DNA of 64,000 nucleotides, taken from the NCBI GenBank assembly GCA_016185525.1, contig JACPNK010000002.1, positions 75,616 to 139,615 on the forward strand, read 5' to 3'. The stretch's first letter is position 1; each line of letters opens with the position of its first letter. The notes under the pieces were generated by a model. The model did no database searches and was not told the origin of the DNA. It worked only from the letters and a program-made list of their open reading frames with translations. This document shows positions 1 to 64,000 of this stretch, piece after piece. The translations under genes were made by a program, and so were the position numbers. Origin of the DNA: Candidatus Yanofskybacteria bacterium (lineage in GTDB: Bacteria > Patescibacteriota > Minisyncoccia > 2-02-FULL-40-12 > IGHO2-12-FULL-4).

Positions 1-657
1 TATTGAGACAATTTGGATATTAGGGTCAGCTACACTCTTTTGATTGAAGCCGCCGTAATGTTTTTGCAGATGCTCTTTGTTTTCGGACTCAATTCCTAAA
101 AGCTGTTCAATAAAGAATTTGCTGTTCTTTACTTCGTGGCTGTGATGGACTCTTATTTTCAGTTCCAGAGTAACGGGGTCGCCGTTACATCGGCAGTCTT
201 CAAACTTTTGGACTGCCAGAACTGACCAGCCTGAAAAAGAATCGAGAACGGCTTTAAGCATGGGTTCCGGTTCAAATTTACTGCAGTAAGAAACCAGGTC
301 GGCCAACATCGGACTGTATGAAGGCAGATTTAAGGCTTTATCAAAGTAAACTTTTGAAACCAGAAGGGGACTTGAGTTAAGGACCGGCAACACAACCGCT
401 TGGGCTTGCAGAGCAATAGCATATGCCTTAAGCGCCAAACAAGATTGTCCGAATGAGGCAATTTGTCCGACTATATTTTTAATCCGGGTTACGGCTTCAA
501 ACGGGTCAACAGTGTTTGTTTGATAATCTCCGTTTGCAAGATTTGGAGGCCCGGCAGCAATCGGAAATTTTAACCCCGTATTTGAAACTTTTTTTGCTTT
601 TTTTTCTACCGCCCAAAGCGGAAGTTCAAAATTTGTCCAGTTAATTTTAATTGCCAT
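1..657 (-). CDS. hypothetical protein (N-terminal part; gene continues past window start)
   Basis: Minus-strand ORF starting ATG at 655-657 (MAIKINWTNFELPLW...) runs open to position 1; overlaps stop of upstream gene by 11 nt; no recognisable motifs. Confidence 0.4.
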   Translation of the reverse strand, partial: MAIKINWTNFELPLWAVEKKAKKVSNTGLKFPIAAGPPNLANGDYQTNTVDPFEAVTRIKNIVGQIASFGQSCLALKAYAIALQAQAVVLPVLNSSPLLVSKVYFDKALNLPSYSPMLADLVSYCSKFEPEPMLKAVLDSFSGWSVLAVQKFEDCRCNGDPVTLELKIRVHHSHEVKNSKFFIEQLLGIESENKEHLQKHYGGFNQKSVADPNIQIVSI

Positions 658-1117
658 CTTTTTCCTCCTTTTCTTTTAGAGCTTCATCCAAAAGTTCTTG
701 AGTATTGGGCGGAAGTTCCCTGTCGTATCTTTTGGCATATTGAGCCAGTTTTTCGGGACAAATTATCTGATTTTCCGGATCCCAGAGGTTGTCCTGAAAA
801 TCTGTCTTGCCAATCTGAAAGAATCCGTTACGTCTTTTTCCCTTTTTATCTATTTCTTTAATTAAACAATTTATATCATCCCAGTTTGTTGGTATCCATT
901 CCATGTCGAGTTTTTGTCTCATGTAGTTGTAGGCGAACATGATGTCTTTTAGATAAGTAAAGCAAGTGTCTCTGACGGAGTTTCTTTTGCTGATTCTGTT
1001 GCATAATTCTTCAAACGGCGTCGGTTTTACCAGGTTTAGTTTGGTTGGTTCTATAGATACCGGGTCCTCTGTTTCTATGAAATTTTCGTCAAATCCGTGA
1101 GCCATAAAAACCTCCAC
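647..1117 (-). CDS. hypothetical protein (156 aa)
   Basis: ORF with GGAGG-like RBS (gtggaggttttt) before ATG at 1117; sigma70-like promoter 1156-1184 upstream; no recognisable domain. Confidence 0.5.
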   Translation of the reverse strand: MEVFMAHGFDENFIETEDPVSIEPTKLNLVKPTPFEELCNRISKRNSVRDTCFTYLKDIMFAYNYMRQKLDMEWIPTNWDDINCLIKEIDKKGKRRNGFFQIGKTDFQDNLWDPENQIICPEKLAQYAKRYDRELPPNTQELLDEALKEKEEKDGN

Positions 1118-1155
1118 TTTTTAACCTTTGTTTTTAATGTTCTAACTTGACAAAT

Positions 1156-1184
1156 ACTCTAACAAAACCTTGACAAAATGTCAA
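1156..1184 (-). promoter_or_regulatory. sigma70-like promoter TTGACA-N17-TAGAGT; -35 forms palindrome TTGACAttTTGTCAA
   Basis: Read on minus strand: ttgacattttgtcaaggttttgttagagt; 17-nt spacer; followed by RBS and ATG at 1117. Confidence 0.4.
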
Positions 1185-1185
1185 T

Positions 1186-2262
1186 CTAGGTTAGCAACAG
1201 TACAAGGTGGAACCTTGTACTGTTGAAAAATAAAAACCCCCGTACTAGTTTGGGGGATTTTTCTGCCGAACTGGCAGTCAATTGCAAAGGAGTAACTTCT
1301 TCAAATTCGCCTTCAAGAATCATTTCCTGATTTTTGTTTCGCACCGTTGTTCGCAGACTTTCCAGTTTACCAGCGATTCTCAACCTGGCTTGCTCTATCC
1401 TGTTTAGAGTCTCTACTGAAGTTATTCTGTTTTTTTCGGCTTCATTAAAACTATTTAGCACTTCTTCAAAAACCTCAGAAGAACTTTCTATGGTCAACAA
1501 AACAGCATCTTTGGCTACAACTGCCGAAGCATTTAAACTCGCCAAGTTTCCAGCAACGTCACGTAAAACTATCGCCGGTCTGACGATATTCGCGAACGAA
1601 TGATACGCCAAATTAGCGTAGTTTACAGCCTTAACGCAGGCGGAAACTCCTTCGTGATAAAGTCGTTTCAGCGCTTCTGAATTTACGACATCTGCTTTGA
1701 GCGAAGAAATAATTTCTTGTCTGTGAACTTCTCGGTCTTCCGGAGTCAGAAGGTCAAATTCCTCCCTAAAAACTTCTGAAATCTCTCTTTGAATGGGAAT
1801 ATTGTTTCTTACGGCCACGTATTCCTGGAGTCTCCGAGCGTCCCACTCTTCTCTTTCTGCTGTTTCAATATCTGTTCTTAGTTTTTCCAACTTTGCTTTT
1901 TCCGTTTTTATGTCTGCAATCATTACTGCTGCAGAACCTTGAGTGGTGTTTATGTTTAGACGAAAAAGAGAATCTAACTTTTGCAGCGGATCAAGTTTTT
2001 CTACTAAAAGCTGTGTCCAGCCTTCCGGCATCACGAACTGTAAGCTTTGAGGCAGAATCATTTTAATAAGTCTAGCGAGTTTGTATTTTGCCTGTGCTTT
2101 TTTGGACGGGTCAATAACGTCCCTGATCAGACTTTGAGTTTCCTGAATTTTTGTTTTGCTGCGCTTTAAATTTTCAAGATTTTGCTTAAAAGCTTCGCTC
2201 ATGCCAAGTCCAGCCGTCTGGACCTCAAGAGAGCTATCTCTATATTTTACCAGACTGCTCAT
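1186..2262 (-). CDS. hypothetical protein, predicted helical/coiled-coil (358 aa)
   Basis: Long ORF; start overlaps stop of upstream 85-aa ORF (ATGA at 2262); no catalytic motifs; 3' end overlaps terminator hairpins so true C-terminus uncertain. Confidence 0.5.
   Translation of the reverse strand: MSSLVKYRDSSLEVQTAGLGMSEAFKQNLENLKRSKTKIQETQSLIRDVIDPSKKAQAKYKLARLIKMILPQSLQFVMPEGWTQLLVEKLDPLQKLDSLFRLNINTTQGSAAVMIADIKTEKAKLEKLRTDIETAEREEWDARRLQEYVAVRNNIPIQREISEVFREEFDLLTPEDREVHRQEIISSLKADVVNSEALKRLYHEGVSACVKAVNYANLAYHSFANIVRPAIVLRDVAGNLASLNASAVVAKDAVLLTIESSSEVFEEVLNSFNEAEKNRITSVETLNRIEQARLRIAGKLESLRTTVRNKNQEMILEGEFEEVTPLQLTASSAEKSPKLVRGFLFFNSTRFHLVLLLT
1195..1262 (-). terminator. tandem hairpins (11-bp stem cagtacaaggt/accttgtactg; then CCCCC/GGGGG stem plus U-run on minus strand)
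   Basis: Minus-strand reading gives hairpin followed by UUUUUAUUUUU; lies inside last 25 codons of the 358-aa ORF. Confidence 0.4.
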
Positions 2263-2519
2263 TAGACACCCTCCTCTGTTCTGATTTTTGATTCTTCAAG
2301 CTTTCTCTCAAGCTGGACTTCCGCCAGTTCTAAAGCCATTTTCTTGGCTTTGTCCTCCGGCCAGCCTTCCTGCAGATAGCGCTCGTAAGTGGCCATCAAA
2401 ACATTTCCCATGTCTAGCTTAAGGGCTTCCTTAGCCTCTCCAATAGCTTCCCGCGCTTTTGCCGCGCCAATAGTAGCGGCGCCTTTTAACAAATCCACAA
2501 AAGTCTGTGTTTTGTTCAT
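2262..2519 (-). CDS. hypothetical small protein (85 aa)
   Basis: ORF translationally coupled to downstream 358-aa ORF. Confidence 0.4.
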   Translation of the reverse strand: MNKTQTFVDLLKGAATIGAAKAREAIGEAKEALKLDMGNVLMATYERYLQEGWPEDKAKKMALELAEVQLERKLEESKIRTEEGV

Positions 2520-2585
2520 GTCCGTGTTTACTCCTTTCTTTTTAAGAACTCGAACCGAACCGGTCCGTTGATAAGCATGCTAGCA

Positions 2586-2619
2586 CTTACTTGACTACTT
2601 GTCAACAGAGTGCTATCTT
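2586..2619 (+). promoter_or_regulatory. promoter/operator TTGACT-N17-TATCTT with inverted repeat TTGACtacttGTCAA; 20-nt motif cttacttgactacttgtcaa duplicated at 3906
   Basis: Identical 20-mer at 2586-2605 and 3906-3925, both upstream of paralogous genes; flanking nt partially conserved (TGCTAyCTT, TTTAGTAT). Confidence 0.5.
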
Positions 2620-2660
2620 ACTTTAAGTATTTCAGGGTTGTTTAACAAAGGACTAAAAAA

Positions 2661-3108
2661 ATGGAACAGGCATTGGTTAAGACAGGGACGCTGAATTTGA
2701 TTAAACCGGAATGTCCGACGACACAGTTGCTTCAGAAGATTTCGGAAATGAGGCAGAAAAATTTAACAGCGGAACAGCAGCAAAGTTTAGAAACTTTAGC
2801 AGGAAGATTTGGGGCAGCATTTGGAAGCTTAACCCGGGATTATTTAGGTTTGAATGTTGAGCAAATTTTGAGTTTATCCAGTTAGGAAAAGCAAGCTTTA
2901 TTTTTTGTAGTTTGCAGTAGAGCCAAAAAAAATTATCCTTTTTATGTTGCATTGGCTGTCGGAGTGCCTGTCATTGGCTGGTTTATGTTTACAGACAGTA
3001 AAACAATAGTGCTTGTTAACTCTTTGCGTAAAATTAAGAAAATGACCGGAAATAACTTTGATCCAGTAGAATTACTGTCAAAAAGTTTAGCCGGCTGGTG
3101 GCCTTGCT
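2661..3108 (+). pseudogene. paralog of 3980..4513 small protein, interrupted by single in-frame TAG at 2883-2885
   Basis: Frame 3 is open from 2661 to 3108 except one amber codon; both halves align to the intact paralog (RQKNLTAEQ.../...IGWFMF...KIKKMTGNNFDPVE vs KIKKIMGHEFNPVE). Confidence 0.55.
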
Positions 3109-3139
3109 AGTATGCAGTCCGGCCCACTCTTCTAATTAA

Positions 3140-3170
3140 GAACCCCATTACGATGGGGTTTTGTTTTTTT
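3140..3170 (+). terminator. intrinsic terminator (aaccccat-tacg-atggggtt plus T-run)
   Basis: 8-bp GC-containing stem followed by TTTTGTTTTTTT. Confidence 0.55.
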
Positions 3171-3189
3171 GGTTTACTTTTGTTATCAT
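3161..3189 (+). promoter_or_regulatory. promoter TTGTTT-N17-TATCAT placed 7 nt before ATG 3196 (leaderless start); module duplicated at 4625..4653
   Basis: 27 nt tttgtttttttggtttacttttgttat identical at 3160-3186 and 4625-4651; ATG at same offset in both copies. Confidence 0.45.
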
Positions 3190-3195
3190 TTTCTT

Positions 3196-3384
3196 ATGCC
3201 GCAATTGTCTAAGAAAACAGCCCAAGAGTTTCAGGACGGGCTATTCAAAAAGATGTCTGCGTGGAAAAAAATCAGCTTGGCAAGCCAGTTTTACTGTTGG
3301 TCAAGAACGTTGCAAGCATTAAACAGCAACCATGGAACAAGAAAAACTTCTCTTAAAGCTGGGAAAAATACTCGGCAAACTTAA
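3196..3384 (+). CDS. small basic ORF (62 aa) at leaderless start, overlaps nucleotidyltransferase gene in another frame
   Basis: ATG positionally equivalent to lysS start in duplicated promoter module; no homology recognised; could be spurious or N-terminal extension via frameshift. Confidence 0.25.
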   Translation: MPQLSKKTAQEFQDGLFKKMSAWKKISLASQFYCWSRTLQALNSNHGTRKTSLKAGKNTRQT

Positions 3385-3886
3385 AATCCCTTATCTTATA
3401 TCAGGGGGCATAGCGGTTGTTGTTTGGGGCAGGCCGAGGTTTACGGCTGACATTGACATAGTAGTAGAAATTTCGCCGGAGAAATTGGATGCTTTAGCCA
3501 CTGAACTTTTGGCCATAGACAAAGATGTTTATGTTGACAGGGAAACAATGGAAGAGGCTCTAAAAAAAGCCGGCGAATTTAATTTTATCCATCCCGCAAG
3601 CGGGCTTAAGGTTGATTTTTGGATATTTAAAAATGACGATTTTGATAAAGAAAGAATGAAGAGAAGAATTAAAAAGCAAATTGCCGGCCAGAAATTATAT
3701 TTTTCTTCTCCGGAAGATTTGATTTTAATCAAACTTTTGTGGTTCAAAGACAGTCAGTCTACCAGACAACTTGAAGATATCTCTTCTATTCTTAGAATTC
3801 AGGATAAACTTAACATCAGCTACATAAAAAAATGGGCAAAAAGACAAAGAACTTTGGATGTTTTTGAAAATTTACTCAAAACATAA
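3332..3886 (+). CDS. nucleotidyltransferase-fold protein, ANT(2'')/LinB-like (184 aa)
   Basis: Motif YLISGGIAVVVWGRPRFTADIDIVV resembles the GGGWAIDARLGR..DDIDL of aminoglycoside 2''-adenylyltransferase-type NTases; size ~180 aa fits. Confidence 0.55.
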   Translation: MEQEKLLLKLGKILGKLKIPYLISGGIAVVVWGRPRFTADIDIVVEISPEKLDALATELLAIDKDVYVDRETMEEALKKAGEFNFIHPASGLKVDFWIFKNDDFDKERMKRRIKKQIAGQKLYFSSPEDLILIKLLWFKDSQSTRQLEDISSILRIQDKLNISYIKKWAKRQRTLDVFENLLKT

Positions 3887-3904
3887 CCAGACAAAAAGAT
3901 GACA

Positions 3905-3938
3905 GCTTACTTGACTACTTGTCAATAAACTGCTACCT
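3905..3938 (+). promoter_or_regulatory. promoter/operator TTGACT-N17-TACCTT with TTGACtacttGTCAA inverted repeat (second copy)
   Basis: Same 20-mer as 2586-2605. Confidence 0.5.
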
Positions 3939-3979
3939 TGTGTTTAGTATCCCATTAGTTCATTAAAAAGAGGTAAAAA

Positions 3980-4513
3980 GTGAAAAGCACCGAAGTAATT
4001 GAGTATGAATACCCAAAAACGCCTTATTGGTTTGTCGCGAAAAAAGACTTAAATTCTCAACCTCAACAGACATTAGAGTTAGTTAAGCATACTCCGAAGG
4101 AACAACTTCTTGGCAGGGTTGAACATATGCAGAAAAATAATTTAACAGCAGTGCAAATTAACAGAATAAAAGATTTAAAATTCAAAACTATGTACTACTT
4201 CAAAGAATTAACGGAACGTTATTTCGGACTAAGCAGAGAACAAATTTTACAATTGCCTGACAAAGAGCTTGAGGTCTTATTTGCCTTGGTTTATAAACGA
4301 GCTCGGAGGGCTTCTGTCTATACAAAAATACAGTTGCTTCTTATACCAATTTTTGGCTGGATATTCTTAGCCTTTACCTATTACGAAGGAGAAAGAAGTT
4401 TCCCAGCAATACGTTTTATCAGTTCTTTGTGTAAAATTAAGAAAATAATGGGACATGAATTTAATCCAGTTGAAGCAATGCGCAACGACAAATTTTTAAA
4501 TCTTTCCATTTAA
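3980..4513 (+). CDS. hypothetical protein (177 aa), intact paralog of 2661..3108
   Basis: GTG start preceded by agaggtaaaaa RBS; shares QKNNLTA.Q... and C-terminal KIKKIMGHEFNPVE blocks with copy 1. Confidence 0.55.
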   Translation: MKSTEVIEYEYPKTPYWFVAKKDLNSQPQQTLELVKHTPKEQLLGRVEHMQKNNLTAVQINRIKDLKFKTMYYFKELTERYFGLSREQILQLPDKELEVLFALVYKRARRASVYTKIQLLLIPIFGWIFLAFTYYEGERSFPAIRFISSLCKIKKIMGHEFNPVEAMRNDKFLNLSI

Positions 4514-4600
4514 ATTATTATGCCCTCTTTGAGGGTTTTGTTTTTCGGCGCTCTTCAGGTCCTGTCAGTCCTGTCAGGATGACCCTGACAGGATGACTTT

Positions 4601-4634
4601 GGCCTTGGCAACTGCTAAGGCTTTTTGTTTTTTT
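4601..4634 (+). terminator. intrinsic terminator (gcctt-N10-aaggc plus T-run), preceded by second hairpin tcctgtcagg/cctgacagga
   Basis: Hairpin followed by TTTTTGTTTTTTT; immediately followed by duplicated promoter module. Confidence 0.5.
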
Positions 4635-4653
4635 GGTTTACTTTTGTTATTAT
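4625..4653 (+). promoter_or_regulatory. promoter TTGTTT-N17-TATTAT giving leaderless lysS mRNA
   Basis: -10 ends 7 nt before lysS ATG 4660; no SD. Confidence 0.45.
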
Positions 4654-4659
4654 TTCCTT

Positions 4660-6117
4660 ATGTCTTTGGAAGATATAAAACAGGTAAAACTGGAAAAGTT
4701 GGAACTGCTTAAGAAAGCTGGGGTTGACCCTTACCCGGCCAAGTCTTGGCGCACGCATGAAATTAAGCAGGCTCTGGAAAATTTTGAAAAACTTTCTGAA
4801 GAGAAAGAAAGGATAGTTTTGGTCGGTCGGGTTATGGCTAAGCGAGAACATGGAGCATCTGTGTTTTTGGATATTCAAGATACCAGTGCCCAAACTCAAG
4901 TTTATTTTAAAAAAGATGTCATTGGCGACTATGACTATGAGCTTTTTTCCAAAACCGTTGATATCGGAGATTTTATTGAGGTTTCCGGTTTTTTATTTAA
5001 AACAAAAAAAGAAGAAAAAACTTTGGAAGTTGAGAAGTATCGGATGCTGGCAAAGTCTTTTTTGCCTTTGCCGGAAAAATGGCACGGACTGCAAGATATT
5101 GAGGAGCGTTTCCGCAAAAGATATTTGGATTTGATTTTTAATCCCGAAGTCAAGGAAAAGTTTGAGATGCGCAGTAAGATAGTCCAAACTTTGCGGGATT
5201 TCATGGTTGGGAACGAATTTATGGAAGTGGTGACGCCGACACTACAGCCTCTCTATGGCGGGGCTTCGGCTCGGCCGTTTAAAACACATATGCACGACTT
5301 GGATATAGATCTGTATTTACGTATTGCGCCGGAGCTTTATCTCAAAAGGCTTTTGGTTGGCGGTTTTGAAAAAGTTTTTGAATTTACGACTAACTTTCGA
5401 AATGAGGGCATGGACCGGGACCACAATCCTGAATTTTCTGTGTTGGAATTTTATGCCGCTTACAAAGATTTGGATTGGCTGATGAATTTTACCGAAGAAA
5501 TTTTTGAAAATTTGCTGGTTCAGGTTTTCGGCCAGGTGAAAATAAAATATGAAGACAAAGAGATTGATTTTGCTCGGCCTTTTAAAAGAGCTAGATTCAA
5601 TGATTTGCTTAAGAAATATTGCGATCTTGATTACGAAACAAACAGCGAAGATGAATTTTGGAACAAAGCCGAGAAATTAAATGTTAAAATAGAAAAAAAA
5701 GTCGCTAAGCCGGGTTTGGCTGACGAACTGTTTAAAAAAGTTGTCAGGCCAAAATTGCTAGAGCCGATTTTTGTGACTGATTGGCCGGCTGATGTTCTGC
5801 CTTTGGCTAAGAAAATATACAATTCTGATTTCGTAAACGCTTTTCAATTTTTTGCGGGCGGGAACGAACTTATAAAAGCGTTTCAGGAGTTGAATGATCC
5901 TTTGGATCAGCGCGCAAGATTTGAAGTCCAAGAAAACAGACGGGCAAAGGGCGAAGAAGAAGCCCAAAGAATGGATGAAGACTTTATTGAAGCCCTAGAA
6001 TATGGCATGCCGCCGGCGGCCGGCTGGGGCTTGGGAATTGACCGTTTGATAGCCATGCTCACCGATTCCCATTCGGTCAGAGAAGTGATATTGTTTCCAC
6101 TGATGAAACCAAGATAA
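4660..6117 (+). CDS. lysS: lysine--tRNA ligase, class II
   Basis: Class II motifs FEFTTNFRNEGMDRDHNPEF, GGASARPF, EYGMPPAAGWGLGIDRL; table ORF starts at alternative TTG 4633 but ATG 4660 (MSLEDIKQ) is the likely start. Confidence 0.95.
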   Translation: MSLEDIKQVKLEKLELLKKAGVDPYPAKSWRTHEIKQALENFEKLSEEKERIVLVGRVMAKREHGASVFLDIQDTSAQTQVYFKKDVIGDYDYELFSKTVDIGDFIEVSGFLFKTKKEEKTLEVEKYRMLAKSFLPLPEKWHGLQDIEERFRKRYLDLIFNPEVKEKFEMRSKIVQTLRDFMVGNEFMEVVTPTLQPLYGGASARPFKTHMHDLDIDLYLRIAPELYLKRLLVGGFEKVFEFTTNFRNEGMDRDHNPEFSVLEFYAAYKDLDWLMNFTEEIFENLLVQVFGQVKIKYEDKEIDFARPFKRARFNDLLKKYCDLDYETNSEDEFWNKAEKLNVKIEKKVAKPGLADELFKKVVRPKLLEPIFVTDWPADVLPLAKKIYNSDFVNAFQFFAGGNELIKAFQELNDPLDQRARFEVQENRRAKGEEEAQRMDEDFIEALEYGMPPAAGWGLGIDRLIAMLTDSHSVREVILFPLMKPR

Positions 6118-6218
6118 GTTATAAAGTTTATCAAGTTATAAAGTTCATAAAGTAAGAACAGAATATAAAACTTTAAGAACTTTCAACTTTACAAACTTGA
6201 TGAACTTGCGCAAAGCGC

Positions 6219-7466
6219 ATGCTTGACATCAAATTCATTCGTCAAAATCCGGAGTTAGTTAAAGAAGCGTCTCGGAAAAAGGGAGTCAAAGTTGATATTG
6301 ACCAGCTTTTGGCTGTGGATGAGAGGCGCAGGCATGTTTTGCGGGAATTGGAACAAAAAAGAAGCGAACAGAACAAGGGCTCTACGGGTGGACCGAAATT
6401 GCCGGTTGAGTTAGAGAAATTAAAAAAACTGAAAGAAGAAATTAAAATTCTTGAAGAGGGGATCGGTCATATTGAAAAAGAATTTGACGAACTGATGCTT
6501 CAAGTGCCGCAAGTTCCCGATGTTTCAGTTCCGGAGGGCAGGAGCGATGCTGACAACAAAGAAATCAGAAATTGGGGCAAGATTCCTAAATTTGATTTTA
6601 AGGCAAAAGACTATGTAGAACTTATGGCGGATTTAAATTTGATTGACACAGAAAGGGGGGCCAAGGTTTCCGGTTTCCGAGGTTATTTTCTAAAAAACGA
6701 AGCCGTCTTGCTTTCTCAAGCCTTATGGAGTTTGGCTTTAGAGAAAATTATTAAAAAAGGTTTTACGCCTCTTGTCGCTCCGGCTATCGCTAAAGGTTTT
6801 AATTTTGTCGGCACCGGCTGGCTGCCGCAGGGTAAAGACGAGGTTTATAAAATTGGTGAGGATGACTTTTTAATTGGCACCTCTGAAGTTTCGGTTATGG
6901 GTTATCACGCCAATGAGGTTTTGTCGGAAAAGAATTTGCCTAAAAAATATATTGCTTTTTCTCCTTGTTTTCGTTCCGAGGCCGGTTCTTATGGCAAGGA
7001 CACAAAAGGAATTTTCCGGGTGCATGAATTTTATAAAATTGAGCAGGTAGTTATTTGTAAAAATGACCACGAAGAATCAGTAAGGTGGCACGAGGAAATT
7101 ACCAAGAATTCCGAAGAATTAATGCAAGCCCTGAAACTGCCGTACAGAGTTGTGGTAAATTGCGCCGGTGACTTAGGTTTGGGACAAGTGAAGAAATATG
7201 ATATTGAGACTTGGTTGCCTTCTCAAGAGAGATACAGAGAAACTCATTCGGCTTCTTACTTTCACGATTTTCAGACCAGAAGATTGGGCATAAGATACAA
7301 AGACAAACACAGTAAAATACAATTTGCCTACTCGCTTAATAATACCGCCGTTGCCACGCCCAGAATTTTGGCGAATATTGTGGAAAATTATCAGACCAAG
7401 AAGGGGACGGTAAAAATTCCGAAGGTTTTGCAGAAGTATATGTTTGGGGTTAAAGAAATAAAATGA
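6219..7466 (+). CDS. serS: serine--tRNA ligase
   Basis: N-terminal MLDIKFIRQNPE coiled-coil arm, class II motifs FRSEAGSYGKDTKGIFRVHEF, GLGQ..KYDIE. Confidence 0.95.
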   Translation: MLDIKFIRQNPELVKEASRKKGVKVDIDQLLAVDERRRHVLRELEQKRSEQNKGSTGGPKLPVELEKLKKLKEEIKILEEGIGHIEKEFDELMLQVPQVPDVSVPEGRSDADNKEIRNWGKIPKFDFKAKDYVELMADLNLIDTERGAKVSGFRGYFLKNEAVLLSQALWSLALEKIIKKGFTPLVAPAIAKGFNFVGTGWLPQGKDEVYKIGEDDFLIGTSEVSVMGYHANEVLSEKNLPKKYIAFSPCFRSEAGSYGKDTKGIFRVHEFYKIEQVVICKNDHEESVRWHEEITKNSEELMQALKLPYRVVVNCAGDLGLGQVKKYDIETWLPSQERYRETHSASYFHDFQTRRLGIRYKDKHSKIQFAYSLNNTAVATPRILANIVENYQTKKGTVKIPKVLQKYMFGVKEIK

Positions 7467-7472
7467 CTAGAT

Positions 7473-7648
7473 AAGCTTCGCGGATACAACCTTTTCGGTA
7501 CTTTCGTCTGCTCCAGCGGCAGATTCACTCGCTGTTCGCCTGGGTTTCAGGAGAAGTTAAAGATAAATTATACTTCTCCTGACCAAGCAAACCGCAGGCT
7601 CACAGCGACCTCAAAGGTTGTGTCCGCTACGCTTTTATGATTTTTTAT
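7473..7648 (+). other. ~175-nt rod-like imperfect hairpin ending in U-tract (structured RNA/complex terminator) between serS and alr
   Basis: Outer stem aagcttcgcggatacaacctt(7473-7493)/aaggttgtgtccgctacgctt(7614-7634); inner stem cgctgttcgcctg/caggctcacagcg; apical perfect 10-bp stem tcaggagaag/cttctcctga; gattttttatg follows. Confidence 0.5.
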
Positions 7649-7652
7649 GTAA

Positions 7653-8771
7653 ATGAATACTCAAAACCAAAAAACTTGGGTAGAAATTTCAAAAGATGCT
7701 CTCAAGTACAATGTAGAAACTATAAAAAGGCTGGCTCAAGGAAAGATTGTGATGGGAGTGGTGAAATCTAACGCTTACGGGCACGGCTTGGTGGAAACTG
7801 CCAAGCTCTTTTTAAAATACGGCGTTGATTGGCTGGGCGTAGATAATGTTGATGAAGCTGTTCTGCTTCGCAAAGCCAAAGTAAGCTCCCTCATTTTGGT
7901 TTTAGGCTACACGCCAGTAGCTTTCTTTTCTCTGGCGGCAAAGTACAAAATAAAACTGACTTTGTATGGCGAAGAAGTTTTTAAGCAATCGTCAAAATTC
8001 AAAAAACAAATTGATTTTCATCTGAAAGTTGACACCGGTATGTCTCGCCAAGGTGTCACCTTGGACGATTTGCCCGGATACCTAGCGTCCTTAAAAAATT
8101 TTTCGGATGTAAAACTTGAGGGCGTTTTTACTCATTTTGCCAATGCTGACAATCTCTCTGACCCCAGTTATCCCAGACGGCAGTTGGCTAATTTCCGCCA
8201 AGCTTTGGAGATAATCAAAAATTTTGGTTTAACGCCAAAAATGGTTCACGCCGCCGCTACCACCGGGCTTTTTGCTTTACCCGAAGCTTTATTTGATATG
8301 GTCAGAATCGGGGTTGCGTTTTACGGCTTATGGCCGTCGCAGGAGTTTAAAAATCGTTTCTCTAGTTTTAATTTGAAGCCGGTTTTGAATTGGAAAACCA
8401 GAATTATACAAATTAAAAAAATCTCTAGGGGCACTCCGGTCGGCTATGGTATCACCGAAAAAGTTAAGAAGGATTCGCTGATAGCTTTACTGCCCATCGG
8501 CTACTACGATGGTTATTTCAGAGCTCTTTCTTCGATTGGCGAAGTTTTAATTTCTGGCTCACGCTGTAAAATTCTAGGCAGAATTTCTATGAATTTATCG
8601 GTAGTTGATATCAGTGCAATTAACGGCGCTAAAGTCGGCGATGAAGCGGTTTTGATCGGCCAAATGGGCGGAGAACAGATAACGGCTGAAGAAATTGCAA
8701 AAAGACTCGGCACGATAAGCTACGAGGTGGTTTCTAGAATCAATCCTTTACTTCCCAGGATTTACATCTAA
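7653..8771 (+). CDS. alr: alanine racemase
   Basis: PLP-lysine motif VVKSNAYGHG near N-terminus; C-terminal racemase domain; 372 aa. Confidence 0.9.
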   Translation: MNTQNQKTWVEISKDALKYNVETIKRLAQGKIVMGVVKSNAYGHGLVETAKLFLKYGVDWLGVDNVDEAVLLRKAKVSSLILVLGYTPVAFFSLAAKYKIKLTLYGEEVFKQSSKFKKQIDFHLKVDTGMSRQGVTLDDLPGYLASLKNFSDVKLEGVFTHFANADNLSDPSYPRRQLANFRQALEIIKNFGLTPKMVHAAATTGLFALPEALFDMVRIGVAFYGLWPSQEFKNRFSSFNLKPVLNWKTRIIQIKKISRGTPVGYGITEKVKKDSLIALLPIGYYDGYFRALSSIGEVLISGSRCKILGRISMNLSVVDISAINGAKVGDEAVLIGQMGGEQITAEEIAKRLGTISYEVVSRINPLLPRIYI

Positions 8772-8776
8772 AAACA

Positions 8777-9592
8777 ATGAAAACCGTCAGCGATGTCTAT
8801 CAAGCCAAATATTTGGCCAAAAAAAGAAAAAGAATATTTTTGCGTTTGTTTCTTTGGTTTATCTTTGGCTTGGCTATTATTGTTGGGCTTGTTTATCTTT
8901 TATTTTTCTCAAAACTTTTCTATGTTAAAGAGGTTTCTATCGCCAACCAAAGCTTTATTTCCAACCAAGAAATCGGGCAGGCGGTTGATGAATTTCTTGC
9001 TCAAAAAAGATTTTTTGTTTCAGGCTTCAGTAATTTGATTTTTGTTGAAAGCGATAAGATCCAATCCTTGGTTATTAATAATTTTCCTCAAGCTGAAAAT
9101 GTGACTGTGGAAAAAGAGTACCCTCATACCGTCAAAATTTCTTTGGACGGCAAAACGGCTCTGGGAGTCTGGTGCTTTAGTATGAGCGATCAGAATAAGT
9201 GTTTTTACTTTGATAAAAACGGTGTAGCTTTTGAAACTTCAGCCGATTCTGACGGCCCGCTTCTTTTGAGGATTGAGGATGAGAAAGGCCGGTTTGAAAA
9301 GTTGGGTCAAGCGGTTGCCGACAAAGAATTGCTATCTTTTATTTTGTCAATAAGACCGGAACTGGAAAAAATTAAGATTGATATTAAAAAAATAACAATA
9401 CCGGCAGTTGAATATTTTAGAATAGACGCTGAAACTTCTGAAGGCTGGAAAGTTTACTTTAGTACCAGAGATGATCTAAAAAACCAAGTCAACTCACTTA
9501 ATGTTTTTTTAAGCCAAAAAATATCCCCTGAAAAAAGAAGCCAGCTGCAGTATATTGATGTCAGAATCCCAAATAGGGTGTATTATAAGTGA
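8777..9592 (+). CDS. ftsQ: cell division protein FtsQ/DivIB-like (POTRA domain)
   Basis: N-terminal TM helix then YVKEVSIANQSFISNQEI POTRA-like segment; 271 aa. Confidence 0.5.
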   Translation: MKTVSDVYQAKYLAKKRKRIFLRLFLWFIFGLAIIVGLVYLLFFSKLFYVKEVSIANQSFISNQEIGQAVDEFLAQKRFFVSGFSNLIFVESDKIQSLVINNFPQAENVTVEKEYPHTVKISLDGKTALGVWCFSMSDQNKCFYFDKNGVAFETSADSDGPLLLRIEDEKGRFEKLGQAVADKELLSFILSIRPELEKIKIDIKKITIPAVEYFRIDAETSEGWKVYFSTRDDLKNQVNSLNVFLSQKISPEKRSQLQYIDVRIPNRVYYK

Positions 9593-9606
9593 GTTTCAAC
9601 TAACCC

Positions 9607-9635
9607 TTGACTTGTTCTAAGTTTTCTGTTACACT
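9607..9635 (+). promoter_or_regulatory. promoter TTGACT-N17-TACACT
   Basis: Upstream of lipoprotein gene with aaggagaaaagg RBS. Confidence 0.4.
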
Positions 9636-9716
9636 TGTTTTTGGTTGTAGTAAATTAAAAACCAACAAGGCAGTTATGCCTGGGCTCAATGTCCGAAAAT
9701 AGCAAGGAGAAAAGGA

Positions 9717-10523
9717 ATGAAAAGATTGACTTTGAATGTTTTTCTGTTAATTACAGCCATTTTTCTTGTTGGCTGTAACGCATCCCCGGATGCGGGACAT
9801 GAAGCCGTTTTAGTAATGAAACCTTTGATTTTTGGACATGGCGGAGTAGATTCCGAACCTATAAAAACAGGTTTGACTTTTATCGCTCCGACGACGACTG
9901 CATTGGTGGTAAACATGCAGCCGCAACAGTTCCAAGTCCATTTTGATGACCTTATGTCGTCTGATGGCGTTCCACTAGATTTTGACGCGGTAATCCGTGT
10001 TAAAATAGTGGATTCGGTTTCATTGATAAAAAACTTCGGACCTCAATGGTATGAAAATAACATTGAAAAAGAATTTGCCAATAGAGTTCGGCAGGCTGTG
10101 CGTAAACACGGTATGAACGAGACGGCAATCAGTACTGTTGCCATAGATGCCATTGACCAAGAGGTTTCAGATGCAATGGAAAAATACATTTCTGGTGCTG
10201 GATTGCCTCTTAAACTAGTCCAGATAACGGTCGGAAAAGCAAATCCGCCTGACTCAATTAAGAGCCAGCGAATTGCCACGGCGGCCGAACAACAGCGCCA
10301 GCTTACTGAACAGCAACGCAAGTTGGCGGAAGACCAAAGAATGTCAGCTGAAAATAGCCGCGCTAAGGCAGACAATGCCTATAGAGAGTCGATGCAATTA
10401 TCTCCCAGCCAATTTCTGCAGCTGGAGCAAATTAAAATGATGCATGATGTTTGTGGAAAAGGCGGCTGTACTTTTCTTGTTGGCAGTGGCGGAGTTACGC
10501 CGGTGCTGGACGTCAAGAAGTAA
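9717..10523 (+). CDS. SPFH/band-7 (HflK/C-prohibitin-like) domain lipoprotein
   Basis: Lipobox LVGC after signal peptide; SPFH-like core and QQ/coiled C-terminal region. Confidence 0.65.
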   Translation: MKRLTLNVFLLITAIFLVGCNASPDAGHEAVLVMKPLIFGHGGVDSEPIKTGLTFIAPTTTALVVNMQPQQFQVHFDDLMSSDGVPLDFDAVIRVKIVDSVSLIKNFGPQWYENNIEKEFANRVRQAVRKHGMNETAISTVAIDAIDQEVSDAMEKYISGAGLPLKLVQITVGKANPPDSIKSQRIATAAEQQRQLTEQQRKLAEDQRMSAENSRAKADNAYRESMQLSPSQFLQLEQIKMMHDVCGKGGCTFLVGSGGVTPVLDVKK

Positions 10524-10549
10524 CTGACTTTGCAAAAATTAAATTTGCT

Positions 10550-10580
10550 AACTACCACATTTCGTGGTAGTTTTTTTTGT
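10550..10580 (+). terminator. intrinsic terminator aactaccac-attt-cgtggtagtt plus T8
   Basis: 9-bp stem followed by TTTTTTTTG. Confidence 0.6.
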
Positions 10581-10614
10581 GGCTCTTTGAAAGATTATAA
10601 GCAGAGAAGAAAGT

Positions 10615-11281
10615 ATGATAAATCCCAAAACAGAGCTGGTTTTTCATTTTTTCAGGCACGGGCAGTCGGAAGCAAACGTCAAATCTGAGTTTATCAGCGG
10701 AGACGAGGATTCGCCAATCACTCATCTCGGCATAAAGCAGGCGAAAGCTTTGGGACAAAGACTGAAAAAAGAAAACTTAACTTTTTTCCGAGTTTTTTGT
10801 TCTCCGCTCCAAAGGGTTGTTTTAACCGCCAAAATCGTCTGTTCGGTTACAGAGCATGATTTCAAAAAGGCGATTATGGTTTCCGGCTCTTAGAGAGCGT
10901 GAACAGGGGGTTTTGGTTGGTGTCCACAGAGACGAAATATACAGAGGAGATAATGGCCGATTTATAACTTACCAAGGACCTTGGTTCAGGCCGTCTGGCG
11001 GAGAATCCCAGAAAATGGTCCAGAGGAGAGTTTCCGCATGGCTTGAGGAAGAAATTTTGTTGAACGAATCTTTCTTGCAGTCGGAACGGACTTTGCATTT
11101 TGCAATTTTCGGCAGCGGGATGAATTTCAAATGCCTTTTTATGGATATCGCGGGATTTGACTCAAGTTTATTGTGGAAAATAGAGGTGAACAACTGCTCA
11201 ATTTCCCGTTTTAGGTTCACTATCCGCGGTTGGTTTGTTGAATGCATCAACGACACCGGGCACTTGCTAGGACTAATTTAA
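10615..11281 (+). pseudogene. histidine phosphatase (phosphoglycerate mutase family) gene disrupted by +1 frameshift near 10856-10893
   Basis: ORF1 has RHGQSEAN catalytic motif and SPLQRV; ORF2 (other frame) has LRERE.GVLVG and C-terminal ...NDTGHL; frames overlap at A5 run ttcaaaaagg (10861). Confidence 0.65.
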
Positions 11282-11284
11282 TAC

Positions 11285-13120
11285 CTACTCTACAGTAACC
11301 GACTTTGCTAAGTTGCGGGGTTTATCTACGTCGTAGCCGAGCAAAGTTCCAAAATGATAAGCAAAAAGCTGGAGCGGGACTATGTTGAGAAGCGGTTCAA
11401 GAGGCTCCAAAGTTTTTGGCACAAAAATTACATCGTCGGCTAGTCCGGCGATTTTTTTATCGCCCGAAGTGGCAATCGCAATTATTTTTCCTTTACGCGC
11501 TTTTATTTCCTGCAAATTAGAAAGCATTTTTTCGTAAACACTATTTTTATTTACCAAAGCGACGGTCGGAAAATTTGGTTCAATCAAAGCAATGGGACCG
11601 TGCTTTAACTCGCCCGCCGTTTTGCCTTCGGCGTGTACATAACTTATTTCTTTTAACTTTAAAGCGCCCTCAATAGCGGTGGGGTAGTTATATTTTCTGC
11701 CTATAAACATAAAATTTTTGAATTTCAGGTATTTTTTGGCCAAAGACTTAATTTGCCGGTTTTGTTTCAAAATTAGCTCTATTTTTTTTGGAATCAAAGC
11801 CAGTTCTTCAGAGAGTTTTCTTTTCAGACTTTTATTTTCACTTAAGTACAAGGCGATTAGATTTAAGATTGTTACCTGTGAAATAAAAGCCTTTGTGGAC
11901 GCCACGCCAATCTCAAGTCCGGCGTGGTTATAAACTCCGGCTTTAGTTTCTCTGGCGATCGTTGAGCCTACGACATTTACCAAACCCAAAGTTATTCCTT
12001 TTTGCCGGTTGGCTTTCCATAAAGCGGCTATCGTATCGGCAGTCTCGCCGGATTGGGAAATAAAGAGGTGAGCCGTGTTGGGTGTGATAGCGTTTTGGCG
12101 ATAACGGTACTCCGAAGCTTCAATTGTCTTTGTTGAGATGCCGGCGACCTCTTCAAAAAGAAGTTCTCCAAGCAGGCCAGCATGATAAGAAGTGCCGCAG
12201 GCAATAATTTCTATTTTTTCTATTTTTTTTAATTTTTGAGCAACACTCTCCAGCCCGCCGAGTTTTACCAGGTCTTTTTTTGGGAACAGTCTGCCGCGCA
12301 TGGCGGTTCTAATTGCTTCCGGTTCTTCAAAAATTTCTTTTAGCATAAAATGTGGGAAATTTCCTTTTTGGGCTTGTTCTGCAGTCAAATTCAGGTTTTC
12401 TATTTTAGATTTTACCGGATTTAATTTAAAGTCGGTTCCGGAAATCCATCCCGCCTGGCCGTCTTTTAAGTAGATTACCTTCTTAACCTTTCCCGCCAGT
12501 TCTGCCGGATCAGAGGCCAGATAAAATTCTTCAATGCCCAGGCCGAGCACTAATGGGCTACCCAGTCTAGCGAAATATATTTTGTCCGGCTCTTTTGTAT
12601 AGACGATAGCAAAAGCATAAGCGCCAACTATCTCCCGCAGAGACTTTTTTAATGTTTTGTCAAAATTTTTTATTTTTTTTAAATTTTCTTCCAACAAATG
12701 GACAACAACTTCCGTATCAGTCTGTGACCTGAATTTGTGGCCGAGTTTTGTGAGTTTATCTTTTAGTTCTTGGTGATTTTCGATAATACCGTTGTGAACT
12801 AAAAATATTTCTTTTTTGCAGTCATGGTGAGGATGGGCATTGATTTCATCCGGCATGCCATGAGTTGCCCATCGGGTGTGGCCGATCGTCCCAGTGCCGA
12901 TGTTGATACCTTGCGTTGAGCCCTTTCCCTTTGTCACGGTTCCTCTTAAGACCCTTTCAAGGTTTGCCAATTTACCCTGCCTTTTAACCAATACAGGTTT
13001 TCCGTTTTGGAAAAACAAAACTCCGGCCGAGTCGTAGCCTCGGTATTCCACCCTTTTCAAGCCTTCTAAAACAGTTTCCAAACCCTCTTTTTTGCCAATA
13101 TATCCGGCTATTCCACACAT
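11285..13120 (-). CDS. glmS: glutamine--fructose-6-phosphate aminotransferase
   Basis: N-terminal MCGIAGYIG nucleophile Cys2, two SIS domains, C-terminal ...KSVTVE; 611 aa. Confidence 0.95.
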   Translation of the reverse strand: MCGIAGYIGKKEGLETVLEGLKRVEYRGYDSAGVLFFQNGKPVLVKRQGKLANLERVLRGTVTKGKGSTQGINIGTGTIGHTRWATHGMPDEINAHPHHDCKKEIFLVHNGIIENHQELKDKLTKLGHKFRSQTDTEVVVHLLEENLKKIKNFDKTLKKSLREIVGAYAFAIVYTKEPDKIYFARLGSPLVLGLGIEEFYLASDPAELAGKVKKVIYLKDGQAGWISGTDFKLNPVKSKIENLNLTAEQAQKGNFPHFMLKEIFEEPEAIRTAMRGRLFPKKDLVKLGGLESVAQKLKKIEKIEIIACGTSYHAGLLGELLFEEVAGISTKTIEASEYRYRQNAITPNTAHLFISQSGETADTIAALWKANRQKGITLGLVNVVGSTIARETKAGVYNHAGLEIGVASTKAFISQVTILNLIALYLSENKSLKRKLSEELALIPKKIELILKQNRQIKSLAKKYLKFKNFMFIGRKYNYPTAIEGALKLKEISYVHAEGKTAGELKHGPIALIEPNFPTVALVNKNSVYEKMLSNLQEIKARKGKIIAIATSGDKKIAGLADDVIFVPKTLEPLEPLLNIVPLQLFAYHFGTLLGYDVDKPRNLAKSVTVE

Positions 13121-13241
13121 ATATGGTGAAATTTTTTGCGCTTATTAAGTACGGGACACATACCCACAACCTACAACTTATATTTTGTAATTTCAACCAG
13201 AATGTTTTATGATCTTGCGAAACTTGAAAGATGGGTGATAG

Positions 13242-13523
13242 ATGGCATTAGAGCACTTTTTCGGCACTTTAACACTGGTATTCGGGATATTGCTGGTAAC
13301 AGTTGGCTTAACGGCGCAGGTTGTAAAAAATTATCGTGAAAAAAGATGCGGCAATCCGATTTTACTGCTGATCTTGGTTGCTTTTGCCAATATGTCCAGA
13401 ATAGGTTATGCCGTAACGCTTGGCTCTTGGTATCTGTTGATTCCGGATGTTCTTGGCAGTATCCTTCTGGTTATAAATCTTTATCAGTTCTTTTGTTATA
13501 GAAAAACTAAAATCACCGACTAA
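13242..13523 (+). CDS. small 3-TM membrane protein, PQ-loop/SemiSWEET-like
   Basis: 93 aa, three hydrophobic helices, TAQVVKNYREKRCGNP loop resembling PQ-loop motif; weak. Confidence 0.4.
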   Translation: MALEHFFGTLTLVFGILLVTVGLTAQVVKNYREKRCGNPILLLILVAFANMSRIGYAVTLGSWYLLIPDVLGSILLVINLYQFFCYRKTKITD

Positions 13524-13540
13524 TGTCGGTTTTTGTTTTT
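13514..13540 (+). terminator. intrinsic terminator caccgac-taat-gtcggt plus TTTTTGTTTTT
   Basis: Hairpin plus U-tract directly after stop. Confidence 0.55.
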
Positions 13541-13570
13541 AGACTGTTGGACTAAGACTCGCTTGCTTGC

Positions 13571-13599
13571 TTGACAGGAAACTGTATATCTTCTAAGAT
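13571..13599 (+). promoter_or_regulatory. promoter TTGACA-N17-TAAGAT
   Basis: Consensus -35, 17-nt spacer; downstream AGGGAG RBS before ATG 13635. Confidence 0.5.
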
Positions 13600-13634
13600 A
13601 AAGCGGTTTTTGAAACTTTAAAATAGGGAGTTGC

Positions 13635-14198
13635 ATGAAAGAGGGACGTTTTACAGCAAAAGCAGGTTTTGTCTCACTAGTTTTTTCGAGTTTTTTACTG
13701 GTAACTGCTTATTTGTTTGTAATGGGCGTTATTATATATTTTTTCTTTTGGCCTGGTTTGCCGGCTAGTTTAGAAAAAACAGCTTTTGGTTCAGTTTATG
13801 GCCGTGGGAAAATATTCACTTTTGATTCTTTAGATGAAGATACTGGTTCTATCGTCTTTAAGGATGTCTACGTCCAAGGTCTGTCAGATAGAAAAACCAG
13901 CCTGTATTTAAAAGTCAGGCCGGAACATCTTAGTCGGGTTAGGGTTAAAACAGACATTTACCTTGAGGGTACGGCCATTTCAACCAATATCCCATTCTTC
14001 AAAAGAATACATTCTCACAAAGGCAGAAATATTTTCGTCGAGGTTGAAGAGGTAACAATCTGGGTCCAAAATCAGACAGAAAAAGATGAATGGAACAACT
14101 GGCTGGCTAATTTAGAAAAAGACCGTGACGATTTTTTAAGGTTTAGATTAGAAAAAGAATTGACAGCTAAACACCTTCGAAAAGTGAAACCCTCCTAA
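13635..14198 (+). CDS. hypothetical membrane-anchored protein (187 aa)
   Basis: N-terminal TM helix; no motif recognised. Confidence 0.5.
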   Translation: MKEGRFTAKAGFVSLVFSSFLLVTAYLFVMGVIIYFFFWPGLPASLEKTAFGSVYGRGKIFTFDSLDEDTGSIVFKDVYVQGLSDRKTSLYLKVRPEHLSRVRVKTDIYLEGTAISTNIPFFKRIHSHKGRNIFVEVEEVTIWVQNQTEKDEWNNWLANLEKDRDDFLRFRLEKELTAKHLRKVKPS

Positions 14199-14218
14199 TT
14201 TTTTAGGAGGGTTTTTTA
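14188..14218 (+). terminator. intrinsic terminator aaaccctcctaa-ttttt-taggagggttt plus T-run (overlaps stop codon)
   Basis: 10-bp stem, followed by TTTTTATT; second hairpin ctgagaag-ttgaa-cttctcag at 14240-14262 for convergent gene. Confidence 0.6.
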
Positions 14219-14264
14219 TTCCTACTGATAAGTACTGAGAAGTTGAACTGAGAAGTTGAACTTC

Positions 14265-16046
14265 TCAGTAGGTTAACCTATAAACAAAGATTGAGTTGCC
14301 GATAGCGGTAACGGGGGTGTGGTTTTGGAGCCAGATGTAATTTACTGACTTGTATTGGTCCGGCGGGCCTTGCGATGACTGCAAAAAAGAAGCGGAGACG
14401 GCAAGCCAGCCGTCTGTTTGATTTCTGGCGGCAAAATCTTCGGCGTTAAGATATTTGGTTCCATTGAGAGCTTCGTACTTGATTCCCAGGTAATAATAAG
14501 GATCAGCCCAGCCGAAGTAATCAAATTCAATTTTGGGAATGTTGTTTTCTTTAACCCAATCAGAAAAACGTTTTAAATCTTGGCCCCAGTCAAGATTTGA
14601 GTCCACAACATAGCGGTAACCGCCTGACGGTCCGCCGACTGTTTGGTTGAAGTAGGTTAAATAGTAAGGACTGACAGAAAGATTTTCAAAAATATACCAA
14701 CCCAACAATGTTATAAGTAATAGGTTATGGGTTATAAGTAATTTTTTAAACTTGTAACTTGTAACCTGTAACTTGTAACTAATTCTTTCCAATTGACCGG
14801 AAACTAAAATAATTGCAAAAGGGTAAGTCGGCAACAAGTGCCGGACACCGATATTTAAAGTGCTGTTAATGCTCAAAGCCCAGTAAAAAACCAGCCACAA
14901 AATCATGGCTGTTTCCGTAAAATTATTTTTTACCCAATTTTTAAAATTTAAAAATTGAAAATTGAAAATTGAAAATTGAACTATTGCGCTAATGAGCGCA
15001 ATAGTTAGGAGCCCCCACCAAGCCAAAGGTTCTTTTATAAGGTAAACGATTGGGAAATAGTGCCGCCAGCCGAAACGCGAGACCTCCCCCAAAAAGTAGG
15101 TCGTGTTGCCGCCGACTGAACGCTGGGTCACCATCAGCAAACCCAAACCGTATTGGGCGGCTATCCTTAAGACAGGCTTGTCGGACGCCCAAACTATCGG
15201 GTCAGCCAACAACCTATTGCCGAAAGTTTCTAAAGTTTGATTTGTGTCGCTGTATTGGCGCTCCGGCAGATAGTTCCAAGTATGAAAAGCATAGACGGGC
15301 ATTACAACAATAACGAAAGCTGTTACTGCTAGAAGTATGCTATGAGCGGGGAGCTTTAAGTGATTCTTTTGGGAGATAAACGCATAAATTAAAGCCAGGC
15401 CAAAAAAGAAAGGGATTAGCATAAATGTGGAGAATTTGGTCAAAAGAGCTATCCCTAAAAAAATGCTTGCCAGCCAAAAATTTTTGGCAGTTTGATTTTT
15501 TAAGTAGCGAAAGAAAAAGTATGTGGCATACAATATGCCGAAAAGAGCCGGGATGTCGGTGGTGACGAAACGGGAATGGGCTAAAACCGTCGGCGAAAAA
15601 GAAAATAAGATTAAGGCTGTTAGTCCGGCTTTATTGCCGTACAGTTTCTTTGTCCAACGAAAAATTAAAATTGCCGATAAGATAAAAAATAAAAGCATCG
15701 GCTGTTTTACTAAATGGGTGATTTGATTGGCGTTGTTGCCGGAATTGAATATCAGTTTTCGGCCAAATTCCCATTGGCCGTTAAGGTCGTTTTGCCAAGA
15801 TTTTGTATCAAAAACGTCTTGTTTAAGTTTTAAAAAGAGCAAGGGAATGGCCGCCAAGTCTTTGACCAAAGGCGGATGTTCCGGATTGAGGCGCATATCT
15901 TGCTTAACTAAATATGAGTAACCCGCTCCGATATGCGGTATTTCATCAACAATCAAAGAGTCGTTCCAACTGCTGGTTACCGCCAGAATTACGGCGACAG
16001 AAATAATTAGGCCGGCAAGAAGTTTTGTTTTGTGGTCTGATTTCAT
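14265..16046 (-). CDS. GT-C fold glycosyltransferase, family 39-like (ArnT/PMT-type) membrane protein
   Basis: N-terminal ...SLIVDEIPHIGAGYSY (DE motif in first loop), >12 TM helices, 593 aa. Confidence 0.8.
   Translation of the reverse strand: MKSDHKTKLLAGLIISVAVILAVTSSWNDSLIVDEIPHIGAGYSYLVKQDMRLNPEHPPLVKDLAAIPLLFLKLKQDVFDTKSWQNDLNGQWEFGRKLIFNSGNNANQITHLVKQPMLLFFILSAILIFRWTKKLYGNKAGLTALILFSFSPTVLAHSRFVTTDIPALFGILYATYFFFRYLKNQTAKNFWLASIFLGIALLTKFSTFMLIPFFFGLALIYAFISQKNHLKLPAHSILLAVTAFVIVVMPVYAFHTWNYLPERQYSDTNQTLETFGNRLLADPIVWASDKPVLRIAAQYGLGLLMVTQRSVGGNTTYFLGEVSRFGWRHYFPIVYLIKEPLAWWGLLTIALISAIVQFSIFNFQFLNFKNWVKNNFTETAMILWLVFYWALSINSTLNIGVRHLLPTYPFAIILVSGQLERISYKLQVTSYKFKKLLITHNLLLITLLGWYIFENLSVSPYYLTYFNQTVGGPSGGYRYVVDSNLDWGQDLKRFSDWVKENNIPKIEFDYFGWADPYYYLGIKYEALNGTKYLNAEDFAARNQTDGWLAVSASFLQSSQGPPDQYKSVNYIWLQNHTPVTAIGNSIFVYRLTY
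14751..14780. repeat. heptanucleotide tandem repeat (cttgtaa x4, one variant) inside GT39 gene
   Basis: cttgtaacttgtaacctgtaacttgtaact; plus direct repeat ttataagtaa at 14711 and 14732. Confidence 0.8.
14953..15006. repeat. heptanucleotide tandem repeat (aattgaa x4) followed by perfect 12-bp-stem hairpin aactattgcgct-aatg-agcgcaatagtt, inside GT39 gene
   Basis: Read directly; 7-mer unit not multiple of 3. Confidence 0.8.
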
Positions 16047-16053
16047 TTAAATA

Positions 16054-16137
16054 ACACCGATTTTTGTGTATGCCTCTTTTTTGCGTCGGACTGTCGCCGC
16101 CGAACTGCAAAAGAGGCATACACATCAAATCGGTTAA
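16054..16137 (-). other. long near-perfect hairpin (accgattttTgtgtatgcctcttttttgc ... gcaaaagaggcatacacAtcaaatcggt) with GC-rich 22-nt loop, between two GT-C genes
   Basis: ~28-bp arms with two mismatches; sits between stop of 16140..17102 and start of 14265..16046. Confidence 0.6.
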
Positions 16138-16139
16138 GA

Positions 16140-17102
16140 TTAAAACCCGAAGTAACTTCTAAACTCCAGCAGAGTTAGTCCGGCCAAGAATAGAGTTACG
16201 GCTAAAGAAGAGACCAGCGAAGCTTCGTGAGGATGTTTGTCGTAAACTCCATACCAGCTTTTAAGCCAAGAAAAGAACCACCAGCAACCTTCGGCAGACA
16301 AAATTAAGATAACCGGCAGAGCGAAAATTGCTTCTTCGGAAAACAACCCCAAAAAGAACCAGGATAAAATTACCGTTTGAGCCGCCGAAAAGTGGCCGTG
16401 ATATTTAAAGCTTTTGACAAGCTTAGAGAAGCTTCTAAACAAGCCCGCTGCCAGCAAAATTACCATAGGCAGAGAAAGAGCGTAAGGCGATATCGTTTCT
16501 CTTGTTTGGCCGAAAGACCAGTCAAAAACACTCCAAAAACGCAAAACAATAAAAACTGCCAGAGATAAAACCACAAGCCATGTGAAACCCTTGAACAAAA
16601 AATTACGGCTGTGAAGATACTGCTCGTGGCCGAAATCTTTTTTAAGCAGGTGAAAGTAAACGAGAATAGCAAGCAGAACTATTGCCAACGGCACGTAAAA
16701 AGGCGAGCTTAGATAAAGGCTCAAGCCGAGAAAAAGTCCGCTGAAAATAAAATTGCATCTGTGATATCCTCTCATGCCTTTCCATAAAAAATACAATGCA
16801 AGCACAAAAAAGTTTAAAATCCAACTGGCCCATAAAGTTTCTCTTGAGATGGCAACATGCCAAGCGGATATCCCCATAAAAAAAGCGGCTATAGAGCCGA
16901 TCTGCCAGCTAAACAGTTCTCTGGCTAGCAGATAAACAAAAGCTACGCCCAGAATACCGCCGCTTGCGATGACTGCTCCCAGCAGCCAAGAATTACCCAG
17001 AGAGGAGAGATTTATTTGGAAGATTCTAAAGAAGATAACTATCGCGGTAATTGCAAAAAAAATAATCTTCTTGCCGGATTTTTGATCTAGGGTATGAGGC
17101 AT
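16140..17102 (-). CDS. polytopic membrane protein, resembles N-terminal half of GT-C/PMT-type glycosyltransferase
   Basis: 320 aa, ~10 TM helices, LLARELF-type segment; no soluble domain. Confidence 0.45.
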   Translation of the reverse strand: MPHTLDQKSGKKIIFFAITAIVIFFRIFQINLSSLGNSWLLGAVIASGGILGVAFVYLLARELFSWQIGSIAAFFMGISAWHVAISRETLWASWILNFFVLALYFLWKGMRGYHRCNFIFSGLFLGLSLYLSSPFYVPLAIVLLAILVYFHLLKKDFGHEQYLHSRNFLFKGFTWLVVLSLAVFIVLRFWSVFDWSFGQTRETISPYALSLPMVILLAAGLFRSFSKLVKSFKYHGHFSAAQTVILSWFFLGLFSEEAIFALPVILILSAEGCWWFFSWLKSWYGVYDKHPHEASLVSSLAVTLFLAGLTLLEFRSYFGF

Positions 17103-17199
17103 AAATCAGCGTCTTTTCATTATATCACAATAATTTATGCGTTTATCACTTATCCACAGCTCTGTTGTCGTAAAAGTCGGTAGATGTTAAAATTTATCT

Positions 17200-19002
17200 A
17201 TGTTCGGAAAAAAAGAAATTATAGTGGAAACTCCTAAAAATATAGAAAAAAGTGCTGAAACCGGAGACCAGAAAAGTCTGGAGGTTTCTTATTTGCAAAA
17301 ACAGATTGCCGCCTTTGATGTTTATAAAGAGATGATCGGTTCTGAAAAAGGCACGGAAGATTACAAGCGTTTGAAAGAAGATTGGATAGAAAAAAGAGCA
17401 GAGATTACAAAGCACGAAGAATCAATGCCGGCAGAACTGCTTGAAGAATATGCTAGCAAATACAACTCAAGCGAGAAAAAAGTTAGGCAAAGGCTGGCAG
17501 AACTAGGAAATGTTGAAACCAACCCAGACCAGAAAGAGCCAGCAGAAAAAACAGGAGAAGATGTTTTGGGGTCAAAAGACATTTGGAAACCACTGGCTGG
17601 AAAAGACGATCCGGAGAAGATGACTTTGCCGGAAAAGAAAAAAAGACTGGACATGGTCAGAGGGGCGGCTGGTCCGTTGACCGTGGCTTATTGGGAAAAT
17701 GCGGTGGCTAACCATCAAGAACAGGAAGTCCGTGAAGAAGCGGAAGAGCACAGAGACGAAATAGCGGATTTGGAGGCAGAAAACGAGGAACTGGAGAAAC
17801 AATTGAGATCTGAAAGAAAAAGAGAGGTTGAGGTCTTTGAGGAACCCAACGATGCGGAAATTAGCCGTTTAGAGAGAGAATCAGAAGATAAGCAAGAGGA
17901 ATTGAAAGAAAAAAAACAAGGCTGGGGCGAAAAGTTTAAGAAAGGAGTAAAAAAGTTTTTTGATAAATTTAAAAAGGAAAATAAAAAAGAAGACAAAAAA
18001 ACAGAGGAAGCGAAAGAAGAAAAGACTTCGGAATCAACAGATACAAGAACACCGGAAGAGAAAATTGTCAGCGGCGAGGAGTATCTTGATGAATCCGGTT
18101 TTATTCATAATCAAAAAGAGGGCAAGGGTTACAAAAAAGTCAGCGGTTTCTTGGCCGAGAGAGCCAAAGGTTTTGTCGGCGGATTTGGCTGGTGGGAATC
18201 TCACCAGGCGGAAAAATTCAGATTAGGCACAAAAGAAGCCGGTATTGACTCTAAGGCGCAGTCTCAACTTATTGAACAAGAAGAGGGTCTACTGGATTTT
18301 GATGATGCTTGGGAAGAAGCGCATGAGATTGAAGAAAAGAGAGCAAGAGAAGAGGAGGTATTCGAAAAAGAGTATGGCGCCGGTGAAGAAGGGGCCAGAT
18401 ACGCGGCTATTATGTGGTTGAGTAATAAAATCTCGCAAAGAAAAAAAGAATATAATCAAAAGGTTGAAGATAAAATTGTTACTTTAACTTTAGAAAAACT
18501 AGAGCAGAAAATTGGCGGGAAAGAGTGGTTTGAAGCATACAAAGCGGCTAATGGCGGCAGAGCCCTAACTCCGGAAAAAGCGACAGAACTGGAAAAAAAA
18601 GTCAGGGAAAAAATTGGCGAATTGAGAAGAGGCCAATCCAAAAAGGATCTGGTTGATTTTATAAAACTCTCAAGACAATCTTTAGACAAAAATTGGTGGC
18701 ACAGATATATCTATACAGTCGTGGATGCTGTTTTTGCTGGGTTTATGTTTAAATGGGTGGTTGGGAAGTATCTTGGCGGAAAGGCGGTTGAAGTTGCGGC
18801 TGGAAAGGGTGGAGCCGGAAAAGCTTTAGAGTGGGGAATGAAAGACCATGTTTGGGGAGAAACAAAAAGATTTTTAATACAAAAAGGCGTTGACCCGACT
18901 GACTCCAACATTCTTAAATATGCCAAAATGGTGGCCCAACCGGGCGGATACTTATTAAAATTTACACGCGTAGCCGCTGAATTGGCTAAGCTAGGTTTTT
19001 AA
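17200..19002 (+). CDS. hypothetical large acidic K/E-rich coiled-coil protein (600 aa)
   Basis: Low-complexity charged repeats (EKKEDKKTEEAKEEK...), C-terminal amphipathic/hydrophobic segment; antisense ORFs inside are compositional artefacts. Confidence 0.55.
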   Translation: MFGKKEIIVETPKNIEKSAETGDQKSLEVSYLQKQIAAFDVYKEMIGSEKGTEDYKRLKEDWIEKRAEITKHEESMPAELLEEYASKYNSSEKKVRQRLAELGNVETNPDQKEPAEKTGEDVLGSKDIWKPLAGKDDPEKMTLPEKKKRLDMVRGAAGPLTVAYWENAVANHQEQEVREEAEEHRDEIADLEAENEELEKQLRSERKREVEVFEEPNDAEISRLERESEDKQEELKEKKQGWGEKFKKGVKKFFDKFKKENKKEDKKTEEAKEEKTSESTDTRTPEEKIVSGEEYLDESGFIHNQKEGKGYKKVSGFLAERAKGFVGGFGWWESHQAEKFRLGTKEAGIDSKAQSQLIEQEEGLLDFDDAWEEAHEIEEKRAREEEVFEKEYGAGEEGARYAAIMWLSNKISQRKKEYNQKVEDKIVTLTLEKLEQKIGGKEWFEAYKAANGGRALTPEKATELEKKVREKIGELRRGQSKKDLVDFIKLSRQSLDKNWWHRYIYTVVDAVFAGFMFKWVVGKYLGGKAVEVAAGKGGAGKALEWGMKDHVWGETKRFLIQKGVDPTDSNILKYAKMVAQPGGYLLKFTRVAAELAKLGF

Positions 19003-19004
19003 GA

Positions 19005-19027
19005 CTTACAAGGGTCACCCTTGTAAG
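19005..19027 (+). terminator. hairpin cttacaaggg-tcac-ccttgtaag (no U-tract on + strand)
   Basis: Perfect 10-bp stem right after stop of 17200..19002; overlaps -35 of next promoter. Confidence 0.35.
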
Positions 19028-19048
19028 GGAAAAAAGTGTGGTATAATA
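19021..19048 (+). promoter_or_regulatory. promoter TTGTAA-N16-TGgTATAAT (extended -10), -10 ends 10 nt before ATG
   Basis: Read directly. Confidence 0.45.
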
Positions 19049-19058
19049 TTGTAAAATA

Positions 19059-19403
19059 ATGAATGCAAAAATAGAAAAAGGAATACAGGAAAGACTGGCC
19101 AAATTACTGGCTGATTCGCCGTTGGCGGAAAACATAAAAAAAGCTTTGCTTGATAATATGGACAAAATCCCGGATTACCATGTTTTTGATTTAATTGACG
19201 CATTGGAGAAAGAAAAAGTAGAGTTGCAAAGAATCGCTTTAGATATCAAACTTTATCTTGAACAGCAGGATAAAGACTGGAAAGATTTAGAAGCCAAACA
19301 AGAGGCAGTAGCTGATGAAATTGTGGACCAGGAGATTCAAAAAATTGAGGATGAGTTCAAATTGCAACAAGCAAAAGACAGCCTCACTCCTGCCACTCCT
19401 TAG
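19059..19403 (+). CDS. hypothetical protein (114 aa), helical
   Basis: ORF only. Confidence 0.45.
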   Translation: MNAKIEKGIQERLAKLLADSPLAENIKKALLDNMDKIPDYHVFDLIDALEKEKVELQRIALDIKLYLEQQDKDWKDLEAKQEAVADEIVDQEIQKIEDEFKLQQAKDSLTPATP

Positions 19404-19417
19404 CGAACCTCATACAT

Positions 19418-20281
19418 ATGGGTGTATTTTTAGCGCTGCTGACATTGGTTTTTTGGGGTTTCGGTGACTTTTTAATTCAAAAAAGCGCCCGCAGATTCGG
19501 CGACAGCATCGCCCTTTTTTATATTACATTTGCCGGCATGGTCGGTTTCTTTCCCTGGGCAATCAAAGATTTAAAGTTGATAATAGCTTCTCCTCTTAAT
19601 TTGTTCCTTTTGCTGGCCGCCGGCGTGGTTATATTCTTTGCGGCAATGTTTGATTTTGAGGGTTTGCGCAAAGGCAAAATGTCCGTCATAGAGCCGGTGC
19701 TGGCTCTGGAGGTAATTGTTACGACTGTTTTGGCAAGTTTAGTTTTGAAAGAGTTTCTTACTGCTTGGCAAATACTCTGGTTAGCTCTAGGAATTTTGGG
19801 GATACTTTTGGTTTCGTTAAAGTCTCTAGCTCATCTTAAAAAAATTAATCTGGAAAAGGGCGTCATCTATGCTCTCTTTGGCGCCCTTGCCATGGGTTTT
19901 TCCAACTTTCTTTTTGGCTGGGGTTCAAGGCAGATCAATCCGATCGTGGTCAACTGGTTTACCGACGCTTTTGTTGTTTTGGTTTTGGCCGTACACTTAA
20001 CCCGCACAGAGCGCTGGAAAGAAGTCTGGCAAGACTGGCGCAAATCCAAGAAACTTATTTTAGGCGTCAGTATTTTAGACAATATGGCTTGGCTTACTTT
20101 TTCATACAGTATGCTTCTGATTCCGATTGCCATCGCTACCGGGATTAGTGAGAGCTACATTGCTTTGGCGGCAGCTCTGGGCTTGATTTTCAACAAGGAG
20201 AAGTTAAAAAAGCACCAGTGGTGGGGTTTGGTTCTGGCGATTGTCTCGGTTGTCCTAATTGCTTTCACAGTTTCAAGCTGA
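19418..20281 (+). CDS. EamA/DMT-family transporter (10 TM)
   Basis: Two EamA-like halves, GDFLIQKSARR segment, 287 aa. Confidence 0.65.
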   Translation: MGVFLALLTLVFWGFGDFLIQKSARRFGDSIALFYITFAGMVGFFPWAIKDLKLIIASPLNLFLLLAAGVVIFFAAMFDFEGLRKGKMSVIEPVLALEVIVTTVLASLVLKEFLTAWQILWLALGILGILLVSLKSLAHLKKINLEKGVIYALFGALAMGFSNFLFGWGSRQINPIVVNWFTDAFVVLVLAVHLTRTERWKEVWQDWRKSKKLILGVSILDNMAWLTFSYSMLLIPIAIATGISESYIALAAALGLIFNKEKLKKHQWWGLVLAIVSVVLIAFTVSS

Positions 20282-20286
20282 TTAAA

Positions 20287-20323
20287 TTGCACAAAGTCAG
20301 AAGCGTACTATAATCTTGAAAAA
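20287..20323 (+). promoter_or_regulatory. promoter TTGCAC-N16-TATAAT
   Basis: Would start transcription near 20330, just 5' of structured element. Confidence 0.4.
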
Positions 20324-20349
20324 CTTATTACTTAATGTTTTTGAAGGCT

Positions 20350-20473
20350 CTGCAGGCTGTGGATTGCTCGCGAGCCGCTTTTTCAGCCCATTCAGCAGAA
20401 TAAGATGAAAAAGCGGCGAGCTGGACGGAAAGAGTATAATACTTCTGTACTCTTTCCGAATCCACAGACTGCA
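20350..20473 (+). ncRNA. candidate structured RNA: three-way junction (15-bp closing helix, two 11-bp hairpin arms) with GC-rich 3' tail to ~20545
   Basis: Closing helix ctgcaggctgtggatt/aatccacagactgca; arm P ccgctttttca(20375-85)/tgaaaaagcgg(20405-15) extended by gctcg/cgagc; arm Q cggaaagagta/tactctttccg; palindrome gctcgcgagc; GC content above local background. Confidence 0.45.
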
Positions 20474-20570
20474 AAGAGCGAGCTTTCTCGCAGGAAGAAA
20501 GCGAGCGTCCGGAAAAAGCAGTAAGTAATAAGTTTTTTATTTACTTTAAATTTTATGCTATAATTAGTCC

Positions 20571-21008
20571 ATGGAAACACCCACTAGTTTAGAGCAGGAG
20601 ATTGCTGACATTGAGAGACGGCTGGCTGAAAAAAAGGCCCTTCGGCAAGTTCAGGGCGAACGGCCTGTTGTCCAAGAAGAAAAAGGCATGTTACATGAAG
20701 TCGTAAGCGAGAAAGCTCAAGAGTCTGCGCCAAGCTATCAGCCTTCTGCACCTCTACCACAATCTTCGCTTCCGGCCATAGACAATGTCTTGCCTCCGCC
20801 AGTAAGCGAGCCGCCTTCGTATTTGTCAGATGAGCTCAAAACCAAAGTCCAGGATTTGGTTAATATCGCTTTTACCAAAGGTCTGACTGAAGCAGTTAAA
20901 GAAGTTTCTAAAATGAATAATCCGGCTATCTTAGACGCTTTCCACGATGTTCTAGTAGACCAGCTTTATGACGTTTTGGTTGAAAGAGGGAAATTAGAAA
21001 AAATATGA
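20571..21008 (+). CDS. hypothetical protein (145 aa), Pro/Ser-rich linker
   Basis: TATAAT 9 nt upstream of ATG (leaderless-type). Confidence 0.45.
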   Translation: METPTSLEQEIADIERRLAEKKALRQVQGERPVVQEEKGMLHEVVSEKAQESAPSYQPSAPLPQSSLPAIDNVLPPPVSEPPSYLSDELKTKVQDLVNIAFTKGLTEAVKEVSKMNNPAILDAFHDVLVDQLYDVLVERGKLEKI

Positions 21009-21027
21009 AATTTTTGAATCAAGAATT

Positions 21028-22368
21028 ATGAATTATGAATCAAGGAAAACTTTAGAAAAAGCCGAGAAAGAAGTTGGCCCGGAAACAGAACCGGAGATTG
21101 AAAAATTAGATTCCCACACTTTGGCTTTTATAAAATCAGGGCATATTGATATACCAGATATGGCTGATTTTGACCCCGCAAGGTCTTTGGCGGAAATCAA
21201 AGAATTTACCAGACATCTTTCAAAAGAAAACTCTTCTTCGGCAAGAGCCGCTTTGGTAAGAGAATTTCGGGAGAAGTTTAAAATTTTCAGAGAAAACTTA
21301 GTAAAGGCACAGTTATCAATGGAGGGTCTGTTGGTGGAAGATCCGGACGAAAGTCCTGAAAAGTTAAAGCAAGCAGTCGGAAACATTATTAAAAACTACA
21401 AAATGGGCTCTTTGGCTAAAGAATTTTACTCTGCCCTGAAAAACTTTTTGAAAGCTCGTAAAGTAATTAAAGATTTGACCTTAACGTATGCTGAAAAGTA
21501 TGGGGAAAGAAAGCAGGAAATGCTTTTTAAAAAACTTTTCGGTAAAGCGCCTCAAGGCAAAATCGAAACTTTTACCATGCCCATTAACCTGCTTTTTAGA
21601 GTGCACGATCCCGAAGATTATCTTTCGGCTATTTTGGGTCGTGATAAAAATAGATTTAGCAAAGATGCTCAAGAAACTTTAAAAACTTCAGGCGGGTTAC
21701 TGCTCAATAGGGATATGCCGATAAAAAATCTAAAAGGCAAAATTATGGTTGAAAATTCATCGGTGGAAAAAAACGAAAATTATTGGGAAACAAAGGCAAT
21801 TCATGAAGAAGAACACTCTATTCACCACTTAATTTACCCGACACGGACTATGATTAGAAAAGAGAGCGAATCAATAAGACTGCATTTGACAAAAGAAACA
21901 CAGACAATTAAATTTGAAGATTTTTTGAAATCAGTAGCCGAAACCTTTATTATTAAATGGGAAGGTGGAGCCAAAAGCGAAATTCTTGCTTACTGGAAAA
22001 CGCAGGGACATTCTTCTGAAACGATTTCTCGTATTCTTTTAGATTTGGATATGTACAACTTTTTAAAAGAAGGTGATGAGGATTCTTTCGCAAACTTAAT
22101 AGTCAATATCGTTCAAAAAACAGATACGGTGATAAAAAGTCCGGAAGGAAGAATTTTGAGTCTTGATGAGATCCGGCAGATTGCGCTTAGAGTTATAAAC
22201 GAATTTTGGGAATTGTATAAAAAAAGGGTTGCTAGAGCTTTAAATGAAGTTTATGAACTGGAACAAAAATATGGCGATAATGCTGAAGCCAAATTAAAGA
22301 TTCTTAGATTGCTAAGTCAAGAGCCTTTACATCGCTGGAACAGATTGAGCAGGCTTATGACCCAATAA
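21028..22368 (+). CDS. hypothetical protein (446 aa)
   Basis: ORF only. Confidence 0.5.
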   Translation: MNYESRKTLEKAEKEVGPETEPEIEKLDSHTLAFIKSGHIDIPDMADFDPARSLAEIKEFTRHLSKENSSSARAALVREFREKFKIFRENLVKAQLSMEGLLVEDPDESPEKLKQAVGNIIKNYKMGSLAKEFYSALKNFLKARKVIKDLTLTYAEKYGERKQEMLFKKLFGKAPQGKIETFTMPINLLFRVHDPEDYLSAILGRDKNRFSKDAQETLKTSGGLLLNRDMPIKNLKGKIMVENSSVEKNENYWETKAIHEEEHSIHHLIYPTRTMIRKESESIRLHLTKETQTIKFEDFLKSVAETFIIKWEGGAKSEILAYWKTQGHSSETISRILLDLDMYNFLKEGDEDSFANLIVNIVQKTDTVIKSPEGRILSLDEIRQIALRVINEFWELYKKRVARALNEVYELEQKYGDNAEAKLKILRLLSQEPLHRWNRLSRLMTQ

Positions 22369-22415
22369 ATTAAAGTCAACATCGGACGTTGACAGAATTT
22401 CTTTAACTTATTTTT

Positions 22416-24869
22416 ATGGTTTTTCTAATTTCCTCATTCATCGCTTTGGGCATAATCTTTATTGCCGGTCTTGTTGTCTTGGGCAGTTTTAAGACAAAAG
22501 GCAGGATGCAGAGGGCTTTGAATATGAGCCTCTTTTTGGTCAGAGTTCCCAGAGAAGTAAGTCCGCCAGCCGGCGGAGGCGGACAAAGGCCGGAGAAAGA
22601 ACTTATTTCAATTGCCGAACAAATGCTCTCCGGTTTTTCTAACATGCATTCCAAGGGTTGGAACAAGTTTTTGTACGGCGAACCTTATGTTTCTTTGGAG
22701 CTTGCCGTTCACCATGTTGGGGAGGAAACACATTTTTACATTGCCGTCCCAAAAAAGAACGAAGACACGATTGAAAAGCAAATTTACAGCTTTTATCCCA
22801 CAGCAGAAGTTACCAAAACAAACGACTACAATATTTTTAATCCGCAAGGCGCCAATGCCGGCACTTACCTTACCTACACCCAAAATGAAGTTCTTCCGGT
22901 GAAAACTTACCAGAAACTTGAAAGCGACCCGATTGGCGCAATTCTGACTTCAATGTCAAAGCTTGAAGCCGAAGGCGAGGGGGCTGCTTTACAAATTCTG
23001 GTCAGGCCGACCCATTCTTCAAACCTTAAATCACTGGGGGTAAAAATCGCGCGCGGTATGCAATCAGGGCAGACTTTTAAAGAGTCTTTGAACAAAACGC
23101 AAGAGTCTCAAGGACTAAGCAATTTGATAAAAACATTCGGCCCTTCTAAAAAAGAAGAACCGAAGCCGCAAGAACCGGAAAAGCCAAAAGTGGTAACTCC
23201 TGCAGACGAAGAAGTTATTAAATCTATCACAGCTAAATCAAGCAAGCAGAATTTTGACGTCAATATCCGCCTGGTAACCTCTGCTGTATCACAGGCAAGG
23301 GCGGAACAGATCCTACAGGAATTCCAAGGTTCTCTTGCGCAGTTTTCTGCTCCCGACCTCAATGCTCTCAAAGCGGTAAAACTCTCCGGCGGATCTTTGC
23401 AAAAGCTTTTGTATAATTTTTCTTTCCGGCTTTTTGACGATAAGCAGAAAATGGTTATGTCAACGGAAGAAATTATCAGTTTATACCATTTTCCGATTCA
23501 CAGCACCGCCGCGCCGAAAGTCAGATTTCTTAAATCAAAACTGGCGGAACCGCCGACTAATTTGCCCCAGCAGGGGATAGTAGTCGGCAAAAGTTCTTAC
23601 CGCGGGCAGGAGGTTTTGGTGCGAATGAGTGACGAAGACCGCCGCCGGCATATGTATGTCATCGGACAGACTGGCACCGGTAAGACGACTATTATGAAAG
23701 CTATGGTCAGACAGGATATTGAAAACGGCAAAGGCGTCTGTGTGATTGACCCCCACGGTGATTTTGCTGAATTTGCCCTTTCGGTTGTGCCTAAAGAACG
23801 GGCGGAAGATGTGATTTACTTTGACCCGGCCGATTTGGAGAGGCCTTTGGGTTTGAACATGCTGGAAATTGACCCGAGCCATCCGGAACAAAAAACTATG
23901 GTCATTGACGAACTTTTTGGTATTTTTGACAAACTTTATGACCTGAAAACTACCGGTGGACCGATGTTTGAAAAATACTTTAAAAATTCAGCTCTTTTGC
24001 TTTTGGACGACTATGCCAATCAAATTCCGGTGCTGGCGGACATTTCCAGAGTTTTGGTTGACGACGAATTCAGAACAGGCAAGCTTAGCCGTGAAACCAA
24101 TCCTTTAGTCAAAGAATTCTGGGAAAAGGAAGCCGAAAAAGCGGCGGGCGAATCTTCGCTTGCCAATATGGCGCCTTACATTTCTTCCAAGATTACGTCT
24201 TTTATCTTTAATGAATTTTTGCGGCCGATTATCAATCAGCCAAAAAGCTCTTTTAACTTCAGGGAAGCGATGGACAAGAAAAAAATCTTGGTCATCAATT
24301 TGTCTAAAGGGCGAATTGGTGAAATTAACGCCAGTCTTTTGGGTTTGATTATTGTCGGCAAGCTTTTGATGGCCGCTTTGTCTCGGGTTGATATGGACGA
24401 AAATCTGCGCAGCGACTTTTATCTCTATATGGATGAGTTTCATAATTTTACTACGCAAAGTATAGCCACTATTTTATCAGAAGCGCGCAAATACCGCCTG
24501 GATTTAATTTTAGCCCACCAATTTATTAAACAGCTTAAAGAGGAGATCCGAGACGCAGTGTTCGGCAACGTCGGCTCAATGGCGGTTTTTCGCATCAGCC
24601 CGGATGACGCAGAATTTATGAAAAATAAATTTGAGCCGGTGTTTTCGCCTCAAGACTTGATGAACATAGACAACCTGCACGCTTATGTTAACCTTTTGAT
24701 TAACGGTCAGACAGCCAGACCGTTTAACATCAAAATTGAAACCGAAAAAGTTTTCGGCGCGGGTTCTCCGGAGGTGGCAAAAGCAATCAAAGAAATTTCT
24801 CGCTTAAAGTACGGCCGGCCCAGAGAAGAAGTGGAGAAGGAAATCAGATCTAAATATGGCCAGAGCTAG
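22416..24869 (+). CDS. membrane-anchored P-loop ATPase, type IV coupling protein (VirD4/TraG/TrwB)-like
   Basis: N-terminal TM; Walker A RHMYVIGQTGTGKTT; DPHGD; Walker B YLYMDEFHNF; ARKYRLDLILAHQ; 817 aa. Confidence 0.6.
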   Translation: MVFLISSFIALGIIFIAGLVVLGSFKTKGRMQRALNMSLFLVRVPREVSPPAGGGGQRPEKELISIAEQMLSGFSNMHSKGWNKFLYGEPYVSLELAVHHVGEETHFYIAVPKKNEDTIEKQIYSFYPTAEVTKTNDYNIFNPQGANAGTYLTYTQNEVLPVKTYQKLESDPIGAILTSMSKLEAEGEGAALQILVRPTHSSNLKSLGVKIARGMQSGQTFKESLNKTQESQGLSNLIKTFGPSKKEEPKPQEPEKPKVVTPADEEVIKSITAKSSKQNFDVNIRLVTSAVSQARAEQILQEFQGSLAQFSAPDLNALKAVKLSGGSLQKLLYNFSFRLFDDKQKMVMSTEEIISLYHFPIHSTAAPKVRFLKSKLAEPPTNLPQQGIVVGKSSYRGQEVLVRMSDEDRRRHMYVIGQTGTGKTTIMKAMVRQDIENGKGVCVIDPHGDFAEFALSVVPKERAEDVIYFDPADLERPLGLNMLEIDPSHPEQKTMVIDELFGIFDKLYDLKTTGGPMFEKYFKNSALLLLDDYANQIPVLADISRVLVDDEFRTGKLSRETNPLVKEFWEKEAEKAAGESSLANMAPYISSKITSFIFNEFLRPIINQPKSSFNFREAMDKKKILVINLSKGRIGEINASLLGLIIVGKLLMAALSRVDMDENLRSDFYLYMDEFHNFTTQSIATILSEARKYRLDLILAHQFIKQLKEEIRDAVFGNVGSMAVFRISPDDAEFMKNKFEPVFSPQDLMNIDNLHAYVNLLINGQTARPFNIKIETEKVFGAGSPEVAKAIKEISRLKYGRPREEVEKEIRSKYGQS

Positions 24870-24881
24870 ATAATTTAAAAA

Positions 24882-25514
24882 ATGAAATTTTCTAAAAAAG
24901 ATTTAGTTTACGCGGTTATCACCGGTTTAATGACCGGTCTGGTTGTCTGGCGGCTTTTGAAGTTTTGGAACATTGCCAGAATAGCCAACTTTGAAAGTCC
25001 TTCATATTTTTGGCTGGTCTTTTTTGTCCCCATTCTCTGGATCGCCGGCGTTTGGCTTGGCTATTTTTTAGGCCGATGGTTTGCTTTTTTCAACCAATTC
25101 GGAAAATATGTAGCCATCGGTTTCACCAACGCCGCCATTGATTTCGGGGTTTTTAATCTTTTGATCGCGCTTACCGGCAAAGCTCTTGGCTTGGCATTTC
25201 CGGTTTTCAAGGGCATATCTTTTTTGGTGGCCGTAACCAACAGCTTTTTTTGGAATAAATACTGGGCTTTTGAAGCCGGAGAAAGCCATGGCGGCAAGTC
25301 GGAGGCGGTTAAGTTTTTTGCCGTCAATCTTGTCACAATAGCAATAAATGTAGGTATCGCTTCTTTTGTTGCCAACGGTGTTGACCCTTTCTTCAATCTT
25401 TCCGATAAAGCATGGGCTAATGTGGCCGCTGTATTTGGAGCCGCTGTTGCTTTAATGTTCAGCTTTATCGGTTTCCGGCTTATTGTTTTTAAAAAAAATG
25501 GTTCTCTATCGTAA
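24882..25514 (+). CDS. GtrA-family membrane protein
   Basis: C-terminal half FGKYVAIGFTNAAIDFGVFNLL...NKYWAF matches GtrA-like 4-TM module. Confidence 0.5.
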   Translation: MKFSKKDLVYAVITGLMTGLVVWRLLKFWNIARIANFESPSYFWLVFFVPILWIAGVWLGYFLGRWFAFFNQFGKYVAIGFTNAAIDFGVFNLLIALTGKALGLAFPVFKGISFLVAVTNSFFWNKYWAFEAGESHGGKSEAVKFFAVNLVTIAINVGIASFVANGVDPFFNLSDKAWANVAAVFGAAVALMFSFIGFRLIVFKKNGSLS

Positions 25515-26592
25515 ATATCGTCCCAAAAACTTTTCTCAAGTTGTCGGGCAGGAGCATGTAACTCAAACTCTTCAAGGCGCTCTTAAGACCGGTTCTGTGG
25601 CCCACGCTTACTTATTTACCGGTCCCAGAGGAACCGGTAAAACTACTATCGCCCGACTTTTGGCGAAAGCAGTTAATTGCGACCGAGCGGAGAGCGAGGG
25701 AGTACTGAGGCCAGAAGGCCGAATGTATGATGCCTGCGGTGTCTGCAGTTTTTGCAAAGAAGTTGAAGAAGGTAAGGCTTTTGATTTAGTTGAAATAGAT
25801 GCCGCTTCCAACAGGGGGATTGAAGAAATCAGAGCTTTGCGCGAAGGAGCCAGATTTGCTTCGGCCAGAGGCAAACACAAAATCTATATCATAGACGAAT
25901 GCCATCAACTAACTAAAGAAGCCTCAAACGCTTTGCTCAAAACTCTTGAAGAGCCGCCGGTCAAAACCATATTCATCTTAGCCACAACTGAAGCTTCCAA
26001 AGTCCTGCCGACCATCGCTTCCAGAACCCAAAGATTTGATTTTAAGAAACTTAACTCCGAACAAATTGTCGCGAAACTCCAGAACATCAGCTTTACGGAA
26101 AAAATAGATATAGATAAAAATATCTTGCTTCTCATTGCCGAACAATCCGAAGGCTCTTTGCGCGACGCTGAAAGCAGTCTTTCAAAACTAGTTGCTTTCA
26201 GAGGCAACAAAATTGACGAGGAAGCGGTTAAAGAAATTCTCGGTTTTATACCCGAAAATATATTTTTTGATTTTTTTCAGATGGTTAAAGACAAAAAAAA
26301 GTCAGAGGCCGTTTCTTTGATTAACAACTTGTACGAGTCAGGTTTGGATTTAGATAATTTTGTCAAAGGTTTGCTTGGTTATATCAGAAAAATTTTAATT
26401 GCCCGCGCCTCCGGTTCTAATTTAAACAGGGCAAATCCAAACGAAAGAATACAGGCTTTAGCTGCCAGTTTTGATAGCAAGTATATTTTCCGTCTTTTTG
26501 GGTCTTTTATGCGTGCCCAGCAGGAAATGAAAATTTCTCCCATTCCGCAATTACCTCTAGAGATAGCGGTAGTGGAGTTAACCGAAGATTAG
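25498..26592 (+). CDS. dnaX: DNA polymerase III subunit gamma/tau
   Basis: MVLYRKYRPKNFSQVVGQEHV...AYLFTGPRGTGKTTIARLLAKAVNC, Zn-module CGVCSFC, DEAS-box IIDECHQL, SRTQRF; ATG 25498 preferred over TTG 25483. Confidence 0.9.
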   Translation: MVLYRKYRPKNFSQVVGQEHVTQTLQGALKTGSVAHAYLFTGPRGTGKTTIARLLAKAVNCDRAESEGVLRPEGRMYDACGVCSFCKEVEEGKAFDLVEIDAASNRGIEEIRALREGARFASARGKHKIYIIDECHQLTKEASNALLKTLEEPPVKTIFILATTEASKVLPTIASRTQRFDFKKLNSEQIVAKLQNISFTEKIDIDKNILLLIAEQSEGSLRDAESSLSKLVAFRGNKIDEEAVKEILGFIPENIFFDFFQMVKDKKKSEAVSLINNLYESGLDLDNFVKGLLGYIRKILIARASGSNLNRANPNERIQALAASFDSKYIFRLFGSFMRAQQEMKISPIPQLPLEIAVVELTED

Positions 26593-26593
26593 T

Positions 26594-27754
26594 ATGTCTA
26601 ACATAATTCTTCTTGGCCTAACTTCTCTTTTTGCCGATTTTTCTTCGGAAATTATTATTCCTTTACTGCCGCTGTTTATAAATTCTCTGGGCGGCGCCGG
26701 TTTGGCGATAGGTTTGATTTCCGGAGTCGGCGATGCCGTAGCCGCAATTTTAAAAGTAACTTCCGGACGCTGGGCGGACAAAACTAAAACTTACAAAAAA
26801 TTTGTCATTTGGGGCTATGGTTTTTCTTCTTTAGCCAAATTTGTTTTTCCTCTGGCGGCGAGCTGGCAGCACGTTTTAGGAGCGAGAGCCGTGGAAAGAA
26901 TCGGTAAAGGCTTCCGCGACGCTCCAAGAGACGCCATTGTTTCCGAATCCTTGCCTCAAGAGAAAAGAGGCAGCGGTTTCGGTCTTCAGCGGGCGATGGA
27001 CAGTTTGGGAGCCATTCTCGGTTCTTTGACCGTTTTGTTTTTGGTTTGGAAATTTGACTTGAGTTTTAAACTGATTTTTCTTCTGGCGGCTTTTATCGGC
27101 TTGCTGTCGGTGGTTCCCGTCTTTTTCGTGAAAGAACCGAAAACTTTAAAAAGCCGCCAGCTTAAAAACCACCATAGTTTTTTTAAAATCAAACTCCCCA
27201 AAACTCTCAAGAGGTTTGTGATTATTTCAACTATTTTTTCTCTGGGAAATTTCAGTTTTATGTTCTTAATCTTGAGAACGCAGAACTTTTTGGGCAGTTC
27301 CAACTTTAAGGCCGGCTTAATCCTGACGCTCCTGCTTTATATATTTTTTAACATTTTTGATACTGTTTTTTCCCAGCCAGCGGGCAAACTGTCAGACAAA
27401 ATAGGCCGGAAAAAAGTTATTCTTGGCGCTTACATTTTTCTGTCTTTAACTTTTGCCGGTTTCCTTCTGGCAAAGTCTTTTTGGGTTTTTCTTTTTCTCT
27501 TTCCGATTTACGGCTTATTCAAAGCTTGCATAGACGCTTCTCAAAAATCTTTTGTTTCAGACCTGTCGCCAACTGAAATACGGGCAACGGCCCTAGGGCT
27601 GTTTGAGGCTTCCACTGGCTTGGCTTTAATCCCCGGAGGCATAATTGCCGGTTTGCTTTGGAACGCCAACCCGAATTTTCTTTTCGCTTACGGTTTGACA
27701 ATAAGCCTTTTGTCTTTCTTTTTACTCAAAAATATGGTAAAAATTAAGGTTTAG
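26594..27754 (+). CDS. MFS transporter
   Basis: 12 TM, GRWADK motif. Confidence 0.7.
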   Translation: MSNIILLGLTSLFADFSSEIIIPLLPLFINSLGGAGLAIGLISGVGDAVAAILKVTSGRWADKTKTYKKFVIWGYGFSSLAKFVFPLAASWQHVLGARAVERIGKGFRDAPRDAIVSESLPQEKRGSGFGLQRAMDSLGAILGSLTVLFLVWKFDLSFKLIFLLAAFIGLLSVVPVFFVKEPKTLKSRQLKNHHSFFKIKLPKTLKRFVIISTIFSLGNFSFMFLILRTQNFLGSSNFKAGLILTLLLYIFFNIFDTVFSQPAGKLSDKIGRKKVILGAYIFLSLTFAGFLLAKSFWVFLFLFPIYGLFKACIDASQKSFVSDLSPTEIRATALGLFEASTGLALIPGGIIAGLLWNANPNFLFAYGLTISLLSFFLLKNMVKIKV

Positions 27755-27756
27755 TT

Positions 27757-27827
27757 TGCCGGGTGGTGAAGCGGTATCACGCCTGCCTTTGAAGCAGGAA
27801 TCCTAGGTCCGACCCCTAGCCCGGCAG
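27757..27827 (+). tRNA. tRNA-Gln (anticodon UUG)
   Basis: Cloverleaf: acceptor UGCCGGG/CCCGGCA (U1:A72, G73 as in bacterial tRNA-Gln), D-stem GUGA/UCAC with GG in loop, anticodon stem CCUGC/GCAGG loop CUUUGAA, T-stem CUAGG/CCUAG; no encoded CCA. Confidence 0.8.
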
Positions 27828-27829
27828 CA

Positions 27830-28582
27830 ATGAAATTCCCAAAAGATTTTATAAATAAGATTGTCTGCGGTGATGTTTTAGATGTGATGAGGCAGATCCC
27901 GGACGGCTCTATTGATTTAGTAATTACTTCACCGCCGTATAATCTCAAGAACTCTACCGGCAATGGCATGAAAGACGGGCGCGGCGGTAAATGGGCGAAC
28001 GCCGCATTACAAAAAGGTTATTCTCATCATAACGATAATATGCCTCACGAAGAATATGTTAAGTGGCAAAAGGATTGTCTTACAGAAATGATGCGGATTA
28101 TTCCGGACCACGGCGCAATCTTTTATAACCACAAGAGACGCGTTCAGGACGGCATATTACAGGATCGCCAAGATATAGTGAGTGGTTTTCCGGTACGCCA
28201 AATTATAATTTGGAAGCGTAAGGGTGGGTTCAACTTTAATCCCGGTTATTTTCTTCCCATTCACGAAGTTATTTATCTTATCGCAAAGCCAAAGTTTCAA
28301 CTTGTCCCTAAAGCCAATGCCCATGGTGATGTCTGGGAATTTACGCAAGAAATGAAAAATAAACATCCGGCTGCTTTTCCGGTTGATTTAATTGACCGGA
28401 TTGTTTCATCTACTAATGCCCAAACTATTTTAGACCCCTTCATTGGCTCCGGTACTACGGCAATCTCCGCTATCAATTATAAAAGAAATTATATTGGGAT
28501 TGAGATTTCTCCCGAATACTGTAAAATGGCACAACAAAGGATTAAAGGCCATAAATCTCAAGACCCCTTTTTATTACAATGA
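27830..28582 (+). CDS. DNA methyltransferase, beta-class N4-cytosine/N6-adenine (N6_N4_Mtase family)
   Basis: Motif IV SPPY (LVITSPPYN) near N-terminus and motif I DPFIGSGTT near C-terminus; starts 3 nt after tRNA. Confidence 0.9.
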   Translation: MKFPKDFINKIVCGDVLDVMRQIPDGSIDLVITSPPYNLKNSTGNGMKDGRGGKWANAALQKGYSHHNDNMPHEEYVKWQKDCLTEMMRIIPDHGAIFYNHKRRVQDGILQDRQDIVSGFPVRQIIIWKRKGGFNFNPGYFLPIHEVIYLIAKPKFQLVPKANAHGDVWEFTQEMKNKHPAAFPVDLIDRIVSSTNAQTILDPFIGSGTTAISAINYKRNYIGIEISPEYCKMAQQRIKGHKSQDPFLLQ

Positions 28583-29376
28583 AAAAAGAACCAGTTATTT
28601 ATACAAAACCGGCGCTTATAAAAAAGCTCAAAGAAATTGCCGCTCTGGGTTGGATTAAGAATGCTCGTCATGGCAATCAGGGCGGTGTTGGAAATACTTT
28701 AGAAGATTTGCTTGGTATAGAGGAAAACAATTTACCGATTCCCAACGCGGCCGAATGGGAGCTAAAGACACAAAGATTAAATTCCGGCTCTTTGTGTACT
28801 CTTTTTCATATGGAGCCATCGCCAAGGGCTATTGGATTTGTTCCAAAAGTCCTTTTGCCTAAATATGGCTGGGCTCATCAGGAGGACGGTAAAAAATATG
28901 CTAAAGGAGAGCTAAGTTTCCGATTGACTATCCACGGTCTTTCTAGGAGCGATCGCGGATTCATGGTTAAGATAGACCGGGCGGAAAAAAGGGTATTAAT
29001 CTCCTTTAATTCTAAAAGTGTAGATGTGCGGCACAAGAAATGGCTTAAATCAGTTGAGAAGCGTATAGGGTTAGGCGAATTAAACCCGCAACCCTATTGG
29101 GGGTTTGACGATTTAGAGCATAAAGCCGGCACTAAACTACTAAATGCTTTTTATGTTCAGGCCGAAGTTAAAAAGATACGAGGCAAAGAATATTACAAAT
29201 ATAGTAAGGTTATGATGTTGCAGAAGTTTAGTTTTGAGGGATTTTTGAGGGCCATCGAGGAAGCGCGAATTCTTGTAGATTTTGATGCCCGCACCGGCCA
29301 TAATCACGGGACGAAATTTAGGGTAAGGGAAGATAGTTTGCCGATGTTATATCAGAAAATAACTACCATATTATGA
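28579..29376 (+). CDS. Type II restriction endonuclease, MvaI/BcnI family
   Basis: Collinear pattern matches with BcnI/MvaI as recalled (GGVGNTLEDLLGIEENN..AEWELKT..SLCTLFHMEP; C-terminal GHNHGTKFRV..LPMLYQKI); ATGA overlap with MTase. Confidence 0.7.
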   Translation: MKKEPVIYTKPALIKKLKEIAALGWIKNARHGNQGGVGNTLEDLLGIEENNLPIPNAAEWELKTQRLNSGSLCTLFHMEPSPRAIGFVPKVLLPKYGWAHQEDGKKYAKGELSFRLTIHGLSRSDRGFMVKIDRAEKRVLISFNSKSVDVRHKKWLKSVEKRIGLGELNPQPYWGFDDLEHKAGTKLLNAFYVQAEVKKIRGKEYYKYSKVMMLQKFSFEGFLRAIEEARILVDFDARTGHNHGTKFRVREDSLPMLYQKITTIL

Positions 29377-30104
29377 AAAACATAAAAGAATCCAAACCCT
29401 GGAAAGTTGGTAAAAAGGTGAACGACTTCTTACTTCACTGGATTGGTTTTGATTTAATCATCTTCTTCATTTTGGTTGTATTGAGTGCTATCTTTATTTA
29501 TTTTGATCCTCGGTCTGATTTTAATAAACTCGCCGTTTCTTTAATTCTTTTGACAACGGCATTATCACTTATTCAATATACCAAAGAGACACACAGGCTT
29601 AGGCTTTCAAATAAATGGCTCCTCGATAGCAACGATAAATCAAACAGTATAGCAGTAAGGCCGATACTTGCACCACGTTTTTTAGAGACAAATTACGGTA
29701 CTTCTAATTATATTTCGATTAATCTAAAGAATGTAGGAGGAGGGGTTGCGAAGAATATCCACTGGAGTATTAAATCAAATAAAGATTCAGATGTTCTGGC
29801 CGATAAAGATTTGTTTTGGAGGGATTTGAACAAAGACTTATTACCTAAACTTTGGCCTAACTTTGGGTATAGACTAACAATGTTCAAGAAAATGAATTAT
29901 GACAATCTGTGGAAATCCATTCTTGTCGTTAAGTATGATTGGGAATTTGGGAACAACGAAACTGAAACTTTTCCGTTAGACCTAGATTATTACACATCCT
30001 CTGACTTATCCGGAAATGTCTTGGAAATGTTGGACGATGTCTGGGTTCATGGAAAAATTAGAGAAATTGCAATTCAGCGCATTGAATCACAGTCAAAGGA
30101 ATAA
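29373..30104 (+). CDS. hypothetical protein with two N-terminal TM helices (243 aa), translationally coupled to REase
   Basis: ATGA overlap with REase stop; no recognisable domain. Confidence 0.55.
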   Translation: MKNIKESKPWKVGKKVNDFLLHWIGFDLIIFFILVVLSAIFIYFDPRSDFNKLAVSLILLTTALSLIQYTKETHRLRLSNKWLLDSNDKSNSIAVRPILAPRFLETNYGTSNYISINLKNVGGGVAKNIHWSIKSNKDSDVLADKDLFWRDLNKDLLPKLWPNFGYRLTMFKKMNYDNLWKSILVVKYDWEFGNNETETFPLDLDYYTSSDLSGNVLEMLDDVWVHGKIREIAIQRIESQSKE

Positions 30105-30127
30105 GGTAAGTTTATCTTTTATAAGAC

Positions 30128-30358
30128 ATGTATATATTTAAATTTGTCTATTCTAATCTAGGTCTTATCCTAAACACACTAGGTAGTATTTTAGTAGTTG
30201 TATCTATTGGTAAATTTCCAGATGGTTTTGGTGGATCAACGACAAGTAATAAAGGTAGAGAATATCACTTTGCCTATGTAACTAGACCAACGGGTTTGAG
30301 AGCAGGTCTCTTGTTAATAATTCTAGGGTTTATCCTACAGATATTAGAGAAATATTAA
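30128..30358 (+). CDS. small 2-TM membrane protein (76 aa)
   Basis: Two hydrophobic helices; 23 nt after previous gene. Confidence 0.4.
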   Translation: MYIFKFVYSNLGLILNTLGSILVVVSIGKFPDGFGGSTTSNKGREYHFAYVTRPTGLRAGLLLIILGFILQILEKY

Positions 30359-30461
30359 TGTTGTATTAAATAGTTTCTAATGTCAGTCAGTGCCCGGCAG
30401 CCATCCTTCGCCAAGGCTTCGGAATGGCTTTGGCAAAACTTATGAAAGCTACGAACGAGCT

Positions 30462-30566
30462 GACCACGACGGGTCAAGAATGAATACGCCACCCGGGTGG
30501 CGTATTGAGGAGAACGGTATTTGCATTGCCCTTCCGAAATCCGCCAAATGGCAGAAGAAGGAGGGA
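30462..30566 (+). repeat. GC-rich repeat copy A (85-nt identical core 30482-30566 with perfect 24-bp palindrome AATACGCCACCCGGGTGGCGTATT); candidate structured RNA/mobile element
   Basis: Identical to 32836-32920; degenerate similarity extends upstream to ~30400. Confidence 0.85.
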
Positions 30567-30632
30567 CACCTTTTCCGGACCAAAGGTCGAAGTCAGATTT
30601 ACGCAGGGTGTTTTAATTGATATACTAGGTCT

Positions 30633-30833
30633 ATGCAAAAAATAGCTACAAAAATTTTCGTCTGGGCGTCCGTCGCTTTCGCCATCATCGGAATGCTGAT
30701 GGTTTTAACCACCTCTCCCACAAGTAACGGTCCGAACGTTATTTTGTTAAAATTTCTGTTCGCGGCTATTATCGTTATTTTGACCTCATTTGCCTTAAGC
30801 ATTGCCGGCAAGTATCTAAACGGTAAGTTTTAG
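30633..30833 (+). CDS. small membrane protein (66 aa)
   Basis: Two TM helices; weak. Confidence 0.3.
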   Translation: MQKIATKIFVWASVAFAIIGMLMVLTTSPTSNGPNVILLKFLFAAIIVILTSFALSIAGKYLNGKF

Positions 30834-30971
30834 TTCTAATGTGGCCAAGGAAATTAAATTTGTATAATAAGTTATGCGCATAAACAAATTTTACAAACTA
30901 GTTATTTCAGTTGCGTTGGTCACCGGCGAGAGGCGCGGCATATTTTTCATAGAACAATATGTAAGAATATC

Positions 30972-31598
30972 ATGATAAAAGCATTGATTTTTGATGTTGG
31001 AGGCGTCTTATTTTTAGCTAAAAGCAGAAAAGAAAAAAACCTTTTGTCTTCGTTTAATGAAGCGTGTTTATTGCTGGAGAATTTTGGGATAGATGTGACA
31101 AGCTCTAAAGAAAAACTTACTGGTATTTATAAGAAATCTTCTGGGGGCGATATAACTAGAGAAGAAACACTAGCTCTTATGTCCACAGAGCTGGGAGTAA
31201 CGCAAACGCAGCTAGAAGAATATTTTAGAAGAGTTTATTCAGATAACTCAATAGAGAACAAAGAACTCTATGGCCATATATTAAAATTTAAAAAAGATGG
31301 ACTTAAGATTGGAATTTTATCTACTCAGTTTCATCTATCCAAAGATGTTTTGGTTCCAGCCAAATACTACGAAAACTTTGATGCTTTGGTAATATCATGT
31401 GACGATAAATTGAAAAAACCCGAAGAGAAATCTTTTATATTAATACTCCGGAGGTTGGGCGTAAAACCAGAAGAGACTATTTTTATAGACGATAAGCAAG
31501 AAAATTTGGATATCGCTGAAAAATTAGGAATGAAATCCGTCCTATTTAAAAACAACAAGCAATTTTTCTCTAAGCTAAAAAAGTTTGATATTGAATAA
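30972..31598 (+). CDS. HAD-superfamily hydrolase (subfamily IA-like)
   Basis: Motif I IFDVGGVLF, motif IV IFIDDKQENLD. Confidence 0.8.
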   Translation: MIKALIFDVGGVLFLAKSRKEKNLLSSFNEACLLLENFGIDVTSSKEKLTGIYKKSSGGDITREETLALMSTELGVTQTQLEEYFRRVYSDNSIENKELYGHILKFKKDGLKIGILSTQFHLSKDVLVPAKYYENFDALVISCDDKLKKPEEKSFILILRRLGVKPEETIFIDDKQENLDIAEKLGMKSVLFKNNKQFFSKLKKFDIE

Positions 31599-31642
31599 TT
31601 AGGAAAGAAAAGGCACAGTGTAAAATATGATAATTTGCGCTT

Positions 31643-32056
31643 ATGGTGCATAGTTTAAGTTATTTAATGGAAGCAGAAAAAATCCAAGATGGCGACTTGG
31701 AGGGTTTAGGTATTGAAATTAAAGATAGAACAGCTGACGGCGATCGTATGCTTGTTATACCCGATGACCGGTTGCCCCAATACATTGAACTTGTAAAGGA
31801 TAAACTAACCAATGGCTTTTGGAACGAAATAGTGGGCGAAAAGGACATAATTTTCATTTTCAAGTTTCAAGATGGGCATATTGAAGAATATAAGCTGTCT
31901 CCAGAAAACGAGAGGGAAATAGATAAGCTGTGCGCCGAGTTTAATAATGAACCACCAGATAAAACGACAAATGTTTATAAATACATATCAGATAATAAGT
32001 TTTATCACGATTTTATGATGGAGCATTACAAAGATATGATTGAGAGAAAGCTATGA
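31643..32056 (+). CDS. hypothetical protein (start possibly 31667)
   Basis: ATGA overlap with downstream kinase gene. Confidence 0.45.
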   Translation: MVHSLSYLMEAEKIQDGDLEGLGIEIKDRTADGDRMLVIPDDRLPQYIELVKDKLTNGFWNEIVGEKDIIFIFKFQDGHIEEYKLSPENEREIDKLCAEFNNEPPDKTTNVYKYISDNKFYHDFMMEHYKDMIERKL

Positions 32057-32643
32057 AGACCATTTTTATAGGCATTGTTGGTCCATCTGGTTCTGGCAAG
32101 ACAACTCTTTGCAAAAAGCTGAAGTTGTCTAACAAAAATCACGAACACATAAGATTAGATAACTATTTTAAGAACCCTCAGACTTTTCCACTAAAGAACG
32201 GCTTCCGAAACTGGGAAAAACCATCTAACCTTAAATTTGATGTTTTATTGAAGCATTTGAAAGCATTACAAAACGGCAAAGAAGTTCATACAAAATCGTT
32301 TCCCAAGAGAGCAGGAGCTAAACCAACTCCAATAACACTAAAACCTAAACCGATTATCCTTATTGAGGGCTTTATGCTTTTTAAGGACAAGAGGGTGCGA
32401 GATATGCTTGATGTTAAGATTTACCTGGAAATACATCCCGAACTGATGCTTAAACGCCGAGCTATTAGATTCGGAGAAGCTCATATAACCGACTATGATA
32501 CTAAAGTTGCCATTCCAGAATTTTTGAAACACGGCACTACCCAAAAGAAATATGCCGATTATGTGGTTGATGCCACAAGGTCACAACCCCAAGTAATTAA
32601 AGAGGTTCAAAAAATAATTAACCAAAACCTTACCAACTTCTAA
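32053..32643 (+). CDS. uridine kinase/phosphoribulokinase-family P-loop nucleoside kinase
   Basis: IGIVGPSGSGKTT Walker A, RLDNYF, ILIEGFMLF; 196 aa. Confidence 0.7.
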   Translation: MKTIFIGIVGPSGSGKTTLCKKLKLSNKNHEHIRLDNYFKNPQTFPLKNGFRNWEKPSNLKFDVLLKHLKALQNGKEVHTKSFPKRAGAKPTPITLKPKPIILIEGFMLFKDKRVRDMLDVKIYLEIHPELMLKRRAIRFGEAHITDYDTKVAIPEFLKHGTTQKKYADYVVDATRSQPQVIKEVQKIINQNLTNF

Positions 32644-32815
32644 CAAATCCAAACGGCAGGTACAATTCTATACCTGCCAGTCGGGCACCGAATGGTACCC
32701 GATGATGAAGGGCCGGTTATGCCCATAATTGAGGTTCTAATATCGTCCAAGAAACGCAGCAGTCCCGTGACAGGCTTTGCCCGTCCATAGCCCCTTGACG
32801 AAGGAGGGTTCTTGC

Positions 32816-32920
32816 GACCACGACCTGTCAAAAACGAATACGCCACCCGGGTGGCGTATTGAGGAGAACGGTATTTGCATTGCCCTTCCGAAATCCGCCA
32901 AATGGCAGAAGAAGGAGGGA
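32816..32920 (+). repeat. GC-rich repeat copy B (85-nt core 32836-32920 identical to copy A)
   Basis: Direct repeat 2354 bp downstream of copy A; tails diverge but both contain ttttccggacc. Confidence 0.85.
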
Positions 32921-33117
32921 TGTTTTTCAATTCAACGATGGGGGATGGGGGCAACCGGCCCAGCAACAAGAACGGCGTTTTCCGGACCGTAGCATAAAGC
33001 GGGCCTGTGGATAATCGTTGACTTTAATTGTTTAGGTATGATAGTATATGAGTGTGCTTGTGGGCGAAAGCCCCGTTCAGCTAAGGAACACCTAAGCTGA
33101 AGGCAGGCACAACAAAA

Positions 33118-33140
33118 ACACCGCTTTAAGCGGTATTTTT
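33118..33140 (-). terminator. bidirectional hairpin caccgcttta-agcggt with flanking A/T runs
   Basis: On minus strand hairpin followed by UUUUUGUUGUG directly after stop of 33142..33603. Confidence 0.55.
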
Positions 33141-33141
33141 G

Positions 33142-33603
33142 TTACTCATCTTCAATTCCTTCAGTAAAAAGCTTCTGGCCATTTTTAAGCTTAGAGTATG
33201 GCATTACACTCCAAAATATAATATTGCCATCACCAACCCTTCTCAATACTGTTCTTATCTTAATTTGATTTTCTCCGACTATAGCCACAAATCCCCAGTA
33301 GGCAATGTTCTTTGTTTTTGAAAAACCGTCCCTTCCCTTCTTTCCAATTTCTACTAAACCTCTCCTAAACTCCTGCAATGTTCCGGCGTTTTTAATAATC
33401 TGAATAGCCAACGGTAATAAACTAAATTTCAGTAGCTGTTCCTTTTTGTCTCTTTCTCTTCGTGCTGAGAACTGGAGATGGTGAAATCCATCAGAATTGA
33501 AGATAACCTGACTTTTAAGATAAGGATTGGAAATGCTCTTTTGCTTGTTATATATTGTTCTTGCCTTTTCTTTTCGTTGATTGAAATATTCAACATCATC
33601 CAT
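33142..33603 (-). CDS. hypothetical protein (153 aa)
   Basis: ORF only; lone minus-strand gene at edge of accessory segment. Confidence 0.45.
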   Translation of the reverse strand: MDDVEYFNQRKEKARTIYNKQKSISNPYLKSQVIFNSDGFHHLQFSARRERDKKEQLLKFSLLPLAIQIIKNAGTLQEFRRGLVEIGKKGRDGFSKTKNIAYWGFVAIVGENQIKIRTVLRRVGDGNIIFWSVMPYSKLKNGQKLFTEGIEDE

Positions 33604-33730
33604 ATCTAAGGATATTAGCTTATTTTATCTAAAACACAACCAATCGTACCACTAAAGAAAGAATATTCTTGACTTGAAAAAGAAGGTTTTTGGTTTCGGC
33701 TTAATTTTTGTTAGAATAGACGCGTCCCAC

Positions 33731-35029
33731 ATGAATGAAAACAAAAACTACTGGTGGAAAGATGCCATAATCTACGAAGTTTATGTAGATAAATTTGCGG
33801 ATAATTTCAGGGGGCTGACTGAAAAATTAAATTATCTGTCGGATTTGGGTATTAACTGCATCTGGCTTTTGCCGCATTTTCCGTCGCCGATGGTAGACGA
33901 CGGATATGATGTTTCCGATTATTATAATGTAAGAAACAGCCTTGGAAGTCTTGATGATTTTGAGGTTTTTATAAAAGCGGCGCATGCCAGGGGAATAAGA
34001 GTTATAATTGACTTAGTCTTGAATCATTTTTCAACAGAGCATCCTTGGTTTAAGGAAGCAAGGCATTCCGTTGATAACTCTAAAAGAAATTACTTTATCT
34101 GGAGTAAAAACGCAGAAGGACTTCGCGGTTCTTTTAATCCTTTCTTCCACTTGACACCGGGCAATTGGATATATAATCCCAAGACGGACGACTATTATTA
34201 CGCTTCATTTTTTGCGGAGCAGGCGGATTTGAATTGGGATAACCCGGATGTTTTTGGGGAGGTTATAAAAATTATAAATTTTTGGGCCGGACTTGGCGTT
34301 GACGGTTTCCGTCTTGATGCTGTAGCTCACCTGATCAAAAGGGAAGGAACGTTTTCCCTGCACCAACCAAGGGTTCATGACATTCTGAAAGATATTAGAA
34401 AATACATGGATAACAACTATCCGGGCGTGATTATGCTGGCTGAAGCCGGCGGGAAGATTGAACAAATCATACAATATTTCGGCAAGGGCGATGAGTGCCA
34501 CATGGCTTTTAACTTTCCACTGATGTCTAATATTTATTTGGCCGTTAAGAGGAATGACACAAAACTTCTCGAGGGACTTGTGAAGAATTCTTCAGGTATT
34601 CCAGACAACTGTCAATGGGCTACTTTTGTAAGCAACCACGACGAAATTACTCTGGCTTCACTGGAAGAAACGATACGAGATGAAGTCACCGCTTGGCTTG
34701 ATCCGAAGGGAGAATTTTCGTTCAGAGGCGGGCGGGGCGTTTCTATGCGTTTGGCTTCGATTTTTAAGAACAATCCTGATTTGATTGTTTTTATTTTGAG
34801 CTTGTTATTCAGTCTGCCCGGCGCGCCGGTAATTTATTACGGTTCGGAGATAGGTATGAAAAATCTTGCGCTGGAGAATGAGTTTGTTGACAGCCGCCGT
34901 TATGTAAGAGGACAATTTGACTGGCTTCAGGCTGAAGAACAGATGCGCGACTCTAATTCGTTGTTAAACAAAGTTAAAGAGATTATTCGACAACGCAAAG
35001 AGAGACAAACCGGAGTGAAAAGTTCTTAA
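33731..35029 (+). CDS. alpha-amylase family (GH13) enzyme, trehalose-synthase-like catalytic domain
   Basis: WWKDAIIYEVYVDKF, LGINCIWLLPHFPSPMVDDGYDVSDY, GFRLDAVAHL, GH13 regions; ATG 33731 preferred. Confidence 0.85.
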   Translation: MNENKNYWWKDAIIYEVYVDKFADNFRGLTEKLNYLSDLGINCIWLLPHFPSPMVDDGYDVSDYYNVRNSLGSLDDFEVFIKAAHARGIRVIIDLVLNHFSTEHPWFKEARHSVDNSKRNYFIWSKNAEGLRGSFNPFFHLTPGNWIYNPKTDDYYYASFFAEQADLNWDNPDVFGEVIKIINFWAGLGVDGFRLDAVAHLIKREGTFSLHQPRVHDILKDIRKYMDNNYPGVIMLAEAGGKIEQIIQYFGKGDECHMAFNFPLMSNIYLAVKRNDTKLLEGLVKNSSGIPDNCQWATFVSNHDEITLASLEETIRDEVTAWLDPKGEFSFRGGRGVSMRLASIFKNNPDLIVFILSLLFSLPGAPVIYYGSEIGMKNLALENEFVDSRRYVRGQFDWLQAEEQMRDSNSLLNKVKEIIRQRKERQTGVKSS

Positions 35030-35033
35030 ACTA

Positions 35034-36557
35034 TTATTCGCCAGAGATACTACTTTGATGTTTGTTGATTGCCGAGTGGCATAATTTAACGTAATCTTTG
35101 GCAGATTTTTTCCAGGAGAAATCCTGCGACATCACTCTTTTTATAAGACTACTCCATTCTTTTTTATTTCTATACGCTTGCCAGGCCCGAACAATAGCTA
35201 TAAGAAAAGCGTAAGAGTTGTATTTCTCAAAAACAAATCCGGTACCATGATCAATGCCCGGGTAATAGTCGGTGACAGTATCAGCCAATCCGCCGGTTTT
35301 TCTGACGATCGGGATGGCGCCGTAACGCATTGCCTCCATCTGCACCAAACCGGATGGCTCAAAGCGCGAAGGTATCAAGACCGCGTCCGCTCCGGAGAAG
35401 ACCAGTTTGGGTAGCTTCTCGTCGAAAAACGGATGGACGGCCACGCGCGCGGGATATTTTTCTTGCAATTCTTTGAAAGCGGTCCGATACTTGGTATCGC
35501 CGGTTCCCACTATGACCAGTTGGAAATCCAGGTTGTCAAAAAGAGACGGCGCTATCTCTTGGAGCAAATCAACGCCTTTTTGTTCAGTAAGTCTGTTGAC
35601 AAAACCCATGACGAAAATTTTGTCGTCTTCCGGCAGTCCAAAACTTTTCTGCAAGGCAACTTTGTTGTGGTAACGTCCGGCCAGCGCGCTTCGGCTGTAG
35701 TGCGCCGGGATATCCGGGTCCGTTTCAGGATTAAACCCTTCATTGTCTATGCCGTTTAAAGTTCCAAAAAGCGCGTCGCGTTTCTCCCGTAAAATTTCTT
35801 CCAGTTTTTCTCCAAACTCCGGCGTGAGAATTTCTTTGGCGTAAGTCGGCGAGACGGTATTTATAATGTCAGCGTACAGGATGCCCCGGCGCGCGCCATT
35901 AAGTTTCAAAATATGCGGGTCGTTAAAATCCGGTATCGGTCCTTGCCCGGAGTCGGCTTCCAGTTCTGGCACAAAATGCGGGTCAAACATGCCTTGGAAT
36001 TTTAAATTATGGATCACAAATATGGTCGCGATTTTGGATAGGACAGGGTCATCCTTAAACTCCGTTTTAATTAAGTTGGGGATGAACCCGGTTTGCCAGT
36101 CGCTGGCGATGATAACATCCGGTTTCCAGTCCGATCTTCTGATGAACTCTAATGCTCCTTTCGAGAGCAGAACCCAGCGGATCGTGTCGTCGCCGTAACT
36201 GTAAGTGTTGGCTCTTTTTTCGTAGTATTCCATATTTTCCAGGAAATAGGCGGTGATGCCGGACTCTTTGTCCAGATGTTTCAAAACGTTTGACACCAGC
36301 AGTCCGTGCGGGTCTTTTTCGTTGGGCGCAATATCCAATTCGCCGATCTCCAGTTCCATGGGGAATTTATCCGCCTCAATTTTTGCGTATTTGGGGATAA
36401 ACAGCCGGGCGTCATGACCCAACTCTTTCATTGCTCTGGGCAAAGAACGCATAACTTCTCCCAGTCCGCCGACTTTGATAAACGGGGCGGCTTCAGCGGC
36501 GACGAAAAGAATCTTTAGTTTTTTTATTTTTGTCAGATTGTTCATGATTATAATCAT
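35034..36557 (-). CDS. glgA: glycogen/starch synthase (GT5)
   Basis: N-terminal KILFVAAEAAPFIKVGGLGEV motif; 507 aa. Confidence 0.9.
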   Translation of the reverse strand: MIIIMNNLTKIKKLKILFVAAEAAPFIKVGGLGEVMRSLPRAMKELGHDARLFIPKYAKIEADKFPMELEIGELDIAPNEKDPHGLLVSNVLKHLDKESGITAYFLENMEYYEKRANTYSYGDDTIRWVLLSKGALEFIRRSDWKPDVIIASDWQTGFIPNLIKTEFKDDPVLSKIATIFVIHNLKFQGMFDPHFVPELEADSGQGPIPDFNDPHILKLNGARRGILYADIINTVSPTYAKEILTPEFGEKLEEILREKRDALFGTLNGIDNEGFNPETDPDIPAHYSRSALAGRYHNKVALQKSFGLPEDDKIFVMGFVNRLTEQKGVDLLQEIAPSLFDNLDFQLVIVGTGDTKYRTAFKELQEKYPARVAVHPFFDEKLPKLVFSGADAVLIPSRFEPSGLVQMEAMRYGAIPIVRKTGGLADTVTDYYPGIDHGTGFVFEKYNSYAFLIAIVRAWQAYRNKKEWSSLIKRVMSQDFSWKKSAKDYVKLCHSAINKHQSSISGE

Positions 36558-36634
36558 AGCATAAGTTAAGCGGATTAGCCATAAAATTTGGTGTTTTTTT
36601 ATTCTCTGATAAAATAAGAGGCATAGACAAACAC

Positions 36635-37177
36635 ATGAACAACAATTTGGTGAGAGATTTGGCGCTTATAATCTTTAGCATTTTTATTGCCGTTATTCTT
36701 GCTAAAACCGGCATCCTTAAGGATCTAATTACTTCAACTCAAGAAGTGAGGTTTGTCGGCAGTTTTGTCGCCGGCATTTTATTCGTCTCTGTTTTTACCG
36801 CTGCTCCCGCCACCGTAGCTCTTGGAGAAATAGCTCAATCAAATTCTGTCATTACGGTAGCTATTATTGGCGGATTGGGCGCTTTAATCGGAGACCTCCT
36901 AATTTTTAGGTTTGTAAGAGACAGAGTTTACCAAGATTTTACTTATCTGGTTAAGGTATCGAAGTCGGAAAGACTCGTTTCCATTTTTAAATTAAAACTT
37001 TTTAGATTGCTCATTCCTTTTATCGGGGCTTTGATAGTCGCTTCTCCCTTGCCGGATGAGGTGGGGTTGGCGATGCTAGGATTATCAAGAATAAAAACCT
37101 CCGTGTTTATCCCGCTGTCTTTTTTGCTTAACTCTGCCGGGATTTTAATTATTGGTTTAATTGCTAAGACACTATGA
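36635..37177 (+). CDS. hypothetical polytopic membrane protein (180 aa)
   Basis: 5-6 TM helices. Confidence 0.45.
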   Translation: MNNNLVRDLALIIFSIFIAVILAKTGILKDLITSTQEVRFVGSFVAGILFVSVFTAAPATVALGEIAQSNSVITVAIIGGLGALIGDLLIFRFVRDRVYQDFTYLVKVSKSERLVSIFKLKLFRLLIPFIGALIVASPLPDEVGLAMLGLSRIKTSVFIPLSFLLNSAGILIIGLIAKTL

Positions 37178-37356
37178 TTCAGAAAACTGCAGTGGAACAA
37201 CCCCATTGCCTTTTAGTTAGCTTCTGGGGGTTGCGCTGGTCGCCCTGATAAACATTATAGCGGTTGAGTTTGGAAAAAGAATTTTCCGAAGCAAAAGATC
37301 ATTGAAACAGACTTAAGTTTGCAAAAAATAAACTTTCTGGTATAATTAAAAATAGT

Positions 37357-38103
37357 ATGTCAGAAGAAAATCTTACTAAAAAAGAAATATATGATCTCAA
37401 GAAAAGCGAAGCAGATAGAGAACATGCTAACGCCTCAAAGACCCGTAAAGCAAAAAGGGTCTTAATGTGGGTTGGGGTTCTTATTTTGCTTATCGGAGCG
37501 GTATGGGGGATGGTGAAACTTTCAGACAAGCCTTCTGATACCGGCCAAGCAATGGTTCTTAGCTCTGTTTTATCAGATGACTGGATAAAGGGAGACAAAG
37601 AGACAAAAGTGATTCTTATTGAATATGGGGATTTTCAATGTCCCGCTTGCGCCGCTTACCATCCTTTGGTGGAAAAACTTATTGCTGAACATGGCAAGGA
37701 CTTTCAATTCGTGTACAGACACTTTCCTCTACAGCAACACGCAAATGCCAAGCCAGCCGCTTACGCGTCTGAAGCCGCCGGCAAACAGGGAAAGTTCTGG
37801 GAAATGTACAACTTAATCTATCCCCGCCAGAATGACTGGTCTGAAAAGAAAAACGCCGATGATATATTTTTGGAATACGCCGGTTCTTTGGGTTTAAATC
37901 TTGACCAGTTTAAAAAAGACAGAGACTCTCAAGAAGCAAAAGATAAAGTTAAGAAAGATTATGATTCCGGCATTGCAAACAAAGTAAATGCTACCCCGAC
38001 ATTCTTCCTGAATGGCAAAAAAATCCAGCCTCAAAGTTACGAAGAATTTGCAAATTTTATTAAACAAGCGCAACCGGCTGAAAATACAACCCCTACTCAA
38101 TGA
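37357..38103 (+). CDS. membrane-anchored DsbA-like thioredoxin-fold oxidoreductase
   Basis: CPAC active site in ...YGDFQCPACAAYHP..., TM anchor; TATAAT 10 nt upstream of ATG. Confidence 0.85.
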   Translation: MSEENLTKKEIYDLKKSEADREHANASKTRKAKRVLMWVGVLILLIGAVWGMVKLSDKPSDTGQAMVLSSVLSDDWIKGDKETKVILIEYGDFQCPACAAYHPLVEKLIAEHGKDFQFVYRHFPLQQHANAKPAAYASEAAGKQGKFWEMYNLIYPRQNDWSEKKNADDIFLEYAGSLGLNLDQFKKDRDSQEAKDKVKKDYDSGIANKVNATPTFFLNGKKIQPQSYEEFANFIKQAQPAENTTPTQ

Positions 38104-38540
38104 GCAGAACATCCAAATGGCTTCTGGCCGGTTTTGCTGTTTTCAGCTTAATCGGTTTTCTTGATGCTGTCTATTTAACCGTTCAACACTATAATAACGG
38201 CATTTTGCCATGCCTTATTTTTTCAGGCTGTGACAAAGTAACTTCCAGTAGTTACGCCAAAGTTGCCGGTATTCCGGTTTCTCTTTTGGGAGCAGGTTAT
38301 TATTTTATAGTCCTCGTTTCTACAATTTTATATTTTGATACGGGCAACAAAAAGGTTTTGGAAATATTAAAGAATCTGCCAATTGCCGGTTTTGCGGCTA
38401 CGCTCTGGTTTTTGTTTCTTCAATTTTTTATTATAAAAGCCATTTGTTTTTACTGTGTTGTTTCGGCAATCATCTCAACAGCGCTTTTTGTTCTGGCGAT
38501 ACTTATAAGAAAAACTGGCCGAGTTGCTTACAATGATTAA
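38100..38540 (+). CDS. vitamin K epoxide reductase (VKOR) family protein
   Basis: Loop cysteines CLIFSGC and TM CxxC (CFYC); ATGA overlap with dsbA-like gene. Confidence 0.8.
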   Translation: MSRTSKWLLAGFAVFSLIGFLDAVYLTVQHYNNGILPCLIFSGCDKVTSSSYAKVAGIPVSLLGAGYYFIVLVSTILYFDTGNKKVLEILKNLPIAGFAATLWFLFLQFFIIKAICFYCVVSAIISTALFVLAILIRKTGRVAYND

Positions 38541-38922
38541 AAAGATATTATTAATTTTTGCCAGCGCGTTTCTGCTTAATTTAGTTTGGGAAAATCTGCA
38601 CTCTTTACTTTACCTCCATTATAAAAGCGGAGCAATCAGCGAGTTGATTTTGTTAAGAGCCACTCTTTTTGACGCTGTTTTTATTTCTATTCTTGGAATT
38701 TTATTTCTAAAATTTTCATACCTTAAGAACAGGCTTTGGCTTTCTTTGCCGTTTGGTTTTGCGATAGCAATAGTTATTGAATTGTACGCTTTAAAAACCG
38801 GCCGCTGGGCTTACGGTGAGCTTATGCCGGTTGTTCCTTTCATAAACACGGGAGTTACACCGACAATACAACTTGGACTTCTTTCCTATTTAATTTTTAA
38901 ATGGTTTGTAAAGAAGGCCTAA
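38524..38922 (+). CDS. hypothetical membrane protein (132 aa)
   Basis: 4 TM; overlaps VKOR 3' end. Confidence 0.4.
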   Translation: MLTMIKKILLIFASAFLLNLVWENLHSLLYLHYKSGAISELILLRATLFDAVFISILGILFLKFSYLKNRLWLSLPFGFAIAIVIELYALKTGRWAYGELMPVVPFINTGVTPTIQLGLLSYLIFKWFVKKA

Positions 38923-38944
38923 GGTATAACAGTTATCAATTTTA

Positions 38945-39071
38945 ATACCGATATTGCACGTCCCCGTGCCGAAGTTGACACTTCGTTGAGACGAAGTCCC
39001 AAGACGGGACTTGCAGTCAAAGACCAAGTCAATATCGGGAACGGGACGGTCAATATCGGCATTGGGACGTG
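38945..39071 (+). promoter_or_regulatory. structured leader/operator: tandem direct repeats GTCAATATCGG-N4-GGGACG x2 (39028-39069, overlapping GTG start) plus inverted partner ccgatattgcacgtccc (38948-38964) and internal hairpins
   Basis: Long-range complement 38948-38964 vs 39043-39059 (15/17); hairpins gaagt-tgac-acttc and aagtccc-aagac-gggactt. Confidence 0.45.
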
Positions 39072-39287
39072 AAAATATCAGTTAAAATAAAAACCGGTTC
39101 TAAAAAAGAAGAAATCAAAAAGGTTGGCAACGACAGTTTTGAAATCAAGACCAAAGCTCTGCCAATTGAGGGCAAAGCTAACTCGGCGGTAACTAAAATT
39201 CTGGCTGACTATTTTGATATTCCCAAATCAAGAGTTAAAATCTTAAAAGGACAAAAATCAAAGTTAAAAATACTGGAAATTTCTTGA
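39069..39287 (+). CDS. DUF167 (YggU/UPF0235) family protein
   Basis: 72 aa; ...EGKANSAVTKILADYFDIPKSRVKILKGQKSKLK... pattern; GTG start. Confidence 0.55.
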   Translation: MKISVKIKTGSKKEEIKKVGNDSFEIKTKALPIEGKANSAVTKILADYFDIPKSRVKILKGQKSKLKILEIS

Positions 39288-39288
39288 A

Positions 39289-39957
39289 ATGGAAAAAAGT
39301 TTTTTCAAAGAACTAAACTCCCAAGAACTGTCCATATTCCGCAAACTTTCAACGCCTAAAAAAATTCAGGATTTTTTGGAAAAATTACCTATAAATTTTG
39401 AAGAAAAAGGGGATACCTGCATGTCGCCAAGAAGGGTGTTAAGAGAAAAAAAGGCACACTGTATGGAAGGGGCGTTATTTGCGGCAACAGCATTGTGGTT
39501 CCATGGACAAAAACCTATACTTTTAGACATAACATCAGTAGACCATGATTTTGATCATGTAGTGGCCTTGTTTAAAAATCCGCCAGCCGGCGGAGGGAAG
39601 TGGGGAGCAATCAGCAAGACAAACCATGCGGTGCTACGCTACAGAGAACCGGTTTATCGTGATGTCAGAGAGCTGGCCATGTCCTTTTTTCATGAATACT
39701 TTACTGACGACGGTAGGAAAACCATGAGGAGTTTCTCCAAGCCTTTTAATCTACAAAAGTTTGGCTATAATTGGATTACATCTGAAAAAGATTTGTGGGA
39801 TATAGCTGACGCCCTTGATGCGTCCAAACACTATCCGATTCTTACAAAAAAAACATTGGCCGGCTTGCGTCATGCCGACCCCGTTGAAGTTAAAACGGGA
39901 AAAATAACACAATGGAAAAAGACAAAAAAAGAAGTAACCAATGATAAAAATACCTGA
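39289..39957 (+). CDS. hypothetical protein, possible papain-like (transglutaminase/NAT-like) Cys hydrolase fold
   Basis: KAHCMEGALFAATALWFHG segment with candidate catalytic Cys, downstream His/Asp; weak. Confidence 0.35.
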   Translation: MEKSFFKELNSQELSIFRKLSTPKKIQDFLEKLPINFEEKGDTCMSPRRVLREKKAHCMEGALFAATALWFHGQKPILLDITSVDHDFDHVVALFKNPPAGGGKWGAISKTNHAVLRYREPVYRDVRELAMSFFHEYFTDDGRKTMRSFSKPFNLQKFGYNWITSEKDLWDIADALDASKHYPILTKKTLAGLRHADPVEVKTGKITQWKKTKKEVTNDKNT

Positions 39958-41014
39958 AAACTATTATACCAGTCGGCTTGAAAAAATCAGGTCTCTTTTT
40001 GGTAAACACAACCTTGATTGTCTCTTGATTTACAATGCTGAAAAAGAAGATCCGGCTTTTTTGCCTTGGATTCTTGGTGAAAACATTTTTGATTCCACTT
40101 ATCTGCTGATTACCAAAAAAGGCGCTTTTATTTTCATTCCGCAATGGTTTATAGAGGAAGCAAAAAATTTATTTAAAAATATACCGGCTGAATTTATAGG
40201 TACCCCGGAAAAGGCAACCATGATGCTGACCATTAAATCTTACCTCCAAAACTTTGAAATAATCGGCTATGCGGGTAACGCACCTTACAAAGAGCTGGTT
40301 TTATTAGCTGAAAAAAAGTTGGTGAACATGGAAGAAGACATCAGAAAGATATATGAAATAAAAGATGAAGTTGAAATAAAACTTTTGGGAGAAGTTTGTA
40401 ATTATACCCGCAACTATTTAGAAAACTTGAAAATAAAACAGTTCATAGGTAAAACTGAACAGGAGATCGCAAAACAGATACAACAGGAAACCGAGAGCGA
40501 CGGCTATAATCTTGGACACCTAAGCATCGTCTCCGGTCAGCGTCTCCAAAAAACTACGGCCGGCTTTCCCTCTGATTACAAAATACAAAAAAATGACCTC
40601 GTTTGCGTTGACCTTGGCTTAGAAAAACAGACTTACTTTTCTGATATTACAAGATGTTATTTTCTCGGCGACGCCGAGAAAAAATACAGGCTAAACTACG
40701 ACTTGTTAAAAAGTGTCGTTTCAAACACTTCTCAAATAATTACTCGAGGGATCCAGTCAAAAGACATCTTGGGCATAATTAGAAACGAATTTATCAAGAC
40801 TGGATTGACGGAAGACTCTTTCGTACCAGCAGATTTAGGTCACGGCATAGGTACTGGCAGACACGAATATCCTGAAATCGGATTTGACGAAAGTATTTTA
40901 GAAAAGGGCATGGTTTTCACATTGGAACCTGAAGCTAAGTTGTCGGATGGCATGCTTGTGAGATACGAGGACGTTTTTTACATAAACCAAGAAGAAAAAA
41001 CCTTGATTATATAA
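39941..41014 (+). CDS. M24-family metallopeptidase (Xaa-Pro aminopeptidase-like)
   Basis: Creatinase-like N-domain plus pita-bread domain (DLVCVDLG..., HGIGTGRHEYPEI, FTLEPE). Confidence 0.75.
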   Translation: MIKIPENYYTSRLEKIRSLFGKHNLDCLLIYNAEKEDPAFLPWILGENIFDSTYLLITKKGAFIFIPQWFIEEAKNLFKNIPAEFIGTPEKATMMLTIKSYLQNFEIIGYAGNAPYKELVLLAEKKLVNMEEDIRKIYEIKDEVEIKLLGEVCNYTRNYLENLKIKQFIGKTEQEIAKQIQQETESDGYNLGHLSIVSGQRLQKTTAGFPSDYKIQKNDLVCVDLGLEKQTYFSDITRCYFLGDAEKKYRLNYDLLKSVVSNTSQIITRGIQSKDILGIIRNEFIKTGLTEDSFVPADLGHGIGTGRHEYPEIGFDESILEKGMVFTLEPEAKLSDGMLVRYEDVFYINQEEKTLII

Positions 41015-41029
41015 TCAAGGTTAATCTAT

Positions 41030-42445
41030 CTAGAAAGCGCCCTTACGTAAAACTCTCCACAAAACATAAGGCACCTTCTCATAAAGCTGGGCAAAAGGCC
41101 CGCTTTGAAGAAAAAATAAGTAATTATCGTTAGCATACAATTTTGTCAAAAGAGCTAATGGCGCAAGATGGCTAACCATATCTTTAATCAAGGCATCTTT
41201 TACTTTAGGGTGGGGATTAACTGGGTCAACAAAAACTCCGCATTGTTTTTTATATAACACAGCTTCCATTTTTAGCGTGTTTGAGAAATGCTTTTTTGTT
41301 TCAGAAGATTTGAGCTGGCTAAGATAAAGTTTCTCTTGCGCGGCCTGTTCACGCAGGTATTCGTCTTCCGGGAAAACTTTTAGAAGCGGTTTAACTTCGC
41401 CGCTTATGCTTCTTGAAGCTAAATCTTGCGCCACCAGCTCGCACTGTTTTTGGACGTAAGACATAAACTTTTCTTTAGACCAAGAGCCTTGCATTGCAAC
41501 GTAGGCTCCGCCCTCAAGGTCTAACCATTCTATATCCGCTACCCAAATAAGTAACTTGGGGTTAAGGTTGAGTTCTTTCAGAAAAGACAGAAAATGGTTT
41601 AGTTCCGGCGACATCATTTCATAACAGATGCCTTTGGAGTTTTCTTCCAAACCGCAAAAGTTATAGCCATTTTCGTCGTAAGTCCAAGCGGGACAAAGTG
41701 GAATTATTATCTGTAAACTTTTTCCGGAAAGACCGCGCCATAAACAGTTAAGAATCCTTTCAACCTGCAAGTCAGATTCTATCAAGATTCTCTTCTCTAA
41801 AATCAAATCTATAAGTCTGGTTCCGGTTAAAATTGTACTCTCAACGCCAACAGGATATGGAGTGCTTTGAGCCGTTTTGATTATTCTATAAGTAAGACGC
41901 TTGTCTTTTTTTACTCTTAAAGCGTTTTTTATAATTTTTACTTCGCCGTCCGTAAAATTAGGTGAAGGACGGGGGGTGAAGTTTAAGTTTAAACTTTCCG
42001 AAGATAACCCTAAACGTTTTTCTAGCCACTCACAGTAAAGATTAAATCTTTTTTCGCTTACCGGTTTTGGGCCCCAGGGAGCAACTTTAGCAAGTTCAAC
42101 ATTTTCTAAGTTGTTCACTATTTTCAGCCATTCTTTGACCATACCGTTTAGGTTTGTATCTTTAAAATCTTGGGCGACGGCAATTAACATCTGACAAGAA
42201 GACGCCCACTCTGGACTGTATTCCATTAACCTATGGGAGGCTGTCCTTGAGGCATGGCCCCGTTTAATCAGCTTGGGTTCTGGAGAAGTAAATACTGCCA
42301 CCAAAATCTCCTGTGCTTCCGGCTGCAACTTGATGTTTTGGATACTTTTTTCAAAAACAGACACTTCTTGACCTGATTTCTCAAGAACTCCCAAAGCCTG
42401 ACAAGCGTTTTTGTCATTTTTATCAGCTACAAATCTAATCCTCAT
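41030..42445 (-). CDS. hypothetical protein (~471 aa)
   Basis: ATG 42445 with AAGGAG 7 nt upstream preferred over TTG 42460; no recognised domain. Confidence 0.5.
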   Translation of the reverse strand: MRIRFVADKNDKNACQALGVLEKSGQEVSVFEKSIQNIKLQPEAQEILVAVFTSPEPKLIKRGHASRTASHRLMEYSPEWASSCQMLIAVAQDFKDTNLNGMVKEWLKIVNNLENVELAKVAPWGPKPVSEKRFNLYCEWLEKRLGLSSESLNLNFTPRPSPNFTDGEVKIIKNALRVKKDKRLTYRIIKTAQSTPYPVGVESTILTGTRLIDLILEKRILIESDLQVERILNCLWRGLSGKSLQIIIPLCPAWTYDENGYNFCGLEENSKGICYEMMSPELNHFLSFLKELNLNPKLLIWVADIEWLDLEGGAYVAMQGSWSKEKFMSYVQKQCELVAQDLASRSISGEVKPLLKVFPEDEYLREQAAQEKLYLSQLKSSETKKHFSNTLKMEAVLYKKQCGVFVDPVNPHPKVKDALIKDMVSHLAPLALLTKLYANDNYLFFLQSGPFAQLYEKVPYVLWRVLRKGAF

Positions 42446-42472
42446 TTTTTCTCCTTTCAAAGAACAAATAAA

Positions 42473-42501
42473 AATCAGCCCCCTCTTTAGGGGCTGATTT
42501 A
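42473..42501 (-). other. 5'-leader hairpin (12-bp perfect stem aaatcagcccct/aggggctgattt) plus U-tract immediately upstream of SD
   Basis: Minus-strand: hairpin-UUUUUAUUUGUUCUUUGAAAGGAGAAAAAAUG. Confidence 0.5.
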
Positions 42502-42664
42502 AGGTCTTTTTGATGACTTCGCTTTAAGCGGCGGCTGAAACATCAGTTGCAACAGAACTTAAACAAGCCTCTAAGGAGGTCTGCTTTATGTCGCAATAAT
42601 GCCACATTCCTGAAGTTTTAACTTTAAATGTCATTTTATATAACTAAGTATATACATAACCGTT

Positions 42665-42693
42665 TGCTTGTCAAATTAATTGGTAGTATAATT
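42665..42693 (+). promoter_or_regulatory. promoter TTGCTT-N17-TATAAT, -10 ends 6 nt before ATG 42700 (leaderless-type)
   Basis: Read directly. Confidence 0.5.
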
Positions 42694-42699
42694 TAGATT

Positions 42700-43143
42700 A
42701 TGATTATGAAGTTTTTGCCGTATCTTTTAATTGCAGGTCTTTTATCGGTATTTTTACTCGGCAGTTCGGCCGTTAATTTCGGTTCCGACCACGGCCACGG
42801 AAATAACACCAGAGGGTGTATCATTTCCGCAATTCAAGGCACGGCTTGTCCTGAAGAAAGCAACGCATTTTCTTCGGCCATTTTCCATATAAACATTCTT
42901 AAAAACACGATAATGGCGTTTTTAGGACAAAACCCGGAATTAAACTTGTTTAGTTTAGTCTCTGTTTTGTCTCTTCTGTTTTTTGCAACAGCGTCTTTTT
43001 TAACTTTACCGGCCACAAGTCTGAACGGAAAATTATTCAACTTTTTATCTTTAGCAAAATATAGGATTCCGTCTGCGCGCCAGCAAAGATATTCGGCATG
43101 GCTGTCTCTATACGAAAAGAGGGACCCTGCTTTGTCATTTTAG
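42700..43143 (+). CDS. hypothetical secreted/membrane protein with HGHG motif
   Basis: Signal-peptide-like N-terminus, DHGHGNN, C-terminal TM. Confidence 0.4.
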   Translation: MIMKFLPYLLIAGLLSVFLLGSSAVNFGSDHGHGNNTRGCIISAIQGTACPEESNAFSSAIFHINILKNTIMAFLGQNPELNLFSLVSVLSLLFFATASFLTLPATSLNGKLFNFLSLAKYRIPSARQQRYSAWLSLYEKRDPALSF

Positions 43144-43220
43144 ATTTCCGCTTTTCAGCAACTTGTTTTAAGTTTTGCGGAAATCTTTGGTTGATAAAGC
43201 AGTTTTTATTTATAAAGATT

Positions 43221-43724
43221 ATGAACAAAAACACAATTATCGGACTTATCATCATTACTGTCGGTCTGTTCACTCTGATTATGTTTCTTAAGCCGCAATC
43301 AACTCTTGACAACGGCGCTTCCATCAGTAATCCGACAAATAGCGGACAGATAAAAGCAGAGGAAACGTTTTTTGATTTCGGAACAATTTCAATGGCTGCG
43401 GGAAAAGTCAGCCATATGTTTAAAATTAAAAATTCCGGCTCCGGAAATGCCGAGATCAGTAAAATTTATACTTCCTGCATGTGCACTTCGGCCAGTTTAG
43501 TCAGAGATAGCGGCCGCAAAGGGCCCTTTGGCATGCCGGGGCATGGTTTTATTCCTAAGATTAACGAATCGCTTAATCTTAATGAAGAGGCGACCATAGA
43601 GGTTGTTTTTGATCCGGCGGCGCACGGTCCGGCTGGTGTCGGTAAAATAGAGAGGTTGATTACGGTCGAAGTTGAAAATGGTTCTCCTGTAGAGCTTACG
43701 TTTTCCGCTTTTGTAACGCCATGA
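43221..43724 (+). CDS. DUF1573 domain protein (membrane-anchored)
   Basis: FKIKNSGSGNAEISKIYTSCMCTS matches DUF1573 F.F.N.G..PL.I..V.TSCGCT pattern; ATG 43221. Confidence 0.65.
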   Translation: MNKNTIIGLIIITVGLFTLIMFLKPQSTLDNGASISNPTNSGQIKAEETFFDFGTISMAAGKVSHMFKIKNSGSGNAEISKIYTSCMCTSASLVRDSGRKGPFGMPGHGFIPKINESLNLNEEATIEVVFDPAAHGPAGVGKIERLITVEVENGSPVELTFSAFVTP

Positions 43725-44500
43725 AAAAACTTTACATTTTAATTGCAGTCGCAATAGCAATATTCGGCATAGTCGGATTTTTACAGAGCGGCAACTTTGG
43801 CACAACAACGCTTTGGAAAATTAGCAATGAAGGCAAATGGCTTCTGCCGCTGGTAAGTATCGCCGCCCTGATTGACAGCATCAATCCCTGCGCTTTCTCA
43901 ATTCTGCTTTTAACTATCGCCTTCCTGTTCAGTCTCGGAAAAATGCGTTCAGGAATTCTCAAAATAGGTTTTTTCTACATTTCAGGCCTGTTTACGGTCT
44001 ATGTTTTAATCGGGCTTGGCATATTGCAGGCTCTCCACATATTCAACACGCCTCATTTTATGGCAAAATTGGGAGCTATTCTGCTGATACTTTTTGGGTT
44101 AATCAATCTTATCGGCCATTATTTCCCCAAATTTCCGGTTAAACTAAAAATACCGGACGCAGTCCATAATAAAATCGCCGGATTGATGGAGGCCAGCTCT
44201 CTGCCCACAGCCTTTTTTCTGGGAATTCTCGTCGGACTTTGCGAGTTTCCTTGCACCGGAGGGCCTTACTTGCTTGTTTTGGGACTTCTGCACGACCAGG
44301 CGACTTATCTGAAAGGGCTTGGGTATCTTTTGATCTACAACTTAATTTTTATCCTGCCTTTAGCGTTAATTCTTTTGATAGCCAGTGAACAAAGCCTGCT
44401 GGACAAAGTCCAAAAATGGCGCAAAGAGAACATTGGCAGTATGAAATTGTGGAGTTCGCTTGCTATGATTGGTTTGGGAATAACAATATTATTCTTTTAG
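43721..44500 (+). CDS. ccdA: cytochrome c biogenesis CcdA/DsbD-family thiol-disulfide transporter
   Basis: TM cysteines SINPCAF and CEFPCTGGPY; 6 TM. Confidence 0.7.
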   Translation: MKKLYILIAVAIAIFGIVGFLQSGNFGTTTLWKISNEGKWLLPLVSIAALIDSINPCAFSILLLTIAFLFSLGKMRSGILKIGFFYISGLFTVYVLIGLGILQALHIFNTPHFMAKLGAILLILFGLINLIGHYFPKFPVKLKIPDAVHNKIAGLMEASSLPTAFFLGILVGLCEFPCTGGPYLLVLGLLHDQATYLKGLGYLLIYNLIFILPLALILLIASEQSLLDKVQKWRKENIGSMKLWSSLAMIGLGITILFF

Positions 44501-44504
44501 AAAT

Positions 44505-45002
44505 ATGGAAAATAAAAAATTTGAAGAGTTAATCAAAAAAATCCAGAAAGCAAAACAAAGCGGCGGCTTGGATTTGTCATTGGAAGAAGATTTGAGCATA
44601 GCTATTATGAACTTGGTCAGCCTGGAAGAACACTTCTTTTTCACAGCCTCTAAAACGGAAAAGCCGGAATATTTTGATTTGTTAAACGAAGTCAGAAGCA
44701 TCCGCAAGGCTCTTCTTGGAAGAATGATTAAAAATTCGGAAGGCGAAGTCTGGTGTATTTCTAAGCATCTTCTGGCCGGAACCATGAGGCTTGCGGAAGT
44801 AGGCACAAAGTACTTGTCAGAAGGAAAAAAGAAAGATGCCGAAGAAGTTTTTGGACAGGCCTACAAACTTTACTCGCTGTTTTGGGCGGTTCGTTTGAAA
44901 TTGACAGACATCTCCGGGTTGAAAAAGACTGACGACCCTAAAAAGCCATGGTCATTTGAGGATATAGTAAATAAACTTGTTGACTGTTGTGAAGAAAGAT
45001 AA
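44505..45002 (+). CDS. hypothetical protein (165 aa)
   Basis: ORF only. Confidence 0.45.
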   Translation: MENKKFEELIKKIQKAKQSGGLDLSLEEDLSIAIMNLVSLEEHFFFTASKTEKPEYFDLLNEVRSIRKALLGRMIKNSEGEVWCISKHLLAGTMRLAEVGTKYLSEGKKKDAEEVFGQAYKLYSLFWAVRLKLTDISGLKKTDDPKKPWSFEDIVNKLVDCCEER

Positions 45003-45013
45003 ACAACTAACAT

Positions 45014-45919
45014 ATGTTCAATATAAAAAAAATAAAAATTGAAGATAAATATATTTTACCCTTAAGTATTTTGGTTTCAGCAGTAGTTATTTCCGGCGCT
45101 TGGGTCTACATATCAAGGCTTAGTCTTGATGAAAAAAGAGGAGATTTGAGTGCTTCCGCGCTTAAAAAAATTGAAGAAAAAATTCTGCCGAAAAAAGGTT
45201 TCGTTCTGCCTGTTAAGTGGGGAGACCTTGGAATAAGATTAACAGAAGCCGGAGTAATTGATGCGGAAAAGTTTGAATCGCTTTATAATGAAAGAAGCAG
45301 ACTTGACCCGGAAAGCAAACAACTGCTCTCCGGGGCGGAAAACGACTCGCTGAAGATTACTCCCGACAATTCGCAGGTTCTGCTTAATCTTTTATGGGCC
45401 TTGGGCTTGGGCAACAAGAACGACATTTTAGAGAAAGGGGAGATGGTTGATGAAAGATATGGCGGAGCGGACAAATTTGCTTCCACCGGTGGCTGGACGT
45501 TGGCAAAAGGCAATTCTATGGATCATTATTCAAAACATGGCTTTGTGGTTTTGACGCCCGAACAGCAAGCGTTGGTTGAAAGCGTCTCAAAAAATATATA
45601 CCGTCCGTGTTGCGGCAATTCCACTCACTTTCCTGATTGTAACCATGGCATGGCTATGCTTGGATTGCTTGAATTGATGGCTTCGCAGGGTATATCCGAA
45701 AAAGATATGTACAAATATGCTTTGCAGGTCAATTCTCTCTGGTTCCCCGACACCTATCTGAATATCGCCAAGTACCTGAAAATAAAAAAGATTGACTGGA
45801 ATAAAGTTGAACCAAAAGAACTTCTCGGAGCCAACTTCTCCAGCGCTTCCGGTTACCGTCAAGTTTTGTCGCAAATCCAGCCGGAAACCAAACAAGGCGG
45901 GGGAGGTTGCGGAATTTAA
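45014..45919 (+). CDS. hypothetical secreted protein with Cys cluster (RPCCGNSTHFPDCNHG)
   Basis: N-terminal TM/signal; possible metal site. Confidence 0.45.
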   Translation: MFNIKKIKIEDKYILPLSILVSAVVISGAWVYISRLSLDEKRGDLSASALKKIEEKILPKKGFVLPVKWGDLGIRLTEAGVIDAEKFESLYNERSRLDPESKQLLSGAENDSLKITPDNSQVLLNLLWALGLGNKNDILEKGEMVDERYGGADKFASTGGWTLAKGNSMDHYSKHGFVVLTPEQQALVESVSKNIYRPCCGNSTHFPDCNHGMAMLGLLELMASQGISEKDMYKYALQVNSLWFPDTYLNIAKYLKIKKIDWNKVEPKELLGANFSSASGYRQVLSQIQPETKQGGGGCGI

Positions 45920-45932
45920 CATCAATAAATTT

Positions 45933-48134
45933 ATGGAAAATATTAAACAAACTTATACCTGTCCGATGCATCCGGAAGTTATCAGAAATGAACCGGGGCT
46001 TTGTCCCGGTTGCGGCATGGCGCTGATACCGAAAACGTCTGCGGCCAAAGAAGACAAACCGGATGGCTACGATATTTCAGAGCTAAGCCACAAGAACCAC
46101 GAAGCGGCGATGCCTGCCCGCCATAGCCTTGGCGACGGAGGGACCAACCCGCAAATGGCCAAGAAAATGGAGCAGGATATGCGCCGCCGGTTTTGGGTTT
46201 CTTTTTTGCTTTCAATTCCGATTTTTCTTTATTCGCCGGTAGGTGAAAAGGTGCTTGGTTTGGTTCTGTTTTCGCCGATATCAATCAACTGGTTGCTCTT
46301 GATTCTGACTACGCCGATTGTTTTTTGGACCGGTTCAATTTTCATAACCGGCACTTATTATTCACTCAAAGCCCGCAAGCTTAATATGTCGGTGCTTATC
46401 GCCACCGGCGTTCTGGCGGCGTATCTTTTCAGTGTTCTGCTGACTTTATTGCGTCCGGAGTCAGAAACATTTTACGAAGCGGCAGCTCTTTTGGTGACTT
46501 TTGTTTTGTTCGGCCATTGGATGGAAATGAAATCCCGCCGCGGCACGTCCGATGCCTTGCGCGCTCTTTTTGATTTGGTTCCGCCGCAAGCTAGAGTTGT
46601 AAGAGATGGCAGAGAAGTTTCTGTTCCCAGCTCTGAAATTATTCATAACGATATTGTGGTTCTCCGGCCCGGCGACAAGGTGCCGGTTGACGGCATAGTC
46701 ACAGAAGGAGAAAGCGCGATTGACGAATCGCTGGTTACCGGCGAGTCAATTCCGGTTTCAAAAAAGAACGGCGATAAAGTTATCGGTGGTTCGGTAAATC
46801 AAACCGGCACGGTTAAATTTAAAGCCACTCAAGTCGGTTCGGAAACGGTTCTGGCTCATATTATTAAGCTTGTGGAAACGGCGCAAAATTCCAAAGCGCC
46901 GGGACAGCGCATTGCCGACACAGCGGCCGGTTGGCTGGTGGTTGTTGCCGTCGGTTCGGGATTGGCGGCATTTTTTGGCTGGTATTTCGGCGCCGGCGCC
47001 GGACTTCTTACAGCTCTTACTTTTGCGATTTCAACGGTAGTAATCGCTTGTCCTGACGCTCTCGGCCTTGCCACGCCGACAGCCGTCGCTGTCGGCACCG
47101 GCATCGGCGCCAAACACAATATTCTTATCAAAGATGCGGCGACTCTTGAGAACACTTCCCGGATTAACGCCATCATTTTGGACAAAACCGGCACGCTCAC
47201 GGAAGGAAGACCGAAAGTCACAGACGTTGTGGCGCTTAACGGTTTCAACGAACACGATGTTTTGCGCTACGAAGCCAGTTTGGAAGCCGGTTCCAATCAT
47301 CCTCTATCCAAATCTATTTTTGAAGAGACCGTAAAACGTAACGCCTTGCCGCTTGAACCGATAGAAAACTTTGAGTCAATCGCCGGTTACGGACTTAAGG
47401 CGCGAATTGCCGGTAAAATTGTTTTTGCCGGAAAAGAGAAACTGCTTCAGAACAACGGTATCGCCACCGAGCCGATGAGAAACGTTCTTGACCAACTTGC
47501 CGGAGAAGGGAAGACTTTAAGCTTATTAGCTGTTGATGGAATTTTTGCGGGTGTTGTTGCCGCTGCAGATCCGCCGCGGCCCAATTCTAAAAAAACCGTA
47601 GCGGCGCTCAAAAAACTCGGCATGGAAGTGGTGATGATTACGGGAGACCACGCAAAAGTGGCGGAAGGCGTCGGAAAGGAGCTGGGCATTGACCGGGTTT
47701 TTGCCGAAGTTTTGCCTGAAGACAAAGCAAAGTATGTTAAAAAATTGCAAAGTGAAGGCAAATTTACGGCGATGGTCGGCGACGGCATCAATGATGCGCC
47801 GGCACTAGCGCAAGCGGATATCGGCATAGCCATCGGCGCCGGTACTGATGTCGCCATTGAAACCGGCAACATTGTGCTGATGAAATCCGACCCTTACGAT
47901 ATTGTTGCCGCTTTGCGTTTGAGCAAAGCTACGGTTACCAAAATGAAACAGAATCTTTTTTGGGCGGCGATTTACAACTTGCTGGCTATTCCCGTTGCCG
48001 CCGGAGTGTTTTATAATTCTCTTGGTTGGTCTTTGCGTCCGGAAATTTCCGCTCTGCTGATGTCGGCCTCTTCAATAATTGTTGCAACTAACGCCGTGCT
48101 GTTGAAAAGAGTAGAGCCTGGGCTTAAAAAATGA
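45933..48134 (+). CDS. P1B-type heavy-metal (probably copper) translocating ATPase
   Basis: N-terminal YTCPMHPE...GLCPGCGMAL metal-binding module; DKTGTLT, GDGINDAPAL, TGD; TM CPx motif reads CPD (IACPDALGLATP). Confidence 0.9.
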   Translation: MENIKQTYTCPMHPEVIRNEPGLCPGCGMALIPKTSAAKEDKPDGYDISELSHKNHEAAMPARHSLGDGGTNPQMAKKMEQDMRRRFWVSFLLSIPIFLYSPVGEKVLGLVLFSPISINWLLLILTTPIVFWTGSIFITGTYYSLKARKLNMSVLIATGVLAAYLFSVLLTLLRPESETFYEAAALLVTFVLFGHWMEMKSRRGTSDALRALFDLVPPQARVVRDGREVSVPSSEIIHNDIVVLRPGDKVPVDGIVTEGESAIDESLVTGESIPVSKKNGDKVIGGSVNQTGTVKFKATQVGSETVLAHIIKLVETAQNSKAPGQRIADTAAGWLVVVAVGSGLAAFFGWYFGAGAGLLTALTFAISTVVIACPDALGLATPTAVAVGTGIGAKHNILIKDAATLENTSRINAIILDKTGTLTEGRPKVTDVVALNGFNEHDVLRYEASLEAGSNHPLSKSIFEETVKRNALPLEPIENFESIAGYGLKARIAGKIVFAGKEKLLQNNGIATEPMRNVLDQLAGEGKTLSLLAVDGIFAGVVAAADPPRPNSKKTVAALKKLGMEVVMITGDHAKVAEGVGKELGIDRVFAEVLPEDKAKYVKKLQSEGKFTAMVGDGINDAPALAQADIGIAIGAGTDVAIETGNIVLMKSDPYDIVAALRLSKATVTKMKQNLFWAAIYNLLAIPVAAGVFYNSLGWSLRPEISALLMSASSIIVATNAVLLKRVEPGLKK

Positions 48135-48149
48135 TATAATGTTTAAGTT

Positions 48150-48620
48150 ATGGACTTTTCTTTTTTAACTTACAAACCTGTTTTGATCGGTCTGCATCTG
48201 GGTTTTGCCATTCTGGGAATTGATGCTTTTTTGTGGCTGACAGGTGAATTTTTAGCAAACACTTTTGGAAAATTAAGAGTTAAAATTGCGGCTGTAATCG
48301 GCGTTGCCGGTTTTGCTTTAAGCTGGCTAGCCGGCGGTTATTATTATGTGGTTTATTACGGCAAATTGGTAAAACCGGTGATAAAAGAAGGTGTTGCGCC
48401 TTGGGCTCATGCGATTTTTATGGAAACAAAAGAGCATATTTTCCTTTTTGTAATCCCACTGGCGGTTACGGCTTTGCTTCTGGCATTTCTCAAAAGAGAG
48501 GAGATAAAGGAATATAATTTGTCCCGTTTGGCGACTGTTTTAGTGGTATTAATTGCTTTACTGGGACTTTTAATCGGAGCGATGGGTTACATTATTTCAG
48601 CCGCCGCCCGTTGGGGCTAA
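48150..48620 (+). CDS. hypothetical membrane protein (156 aa)
   Basis: 4-5 TM. Confidence 0.4.
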   Translation: MDFSFLTYKPVLIGLHLGFAILGIDAFLWLTGEFLANTFGKLRVKIAAVIGVAGFALSWLAGGYYYVVYYGKLVKPVIKEGVAPWAHAIFMETKEHIFLFVIPLAVTALLLAFLKREEIKEYNLSRLATVLVVLIALLGLLIGAMGYIISAAARWG

Positions 48621-48659
48621 GTAAAAAAATTTTTTTAAATTTTATTTTTTAAGTATTGT

Positions 48660-48980
48660 ATGAAATCTCTTAAACTAATTTACTCTTCGGCGGTTGCCGC
48701 GATTGTTTCCGTAATTTTTACGGTTGCCATTACGGTTTTGGGCGAACTCTCCGTTCCGCTCAAAAACTGGCTGACCGATTTTTCCGGACACCATTGGACC
48801 AGTAAAAGCATATTTTCCGTTTTGATTTATTTTGTTGTCTGGGGTTTGGCCTATTTCTACTCCGGCGCGGTTTCAGCCAAAACTGTCCGCAGAGCTTTGA
48901 TCAATCTGATTATTTTTTCCGTGGCTGGAATTTTAGCAGTGTTTTTATTTTTTACCGCTCACTATTTAAATTTTTTTTAA
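48660..48980 (+). CDS. hypothetical membrane protein (106 aa)
   Basis: 3 TM. Confidence 0.35.
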   Translation: MKSLKLIYSSAVAAIVSVIFTVAITVLGELSVPLKNWLTDFSGHHWTSKSIFSVLIYFVVWGLAYFYSGAVSAKTVRRALINLIIFSVAGILAVFLFFTAHYLNFF

Positions 48981-48990
48981 TTAAAACTTT

Positions 48991-49467
48991 ATGACAAAAT
49001 TTCAAAAAATATTTTTGTTTTTACTTCGTCTGGCTATGGGCTGGCTGATGTTTTATGCGGGCATAACAAAAATTATTAACCCCAGCTGGTCAGCGGAAGG
49101 TTACTTAAAAAGCGCCAAAACTTTTGCCGGATTGTTTAACTGGTTCGCTTCACCGGAAATTCTGCCGGTTACCAACTGGCTTAACGAATGGGGCTTGACG
49201 ATTCTGGGAATTTCTTTGATTTTGGGAATTTTTGTAAGGCTGACTTCAATTTACGGCGTTGTTTTGATGCTTCTTTATTATTTTCCAGTTCTGGATTTTC
49301 CGTATGCTGGCGAACATTCTTTCATAATTGATGAGCATATAATCTATGCGTTAGTTTTGCTGTTCTTTGCCGCTATCCGCGCCGGCCGCGTTTGGGGTTT
49401 GGAAAACCGGTGCGCAAGACTGCCCATTTGCTCAAAGTTTCCGAGATTAAGAAACTGGCTCGGCTGA
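48991..49467 (+). CDS. DoxX-family membrane protein
   Basis: LRLAMGWLMFYAGITKIINPSW... typical DoxX start. Confidence 0.6.
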   Translation: MTKFQKIFLFLLRLAMGWLMFYAGITKIINPSWSAEGYLKSAKTFAGLFNWFASPEILPVTNWLNEWGLTILGISLILGIFVRLTSIYGVVLMLLYYFPVLDFPYAGEHSFIIDEHIIYALVLLFFAAIRAGRVWGLENRCARLPICSKFPRLRNWLG

Positions 49468-49492
49468 TATAGTTATCAGGTAACGGTATCAG

Positions 49493-49520
49493 TATAAAAA
49501 AACCGAGCTAGGCTCGGTAG
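49493..49520 (-). terminator. intrinsic terminator accgagc-tag-gctcggt with U-run on minus strand
   Basis: Downstream of NUDIX gene stop. Confidence 0.5.
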
Positions 49521-49628
49521 TTACACTTTAACTAATCTTGGATTGGGACGAAAACGACGTCCGGCTTTAGCGCAAAGTTCGCCGTCCACTAAAACAATAT
49601 CGGCGCTGAAACCTCCAGATTATTCATC

Positions 49629-50162
49629 TTAATTCTCCTTTCTTTTTCTGTTTTGCTTTTGAACCTGCCGCATCATTTCTTGATGAGTCGGCCAACCGAT
49701 TTCGGGCGGGTTTTTAATGTCAAACCAGTTTACTTCTTTATTTTCCTGCGGGTCGTTATTCCTAATTTTGCCTTTAGCTGTTGCGTAATAGAAAAATACG
49801 AGATGCCCCGGGCTTCGCGGGTCTTCATTTGATTCGGTAAAATTGATAAATCTGGCTTTTATGACAACAAGCCCCGTTTCCTGCTCCACCTCTCTCTTGA
49901 GAGCGGCTTCCGGATGTTCTCGATACTCCACAAAACCTGCCGGAAAATTCCAAGTATTCTTATATGGGTCTCGATTGCGCTTCACCAAAAGAATCTTGTT
50001 TCTCCTGATTATCAAGCCAACCGAAGCCAAGCCGACGGTCGGGTAATGAGTCCAGCAGTTGCAGTAAGTACAGACCTTTCTTGGCGTTCCGTCCGTTGTC
50101 CAGACAGAAAGCCGGCTGGCGCAATACGGGCAGTATTCGTAATCGGATAATGTAATTGGCAT
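49629..50162 (-). CDS. NUDIX hydrolase with N-terminal zinc-ribbon
   Basis: Nudix box AGFVEYREHPEAALKREVEQETGL; CPYC...CTYC. Confidence 0.8.
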   Translation of the reverse strand: MPITLSDYEYCPYCASRLSVWTTDGTPRKVCTYCNCWTHYPTVGLASVGLIIRRNKILLVKRNRDPYKNTWNFPAGFVEYREHPEAALKREVEQETGLVVIKARFINFTESNEDPRSPGHLVFFYYATAKGKIRNNDPQENKEVNWFDIKNPPEIGWPTHQEMMRQVQKQNRKRKEN

Positions 50163-50302
50163 AATTTTTTCCTGTTTTTTTAAAGTGCAAGCCGTTTTTA
50201 AAATAGCACAAGAGTTACTATAATGTCAAGGAAAACGTCACTAACGGGGAAGTTTTGTGTAAGTAAAAAGCCGGCAACCAGCCAGCTTTAAAAAGATACA
50301 CC

Positions 50303-52237
50303 TCAAACATCAGTAATTTTTCTGGCTCTGATTTGAGCCAAAAATACATCGGTATTTTCAATAAGTCCCCTTTGCAAAATTCCTTGGATAATATCCTTAA
50401 CGTTCGGGGGGAGGAGTTGTCTGGAAGAACACTCGAGTAATCCGACTTCGGTCATGAAGTCAATTGTCGCTTGTGAAGCGCTCGGTATAAAGTCGTCAAC
50501 TGCTTGATTTAGAGACTTTACATCAACATTTTGACCGCCCGCAAATCTGAATGAGGCGAGAACAATTGCCTCTATATCTGCTCCGGAAAAACCGTCAGTT
50601 TTCTTTGCAAAAGGCACAAAGTCCTTAATATCAGTCGGGATGCCATACCTCTTAAACATCACCCTGAAAATATCCGGCAATTCTTCGGTTGAGGGCATTG
50701 GAATCAAAATTCTCTGATCTCCGCGGCCGCTGCGCTTCAGCGCTGCATCAATACGGTCGGGCCTGTTAGTGCAAGATATTACTACTATCTGGCCTCTGAT
50801 TCTCGGATCAGACAAGAATTCCATCCACATCTTCATTAAGTGTTCTGTAACATTAGAGTCTCCTTTGGGGGTATCTCGTTGGGCGTCGGCCAGATCAGCT
50901 TCGTCATTCATGACAACAACCGGTGTCAGCGACCGCAAAGCATAAATAAATTTTTGCATGCGGGCTTCAGATTCGCCAACCCACATTGAACGTATATTTT
51001 TGGTTTTAATGAAGTTGAACGATGCTTCTTTTGCCAGAGCTTCTACCAATGCTGTTTTTCCGGTTCCGGGCGGACCCATCAAATAAACACCCATCGGCAC
51101 AAGGCGATACTCTGCCTTTTTAATGGCGTCAAGAACTGATTGAAAATAACTTTTTACATAAGACAGCCCGCCGATGTCTTCAAAGCCGCGTTGGGCATCG
51201 ACAATTTCCATTAATTCGCCGTATTCAGTGTTCAGAATAGTCTTTTTTCGATCCTTTACGAAATCTAAGCTTAATGGCTCACCGGTTTTTAGCGCTTGCA
51301 GAAAAATTTCGTAGATTTGTTTAAAGCTCATGCCTTGTGTGGCATGGCCGAAAACAGCAGTATCAAAGTCGTCCGGCAGTACAATCACGGAATCTGAATC
51401 TGCCATCTGTTCGCGTAATTGCTTTGCTTTATATTCTAACTGCGATTTTTTACTACCCCTAGCATTTTTAACCTGTTTTTCTACTTTAGCCAAATCTGTT
51501 GCCAATTCGGCTTTTTCTCTAGCCTTCAACGTGGCGTTGGAAATAAAATCAATTCTTTCCGGTTTTGTCGGCTTGGGAATAAAAACCTGATAAAAACCAG
51601 ATCCATTCCCTCTCAGTTCAACAGAGATTTTACTTATATCGTCTGTCAGCAAGAGAATAAGGTTGTTGCTTTTCCTGTACCAAGTGCTCTTGCTCCAATT
51701 AATCAGCATTTGGATATTGACTCTGTCATTTTGCGGAAGCAGCGCATTTGCGCCGGGATTCGGGGCAACGAAGTGCGCTGATCGGATAATTACCGCGACA
51801 TTTTCGCATTTACCCAGTACTTTACTAATTAGTGGCAGACAGGCATTTGGATCTTGGGGCAAGCCTCGTTTTGCAGCAAGGCCAGCCTTTGCCGCGGCGA
51901 TTGGATCCGCGCTTGTGTCGTCTTCTGATTCCAGTCCGCAGACTTTTTTGAAATCCTTTTCCATTTTCGGATTCAGAAATTTCATGCCGGCAGCAAGATC
52001 ATAGATAATAACGATTCGTCTCTCGTCAAAAATACTTTTGAGGAACTCCAGGAAAGTAATGTAAGCGCGACCGGGTTCGTCCTCGCAATTTGGATTTAGA
52101 ACCAAACCGTCGGTGTCACCATGGAAAATAAATGCATGAGCCAAGCCGGACCTGAATGGCAGTAGGAATTCTTTTTTCAGCCATTCCGGCGCTTTATACT
52201 CTAAAGCTTTTACATCTTCGGTTTTGTCGGTTTTCAT
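50303..52237 (-). CDS. classical-clade AAA+ ATPase with ~350-aa unknown N-terminal domain
   Basis: Walker A GPPGTGKT, Walker B VVVMNDEADL, sensor-1 SCTNRP, Arg finger RSGRGD. Confidence 0.85.
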   Translation of the reverse strand: MKTDKTEDVKALEYKAPEWLKKEFLLPFRSGLAHAFIFHGDTDGLVLNPNCEDEPGRAYITFLEFLKSIFDERRIVIIYDLAAGMKFLNPKMEKDFKKVCGLESEDDTSADPIAAAKAGLAAKRGLPQDPNACLPLISKVLGKCENVAVIIRSAHFVAPNPGANALLPQNDRVNIQMLINWSKSTWYRKSNNLILLLTDDISKISVELRGNGSGFYQVFIPKPTKPERIDFISNATLKAREKAELATDLAKVEKQVKNARGSKKSQLEYKAKQLREQMADSDSVIVLPDDFDTAVFGHATQGMSFKQIYEIFLQALKTGEPLSLDFVKDRKKTILNTEYGELMEIVDAQRGFEDIGGLSYVKSYFQSVLDAIKKAEYRLVPMGVYLMGPPGTGKTALVEALAKEASFNFIKTKNIRSMWVGESEARMQKFIYALRSLTPVVVMNDEADLADAQRDTPKGDSNVTEHLMKMWMEFLSDPRIRGQIVVISCTNRPDRIDAALKRSGRGDQRILIPMPSTEELPDIFRVMFKRYGIPTDIKDFVPFAKKTDGFSGADIEAIVLASFRFAGGQNVDVKSLNQAVDDFIPSASQATIDFMTEVGLLECSSRQLLPPNVKDIIQGILQRGLIENTDVFLAQIRARKITDV

Positions 52238-52238
52238 G

Positions 52239-52913
52239 TTAAGACCTCACATGTAAAAAATGCTGGTGTTCCACATTTTGTGGAATCGGTTGTCCTGATT
52301 CGTGTTCTTCTGATAAGGCGATTTTAACACCAAACTTTTTAGCCAAAGTTAAAAACTTTGACCGCTCTTCTTTCAATGAAGAGGCCGAGTCAAAATGTTC
52401 AAAAGCTAAGACTCCCTCGCCCGTAGTTCCAACGGAAACTTTTAAGTATCTATGGACGTTCGCGTCCTCATTTTTCTCACCCTCAAGGATTATTGTCTTT
52501 TGACCGTCGATTGTTTTTTCAGAAACTACAATCGTATAATCCAATAACTGGGCAATTACTCCGGTAACTTCTATCTGAAATCTTTCGGAAACCTTTTTGG
52601 CTATGGCCTCAATTTTTCTTTTTTCTACAGCTTCGGTGTATTTAGATTTGATTTCCAATTCTCCGTTGCGAATAAGAAACTCAACTTTCCCAATTTTATC
52701 TACGGCTTCTAACGCGCGCTCGAGAGCCGTATTTAACAGAGGATTAATGTCCAAGTCAGATGCCCACTCTAAGAAAACAACATCAGTTACTCCCATATTT
52801 TCCAATAAGTCTTTGGTTATTTTGGGGGCTTTTGATCTTTCTTTAAATTCGTTGACAATCTTGGGTTCTACACGGATTGTAGTAATATTTTTGTATCCGA
52901 TATCACAAGGCAT
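52239..52913 (-). CDS. hypothetical protein (224 aa) co-transcribed with AAA+ gene
   Basis: 1-nt intergenic gap to AAA gene; own promoter TTGCCA-N17-TAATAC (52953-52981, minus). Confidence 0.5.
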   Translation of the reverse strand: MPCDIGYKNITTIRVEPKIVNEFKERSKAPKITKDLLENMGVTDVVFLEWASDLDINPLLNTALERALEAVDKIGKVEFLIRNGELEIKSKYTEAVEKRKIEAIAKKVSERFQIEVTGVIAQLLDYTIVVSEKTIDGQKTIILEGEKNEDANVHRYLKVSVGTTGEGVLAFEHFDSASSLKEERSKFLTLAKKFGVKIALSEEHESGQPIPQNVEHQHFLHVRS

Positions 52914-52981
52914 AAGTTACTCCTTATTTTAAAAGTGCTTGAAAGCAATATCGTATTAGCACACTTTTATTATTTTGGCAA

Positions 52982-53006
52982 GTAAAAAACGCTCTTTGGA
53001 GCGTTG
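52982..53006 (-). terminator. intrinsic terminator aacgctc-tttgg-gagcgtt plus U-run (minus strand) after vWA-2
   Basis: Read directly. Confidence 0.5.
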
Positions 53007-53017
53007 TGTTTTTGCGG

Positions 53018-54019
53018 TTAAACCTTGAGACCGCCGCCTTTTTTAGAAGTATTCTTTTGGGATTGCGCTGGATTTACTGGTCCATCTTTTTTCTTTTGAA
53101 CATTTTTTTCTTTCAACATTGTCTCAAGGGGTTTAAGCGCCTCTGTTACTTGGTTAATTCTTTCTTGTGTTTGCGGCTTATATTTCTTTCCGCCCATTTC
53201 CAATGGCCGGTTTTTCATGTCCTCAACATAACCCGAGAGTGTTCTCTTGCCTGACACCAAAGCTAAAATTCCCAAAGTCAAGTCGGCAATTGCCGTATCG
53301 TCTGGTAATTTAATAACATAATTTTTACCGAGAACTTTTTCCCATTGGGCTACAATTTCAGAATCCAAACCATAGTTATTATAATATCTGTGCAATAAGA
53401 AAACATTATCCATGAATTTGGCTTTTAGCTCAGCAAAGATGACGCTGGTATTTATGTTTTCATGCTGTCCGCCAAAACGCTTTTTTAATTCACTCCCGAG
53501 CAATTGCTCTCTAAATCCTTCATCGCCGGTAAAGAGTAGAATCGGCAGTTGAGCATTTGGCATGTCGCAACAGCGTGCATAGAAATAAGCCATGAATTCA
53601 TAAGATTCAAAATGCTGTCCGCCGCCGCCACCCTCTATCCAGATCTTTTGTAACCAAGGGTCTAAGCTTTTGATTACGGAGAAATCGCAAACCTGCAGTG
53701 GTCCGCGATCTGAAGTGACATCGCCAACGGCCGCTAAGCTCACATCCGGGTCTTCAAGATATTTTTGTTCAACAATTTGTCCCGCGATCATGGGCATTTT
53801 GTCGTAGATTAATTTGGGCAAGGTACCCATAGAACCCGTTACATCGTAAACGTAAACCAGGGGATTTCTATGCGCTGAAACAAGTTTTCGTTCAAAAGGC
53901 AATAAATCATTGGATAATACCGACCGTGACATCTGCTCTTGAGCAAAAGTTGATACACCCGAACTTAGTTTACTAACCACAGAAACATCTCTGTCATAAT
54001 AAGCGCCGCTACTGCCCAT
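53018..54019 (-). CDS. von Willebrand factor A (vWA) domain protein, paralog 2, C-terminus KKGGGLKV
   Basis: MIDAS-like VYDVTGSMG, AVGDVTSDR, EGGGGGQHFESY (GGT-type) motifs; own promoter TTGACA-N17-TATAAA (54057-54085, minus); ATG 54019. Confidence 0.6.
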   Translation of the reverse strand: MGSSGAYYDRDVSVVSKLSSGVSTFAQEQMSRSVLSNDLLPFERKLVSAHRNPLVYVYDVTGSMGTLPKLIYDKMPMIAGQIVEQKYLEDPDVSLAAVGDVTSDRGPLQVCDFSVIKSLDPWLQKIWIEGGGGGQHFESYEFMAYFYARCCDMPNAQLPILLFTGDEGFREQLLGSELKKRFGGQHENINTSVIFAELKAKFMDNVFLLHRYYNNYGLDSEIVAQWEKVLGKNYVIKLPDDTAIADLTLGILALVSGKRTLSGYVEDMKNRPLEMGGKKYKPQTQERINQVTEALKPLETMLKEKNVQKKKDGPVNPAQSQKNTSKKGGGLKV

Positions 54020-54127
54020 AAAGTTTCCTTTTTTGTTTTTAAATAACAGCAAATACTTTATACCAATTACACTCTTCTCTGTCAAGCACAACGCAACGGC
54101 GCCAATAAAAAATCCAGCATAGTTGGA

Positions 54128-55159
54128 TTAAACTTTGAGACCGCCGCCTTTTTTATCTTTCTTCGGCTCTTTATCTTTAGCTTTCGTAACGAACGATGTT
54201 ACAGTATCGCCTTTTTTGTCTTTATTTATTCCGTAAAGTTTAACAAAAGCATTTTGGGAAATCTCTAAGTACTCTTTGCCGACGCCTTTCTTTTTGAGGT
54301 TCTCAACCGCTTCTTGAGGGCTGACCTTGCCTTCGCAAACACCGACGATTGTCCCGATGAGTTCGCAGATCTGGCTTGTTTTTTCCATACCCATTACAAA
54401 CTCTTCACCGAGTAGTCCTCTCCACGTGCTCCAGATTTCCGGATCGCGACCATTATTGGTTTCGCGAGGAATGATGTAGATAACGACATATTTTTTATTT
54501 GCTTCCTCAATGATTTTTTTCAACGGAATATTTTCATCCGGTCCGAAACCGCCCATTAAATCTTTGATTTCCGAAGCCCGGACATTATTGTAAGGCAGTT
54601 CATCGCCGAACATAATAAAGTAGCCTTTTTTACCGCGCTTTTCAAAACAATCGATTTGAGTGTGCCGCGCCATATAATAAAGCGCGTTTTGATATGACTC
54701 AGTGTTTTGTCCGCCGCCGCCGCCTTCCAGGTAAACTCTCTGGAAGAAATTCATCAGTTCTTGAGCGCCGGATTCAAATTGTCCGACTTGGAACGGAACC
54801 CGATCACAAGTTGAATCGCCGACAGCGCTGAACATGACGGCAACATCGGGCAAGTAATTTTTCTCAAGAAGATAGCCCATAAGATCTTTCAGATTGGGTT
54901 CCAATTCCTTGGGGACATTTAACAGCGATCCGGTAACATCAAACCAAAGAGCTAAAGCGTTGGATTGGGGATGGGCATCGCTATCGCGAGACTCCCTGTT
55001 CCGTCGAAATTCTTCTGCGATTGAAAGTTTTTCGTGGCATACTGCGCTAGTACGTCCTTGTCGTATGTCTGCGGTTCTGGCAAAAGTGTCTTTTCCACTG
55101 TCTTTAATAGTTTTTTTTGTCTTCAATAAATCTTCATCGCTATAAGTTCTATAGCCCAT
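54128..55159 (-). CDS. vWA domain protein, paralog 1, C-terminus KKGGGLKV
   Basis: WFDVTGSLL, AVGDSTCDR, EGGGGGQNTESY; K/E-rich tail. Confidence 0.6.
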   Translation of the reverse strand: MGYRTYSDEDLLKTKKTIKDSGKDTFARTADIRQGRTSAVCHEKLSIAEEFRRNRESRDSDAHPQSNALALWFDVTGSLLNVPKELEPNLKDLMGYLLEKNYLPDVAVMFSAVGDSTCDRVPFQVGQFESGAQELMNFFQRVYLEGGGGGQNTESYQNALYYMARHTQIDCFEKRGKKGYFIMFGDELPYNNVRASEIKDLMGGFGPDENIPLKKIIEEANKKYVVIYIIPRETNNGRDPEIWSTWRGLLGEEFVMGMEKTSQICELIGTIVGVCEGKVSPQEAVENLKKKGVGKEYLEISQNAFVKLYGINKDKKGDTVTSFVTKAKDKEPKKDKKGGGLKV

Positions 55160-55182
55160 GTCTCCTCCTTATTTTAAAAGGT

Positions 55183-55241
55183 CAGTATCGCGAATTACGA
55201 TACTGACCCAAGATACAGCTATATTAAAATTTTGTCAAATG
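55183..55241 (-). promoter_or_regulatory. promoter TTGACA-N17-TATCTT followed immediately by 5'-terminal hairpin GGTCAGTATCG-N7-CGATACTGACC and UUUU before SD
   Basis: Perfect 11-bp stem at 55183-55211 located between -10 and AAGGAGGAGAC-ATG of vWA-1. Confidence 0.5.
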
Positions 55242-55308
55242 GCATTGCCAAGTCATAATATCTATGGTATTGTTTTGGCAATCTTTGACAATTGAATAGA
55301 GGCGCCGA

Positions 55309-57267
55309 ATGTTTACAAGAATGCCGCCACCGATGGATTTACTTCTTTTAAGCGGTTCTGTTTTAGACTCGCCTTGGCCTAAAAGAATCAGAGATAATCT
55401 AGGCATAATACAAAAAGCTGAAATGAGAAGAAAACTATATACCGATTTTCAGGGAATTTTTAAAAGGATTCCGGAAGTAAAAATGGATATTAGTGAAGCC
55501 ATTGGTTCTGGCTTGATAGACCAAACCAATGTTGCCAGAATCTATGACAATTTAACAGAATTTCTTTTAAGCGACATTGATCACGCACGATTAATTCTGT
55601 ATTTGCCTTTTGAACTTTTACCAAACAGAAAATTGAGTATTTTTTGTTCCGGTCCGTTAAGTTTGGCATCTGATAAATTTATTGAGGCGTATATTCTAAG
55701 TTGGAGAGAACTGCTCAACGAAAGTGACTTTCGGGCTGATTATGTTGACGGGGATATATTAGAATACGAGTTGGATGAAGTTGTATTGCCTCATGTGAGA
55801 AAGGCAGCCCATCTAATCCCGCAAATGATTAAAAAAAATCTTGTTTCAGTAGCCGATGTTCTGGAAATATTAGAAAAAACAAATGACGAGGTTTTGGTTT
55901 ATAGTATTCTTGATACTTTTCCAACACTTACTGATTTGGGTTTAGTTTCTGAAACCGAATGGCGCAGACTTTTCAATTCTGACAATCCCATATTTGATAA
56001 AACCGTTTTGGCTCAATACCAAAATCTAAAATCAAATCCGCCGCGCTCGGAAGCGGAAATCGCAAATGCGGTATTTGGCGGGAAGATTAGTTCAGAACAA
56101 ATGAAGACTTTGACGGAAAGTTTGCGAGTTGACTTATCAAGGATTTCCCTTGATTGCATAAGGGGAGAAATTAAAACAGCGCCAAAATCTAGAATTGATT
56201 GGTTGAGAAAAGAAAGACAGTCCAAGTGTCTTGAAGAGTACGGCATCCTTTTGGCCGAATCGTTGCTAAACAATAAAATTAAGGCAAAAGATATTACCGT
56301 TTTATTGAAGAAAGAAAACAGCGAAGAACTGCGGATTGCCTGTATTACAGCTGTGCGTATTGCGACCGAAAGATTGACCAAATGTAACAAGGAAAGGGCG
56401 GAGACTATCAAGACTTATTTTGAGCCTTATTTTCTTGCTCTATGGCAAAAAGGTTCAACAAAAATTAAGGACCAGTTATTTATCTTGTGGTCCCATTGGC
56501 TAGCAATTGATTTTATTGATTATCAGTACATTGAGGAAAAGTCGGGTCTAAAAATGCCGCAACTAGATTCCTTTGCGACAGAACAGTTTCTTATCAGTCA
56601 AGATCTAGATGAACTTGGGCCCGTGTTAGAGGATTTTTATTCTCAACCGGAAGCCGGCGCTTTATTTTATCCGGTATTCATATTTTTTGGTTCACGATTA
56701 AAAGGATATTCATTGAACTTTGATTCTGATTTGGACTTAGCCGTATTTATCAGACCCGATACCCCACAAAGCGAAGAATCAAAAATAAGATCTTTGTTGG
56801 AAAAAGTCGGCTCACATCCCAAAATAAGGGGAAGAGTTACAGAATTTTGGCTGGATAAGATCGGCGGACACTTGGAAATAAAAAGTTCGCCAATGACGGA
56901 CGCTTTAATAAAAGACGCGAGGGTGGATAATTCCTGGGCGCATTTATTGCTTTGCGGCATGTGGTGCGGCCAGCCGGAGTCAATAAGAGAATTATACGAA
57001 AAATTGCTGCCAAATTTTTTATTTTCCGCCGGTCAGAGCATTAAAGGCCACAGAGCTAAAAAAATATGGTTGAGAATGATAGAATCGGAAGTTCTCCAGT
57101 ATCGGCTGATGCATAAAGGTTATCAGCGATTTTATCCTCGCGAAGATTGGCGTATAACAGAACATTCCTGGCCAATGGATCCGCACAGCACTTTCTGGGA
57201 CCCGGGTTATAGAAGAGTTGCAAGCAAATTATTCGTGGCCAGAGTTTTCTTGCCGGAATTAAAATAA
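55309..57267 (+). CDS. large protein (652 aa) with C-terminal Pol-beta-superfamily nucleotidyltransferase motif (GlnE/GlnD-like)
   Basis: FIFFGSRLKGYSLNFDSDLDLAVFI = hG[GS]-x9-DxDLxxF NTase signature near residue 475; N-terminal 430 aa helical, unknown. Confidence 0.55.
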   Translation: MFTRMPPPMDLLLLSGSVLDSPWPKRIRDNLGIIQKAEMRRKLYTDFQGIFKRIPEVKMDISEAIGSGLIDQTNVARIYDNLTEFLLSDIDHARLILYLPFELLPNRKLSIFCSGPLSLASDKFIEAYILSWRELLNESDFRADYVDGDILEYELDEVVLPHVRKAAHLIPQMIKKNLVSVADVLEILEKTNDEVLVYSILDTFPTLTDLGLVSETEWRRLFNSDNPIFDKTVLAQYQNLKSNPPRSEAEIANAVFGGKISSEQMKTLTESLRVDLSRISLDCIRGEIKTAPKSRIDWLRKERQSKCLEEYGILLAESLLNNKIKAKDITVLLKKENSEELRIACITAVRIATERLTKCNKERAETIKTYFEPYFLALWQKGSTKIKDQLFILWSHWLAIDFIDYQYIEEKSGLKMPQLDSFATEQFLISQDLDELGPVLEDFYSQPEAGALFYPVFIFFGSRLKGYSLNFDSDLDLAVFIRPDTPQSEESKIRSLLEKVGSHPKIRGRVTEFWLDKIGGHLEIKSSPMTDALIKDARVDNSWAHLLLCGMWCGQPESIRELYEKLLPNFLFSAGQSIKGHRAKKIWLRMIESEVLQYRLMHKGYQRFYPREDWRITEHSWPMDPHSTFWDPGYRRVASKLFVARVFLPELK

Positions 57268-57268
57268 A

Positions 57269-57295
57269 AGTCCTGACAGAGGGACTTTTTTATTA
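57269..57295 (+). terminator. intrinsic terminator aagtcc-tgacagag-ggactt plus TTTTTATT
   Basis: Followed by promoter CTTGACA-N17-TATTTA. Confidence 0.5.
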
Positions 57296-57358
57296 CCAAA
57301 CTTGACATTTTTGTAATAATAATGTATTTATAAATAAAAAGAACCTTAATAATCAGGA

Positions 57359-58315
57359 GTGAAAATGCTCATAGGAACCTTGCCGACTTTGACCAGCGAT
57401 TCTTCCTTATCCTTAGCCGAGAAAATGGTTTCTCATCCGCTGATTTCCGCAGTCCGTTACAACACGGGCGGGGACAGTCCATTCAAGCCGATTGACATAC
57501 TAACACGAGTTAAACAATTAACCGATAAATACGGGAAGGTGTTATATATTGATTTAGAAGGAAGACAATTGCGCGTTGCGCATTGGACTCCGTTTGAGGC
57601 CGGAAGCATAACGCTAAACCGAGATTTCGAGATTGTACCTCCCGCCAGAGTTCACATAAGAAATGCCGGTTGGTTTAATTTGGTTGCGGCAGATTCCGCT
57701 AAAAGAAAAATATATGTTGAAAACGGCCCCAAGTTTGGTCCAGGTCAATACTATTTTGGCGAAAGCCAAAGCGTGCATATTGTCGGCGACAGCTTCAACG
57801 TTCGGGGTTATCTTGGGGGTTTAGACAGCGAATACATAAAAGCTTCAATCAAACTCGGTCTTAATCATTTCATGCTTTCTTTCGTAGAATGCGCGAATGA
57901 TATTAATGAGTTTTACAGGTTTTTTTCCGGAAGACGCGGTTTTAATCAGTTGGTAGTCTTGAAAATAGAATCCCGGGAAGGCCTTAAATTCATTCAAAAG
58001 AAAACACTAGGCTCAAATGAAAAATTAATGGCCGCCAGAGACGATTTGCTTATCAGTTTTGGCGATAATCCGACCGGAATTTTCAAAGCTCTGCAGATGA
58101 TTATTAATGCCGATTCGGATGCCATTTTGGCTTCCAGAATTATGCACGGCATTCAAGATTCCGGCGAGATTGCCATGGGTGATATTTCGGATTTGATTCT
58201 GATGTCGCAGATTGGCTATAAGAATTTTATGTTTTCTGACGGCCTAGCAAAGCATTTTGGTCAAGCCATAAAATCATGGCAGGAAATTCTGCCTCTTTTG
58301 AGAAAAGAGGGTTGA
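57359..58315 (+). CDS. PK-like/HpcH-HpaI-like TIM-barrel protein (PEP/pyruvate-utilising fold)
   Basis: VVLKIESREGL...LMAARDDL resembles pyruvate-kinase/HpcH barrel active-site strand; weak. Confidence 0.4.
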   Translation: MKMLIGTLPTLTSDSSLSLAEKMVSHPLISAVRYNTGGDSPFKPIDILTRVKQLTDKYGKVLYIDLEGRQLRVAHWTPFEAGSITLNRDFEIVPPARVHIRNAGWFNLVAADSAKRKIYVENGPKFGPGQYYFGESQSVHIVGDSFNVRGYLGGLDSEYIKASIKLGLNHFMLSFVECANDINEFYRFFSGRRGFNQLVVLKIESREGLKFIQKKTLGSNEKLMAARDDLLISFGDNPTGIFKALQMIINADSDAILASRIMHGIQDSGEIAMGDISDLILMSQIGYKNFMFSDGLAKHFGQAIKSWQEILPLLRKEG

Positions 58316-58316
58316 T

Positions 58317-59558
58317 ATGCCGAAACGGATGGCAATTATTGTCGGCGGCGGTCTTTTTGGAGACGAGGGCAAGGGCAGTACGGTAGATTATTTAGTCCGA
58401 AGATATGACGCCCATACGGTATTCCGCTACAACGGAGGTTCACAGGCGGCGCATAATGTAGTCACACCCGAAGGACTGCATCATTGTTTTGCGCAATTTG
58501 GTTCGGGTACTCTTGTGCCGGGAATTTTCACATATCTTAGTCAGTTTATGGTTATCGATCCTCTTCGGTTAGTGTCTGAATATGAAACACTTTCCAGTAA
58601 AGGAATTAAAGATGTCATTGAACGGCTGGTTATAAGCAAGAAATGTCCTGTTATAACCCCTTTTCACAAATTTGCCGGTCAAATGAGAGAGTTGGCTCGC
58701 GGAGCAAATAGATTCGGAAGCTGCGGCATGGGTGTTGGAGAAGCGATTAACGATTTCACGGAATCGCCAGGAGATAGTTTAACCATAGGAGATTTAGCAA
58801 GACCTAACGTTCTGCAAAGAAAATTAAAAAAATTGCAAATTAGCAAAATTGTAGTTGGTAAAAAACTATTGGAACCCGAAAGTAACGACAAACTTCAAAA
58901 ATGTTTTGACGAAATCCAATCTCAAAATCTTCTTGAAAGATGTATTGAATCGTATTCTGTTTTTTCTAGTTTTCCAATAAATTTTGATGACGGCACAACA
59001 CTTAAAAGAATTTTAAATCGTCCGGGAACCGTTGTCTTTGAAGGAGCGCAGGGCGCTCTGCTAGACAAAAGCCGGGGCTTTAAACCTTTTATAACCAAAT
59101 CCGATTGTTCTTTCGGAAATGCCGAAAGATTACTGGCCGGTTTTGAAGGAAAAACAATAAAACTAGCTGTTGCACGCGCATATGCGACAAGGCATGGCAG
59201 AGGTCCGTTTGTAACAGAGGATCCGAAACTTACCAAAAAATTGCCCGACACGCATAATGTGACAAATGACTGGCAGGGAAAATTTAGAGTTGGGTGGTTT
59301 GACCTAATTGCATTAAATTATGGTTTGGAAATTTTAGGAAAACCAGACGGTATTGTCTTAACAAATATTGACAGGATTGCAAATTTCGATTCAATAAAAA
59401 TCTGTGATGGCTATAGGACAAAGTCGGGAGAAATTTTCCCAAACTATCTTTACTTCAAAGAAACCGATAAACTCCTTAAATTTTTGAAAGAAAAATTATC
59501 TTTACCCATACTCATTATTTCTCATGGTTCGACATATAAGGATAAGTTAGAAACATAA
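58317..59558 (+). CDS. purA: adenylosuccinate synthetase-family protein (divergent PurA homolog)
   Basis: GDEGKG P-loop, GGSQAAHNV, FEGAQGALLD...FITKSD motifs; 413 aa; starts 2 nt after upstream gene. Confidence 0.75.
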   Translation: MPKRMAIIVGGGLFGDEGKGSTVDYLVRRYDAHTVFRYNGGSQAAHNVVTPEGLHHCFAQFGSGTLVPGIFTYLSQFMVIDPLRLVSEYETLSSKGIKDVIERLVISKKCPVITPFHKFAGQMRELARGANRFGSCGMGVGEAINDFTESPGDSLTIGDLARPNVLQRKLKKLQISKIVVGKKLLEPESNDKLQKCFDEIQSQNLLERCIESYSVFSSFPINFDDGTTLKRILNRPGTVVFEGAQGALLDKSRGFKPFITKSDCSFGNAERLLAGFEGKTIKLAVARAYATRHGRGPFVTEDPKLTKKLPDTHNVTNDWQGKFRVGWFDLIALNYGLEILGKPDGIVLTNIDRIANFDSIKICDGYRTKSGEIFPNYLYFKETDKLLKFLKEKLSLPILIISHGSTYKDKLET

Positions 59559-59565
59559 AAAAAAT

Positions 59566-59596
59566 CCGCGAGCTTGTGCTCGCGGTTATTTATTTT
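59566..59596. terminator. bidirectional terminator ccgcgagc-ttgt-gctcgcgg flanked by A-run and T-run
   Basis: Convergent genes on both sides. Confidence 0.6.
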
Positions 59597-59600
59597 GCCG

Positions 59601-59885
59601 TTAGACTATCGTCAGCGCAATATCTATGGCGTCCGGACCCAGTTGTTCGTGGACATAACAGCAGGCGTTAAATCCACCAAAGGGCTGTTGGTAAATTTCA
59701 ATCAAATCCGGGTCAATTTTTATTCCTTCTTGCTCCAGAATTTCCAGAGCTCTGGCTTTCATTACAAAACCAAGAAATTTATCCGGCAAAACAAGAATTT
59801 TTCTGTCCGGAAAATTTTTAACGGCGTAAGCGATTATTTTGTCAGTATTTCTGGAGGTGGAAATAAAATCACTCACCGCTTTCAA
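59601..59885 (-). CDS. hypothetical protein; open frame extends to ~60019 without canonical start
   Basis: Table ORF begins at TTG; in-frame upstream 45 codons (RKLNPDFPKRFKLATLVSGTDHSW...) lack ATG/GTG. Confidence 0.3.
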   Translation of the reverse strand: MKAVSDFISTSRNTDKIIAYAVKNFPDRKILVLPDKFLGFVMKARALEILEQEGIKIDPDLIEIYQQPFGGFNACCYVHEQLGPDAIDIALTIV

Positions 59886-60054
59886 GCGGACATCGCTGTT
59901 AATGTAAGTTACCAGCAGACCGTCCGGGTTTTGTTTTTTCCAATTTTCAACCCAAGAGTGGTCTGTGCCGGAAACTAATGTAGCAAGTTTAAATCTTTTT
60001 GGGAAGTCCGGGTTAAGTTTTCTTTAAGTTAAATTTTTGTTAAAGTAGTTTTTA

Positions 60055-62169
60055 ATGGCAACCGCGGAATTTCTAAAAAAAGTTTGGGATTTTATCCGGA
60101 AAAATTACCCCTCAATTATCGTATTCGGGGGTATTTATTTTATCTTTTTTTACTTTTTCAGGCCGGCTTTGCTTTTTTCTACGGCAACACCAACGGGAGG
60201 CGATATGGGCTCGCACTTTTATACCGCTTCTTACGCCAGCGAATTTTTATTGAAGAGTCCCTCTGTTTTTAACTGGGACTTTGGCTGGTTTGCCGGTTAT
60301 CCGCCTTTTATATTCTATTTTCCGCTGGCCTTTTTTGCCATGGGTCTTTTGGATTTTTTTATGCCTCTTCAGGTTGCTTTCAAACTTGTCGCTATTTCCG
60401 GCACATTTCTGCTTCCGGCGGCGGTTTACTATTTAGTCAGGTCTTTCAGATTGAGAAGCCCCTATCCGCAGTTAGGCGCTCTTTTGTCTCTGCTTTTTTT
60501 ATTTAACAACAATGTGGGAAGCAGCGCCCAAATCTGGGGCGGCACAATAATGAGCATGCTGGCCGGGGAATTTTCTCACAGTTTAAGCATTGCGTTAGGC
60601 ATATTTTTTCTCGGCGCTTTTTACCGCTCGCTGAACGCAAATAAAAAAGTTATCTTGCCGGCCGTACTTTTGTCTCTAACTCTTTTGGCCCACGCGCTTA
60701 CTTTTACTTGGGTTGCGGTAGTTTCGCTTGGCTTGATATTGCCCAATTTTTCTAAAGAAAAGTTGTGGTATTGCATAAAAGTGATGGCGCTTGCGGCGCT
60801 GATTGATTCTTTTTGGCTGATACCGACTCTGGTTTACAAACCGTATTTTCTTAATCTGGCCAACAACTGGCCGGCAAATTTTAAAGACATACTTCCCGCA
60901 AGTTTGATTTTCTGGCCGGCTTTTATGCTGCCGGCTCTGATCTTGCGCAAAAAGAAACTTCTGAATTTCGCCGTTTTTATCGGAATCGGCATCGGAGCTT
61001 CGCTTGTTTTGTCTCTTTTTGCTCTCAAGATGGGAATTTATGCCGTCAGATACTACCCCTACTTTCAGTTAACTTTTGTAATCAGCGGTATTTTTGCCGC
61101 CGCAGTCATACGCAAAAAAGCTGCCGTAATTTTTTCGTTTATCTTTTTACTGGGCATTTCTTACTTCATATTGACCCAGCGCCAGGAACCGGTCATTGGC
61201 TGGCTGAAATGGAACTTTGAAGGAACAGAGGCCAAATTAAATTTTCAAAACTTAAAAATGGCAAATGAATTTCTTAGAGGCACAATAGCAGATCCGAGAG
61301 TGATTACAGAGTTTAATCAGGAAAACAACGACACGGGCACAGTCAGAAACAACGAGTTGGTGCCCTTGCTTTCCGGACGCCAGACGCTTGAAGGAGTTTA
61401 CTTGTTTTCCAGCATAACCAACCCGTTCATTTTTAAAATCCAGTCGGAAATTTCAGTCAACAAAAGCTGTCAGACGGATGTTATCGGTCTGCCCTGCGGC
61501 GATGTGGACTATGACCTCGGCGCAGAGCATCTTAAAATGTTCAATGTCAGCCATCTGATTGTCCGCAGTCAGAAAATAAAAGAAATACTTCAAACAAGAA
61601 GTGACTTTGTGAAATTAGCCGATTTTCCTCCTTTTGAGGTCTGGCAGTTCCTTTCAAACAGCAATAGTTATGTTTCCGTTCCAAAATTTCAGCCGGCTGC
61701 TTACGTCGGAAGCGGGGATTGGAAAAAAGTCTCTTTTGACTGGTTTAATAAAAAAGAACAACTGGATACACCGTTAATTTTTAACGCCTCTAAAAAAGAC
61801 TTAAAATCCGGCATCATAACGACATCACTTGCTGATTTAAATGGCGGATTGCAGAAAATAGAAACGGCAAAGAACTGCCAAGTAACGGAAAAAATTAGCC
61901 ACAACAAGATACAATTTAAAACTAACTGCATTGGTTCGCCTCATTTAATCAAAATTTCTTATTTCCCCGCTTGGGGGGTAAAAGGCGCTTCAAAAGTTTT
62001 CTTTGCCAGCCCATCTTTTATGCTGGTCTATCCGGAAAAAGAAGAAGTGGAATTAAAATTCGGAAGCGGGGGAGTCGCAAAATTGCTAAATCAACTCCCG
62101 TTAATTTCTCTGCTGACGCTCTTCGGAATATTTTTCTATAAACATAAAAAAGGTAAACCAGTTGTATAA
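60055..62169 (+). CDS. large polytopic membrane protein, probable GT-C-type (YfhO-like) glycosyltransferase
   Basis: ~12 N-terminal TM helices, ~300-aa extracytoplasmic domain, C-terminal TM; 704 aa. Confidence 0.45.
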   Translation: MATAEFLKKVWDFIRKNYPSIIVFGGIYFIFFYFFRPALLFSTATPTGGDMGSHFYTASYASEFLLKSPSVFNWDFGWFAGYPPFIFYFPLAFFAMGLLDFFMPLQVAFKLVAISGTFLLPAAVYYLVRSFRLRSPYPQLGALLSLLFLFNNNVGSSAQIWGGTIMSMLAGEFSHSLSIALGIFFLGAFYRSLNANKKVILPAVLLSLTLLAHALTFTWVAVVSLGLILPNFSKEKLWYCIKVMALAALIDSFWLIPTLVYKPYFLNLANNWPANFKDILPASLIFWPAFMLPALILRKKKLLNFAVFIGIGIGASLVLSLFALKMGIYAVRYYPYFQLTFVISGIFAAAVIRKKAAVIFSFIFLLGISYFILTQRQEPVIGWLKWNFEGTEAKLNFQNLKMANEFLRGTIADPRVITEFNQENNDTGTVRNNELVPLLSGRQTLEGVYLFSSITNPFIFKIQSEISVNKSCQTDVIGLPCGDVDYDLGAEHLKMFNVSHLIVRSQKIKEILQTRSDFVKLADFPPFEVWQFLSNSNSYVSVPKFQPAAYVGSGDWKKVSFDWFNKKEQLDTPLIFNASKKDLKSGIITTSLADLNGGLQKIETAKNCQVTEKISHNKIQFKTNCIGSPHLIKISYFPAWGVKGASKVFFASPSFMLVYPEKEEVELKFGSGGVAKLLNQLPLISLLTLFGIFFYKHKKGKPVV

Positions 62170-62249
62170 CGGGGGCTTACTCTATAACTTGACACTTAAG
62201 CAAAATTAGAGCTAGGATTAAACAGCAACTTGACAATCAGAGGAGAATA

Positions 62250-63365
62250 ATGAAAACAATCTTAAAAGTCGGCGTAATCGGCGGCGGGGCAATGGGTCAA
62301 GGAATCGCCAGCCTTGTGGCGCAATCGGGGATTCCGGTGGTTATAAAGGAAATCAACGAAGAACTTGCCCGAAAAGCGCTGGATAATATTTTCTCCAAAA
62401 TTGATAAAGCGGCCGAACAAGGCAAGATTATGTCTGACAAAGCAGAAATGGCTAAGTCTTTAATTTCCGCTTCTTCGGATGAGATATTTTTGACCAACGT
62501 TGATTTGGTTATTGAAGCGGTATTTGAAGACATGGAAGTCAAAAAGAAAGTTTTTCACTCACTGGATTTTGTTGTTCCAAAGCGGGCAATTTTTGCGACA
62601 AACTCTTCTTCTCTTTCTATTACCGAAATGGCTCTGGCAACTGAAAGGCCGAAACAGGTTGTCGGCATGCACTTTTTCAACCCGGCAATTACCATGCCTT
62701 TAGTTGAAATTATTTCCGGCAAAGAAACCGACGTAGAAACAGCAGAAACAGTTGAGCAGTTTGCGAGAGATCTGGGTAAAACCACGATCAGAGTTAAAGA
62801 GTGTCCGGGATTTCTGGTAAACCGTTTGCTGATGCCCTACCTCAACGAAGCTGTTCTTCTTCTTTCCGAGACAACTTTAAAACCCGAAGAAATAGACAGA
62901 CGGGCGGTTGAGTTTGGCTGGCCGATGGGGCCGTTTATGCTCCTTGATTATCTGGGGATAGATATTGCCGTTCATGTGGCAAGAATATTGTTTCAAGGTT
63001 TTGGCGAACGCGCCAAACCGGCGCCGCTTATGGAAATTTTGGCAAACGAGAAACGCTACGGCATAAAAACCGGCGCCGGTTTTTATATATACCGGCCGGA
63101 TGCCGGTTTTGAGGATATCATGAAAGTAGTTGAAAAGAATTTTCCTCAAAGACAGCTCCTTGGTCCGGAAGAAGGATTTATGAGAATGATGCGCGGCATG
63201 GCAAGCGAAGCCCTCTTGTGTCTTGAAGAGGGAATTTCTACGGCTGAAGATATTGAAACCGGCTGTCGTTTGGGAATAGGTTTTCCCTTCACCAAGCTTG
63301 GGCCTCTGCATTGGGCAGAGAAAGAAATGGGTAAAAAAATCTTTACCGAAGAAGAAAAATGGTGA
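62250..63365 (+). CDS. 3-hydroxyacyl-CoA (3-hydroxybutyryl-CoA) dehydrogenase
   Basis: KVGVIGGGAMGQGIA NAD-binding; VGMHFFNPA, ISGKET..., CPGFLVNRLL. Confidence 0.9.
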   Translation: MKTILKVGVIGGGAMGQGIASLVAQSGIPVVIKEINEELARKALDNIFSKIDKAAEQGKIMSDKAEMAKSLISASSDEIFLTNVDLVIEAVFEDMEVKKKVFHSLDFVVPKRAIFATNSSSLSITEMALATERPKQVVGMHFFNPAITMPLVEIISGKETDVETAETVEQFARDLGKTTIRVKECPGFLVNRLLMPYLNEAVLLLSETTLKPEEIDRRAVEFGWPMGPFMLLDYLGIDIAVHVARILFQGFGERAKPAPLMEILANEKRYGIKTGAGFYIYRPDAGFEDIMKVVEKNFPQRQLLGPEEGFMRMMRGMASEALLCLEEGISTAEDIETGCRLGIGFPFTKLGPLHWAEKEMGKKIFTEEEKW

Positions 63366-63462
63366 AAAACTTCCGTAGCTAACGCTGCGGATTTTTGTTG
63401 ACAAAAAAGCTAATCGCTGTATGCTATTACCGGCTTTTTGAAAATCAAGTGAGGAAAAAATA

Positions 63463-64000
63463 ATGACAAAGAAAGTCATTGAAGTCCAAAAAAGAGACAA
63501 TTTAACGGTAATTTTTATAGATAATCCGCCTTACAACTTTCTTTCAGCTCAAGTTTTTGCAGAACTTAAAGAGGCCTTGTTGGAAGCGCAATCGGATCCG
63601 AATACGGAGACTGTGGTTATTACCGGCCGGGGCATATTTTCAGCAGGCGCGGATGTAAAAGAAATATGGAAGATTATTGAAAGCGGAGACAAAGAAAAAG
63701 CTCTGGCCTTGGTTAGAGAGGCAAATTCCGTCACTAACTTGATAGAGAATTTGGATAAACTGACTGTGGCCGCCATTGAAGGCCCGTGCTATGGAGGCGG
63801 AAATGAAATCGCAATGGCTTGCGCCTTGAGAGTTGCTTCAGAAGACGCAAAGTTTGCCCAACCGGAGATAAACCTGGGGATTATGCCCGGCATGGGCGGA
63901 ACCCAACGTTTGCCGAGACTGGTCGGCATTCACCGGGCTCTTTCTATGCTTTTGTCTGGCAACGCCATTTCAGCCAAAGAAGCAAAAGAATTAGACTTGG
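63463..64000 (+). CDS. enoyl-CoA hydratase/crotonase (3' end beyond window)
   Basis: GAGGAAAAAATA-ATG; crotonase motifs ITGRGIFSAGADVKE and GPCYGGGNEIAMAC; not in ORF table because no stop in window. Confidence 0.85.
   Translation, partial: MTKKVIEVQKRDNLTVIFIDNPPYNFLSAQVFAELKEALLEAQSDPNTETVVITGRGIFSAGADVKEIWKIIESGDKEKALALVREANSVTNLIENLDKLTVAAIEGPCYGGGNEIAMACALRVASEDAKFAQPEINLGIMPGMGGTQRLPRLVGIHRALSMLLSGNAISAKEAKELDL

Follow-up and report, generated by a model that had tools for sequence, protein, structure and literature searches.

A composite hairpin repeat flanking an accessory gene cassette in Candidatus Yanofskybacteria contains a hairpin found across CPR lineages

A 64,000-nt stretch of a Candidatus Yanofskybacteria genome (hereafter, the window) carries the same GC-rich element on either side of four genes, which raises the question of what this element is and what it marks. 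A first-pass annotation of the DNA had described two GC-rich copies sharing a perfect 24-bp palindrome and an 85-nt stretch that is identical in direct orientation, and both descriptions were confirmed. A repeat search returned a single direct-repeat family in the window, 105 nt long, 96% identical, and spaced by 2354 nt. Copy A (30462..30566) consists of a 21-nt left arm, a hairpin, and a 60-nt right arm; copy B (32816..32920) lies in direct orientation relative to it, and neither is assigned a strand. A scripted comparison gave exact equality between 30482-30566 and 32836-32920 (85 nt) and four differing positions over the full 105 nt, all in the left arm. The palindrome, AATACGCCACCCGGGTGGCGTATT, lies at 30483-30506 and 32837-32860; these are the only two matches in the window even with three mismatches permitted, and 100 shuffles gave none. 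GC content at the copies is 50-58%, against ∼33-41% in the surroundings. At least four independent assemblies in Logan match the window at 100% identity and end ∼k-1 bases inside the repeat, so the repeat exists in the sequencing reads and did not arise during assembly. Runs SRR12113383-SRR12113433 contain this population. The genes between the copies are single-copy, which rules out a simple tandem duplication that took them along.

The copies had also been described as having diverged flanks that share two motifs. Both motifs are present (GACCACGAC at 30462 and 32816, and TTTTCCGGACC at 30571 and 32978), but past the 105 nt the left-flank similarity is not significant (28 of 300 shuffles reach the observed level) and that on the right is borderline only (2 of 300). 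In copy A the central hairpin (30483..30506, unstranded) reads AATACGCCA-CCCGGG-TGGCGTATT, a perfect palindrome with an RNA fold of -14.4 kcal/mol; in copy B (32837..32860, unstranded) it is followed on the minus strand by CGTTTTTGAC, which scores as terminator-like. The right arm contains a second hairpin (CCCTTCC...GGCAG...GGAGGG) at 30529..30565 in copy A and, identically, at 32883..32919 in copy B (both unstranded), and this hairpin is private to the genome. The 60-nt right arm has no relative among the genomes, metagenomes, viral contigs, and proteins searched, and a BLAST comparison of the four flanks with 774 kb of hairpin-bearing loci gave short module matches only. Likewise, a metagenome scan for relatives of the 85-mer with the palindrome plus GAGGAG gave 0 matches, the 105-mer matched nothing in phage and plasmid collections, and viral contigs scanned with the palindrome, a degenerate hairpin, and two arm segments gave 0 matches.

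One reading of the repeats is as fragments of protein-coding genes. The ORFs that span the copies (30390-30620 and 32777-32992) have NTPPGWRIEENGICIALPKSAKWQKKEG in common and, correcting the earlier description of them, both read the core in the same frame. The 76-aa ORF, however, has no homologue at E ≤ 10 among 5.8 billion proteins and no Pfam domain, the shared downstream motif TTTTCCGGACC falls in a different frame, and at the other genome loci the palindrome is intergenic with unrelated flanks. A coding origin is effectively refuted by these observations, and the earlier view that conservation is not at the protein level holds. A diversity-generating retroelement (TR/VR) was rejected because the differences are not adenine-specific and a reverse transcriptase is absent.

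The cassette between the copies (30567..32815) holds four genes, all on the plus strand, encoding a 66-aa two-TM protein (30633-30833), an HAD-IA phosphatase (30972-31598), a 137-aa protein with no assigned function (31643-32056), and a uridine-kinase-like protein (32053-32643). The pattern of codon-position differences from locus L015 (9/1/12) indicates that the 66-aa gene is real. This gene and the hairpin recur in a Saccharibacteria contig, where the protein is 85% identical and other shared genes are at 31-60%. A promoter-like site for the 66-aa gene (30598..30626, plus strand; TTTACG-17-TATACT with TG), conserved in L015, sits between copy A and this first cassette gene.

Homology comparison with a Yanofskybacteria relative, L145, places both copies in a strain-specific island (27830..33638, unstranded). 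The homology ends after a tRNA-Gln(UUG) (27757..27828, plus strand), which forms the left edge of the island and is conserved in position in L145 and L147, and restarts at 33639 ahead of an amylase gene; L145 carries other genes in place of 27830-33638, and the closest relative compared lacks the entire island. As a side observation, L145 has a large serine recombinase at the same tRNA-Gln. Left of copy A the island contains a Type II R-M pair (27830..29376, plus strand) made up of an N4/N6 methyltransferase and an MvaI/BcnI-family endonuclease. A tie between this enzyme and the CCCGGG centre was considered and rejected, as CCSGG shows no depletion across the window (80 observed vs 46 expected) and most members of the hairpin family described below lack the site. 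An att duplication of the tRNA-Gln was rejected as well, given that just a 10-nt match was found (GCCCGGCAGC at 30392, E 0.46) and that the island has no integrase. No recombinase, integrase, transposase, or HUH enzyme is present among the island's proteins. Inside the strain-specific island, the two direct copies thus enclose an accessory cassette of four genes, with unrelated sequence on their outer sides.

The central hairpin, by contrast with the private second hairpin, recurs in other genomes. We defined a family by a AATACGCCA/TGGCGTATT stem with a 9 bp core (9-11 bp overall) and a 6-nt CCCG-NN loop, with Y-S before the hairpin and S-R after it, the commonest flanks being TC...GA. Both window copies fit this family exactly, with the loop CCCGGG and a score of 46-47 bits (E ∼1e-9) under covariance model R1; with filters off, the family model finds just these two copies in the 64 kb. 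The exact 24-mer occurs at 20 sites in ∼13 CPR MAGs among 185,579 species representatives, in Saccharibacteria and in Wolfe-, Sung-, Vogel-, and Doudnabacteria; every match whose record names a lineage is CPR, and five matches (three MAGs) are labelled just "bacterium". These 20 sites have nothing but the palindrome in common with the window. When loop variants are included, at least 120 metagenome contigs match and only loop positions 5-6 are free, although these counts are not independent because the metagenome matches are drawn from few sites. The Rfam check proposed in the first-pass annotation gave nothing on the element, either for the whole window at gathering threshold or for 30250-33250 at E ≤ 10, and, at gathering threshold, no match to the hairpins at any of the 20 genome loci. 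ARAGORN found neither a tRNA nor a tmRNA within the GC-rich stretches, and the literature, searched for the sequence and for CPR palindromic repeats, yielded nothing relevant. The family is not represented in Rfam or in the literature that could be searched.

A dispersed hairpin family exists across many CPR lineages, and its stem is maintained by compensatory changes. In the alignment, 94% of cells are paired and 7 of 11 pairs show double changes, a level reached in 0 of 500 shuffles. Compensatory stem changes are seen in secondary copies, and some contigs hold canonical copies alongside copies with the lower stem altered on both sides. In ∼140 kb of other genomes, 2 secondary copies were found (∼1 per 70 kb). 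The loop is conserved strand-asymmetrically; strand assignment by wobble pairs gave a symmetric result (T.G 16 vs C.A 17).

These features bear on whether the palindrome is a double-stranded DNA operator, with 9-nt inverted half-sites around a 6-bp spacer, for a conserved CPR regulator. The analogy is with CIRCE, the HrcA operator, which is likewise a 9-nt inverted repeat with a fixed spacer, conserved between remotely related bacteria that each carry a few copies, and LexA-like, ArsR-like, and wHTH genes are frequent near the CPR hairpins. CIRCE, however, lies upstream of chaperone operons and has constant half-sites, whereas the CPR hairpin has unrelated neighbours and compensatory stem change. 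Within single contigs, the presence of lower stems changed on both sides beside canonical ones favours pairing over half-site sequence. The spacer is also asymmetrically conserved, the positions have no consistent relation to promoters, and the adjacent genes, which fall into 139 families, have no functional coherence, all of which makes an operator highly improbable. A TM+wHTH protein that precedes the hairpin in ∼15 metagenome loci has no homologue in the window and thus is not a general hairpin partner.

The hairpin is intergenic at 20 of 20 genome loci, and the window copies fall within the non-coding gaps 30359-30632 and 32644-33141; hairpin orientation relative to genes shows no bias. 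Adjacent genes are rich in R-M, Fic, AbiE, HicB, GIY-YIG, and RadC families. In 23 locus pairs, homology of at least 40 nt is confined to a single side of the hairpin, so that the hairpin is often the boundary where homology between loci stops. The arrangement in the window also recurs: direct composite hairpin units bracket an HAD hydrolase at L027, a SAM-methyltransferase just downstream of rpoC at L139 (96 nt identical), and an ArsR + wHTH pair at L091. The composite pairs are direct in all four cases, the window included, and several further hairpin pairs flank one or two genes. No recombinase lies beside L027, L139, or L091.

These findings can be set against known repeat systems. The hairpin is an extragenic imperfect palindrome in the 20-40 nt range used to define REPs, and it resembles the REP/BIME elements of Enterobacteria and Pseudomonas (where RAYT is the associated protein) in being a short palindrome of kept sequence that lies behind or between genes, in both orientations, and that joins other short modules to form mosaics; REPs can act as terminators, mRNA stabilisers, and recombination hot spots. 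It differs from them in its copy number, estimated at tens per genome (∼1 per 30-70 kb in the DNA examined) where REPs reach hundreds, in having no GTAG-like 5′ tetranucleotide and no RAYT seen nearby, and in that one 24-mer is common to CPR classes, while a given REP sequence is restricted to a species or genus. "REP or MITE-like element" is nonetheless the nearest of the three identities that the first-pass annotation had offered. The REP half of that proposal agrees with a palindrome belonging to a dispersed intergenic family, despite the missing GTAG signature and with no RAYT seen nearby. The MITE half falls away, since the element has neither terminal inverted repeats nor target-site duplications: read directly, the two termini of the repeat unit (GACCACGAC... 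/ ...GGAGGGA) show no inverted-repeat relation to each other, and neither copy has duplicated flanking bases.

The same comparison addresses a self-propagating mobile hairpin (REP/RAYT-like, IS200/IS605-derived PATE-like, or trans-mobilised), under which the two copies would be independent insertions of the 105-nt unit. Its conservation across lineages, low copy number, extragenic sites, and BIME-like mixing with other hairpin modules would suit such an element, and loops with this kind of strand asymmetry typify sites that are recognised in single-stranded, hairpin form. The lack of target-site duplications and terminal inverted repeats counts against it, as do the 60-nt arm's absence elsewhere in our searches and a secondary-copy density far under that of REPs. 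Furthermore, the 25 most frequent Pfam families across 150 proteins encoded next to hairpins include no RAYT or Y1 HUH transposase, nor any recombinase, integrase, or other transposase, and the island has no RAYT or Y1 HUH transposase either. We therefore regard independent insertion as distinctly unlikely.

Two other systems offer closer parallels in layout. In Neisseria, the short inverted-repeat units of dRS3/NIMEs punctuate 50-150-nt modules in intergenic mosaics beside variable accessory genes, and prophages integrate at dRS3 by means of a known recombinase; the "minimal mobile elements" of the same genus are strain-variable cassettes between conserved flanks, presumed to be swapped when DNA that has been taken up recombines. 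The window repeats appear to resemble both in layout, although sequence and organisms differ and no such recombinase was found. In integrons, attC sites are imperfect palindromes whose hairpin folding is strand-specific and which mark off small accessory cassettes, many of them lacking a promoter, and insertion of a circular cassette leaves it bounded by attC sites. The sites in the window and at L027, L139, and L091 similarly delimit small accessory cassettes. Unlike attC, neither the hairpin consensus nor the window copies contain R″/R′ core sites (RYYYAAC/GTTRRRY); no IntI, attI, Pc, or long array was found, and the window cassette comprises four genes with their own promoter-like site. An integron-related possibility, which we consider unlikely, is that the hairpin is the site of a candidate CPR-wide single-strand-specific enzyme (a recombinase or HUH-type nuclease) that would insert and excise small cassettes at units containing the hairpin. 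If true, it would amount to integron-like cassette exchange without IntI or attC and would account for a 24-mer that is identical across classes, for the asymmetry of its loop, and for composite repeats lying in direct orientation around accessory genes.

Taken together, the explanation that we favour, at roughly even confidence, is that the element is a REP/BIME/NIME-like mosaic repeat that marks a cassette-recombination junction and is possibly also a transcription terminator. The composite 105-nt intergenic repeat would consist of a CPR-family hairpin with an attached second hairpin private to this genome. Its layout may be the footprint of a single-crossover (Campbell-type) insertion, in which a cassette that arrived, perhaps as a circle, with its own copy of the unit crossed over with the copy already in the genome; the 2354-bp unit could then loop out again through the 85 identical bases. 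Either RecA acting on the shared sequence or a dedicated enzyme that recognises the hairpin could carry out such an exchange. No empty site or excised circle was seen. The strong hairpin could in addition serve as a transcription stop or insulator between modules, because copy B has a minus-strand U-tract and hairpins lie 6-7 nt past tRNA and tmRNA genes elsewhere. The annotation's proposal of recombination or att-like boundaries agrees with this in part: the direct copies, the unrelated outside sequence, the strain-specific island, and three similar loci speak for it, whereas no recombinase or att core was found. Gene conversion between old paralogues could account just as well for a 21-nt left arm with four mismatches followed by 85 identical nt.

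The one-sided homology at hairpins is also expected from a conserved terminator ending a transcription unit. On this rival account the copies are plain conserved terminator or 3′-end hairpins, derived from local duplication or gene conversion and with no cassette-moving role, and homology breaks at them merely because they end transcription units. A GC-rich 10-11-bp stem of the strength seen here is what an intrinsic terminator has, and a subset of copies has an A-run before and a U-run after it, with A-run and T-run extensions at L005, L011, L016, and L018. Eight of 138 hairpins lie 6-33 nt past tRNA/tmRNA 3′ ends, and none lies ahead of a 5′ end. Many copies lie just past stop codons, but they are equally frequent before starts and between divergent genes. 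In a U-tract scan, minus-strand copy B passes (CGTTTTTGAC), whereas copy A (CATTCTTGAC) and both plus-strand readings (GAGGAG...) fail. A U-tract is present in only about one third of the 22 copies inspected, and divergent genes flank some of the hairpins; termination is therefore not the whole story. Nor does it explain the sequence conservation of the hairpin: terminators are not sequence-conserved between genes or phyla, and a terminator has no need for a conserved loop, for 24-nt identity across CPR classes, or for composite units recurring as direct pairs around single accessory genes. We judge termination without a junction role to be possible but rather unlikely.

In a further reading, the copies are two paralogous sRNA genes on the minus strand with the family hairpin as terminator and a C-rich, anti-Shine-Dalgarno-like region (UCCCUCCUUCUUC) that might pair with ribosome-binding sites. 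The inner stem of the second hairpin contains a G-U pair on the minus strand only, copy B has its U-tract past the hairpin on that strand, GGUCCGGAAAA is common to both copies upstream on that strand, and the sequence is GC-rich amid AT-rich surroundings. No minus-strand promoter-like site, however, lies upstream of either copy, the copy A U-tract is weak, and folding z-scores reach a modest -2.2 to -2.7 in copy A and lack significance in copy B. The 60-nt arm has no homologue in the searches, so there is no covariation for this reading, and no Rfam family matches. An sRNA pair is thus improbable, and the annotation's third candidate, a small structured RNA gene family, is neither supported nor excluded.

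If the favoured junction reading holds, its interest lies in the host group. CPR/Patescibacteria have tiny genomes; to our knowledge, reports of classical mobile elements in this group are few, and little is understood of the routes by which restriction systems, toxins, salvage enzymes, and other accessory genes are acquired and exchanged. With an identical sequence from Saccharibacteria to Parcubacteria, a position at the borders of accessory modules, and recurrence as direct composite repeats around single cassettes, the hairpin would be a searchable marker of CPR gene-flow junctions and would offer a handle for finding the protein that reads it. If it is only a terminator, it would be an unusual sequence-conserved one, useful for annotating the ends of CPR transcription units.

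We also looked at short motifs beside the hairpins. An upstream motif, GTTCTAATRT, shows no excess over chance. The motif CCTTCGCCAAGGCTTCGG, at 30405..30422 (plus strand) within the GC-rich stretch left of copy A, recurs close to hairpins at three other CPR loci (L122, L032, and L078), with looser forms at L020 and L008.

A repeat search returns a single long direct-repeat family in the window, with copies at 30462-30566 (copy A) and 32816-32920 (copy B) that are 105 nt long, 96% identical, and 2354 nt apart. All four mismatches lie within the first 21 nt, and the final 85 nt (30482-30566 and 32836-32920) are identical and in direct orientation, as the first-pass annotation had stated. Each copy contains the perfect palindrome AATACGCCACCCGGGTGGCGTATT (30483-30506 and 32837-32860), which, with up to three mismatches allowed, is matched only at these two places in the window and never in 100 shuffles. 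In at least four sequencing runs, independent Logan assemblies match the window at 100% identity and stop ∼30 bases inside the repeat, as expected of a k = 31 graph at a true repeat. The near-identical, palindrome-bearing pair described earlier is confirmed, and the reported GC enrichment is also borne out (50-58% in the intergenic stretches holding the copies vs ∼33-41% in the surroundings). Similarity outside the 105 nt is borderline on the right (2/300 shuffles), with TTTTCCGGACC found again beyond a 53-nt difference in length, and is not significant on the left, where 28/300 shuffles score equally high.

Several identities for the repeat can be eliminated. Two plus-strand ORFs cover the copies and share one frame across the repeat core. 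A search of 5.8 billion proteins with the 76-aa ORF gave no homologue at E ≤ 10, the ORF has no Pfam domain, and the shared downstream motif falls in a different frame. A protein-coding origin was therefore rejected, in keeping with the earlier view that conservation is not at the protein level. A diversity-generating retroelement pair is eliminated because the copy differences are not adenine-specific and reverse transcriptase is absent, and a MITE because the 105-nt unit has neither terminal inverted repeats nor a target-site duplication. The tandem duplication of copies and intervening genes that the annotation had set as a refutation does not hold because those genes are single-copy. The proposed Rfam search finds no family on the element at gathering thresholds or even at E ≤ 10, and the sole ARAGORN find is the tRNA-Gln at 27757-27828.

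The palindrome belongs to a structurally constrained, intergenic hairpin family spread across the CPR. A scan of 185,579 species, each represented by a single genome, for the exact 24-mer finds 20 sites in about 13 genomes, one to four per genome; every match with a named lineage is CPR/Patescibacteria (Saccharibacteria, Wolfe-, Sung-, Vogel-, and Doudnabacteria), and five matches in three MAGs are labeled just "bacterium". Only the palindrome is common to the window and all 20 sites, where the window's other 60 nt are absent. A degenerate pattern that frees four positions of the loop and one of the stem finds the hairpin in at least 120 metagenome contigs. Among 2.9 million viral contigs the family does not occur, and no mention of it was found in the literature searched. 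Among the metagenome matches listed, the consensus is a 9-bp stem AATACGCCA/TGGCGTATT with a CCCG-NN loop that is free to vary only in its final two bases, so the motif is strand-asymmetric; a loop ending in GG, the perfect palindrome, is the most frequent version among these matches. Two flanking positions per side are biased (Y-S...S-R, most often TC...GA). In secondary copies from the same contigs, which the search pattern did not constrain, the lower stem has compensatory double changes (A-U to G-C in L108; two pairs each in L031, L112, and L122), and the apical CCA-CCCGNN-TGG is unchanged. Across 142 sequences, the paired fraction of cells is 94% and both sides are changed in 7 of 11 pairs, values reached by 0/500 shuffles and lost in slid controls. 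Selection therefore acts on the hairpin structure, the top of which is sequence-specific.

The hairpin is intergenic in 20/20 genome loci. It can follow a stop codon, precede a start codon, or lie between convergent or divergent genes, with no orientation preference relative to adjacent genes. Eight of 138 unique copies sit 6-33 nt past a tRNA/tmRNA 3′ end (five of these at 6-7 nt), and none precedes a tRNA/tmRNA 5′ end. As RNA, the hairpin folds stably (−14.4 kcal/mol). About a third of 22 inspected hairpins have A-run/U-run flanks resembling bidirectional terminators and the remainder do not; we infer that the hairpin may double as a terminator or insulator. The 150 non-redundant neighboring proteins fall in 139 Pfam families, most commonly Fic/DOC, GIY-YIG, wHTH, DNA methylases (N6_Mtase, EcoRI, Eco57I, MmeI), RadC, AbiEii, and HicB-like, with no transposase or integrase among the top 25. 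One-sided homology, with at least 40 nt abutting one side of the hairpin and none on the other, occurs in 23 locus pairs.

A gene for a 66-aa two-transmembrane protein, the first in the cassette between the copies (30633-30833, +), recurs on a Saccharibacteria MAG contig (L015, 3093-3299, −) at 88% nt and 85% aa identity, with differences at codon positions of 9/1/12. Both have the exact palindrome ∼100 nt upstream and a conserved promoter-like box TTGATATACT. Other genes common to the two are just 31-60% identical, and the Yanofskybacteria and Saccharibacteria genomes are otherwise far more divergent, a disparity suggesting that genes linked to the hairpin have moved horizontally.

The window contig comes from a Candidatus Yanofskybacteria MAG and reads tau, MFS, tRNA-Gln, type II methylase with MvaI/BcnI-family endonuclease, two unknown ORFs, copy A, 66-aa membrane protein, HAD phosphatase, an unknown gene, uridine-kinase-like protein, copy B, candidate small RNA, 153-aa ORF, amylase, and glycogen synthase. 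In L145, the nearest relative compared (MFS 77% identical), homology breaks off at tRNA-Gln and picks up again at window 33639; L145 fills this interval with a large serine recombinase, a histidine kinase, and further genes, and has no hairpin. Window 27830-33638 is thus an island specific to this strain, situated at a tRNA-Gln hot spot, and copies A and B lie where its modules join. In L145, a related Yanofskybacteria genome, the recombinase (3666-5205) follows the same tRNA-Gln with a different ∼7-kb island, which makes the interval from tRNA-Gln to amylase an integration hot spot.

Direct composite repeats around small cassettes are a recurrent pattern. Sixteen of the loci compared hold at least two hairpins, often surrounding one or two genes, and in three a longer multi-hairpin unit is directly repeated around a HAD hydrolase (L027), a SAM-methyltransferase directly downstream of rpoC (L139; 96 nt identical), or an ArsR-like + wHTH pair (L091/L092). 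With the window included, 4/4 composite pairs are in direct orientation, and none has a recombinase beside it. We infer that the window pair is the footprint of a single-crossover insertion, in which a cassette bearing one copy of the unit would have entered at a resident copy; the predicted excisable unit is 2354 bp, and candidate agents are RecA, using the 85 identical nt, or a protein dedicated to reading the hairpin. Less probable readings of the pair are a local duplication in which the hairpin is a plain terminator, and sRNA paralogues encoded on the minus strand. Within L027, the loops of the hairpins at 269-292 and 1050-1073 are opposite (GACGGG vs CCCGGC) inside co-oriented, near-identical flanks, and L025 (159) and L091 (1351) differ similarly, which suggests stem-mediated loop inversion; such flipping would account for the absent orientation bias.

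We class the element among dispersed intergenic palindromic repeats, with REP/BIME elements and Neisseria dRS3/NIME mosaics as the closest known kinds. Other conserved hairpin modules (ACAACATTC...GAATGTTGT, CCTTACAAACTGGAGTTTGTAAGG, ATTGAGGTT-NA-ACCTCAAT) often adjoin the hairpin in varying combinations, a mosaic like that of BIMEs and NIMEs. The window element may be REP-like and mobilized in trans. It departs from REPs in copy number, GTAG signature, and, as far as tested, RAYT; the "REP or MITE-like" suggestion survives as a kinship to REP/BIME but not as a MITE. Integron attC sites work partly alike, but their defining core sites, IntI, and arrays are missing. The window element alone is ordinary repeat biology; the unusual property is the same 24-mer conserved across CPR classes, and the family, with its tie to cassette junctions in CPR genomes, merits genome-wide study.

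Further intergenic modules in CPR DNA (ACAACATTCYAACATTCT-N4-AGAATGTTRGAATGTTGT, CCTTACAAACTGGAGTTTGTAAGG, ATTGAGGTT-NA-ACCTCAAT, AATGTTCAAA...TTTGAACATT) combine with the AATACGCC hairpin in differing orders, at loci including L007, L019, L027, L038, L063, L099, L103, L114, and L139. The GC-rich motif CCTTCGCCAAGGCTTCGG(CGGGCAGGC) occurs at window 30405-30422 and in unrelated CPR loci (L122 ∼6425-6446, L032 ∼2774-2802, L078 ∼1384-1401), several times within ∼150 nt of a hairpin, and the related CTACGGGGCAGGCAAACGAAAA immediately precedes hairpins in L048, L057, and L088. A ∼113-aa protein family (N-terminal TM helix, C-terminal winged helix; mutual identity 44-100%) has no homologue in the window; in each of metagenome loci L041, L042, L052, L077, L084, L094, L106, L116, L121, L128, L138, and L141, its gene ends 4-72 nt ahead of a hairpin, and an ArsR-like gene is often adjacent. 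MvaI/BcnI-family restriction enzymes recognize CCWGG/CCSGG. The island enzyme (27830-29376) is of this family, and two CCSGG sites overlap in the hairpin center CCCGGG; the window shows no depletion of CCSGG (80 observed vs 46 expected). Right after the kinase stop codon, an 11-bp hairpin (32654-32679, −) with a T-run on the minus strand only would stop transcription from the copy B side, not from the kinase operon.

Near copy B, a small RNA gene candidate (33018-33141, +) comprises a promoter-like TTGACT-18-TAGTAT, a ∼60-nt three-way junction (GGGCGAAAGCCC hairpin + 11-bp hairpin), and its own terminator (33120-33140). It has no convincing Rfam match, only weak overlaps far below gathering, the best being group-II-D1D4-4 (33058-33221, E 0.13). 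Its counterpart in a metagenome locus (L105, 7345-7466) is 82% conserved, has a TTGAC-17-GATAAT promoter of its own, and differs by a single compensatory change in the stem of the terminator. In 874 kb of CPR DNA, the DnaA-box 9-mer TTATCCACA is present 35 times vs ∼7 expected, at window 33006-33014 (−) and 17150-17158 (+) and 33 times in other loci; it usually comes after an AT-rich run between genes. The hairpin is 96-154 nt away from CAAYGATTATCCACAG in the window, beside copy B, as well as in L015.

Follow-up and report, generated by a model that had tools for sequence, protein, structure and literature searches.

An undescribed gene cluster around a modified relative of adenylosuccinate synthetase, with vWA-like proteins and a Cdc48-like ATPase, in Candidatus Yanofskybacteria

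Introduction

The MoxR-vWA pairs (the Rubisco activase CbbQ-CbbO, RavA-ViaA, NorQ-NorD and CoxD-CoxE) and BchI-BchD set an AAA+ gene beside a MIDAS vWA gene, and in these systems the vWA protein acts as an adaptor to a client enzyme. The locus reported here likewise combines AAA+ and vWA genes, and the logic that we propose for it, an ATP-driven remodeller with a vWA adaptor and an enzyme client, is shared with the MoxR-vWA pairs. The parts, however, differ: the ATPase belongs to the classical Cdc48/VAT clade rather than to the MoxR or helix-2-insert clades and is a tandem protein with a probably dead D1; there are two vWA paralogues, which match no Pfam VWA model, and an orphan protein, p224 (a putative cofactor); and the presumed client is a PurA-like ligase.

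Two of these components have described relatives of their own. The second AAA module is nearest to VAT/Cdc48 D2 (9e-60) and, like Cdc48/p97/VAT and the bacterial Cdc48-like ATPases, the protein has Walker A and B, a Trp-Val-Gly pore loop and tandem AAA modules (D1 probable). In contrast to Cdc48/p97/VAT, it is missing the double-psi-barrel N domain, its D1 has no Walker A or B, and it totals 134 bits against a CDC48 family cut-off of 802; vWA, p224 and PurA-like proteins are not known as Cdc48 partners. The PurA-like protein shares with PurA and PurZ the PF00709 fold, the GDEGKG P-loop, His41, Gln224 and the guanine-specifying Asp333, but it has lost the aspartate-binding residues of PurA (Thr300, Thr301, Arg303 and Arg305) along with the inter-subunit Arg143, and it scores about half the PurA cut-off and about a seventh of the PurZ cut-off. 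In PurZ a Ser replaces Asp13 (PMC12884076), whereas the protein described here retains Asp13. Unlike PurA and PurZ, it always has a vWA-like gene as its partner.

A further likeness, to NrtR-regulated NAD operons, is one of gene context: an NrtR-like regulator stands upstream of the general module, NadE-NadD occurs in CPR clusters, and a NudC-like NUDIX gene lies beside the AAA gene of the window (the whole stretch of 64,000 nucleotides analysed). The window itself has no NrtR gene. Phage copies of the vWA-like/PurA-like pair near NAD-salvage genes recall NARP1, NARP2 and NARP3, NAD-rebuilding pathways already known in phages (PMC13464706), although the NARP enzymes described (Adps/Namat, Nampt/Nmnat and PnuC/NadR-like) are not homologous to the vWA-like or PurA-like proteins.

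Results

Gene content and conservation of the neighbourhood

The neighbourhood comprises 7-8 genes (49629 or 50303 to 59558) and is kept across diverse uncultured bacteria. Its left half (50303-55159) holds the four co-oriented genes of the original prediction, all of which were recovered as minus-strand ORFs, and its right half is a divergent operon (55309-59558) that begins with the large nucleotidyltransferase (NTase) gene already noticed beside them.

49629..50162, minus strand: Zn-ribbon and NUDIX hydrolase of NudC-like architecture, just 3' of the AAA gene (PF00293, 7.5e-23)
50303-52237, minus strand: AAA ORF, 644 aa
50303..51202, minus strand: AAA residues 346-644, Cdc48/VAT D2-like module (PF00004, 9e-26)
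51203..52237, minus strand: AAA residues 1-345, probable degenerate D1, Walker A and B missing
52239..52913, minus strand: p224, orphan alpha+beta protein of 224 aa
52981-52953, minus strand: p224/AAA promoter-like site, TTGCCA-N17-TAATAC, after the hairpin
52988..53005, minus strand: terminator-like hairpin and T-run between vWA-2 and p224
53018..54022, minus strand: vWA-2, 334 aa from ATG 54022, divergent paralogue travelling with p224-AAA
54085-54057, minus strand: vWA-2 promoter-like site, TTGACA-N17-TATAAA
54128..55159, minus strand: vWA-1, 343 aa, "canonical" member of the vWA-like family (ORF, AlphaFold2 and Foldseek)
55160..55308, no strand: space between the divergent vWA-1 and NTase transcription units; both strands carry promoter-like hexamers
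55238-55210, minus strand: vWA-1 promoter-like site, TTGACA-N17-TATCTT
55232-55259, plus strand: NTase-side promoter-like site, TTGTCA-N16-CATAAT
55309..57267, plus strand: NTase, 652 aa, Pol-beta-type core with GS...DxD at residues 458-500
57359..58315, plus strand: PK-barrel-like protein, 318 aa, TIM barrel only, without B or C domain
58317..59558, plus strand: PurA-like, putative GTP-dependent ligase, 413 aa (PF00709, 6e-68)

The four-gene set is co-conserved, though the order of its genes varies, in ~20 separate metagenomic loci from hosts that range from 38 to 68% GC. In every informative locus (26/26) the AAA gene follows immediately on the gene for p224, and a vWA-2-type gene flanks this pair in ~19. 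A PurA-like gene sits inside the locus in 15 of the 17 loci of at least 9 kb, most of which also conserve the PK-barrel-like gene, and the PK-barrel-like gene and an NTase or NadE-NadD recur among CPR loci with p224-AAA. In CPR loci PurA-like immediately follows the vWA-1-type copy, and the copy that adjoins AAA is of the vWA-2 type. The neighbourhood has two sub-modules: p224 followed by the tandem AAA+ gene with a dedicated vWA-2-type protein, and a vWA-1-type protein with the PurA-like GTP ligase, accompanied by the PK-barrel-like protein and the Pol-beta NTase or a NadE-NadD fusion. In L111, a locus of 20 kb, p224-AAA-vWA-2 occurs with neither PurA-like nor PK-barrel nearby; the ATPase trio may therefore serve other clients.

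The four genes had been put forward as a self-contained candidate system. Their co-conservation holds, but the boundaries were too narrow, since the divergent operon shares the conserved neighbourhood. A search of curated libraries and the searchable literature for a description of the cluster found none, for the four-gene set as predicted, and the larger gene cluster around the modified purine-enzyme relative is undescribed.

The three promoters proposed for the left half exist as strings, but such sites occur at chance level in the region (24 observed against 21.2 +/- 6.1 in shuffles), and promoter-like strings therefore carry little weight. One of them, the claimed vWA-2 promoter, lies inside the extension of a TTG-started vWA-2 ORF (53018-54091); an AAGGAA ribosome-binding site precedes ATG 54022, which is the more likely start.

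vWA proteins

vWA-1 and vWA-2 share 32% identity (E 6e-36) and are paralogues. vWA-2 is 48-66% identical to the vWA genes that flank p224-AAA in other loci; vWA-1 reaches just 24-30% identity with those genes and 40-47% with homologues from other phyla that adjoin PurA-like genes, and it matches phrog_2971 at 1.4e-47. The predicted paralogy stands, and the proteins are not specific to this cluster: the vWA-like family has at least 4,377 proteins, a PurA-like gene is its constant companion, and an AAA gene was found at 0 of 80 GTDB vWA loci.

Searches of both proteins against Pfam, NCBIfam and PADLOC models gave zero matches. Their predicted vWA identity was confirmed at the level of fold, as an AlphaFold2 model of vWA-1 (pLDDT 86.8; 71 for residues 1-10) matched integrin I and vWF A domains in a Foldseek search of the PDB (E 4e-6 to 1e-4, probability 1.0). 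The MIDAS-type DVTGS and the GGGGGQ motif are present, in columns that are invariant or near-invariant across a 42-sequence alignment; vWA-1 also carries GDE, and the MIDAS DxTxS...D is intact. Met-Gly opens 117 of 120 family homologues, including phage copies and the vWA-2 type. As predicted, KKGGGLKV terminates the K/E-rich tails of both proteins, and the vWA-1 tail is disordered and Lys-rich and ends in LKV. This tail cannot be a docking signal specific to the AAA protein: family members without an AAA partner likewise have a disordered tail that closes with a hydrophobic-basic-hydrophobic C-terminus, and threading of the tail by AAA is therefore not specifically supported.

p224 and the AAA+ ATPase

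p224 has an invariant N-terminal Met-Pro-Cys..Gly and an invariant FEHF, as well as a conserved but variable GQPI motif near the C-terminus. It was absent from viral contigs, and searches recognised no fold relatives; the cofactor role is therefore a guess from adjacency. Its stop and the AAA start are one base apart (TAA-C-ATG), and the two genes appear to be translationally coupled.

Assignment of the ATPase to the classical clade, and not to MoxR, is upheld by its Pfam match and by its best NCBIfam families (CDC48, PAN and FtsH, all under their cut-offs), with VAT/Cdc48/p97 D2 as the top match in a phmmer search of the PDB. With PADLOC the matches were confined to the generic AAA portions of IetA and TRIP13. 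Residues 346-644, with Walker A GPPGTGKT, Walker B NDEAD, the pore loop MWVG and a C-terminal helical extension, are predicted to be the active module. Residues 1-345, originally called a novel N-domain, have an invariant loop, DPIAAAKAGLAAKRGLP, and a coiled insert specific to the lineage. When the PDB was searched with a sequence profile of this region no match came up, but hhalign aligned the region to D2, at E 0.004 for 6 sequences and at E 3.2e-4 for 17 (134 collinear columns, probability 39%); in all probability it is a D1 module that has degenerated.

The divergent operon and the NUDIX gene

The PurA-like protein keeps the residues for GTP and phosphotransfer (D13, K16, H41, Q224, T239 and D333), and its aspartate site is gone (T300 to W, T301 to Q, R303 deleted, R305 to F); R143 and R131 are also lost. 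It scores 199 bits with the NCBIfam purA model (cut-off 402) and 44 with PurZ (cut-off 300). The PK-barrel-like protein falls under the cut-offs of PF00224 (1.1e-6) and NCBIfam pyruvate kinase (41.8 bits, cut-off 432) and matches PDB pyruvate kinases at 4e-4; by eye, its LKIES and ARDDL align with the PK motifs SKIEN and ARGDL. This gene is absent from all 80 non-CPR vWA loci, and in one locus NDK stands in its place. The NTase has weak matches to Pfam Polbeta and NTP_transf_2 and to NCBIfam MntA, and none among PDB sequences; homologues (35-43% identity) lie inside the cluster in loci L106-L110 and L112, and a NadE-NadD fusion occupies its position in L005 and others. The NUDIX protein, whose best NCBIfam match is NAD(+) diphosphatase (3.3e-13, under cut-off), is a possible accessory member: its gene has its own promoter-like and terminator-like sites and occurs in just one other AAA locus (L100).

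A widespread vWA-like/PurA-like pair

The second sub-module is the local version of a far more widespread pair, which thousands of other bacteria also have. PurA-like lies directly downstream of the vWA-like gene in ~70 of 80 GTDB bacterial loci, and this adjacency spans five bacterial phyla (among them Actinomycetota, Chloroflexota, Planctomycetota and Myxococcota; also Labilithrix and another bacterium) as well as three unrelated phage groups, from Mycobacterium, Vibrio and Rhizobium. Outside the lineage studied here, phages included, the pair is accompanied by a J-domain/CK2-like pseudokinase, and the vWA-like gene is usually preceded by an NrtR-like regulator and this pseudokinase. The HPD motif of its J domain is invariant (4 of the 6 members match Pfam DnaJ, at best with 1.7e-6) and its catalytic loop reads HGA, not HRD, which makes the partner "kinase" look more like a protein that recruits chaperones than like a working kinase. 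The pseudokinase and the p224/AAA/PK-barrel set are mutually exclusive.

The link to NAD is contextual. Of 90 bacterial loci, 56 have an NrtR-like (ADP-ribose-type) gene immediately upstream, many CPR clusters contain a NadE-NadD fusion, and Rhizobium phage TM39 has NMNAT/NUDIX and PRTase genes near the pair. NrtR-family regulators control non-NAD pathways too (PMC2330246), no NrtR gene was found in the window, and NadE-NadD may be no more than a housekeeping gene that happens to lie close by in CPR genomes, which are small.

Discussion

We tentatively favour, as a possibility short of a firm assignment, that the p224/Cdc48-like unfoldase of this lineage replaces the J-domain recruiter and remodels vWA-PurA-like complexes in NAD/ADP-ribose-linked nucleotide chemistry. 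Beyond co-occurrence and motif content, we infer the whole of this mechanism. The PurA-like protein would keep the GTP-dependent phosphoryl-activation chemistry of adenylosuccinate synthetase and would join a co-substrate other than free aspartate to a nucleotide-type substrate tied to NAD/ADP-ribose metabolism. The vWA-like protein would be its obligatory partner, binding through the MIDAS face and the flexible C-terminal peptide. The complex would need ATP-driven remodelling, for which the J domain may recruit Hsp70 in most lineages; here, a hexameric Cdc48-like unfoldase would remodel it, with p224 as cofactor and vWA-2 as MIDAS adaptor, in a step resembling the action of CbbO-CbbQ on Rubisco or of BchD-BchI in Mg-chelatase. 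The PK-barrel protein may regenerate the GTP used by the ligase.

We consider it unlikely that the cluster is instead a nucleotide-based conflict system, in which the PurA-like protein, NTase and phosphotransferase make or destroy a modified nucleotide that serves as signal or toxin, the vWA proteins sense the invader and the AAA+ unfoldase is effector or regulator; phage copies would then be counter-defence and might, for example, replenish or shield NAD or inactivate a second messenger made of nucleotides. The mix of NTase, NUDIX, AAA and vWA is reportedly typical of predicted conflict systems, and the pair occurs in ~220 phage genomes of the three unrelated groups, with or without the pseudokinase. 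Its closeness to NAD-salvage genes in phage TM39, the ADPR-type regulator and the precedent of the NARP pathways fit as well. Against this, PADLOC was blank for both vWA proteins, p224 and the NTase, and generic for AAA; viral contigs are without p224; and, in the window, GC is even and the surrounding genes are of ordinary cellular kinds. Moreover, in Micromonospora the spacing is constant and NrtR-like is 92-96% identical in most of ~20 loci, a pattern that suits a stable operon of the chromosome better than a mobile island.

Two further readings are improbable. The PurA-like protein might conjugate nucleotides to proteins, using the N-terminal glycine amine of vWA or another protein amine so that a purine or pyridine nucleotide becomes covalently attached to the partner, with the Cdc48-like ATPase unfolding the tagged protein, loosely like Pup-Mpa. 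The near-invariant Met-Gly, the likewise invariant MPC of p224, the strict adjacency of the vWA-like and PurA-like genes, an aspartate site replaced with phosphotransfer residues kept, and an unfoldase-type AAA with an aromatic pore loop would suit such a scheme. We infer it throughout, however: no enzyme of the PurA fold is known to act on a protein amine, most vWA family members have no AAA partner, vWA residues 1-10 are modelled with moderate confidence, and the pup_AAA model scores 49.8 against a cut-off of 504. It is similarly doubtful that the neighbourhood is a loose one, with nucleotide/NAD housekeeping (PurA, pyruvate kinase and NAD synthase) on the right and a general proteostasis device of vWA, p224 and AAA on the left. 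Housekeeping genes do cluster in compact CPR genomes, the ATPase trio stands alone in L111, and the hairpin and separate promoter-like sites split the left-hand genes into two units. Yet the same families recur in varied orders and orientations over a wide GC range, PurA-like is under the PurA equivalog cut-off without an aspartate site, the PK-like protein is barrel-only (42 vs 432 bits), and the vWA-PurA-like adjacency extends to phages and five bacterial phyla.

Gene content of the locus

Four minus-strand open reading frames fill 50303-55159 exactly as the original prediction stated. Comparison with related loci places them, with a divergent plus-strand operon, in a conserved unit that spans 50303-59558 and perhaps also includes a NudC-like NUDIX gene:

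54128-55159, minus strand, vWA-1
53018-54022, minus strand, vWA-2
52239-52913, minus strand, p224 (224 aa)
50303-52237, minus strand, AAA protein (644 aa)
55309-57267, plus strand, nucleotidyltransferase (NTase, 652 aa)
57359-58315, plus strand, pyruvate kinase (PK)-barrel-like protein
58317-59558, plus strand, PurA-like protein
49629-50162, NudC-like NUDIX gene

The window belongs to a Candidatus Yanofskybacteria (CPR/Patescibacteria) genome. vWA-1 is 100% identical to the MAG protein HYX21_00935; in public records the AAA gene product is listed as an "ATP-binding protein" and p224 as a "hypothetical protein". A single base separates the p224 stop from the AAA start (TAA-C-ATG), a spacing that implies translational coupling of the two genes. 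vWA-2 most likely starts at the ATG at 54022, which follows an AAGGAA ribosome-binding site; a TTG-extended frame would take in the promoter claimed for this gene. Between vWA-2 and p224 lies a terminator-like hairpin (53005-52988) followed by a TTGCCA-N17-TAATAC motif. All three promoter strings proposed earlier are present, but such sites number 24 against 21.2 +/- 6.1 in shuffled sequence, and we dropped them as evidence because the counts equal the shuffled expectation. At the far end, a perfect 8-bp GC-rich hairpin with T-runs on both strands (59566-59585) looks like a bidirectional terminator that ends the NTase/PK-like/PurA-like operon. Beyond it, a predicted 704-aa membrane protein (60055-62169), with no Pfam match and no homologue in any related locus, does not appear to belong to the cluster. 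On the other side, GC rises to 0.50 at 46001-48000 (~0.40 elsewhere in the window) inside a heavy-metal P-type ATPase gene (~45957-48134; HMBD and E1-E2 ATPase domains), which could indicate horizontal acquisition.

A conserved cluster surrounds the p224-AAA gene pair

A word-index search with the AAA N-terminal region (residues 1-345) gave only five proteins, none of them from the cluster of the query itself. Scanning metagenomes for a DNA pattern based on the same region yielded 25 loci, to which protein look-ups added three, for a total of 28. The p224 alignment was too variable for such a scan, and p224 was found in no viral contig. Of the 28 loci, 26 extend far enough to show what precedes the AAA gene, and in every one of them it is p224, immediately upstream. 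The vWA gene flanking this pair in about 19 loci is 48-66% identical to vWA-2 and only 24-30% identical to vWA-1, and a second, vWA-1-like copy stands directly upstream of the PurA-like gene wherever both are present. The PurA-like gene occurs in 15 of the 17 loci of 9 kb or more and the PK-barrel-like gene in most AAA-containing loci. These clusters also hold a homologue of the 652-aa NTase, a NadE-NadD fusion (NAD synthase plus NaMN adenylyltransferase), or both. The large nucleotidyltransferase that had been described as lying next to the system does adjoin vWA-1, but it is a member of the conserved cluster and not a bystander.

Locus L111 carries p224-AAA-vWA-2 only; its 20 kb hold neither a PurA-like nor a PK-like gene. 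In locus L117 (811-1809) the AAA match is just 336 bp before the PK-like gene begins, which suggests a truncation or pseudogene.

The vWA-like/PurA-like pair is widespread in phages and bacteria

The vWA-like/PurA-like pair is the evolutionary core of the unit. Searching phage genomes with vWA-1 (tblastn) gave about 220 records. In three groups of phages, the gene that immediately follows the homologue carries the annotation adenylosuccinate synthetase; its counterpart in the window is the PurA-like gene, last in the operon divergent from vWA-1.

Phage groups with a vWA-like gene directly upstream of an annotated adenylosuccinate synthetase
Mycobacterium cluster C phages, e.g., QBert gp254-gp255, with a "serine/threonine kinase" (gp253) before the pair
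Vibrio phage TDDLMA
Rhizobium phage TM39

The vWA-like family has 4,377 database matches. A scan that took a single genome for each GTDB species was reduced to its 80 best loci, which belong to Actinomycetota, Chloroflexota, Planctomycetota and Acidobacteriota; the myxobacterium Labilithrix contributed one more locus through its own look-up. For neighbouring genes in high-GC loci, single-linkage clustering chained spurious overlapping ORFs, and targeted tblastn was used instead. A PurA-like gene directly follows the vWA-like gene in about 70 of the 80 loci, most of which also carry a homologue of the phage "kinase" directly upstream. The AAA protein, p224, the PK-barrel protein and the NTase were found by tblastn in none of the 80.

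In 56 of the 90 loci inspected, the gene immediately upstream encodes a further protein, which combines a NUDIX and a winged-helix domain. This protein matches Pfam NrtR_WHD (1.2e-11) and, below the cut-off, the NCBIfam ADPR-responsive repressor model (138 bits); in Micromonospora, stop and start codons overlap at its gene junction. Locus L066 (8133-12099) and 55 other loci (L008-L090) carry an operon with overlapping stop and start codons that runs from the NrtR-like gene through the "kinase" and vWA-like genes to the PurA-like gene; this operon is conserved across Actinomycetota and found in some Planctomycetota and Acidobacteriota. Rodionov et al. (2008) reported nrtX-nrtY as unexplained NrtR2 targets of unknown function (PMC2330246). 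The four-gene operon may or may not correspond to these genes, which are divergent in Frankia (PMC2330246), unlike the arrangement in the loci seen here. In the window there is no NrtR homologue with a winged helix; only the NUDIX core of 49629-50162 matches NrtR.

The phage "kinase" is a candidate J-domain pseudokinase

The annotated "serine/threonine kinase" begins with a J domain that has an invariant His-Pro-Asp motif (Pfam DnaJ in four of six members, best 1.7e-6), followed by a CK2-like kinase fold in which HGAxL replaces HRDxK.

Examples of the J-domain "serine/threonine kinase"
L001 3832-4905, Mycobacterium phage QBert gp253
L066 8885-9856, bacterial four-gene operon
L004 6829-7950, related locus

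J domains recruit Hsp70, and by analogy the protein is most likely a pseudokinase with that role. It is absent from all AAA-containing loci, and tblastn with the "kinase" of the phages and of Labilithrix gave no match in the window. There was no support for the idea that p224 or the AAA N-terminal region is a diverged kinase. A 390-aa protein from a 1,618-bp Logan contig (P0125) joins the first ~190 residues of the AAA N-terminal region to a Ser/Thr kinase C-lobe. We regard it as most likely an assembly chimera rather than a Rosetta-stone fusion, given that it starts mid-kinase and comes from a contig of 1.6 kb; a genuine fusion would connect the two alternative sets of partners.

vWA fold and conserved termini

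vWA-1 and vWA-2 are paralogues (32% identity, E 6e-36) that have the C-terminus KKGGGLKV in common. Neither has a family in Pfam, NCBIfam or PADLOC at E <= 0.1, and PDB sequence searches with vWA-1 alone and with a vWA profile gave no match. Their sole family match is phrog_2971, a phage family of unknown function (1.4e-47 for vWA-1, 1.1e-26 for vWA-2). The AlphaFold2 model of vWA-1 (pLDDT 86.8, pTM 0.86) nevertheless bears out the proposed vWA fold: Foldseek gave 144 matches at E <= 1e-3, with integrin I, vWF A1/A3 and collagen VI vWA domains at E 4e-6 to 1e-4 and probability 1.0. D74, T76 and S78 of the DVTGS motif and G185-D186-E187 are invariant in a 42-sequence alignment. The putative middle Thr position of the MIDAS falls in the GGGGGQ..ES loop, where no single residue can be assigned as equivalent.

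The last ~25 residues of the vWA-1 model are predicted to be disordered. The KKGGGLKV tail is not a signal specific to the ATPase. Within the Yanofskybacteria group the tail is rich in Lys and finishes with [LF][KR][IV], but in other phyla, too, many relatives that lack the ATPase have a variable tail followed by a hydrophobic-basic-hydrophobic pattern (GLTRL or VERL; ADRL in QBert). The docking site of the C-terminal peptide is probably on a partner that every version of the system has. At the other end, 117 of 120 family members, phage copies included, begin Met-Gly (55159-55154 and 54022-54017 in the window; P0001-P0120 overall), and the p224 family begins with an invariant Met-Pro-Cys. It is unusual for N-termini to be kept so strictly from phylum to phylum, which suggests that they take part in chemistry or docking.

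A Cdc48-type ATPase with a probable degenerate D1

Residues 346-600 of the AAA protein form a classical AAA module whose nearest relatives are the D2 domains of archaeal VAT, Cdc48 and p97 (PDB, 9e-60), and residues 380-510 carry GPPGTGKT, NDEAD, MWVGESE and SGRGDQR (PF00004, 9e-26). Walker A, Walker B and the Trp-Val-Gly pore loop are intact in this D2 (residues 346-644), and the second region of homology is present. The assignment outside the MoxR clade holds: the best families are CDC48, PAN and FtsH, the best PDB match is VAT/Cdc48 D2, and MoxR-type models touch the protein over the P-loop only (AAA_5, E 0.011; bpMoxR, E 0.039). The protein has no Cdc48 N domain and does not have two nucleotide-binding AAA modules. 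It scores 133.8 bits against TIGR01243 (CDC48; cut-off 802.65), matched by D2 alone, and 49.8 bits against TIGR03689 (pup_AAA, Mpa/ARC; cut-off 504.75).

A profile of the 345-residue N-terminal region found no PDB sequence match. The region lacks Walker A and B, yet it aligns to AAA elements and is collinear with its own D2 across four of them. hhalign scored the match at E 0.004 with six sequences and at E 3.2e-4 over 134 columns with 17.

Elements aligned between the N-terminal region and D2 of the AAA protein
Walker-B strand: VAVIIRSAHF in the N-terminal region, PVVVMNDEADL in D2
Sensor-1 strand: LILLLTD in the N-terminal region, VVISCTN in D2
Strand after the arginine finger: VFIPKPTKPER in the N-terminal region, ILIPMPSTEEL in D2
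First lid helix: fourth element aligned

On this alignment and the absent Walker motifs, what the original prediction called a novel N-domain is probably a degenerate, nucleotide-blind D1. It holds a family-specific invariant loop, DPIAAAKAGLAAKRGLP. For p224, Pfam, NCBIfam and PADLOC gave no match, and Foldseek of its fold against the PDB gave none below E 0.09.

Partner enzymes of the divergent operon

The PurA-like protein keeps the GDEGKG P-loop (Asp13, Lys16), His41, Gln224, Thr239 and the guanine-specifying Asp333; the GTP P-loop, Asp13, His41 and Asp333 are kept in the window protein and five relatives, with the exception of the Vibrio copy at D333. The aspartate-binding loop of PurA, GATTGRRRR, reads NDWQG-KFR (Thr300 to Trp, Thr301 to Gln, Arg303 deleted, Arg305 to Phe), Arg143 and Arg131 are lost, and these substitutions are common to phage, myxobacterial and CPR members. 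Scores fall below the cut-offs of the PurA models (199 bits vs. 402 for NF002223; 168 vs. 396 for TIGR00184) and of the PurZ model NF038379 (44.4 bits vs. 300). PurZ, of the 2-aminoadenine pathway, is defined by Ser replacing Asp at position 13 (PMC12884076), whereas the PurA-like family keeps Asp13. From the retained GTP and catalytic residues, the altered aspartate loop and the sub-cut-off scores, the protein is predicted to be a PurA-fold ligase that depends on GTP and takes another second substrate than PurA does.

The 318-aa PK-like protein is a barrel-only relative of pyruvate kinase (41.8 bits vs. 432 and 32.2 vs. 306 against pyruvate kinase models; PF00224, 28.4 vs. 30) that, as read from its sequence, keeps Lys/Glu and Asp motifs aligning with the SKIEN and ARGDL motifs of PK. 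A PDB sequence search with the NTase gave no match.

Proposed function and alternatives

We tentatively propose, at somewhat less than an even chance, that the unit encodes a remodelled vWA/PurA-like complex linked to NAD/ADP-ribose metabolism. In this model, the complex of the PurA-like ligase with its vWA partner would depend on ATP-driven remodelling. The J-domain protein would bring Hsp70 for this purpose in most lineages; in the Yanofskybacteria lineage, where the J-protein is missing, p224 and the Cdc48-like unfoldase would serve instead, with vWA-2 as a dedicated adaptor. GTP could be regenerated by the PK-barrel protein, or by an NDK in locus L091. The tie to NAD/ADP-ribose seems plausible from context: the NrtR-like regulator, the NadE-NadD fusion, the NudC-like NUDIX gene and NAD-salvage genes near the Rhizobium phage copy. 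In that phage (RHph_TM39, L003 2519-4122), phosphoribosyltransferase-like and NMN adenylyltransferase/NUDIX genes resembling the NARP2 NAD-salvage set lie 2.7-4.3 kb upstream of the vWA-like/PurA-like pair. NARP3, considered as a related pathway, is unrelated, since it consists of PnuC and a NadR-like enzyme (PMC13464706), and the described phage NAD-rebuilding pathways use proteins unrelated to the vWA-like/PurA-like system.

A nucleotide-based conflict or counter-defence system is an unlikely alternative: PADLOC gave no defence-system match for vWA-1, vWA-2 or p224, the AAA protein matches IetA and TRIP13 via its generic AAA core alone, and the NTase scores E 0.036 to PDC-S09. That the genes form a loose neighbourhood of unrelated functions is very improbable; AAA-containing loci vary in gene order and orientation and range from 38.5% to 68.5% GC, so the linkage is not simply inherited synteny. 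We give as little weight to the idea that a nucleotide is conjugated to the vWA protein at its invariant N-terminal glycine, a reading that the near-universal Met-Gly start favours. A broader proposal, also decidedly unlikely, holds that the pair is a new enzyme system in which the PurA-fold ligase would use GTP to activate a nucleotide or ADP-ribose-type substrate and join it to a non-aspartate nitrogen, one option being the vWA N-terminal glycine, to give a protein-nucleotide conjugate. Bacteria would express it under ADP-ribose control, large phages would use it to resist NAD-depleting immunity, and the dedicated Cdc48-like unfoldase that drives it would be an addition of the CPR lineage.

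The remodelling model has precedents in CbbQ-CbbO, NorQ-NorD and BchI-BchD, in which the client enzyme is linked to an AAA+ motor through a vWA MIDAS adaptor; vWA-2 and the p224/Cdc48-like unfoldase would be the parallel here. The AAA+ motor with a vWA adaptor is known as a kind, and what appears new is a Cdc48-type form tied to an uncharacterised, very widespread enzyme pair. Curated families, defence catalogues and the searchable literature contain no description of a Cdc48-type AAA with vWA partners, in line with the original prediction, or of a vWA-like plus PurA-like module. The system would be the first bacterial AAA+/vWA partnership with a classical Cdc48-type unfoldase and not a MoxR ATPase, with p224 as an orphan putative cofactor. 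It also exposes an unannotated module, vWA-like plus PurA-like with or without the J-domain pseudokinase and the NrtR-like regulator, in thousands of genomes (among them Streptomyces, Micromonospora and Frankia) and ~200 well-studied cluster C mycobacteriophages, so that tractable organisms are available for direct tests. Should the NAD/ADP-ribose link hold, the module would matter for NAD homeostasis and for the competition between phage and host over NAD.

The phage genes of this module are probably misannotated where they are called "adenylosuccinate synthetase", "PurZ-like" or "serine/threonine kinase". In Vibrio phage TDDLMA, the gene at L002 7842-8954 (phrog_1211) is annotated as a "2-aminooxy adenylosuccinate synthetase" (PurZ-like); it belongs to the PurA-like family that lacks the aspartate loop and keeps Asp13, and the PurZ annotation of phrog_1211 is probably wrong for these phages.

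Follow-up and report, generated by a model that had tools for sequence, protein, structure and literature searches.

Concerted evolution by gene conversion is a familiar feature of bacterial paralogs, with tufA/tufB and the rRNA operons as examples. Motifs at the extreme C-terminus of proteins form another well-described class: they are read by AAA+ machines and by other partners, and include the HbYX motif (proteasomal ATPases), the ClpX C-motif 2 (MuA, ending in RRKKAI) and the class II PDZ ligands. In addition, genes for vWA proteins and AAA+ ATPases are found as pairs, both in the MoxR-vWA systems RavA-ViaA and CbbQ-CbbO and in BchI-BchD.

We analyzed a locus in which two diverged vWA-fold paralogs, A and B, carry near-identical 3' ends of 27 nucleotides. 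The locus lies in a stretch of 64,000 nucleotides from a Candidatus Yanofskybacteria bacterium, referred to as the window throughout. As in tufA/tufB-type concerted evolution, the copies within one genome are more alike than orthologs are, synonymous sites included, and the pattern appears to recur along the lineage. Unlike those cases, which involve long and highly similar genes, the stretch concerned here is no longer than 27 nt and sits at the extreme 3' end of two genes with an overall DNA identity of only 47%, with no flanking homology. The encoded tail resembles HbYX, ClpX C-motif 2 and class II PDZ ligands in that a short basic-then-hydrophobic motif is placed at a free C-terminus after a disordered linker, although, unlike HbYX, it has no penultimate Tyr. 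In one type of gene module the tail is encoded beside a Cdc48/VAT-like unfoldase, which recalls the C-terminal motifs read by AAA+ machines; unlike these, it travels in most phyla with a kinase-like protein and no ATPase. As in RavA-ViaA, CbbQ-CbbO and BchI-BchD, the gene of an AAA+ ATPase here neighbors that of a vWA-fold protein, in this case one with a candidate MIDAS-like motif. However, this ATPase belongs to the classical Cdc48/VAT/PAN clade, unlike that of the MoxR-vWA pairs, and, unlike the proteins of the known vWA and AAA+ pairs, the vWA proteins described here escape all Pfam vWA models and have a PurA-like enzyme as their constant partner.

We consider it probable that the 27 bases are shared on account of the peptide they encode, a conserved C-terminal motif recently copied in this lineage from one paralog to the other, and that they carry no nucleic-acid signal.

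Two vWA-fold paralogs sharing a 3' end

A search of the 64 kb window for AAAAAAGGCGGCGGTCTCAARGTTTAA returned exactly two copies, both on the minus strand, each forming the last eight codons and the stop codon of one paralog (Table 1). No further copy was found in the window within 3 mismatches, and 100 dinucleotide-preserving shuffles gave 0 matches. The repeat had been noticed in an earlier, sequence-only reading of this DNA, which was correct about the near-identical ends themselves and misplaced their coordinates by 1-2 nt. The two proteins share 32% identity (BLASTP 6e-36), and the two genes share the 47% DNA identity given above over aligned codons. The longest identical run between them, 20 nt, lies in the tail; the second, 14 nt, lies in the EGGGGGQ motif, and runs elsewhere reach at most 10 nt. 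The 5' boundary of the shared tract is sharp, with ...AAG AAA GAT in one gene and ...AAT ACT TCT in the other directly preceding the common AAA AAA.

Table 1. Coordinates of the paralogs, the repeat and the neighboring module genes in the window.
Feature	Position	Strand	Description
Classical AAA ATPase, 644 aa	50303..52237	(-)	one AAA domain (residues ~330-590), closest to D2 of VAT/Cdc48/p97
p224, 224-aa protein	52239..52913	(-)	conserved beside the ATPase in the ATPase-type module
Terminator-like hairpin	52988..53005		7-bp G+C-rich stem, T run on either strand; 12 nt after the paralog B stop; outside the repeat
vWA-fold paralog B	53018..54022	(-)	334 aa from ATG; mechanical ORF reaches TTG at 54091
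27-mer copy 2	53018..53044	(-)	AAA AAA GGC GGC GGT CTC AAG GTT TAA; last 8 codons + stop (KKGGGLKV*) of paralog B
27-mer copy 1	54128..54154	(-)	AAA AAA GGC GGC GGT CTC AAA GTT TAA; last 8 codons + stop (KKGGGLKV*) of paralog A
vWA-fold paralog A	54128..55159	(-)	343 aa; MIDAS-like D74-x-T76-x-S78; EGGGGGQ and GDE motifs invariant or nearly so
PK-like protein, 318 aa	57359..58315	(+)	weak pyruvate-kinase-barrel match; conserved beside the PurA-like gene in the ATPase-type module
PurA-like (divergent adenylosuccinate-synthetase-like) gene	58317..59558	(+)	near-universal neighbor of the vWA family

We found that this match is closer than a shared peptide would be expected to produce. If the peptides are assumed to be identical and codons are drawn from the usage of the window, at most one nucleotide mismatch in 27 nt is expected with a probability of 0.0025, and at least 8 of 9 identical codons are expected with a probability of 0.008 given the pair's own background of 45% codon identity at identical residues, both nominal values being inflated because the feature was picked after the fact by a reader seeking oddities. 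These low values indicate that the identity of the two tails exceeds the prediction from peptide conservation alone, and the earlier argument that peptide selection by itself would not preserve synonymous sites is a sound one. Furthermore, at the invariant motifs DVTGS and EGGGGGQ the two paralogs share only 1/5 and 4/7 codons, showing that strong peptide constraint alone does not fix codons in these genes. The description of the segment as GC-rich in an AT-rich genome was overstated: the GC content of the window is 41%, that of the tail stems from three Gly codons, and GGC is the commonest Gly codon of the window (40%).

Neither paralog matched any family in Pfam, NCBIfam or PADLOC at E<=0.01, and the only family match for A and B was phrog_2971 (function unknown). 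An AlphaFold model of paralog A (pLDDT 91.8, built on 121 sequences) was matched by Foldseek with a probability of 1.0 to vWF A1/A3, the CD11b I domain and collagen VI N5; the TM-scores of these matches, normalized on the target, were 0.5-0.65. The model thus predicts a Rossmann-like alpha/beta fold that superposes on vWF A and integrin I domains, and the label 'vWA' given in the earlier reading is borne out by the fold and not by sequence, for which Pfam has no match. Residues D74, G77 and S78 are invariant and T76 is nearly so, giving a DxTxS variant of the MIDAS motif, which is defined by DxSxS together with a distal Thr and Asp, and the invariant E154-S155 and G185-D186-E187 are candidate distal metal ligands. 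In the AlphaFold monomer of paralog A the C-terminal tail is undocked and of low confidence: pLDDT averaged over blocks stays under 55 from residue 321 onward and under 50 across residues 319-330. Paralog B represents a distinct subfamily that is widespread in Patescibacteria, Myxococcota and Planctomycetota.

Peptide and codons of the tails in orthologous loci

Homologous loci were found by an alignment-based scan; when single proteins were used as queries, genome contigs yielded 0 loci and metagenome contigs 1. Both the A and the B tail were recovered from seven further loci, L001, L089, L090, L002, L007, L003 and L008, and only the B tail from L091. L001 and L004 are 99.8% identical and represent the same population, which shares 84.5% DNA identity with the window. 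Every recovered A and B tail ended in L-K-[IV]. Over the six other Yanofskybacteria genomes L002, L003, L007, L008, L089 and L090, however, the two paralogs used identical codons at only 14 of 31 identical tail residues, which is indistinguishable from the gene-body background of A/B codon identity in those genomes (39-48%). For example, the tails of L002 read GGA CTA AAA ATC TAA and GGG CTT AAA ATT TAA, and those of L007 read TTA AAA ATC TAA and CTG AAA ATT TAG. No further variants of the tail came to light among cluster members of the closest orthologs. Homogenized tails were seen only in the window (8/9 codons identical) and in its closest relative, L001 (7/7), a difference from the six other genomes with Fisher p=0.001. 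These results demonstrate that the peptide is conserved while its codons are free in other genomes, and that the homogenization is lineage-specific.

The last residue of the tail gives a second view of selection on the peptide. Val forms the C-terminus in the four closest genomes (window, L001, L089 and L091) and Ile in all deeper genomes, in both paralogs wherever both tails were recovered. In L089 the Val codons and the stops differ, A ending in GTC TGA and B in GTT TAG, and these two Val codons are one-step derivatives of the usual state of A (ATC) and of B (ATT). Because the change from Ile to Val was made in both L089 paralogs via different codons, it points to co-evolution at the peptide level and to selection on the peptide. 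The same amino-acid change in both tails is as would be expected if both had to fit one receptor.

In the lineage of the window, paralog A has a B-like tail. The A tail of the window agrees with the B tails of the window, L001 and L091 at 26, 24 and 24 of 27 positions, and with A orthologs at only 21, 21 and 12 of 27. Paralogs within a genome are therefore more alike in the tract than orthologs between genomes (window A to window B 26/27 versus window A to L001 A 21/27; L001 A to L001 B 24/27 versus 21/27). A typical B protein ends in GGLK[IV] and A tails usually end in K[GT]LKI. In the window and in L001 the A gene shares the states GGT, GTT and TAA with B; the corresponding codons of A are GGC, GTC and TGA in L089, and in L090 the last two are ATC and TGA. 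GGC is present in both window paralogs at a codon that is AGC in B elsewhere, and the Leu codon co-varies between paralogs, being CTC/CTC in the window and CTA/CTA in L001.

Quartet site patterns for the window and L001 support this view. Across the gene bodies we counted 349 sites with the orthology pattern, 9 concerted and 9 cross sites, and in the tail 0 orthology-pattern and 2 concerted sites (GGC/GGC versus AAC/AGC; CTC/CTC versus CTA/CTA), these few informative sites coming from a homogenized clade of only two independent genomes and corresponding to roughly p=0.03 at a 1% background rate. The tail is the only ungapped 27-nt stretch with at most 3 orthology sites, the mean being 9.9. In the window and L001 together, 15/16 tail codons are identical, compared to 45% in the gene bodies and the 14/31 of the other genomes. 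Synonymous sites are thus homogenized within sharp boundaries, and the flanks stand at background divergence. The option of a very local gene conversion, one of several in the sequence-only reading, is the one favored by these comparative data, since homogenization is limited to the lineage of the window and the A tail there is B-like.

The same two tails could also have arisen by convergence on one peptide for a common partner, with no copying of DNA and with the codon match due to bias and chance, an explanation that we regard as unlikely but as the main rival. AAA, GGC, GTT and TAA are each the commonest codon in the window for K, G, V and stop, the L089 paralogs show that convergence at the peptide level does occur, and, given that the feature was selected post hoc, nominal probabilities of 0.0025-0.008 are not extreme. 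However, the shared Leu codon CTC is rare (7%), and the Leu codon co-varies between paralogs. In addition, the three B-like states of A in the window and L001 are all missing from A of L089, and GTT and TAA from A of L090, and the six other genomes, under equal peptide constraint, show codon identity only at background.

In the shallow lineage made up of the window and its closest relative, the 3' ends have been homogenized at the DNA level. The likely cause is that a very short tract was copied, once or repeatedly, between the tandem genes, which lie 1.1 kb apart. The direction would have been mainly from B to A, with synonymous differences erased over at most 27 nt. Judging from the sequences, micro gene conversion or template switching may have been the mechanism; the shared tract is at or below the usual minimum for RecA-dependent exchange and is without flanking homology.

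A site for an sRNA or a binding protein had been proposed in the sequence-only reading, and comparison with orthologs goes against it: LK[IV] is kept while synonymous sites vary freely, an outcome that the sequence-only reading had itself listed as refuting its proposal. In a restricted form, the 27-mer would be a recent, lineage-specific element selected on RNA or DNA, for example a target of an sRNA or of an RNA-binding protein, or a shared translational or mRNA-stability signal at the 3' ends; we think this improbable. Synonymous sites are indeed kept in two genomes, and the co-varying third position of the Leu codon would fit a co-evolving trans-acting partner as well. Yet nucleotide conservation is lacking in the six deeper orthologous pairs, and a search of the 64 kb window allowing 3 mismatches found neither a second-strand nor a complementary copy. 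Folding of 111 nt around each copy predicted different structures, neither better than shuffles (z-scores 0.13 and -1.5), and an Rfam scan over positions 52000-55500 gave no match even at E<=1. Moreover, the downstream contexts are unlike, since B is followed by a strong terminator-like hairpin and no such hairpin was detected downstream of A, and the 27-mer was not found in a viral contig collection.

The suggestion of recoding or slippage at A6-GGCGGCGG fared worse still, and we give very little credence to a programmed frameshift or transcriptional slippage site that would yield alternative C-termini. Six consecutive A residues, with a G+C-rich stretch after them, do lie 7 codons ahead of the stop in both genes. 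However, the run is in the phase XXX YYY Z, whereas -1 frameshift sites have the phase X XXY YYZ; folding predicts no stimulatory structure, and the shifted frames would give short peptides of 21 and 37 residues, of which only 7 residues, encoded by the identical bases, are common (AAVS[KR]FN). The A6 run is also missing in L002 B, in L003, L007 and L008 and in one L090 paralog, yet the tail peptide persists. Transcriptional slippage usually needs longer runs.

The C-terminal motif and its gene modules

Beyond these orthologs, the ending recurs across the family. The pattern [RK][LIVFY]F?$ closes 97/120 homologs of the B family (e.g. KKPGRI, KKGRVF, DWKL, GGLKI) and 47/120 of the best A-family homologs, compared with 1/37 of the other genes of the window. 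Among 80 species-representative genomes, G-[TV]-x-R-L is the prevailing ending of the A family, and a mycobacteriophage copy of the vWA gene ends in GADRL. The motif thus ranges from CPR bacteria to Actinobacteria and mycobacteriophages, with a disordered, often Lys-rich linker before [RK]-[LIVF]-COOH. A free C-terminus, a disordered linker and retention across paralogs and distant taxa are the features of a short linear motif, and the tail has them all. In each paralog of the window a Lys-rich linker, predicted to be disordered, precedes the terminal G-L-K-V-COOH, which is probably the local form of a family-wide motif [RK]-[LIVF](F)-COOH maintained by selection at the protein level.

We found that the genes around the vWA family fall into modules. 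One type consists, in this order, of a kinase-like gene, vWA (A type) and a PurA-like gene, and occurs in Actinomycetota, Chloroflexota and Planctomycetota as well as in genes 253-255 of phage QBert. The other, the ATPase type, consists, again in order, of p224, an AAA ATPase, vWA (B type), a PK-like gene and a PurA-like gene, and was seen in one Myxococcales and one Patescibacteria genome. Yanofskybacteria have both vWA types in tandem together with the p224, ATPase, PK-like and PurA-like genes. On the minus strand of the window the order is paralog A, paralog B, the terminator-like hairpin, p224 and the AAA ATPase. The start codon of the ATPase gene abuts the p224 stop, and its ~330 N-terminal residues have no domain assignment. 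For p224 there was no sequence match to solved structures, and Foldseek matched its AlphaFold model (pLDDT 76) to no PDB structure below E=0.05, which left no PDZ- or TPR-like clue to a receptor for the tail. An all-against-all BLAST clustering of neighbors in the high-GC loci was dropped, as it produced giant clusters of spurious ORFs. A literature search on a module of vWA and adenylosuccinate synthetase/PurA-like proteins found nothing relevant.

The tail and the accessory genes of the modules are associated. Among loci with readable upstream flanks, a kinase-like neighbor was present at 55/56 of those with the tail motif and at 6/17 of those without it (p=4e-8, a value not corrected for phylogeny). 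This association suggests an accessory enzyme of the module as the protein to which the tail docks or which engages it. Most likely, the tail would serve both paralogs for docking to, or engagement by, one common partner, which may be the kinase-like protein in one module type and the pair of p224 and the Cdc48-like ATPase in the other; the binding partner of the tail would then be the accessory protein or proteins of the module. In an alternative role, the terminal carboxylate of the tail could be an intrinsic ligand of a vWA metal site.

More specifically, and only tentatively, we propose that the [RK]-hydrophobic-COOH tail acts in docking or engagement, as a motif of a kind not yet described, and so couples the widespread, uncharacterized vWA and PurA-like system to an accessory enzyme, either the kinase-like protein or the p224 and Cdc48-like unfoldase pair. 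If this is true, Actinobacteria, Chloroflexota, Planctomycetota and cluster C mycobacteriophages would use the kinase-like protein as the accessory, and Patescibacteria and Myxococcota would use the p224 and Cdc48-like unfoldase pair. Yanofskybacteria have both vWA types; there, the need of both tails to fit one receptor would drive their co-evolution, and conversion between them would be tolerated or favored.

As a nucleotide-level signal, the 27-mer is largely explained away and ordinary. It provides a small, clean example of how a C-terminal peptide motif together with a very short conversion tract can mimic a nucleic-acid element. The conserved vWA and PurA-like module is uncharacterized and is a more interesting lead than the 27-mer itself: its vWA-fold proteins form a family of several thousand members that has no Pfam model and a fixed C-terminal motif. 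The module spans CPR bacteria, Streptomyces and mycobacteriophages, and the tail offers a concrete handle on its function.

The vWA / PurA-like module

We found 93 loci bearing the vWA-family gene; at 83 of them it is adjoined by a divergent adenylosuccinate-synthetase-like (PurA-like) gene. The third component of this module comes in two versions: a kinase-like protein in Actinomycetota, Chloroflexota and Planctomycetota, and, in Patescibacteria and Myxococcales, a 224-aa protein (p224) together with a Cdc48-like ATPase and a pyruvate-kinase-barrel-like protein. The module is conserved and apparently uncharacterised, and our search of the literature for it found none.

The triad is also present in Cluster C (Bixzunavirus) mycobacteriophages, and ~200 mycobacteriophage records match. 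In Mycobacterium phage QBert its genes are annotated as 'kinase', hypothetical protein and '2-aminooxy adenylosuccinate synthetase', and the hypothetical protein, whose C-terminus reads GADRL, is the vWA counterpart.

The [RK]-hydrophobic C-terminal motif of vWA-family proteins is missing from a large Gemmataceae/Planctomycetota subgroup of the homologs of paralog A (loci L009, L010, L012 and L016, and many P00xx homologs from Gemmataceae). These proteins are 305 aa long, end in ...VEVGE or ...RGRR, and often also lack the kinase-like neighbour; at L010 the vWA gene neighbours encode WD40-PDZ-caspase and WD40 proteins.

Coordinates of the module and associated features
Feature	Position	Strand	Remark
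Module	window 49629-59558		also loci L009-L088, L092-L094
644-aa ATPase	window 50303-52237	-
p224	window 52239-52913	-
Hairpin	window 52988-53005		perfect 7-bp stem; T runs on both strands
652-aa protein gene	window 55309-57267	+	divergent from vWA operon
Phage triad (L092)	QBert NC_054720.1, record 149162-152629		genes 253-255

Genes around the vWA operon

p224 is kept across Patescibacteria (24 homologs detected). Its sequence matched nothing in Pfam, PHROG or PDB, and a Foldseek search of PDB with its AlphaFold model (pLDDT 76) returned nothing below E=0.05. No family matched the N-terminal ~330 residues of the ATPase; on visual inspection they may be a degenerate AAA domain (AFIFHGDTDG where Walker A would stand, IIYDL, LILLLTDD). 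The hairpin is a possible bidirectional terminator between vWA paralog B and the p224 and ATPase genes. The sole match of the 652-aa protein was a weak one to a Pol-beta / MntA-like nucleotidyltransferase (residues ~457-500). Its gene's position is filled likewise in L002, L004 and L007, and in other Yanofskybacteria is occupied by a NadE-NMNAT fusion.

NAD-related flanking genes

NAD-related genes flank the module repeatedly (L003, L005, L006 and L008, upstream on the divergent strand; L001, 5250-6415; L035, 6130-6885). Among them are genes for an 807-aa CN_hydrolase, NAD_synthase and CTP_transf_like fusion, for NUDIX proteins, one of them (in Micromonospora) with an NrtR winged-helix domain, and for an isochorismatase-family protein. 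This recurrence hints that the module is connected to NAD or nucleotide metabolism.
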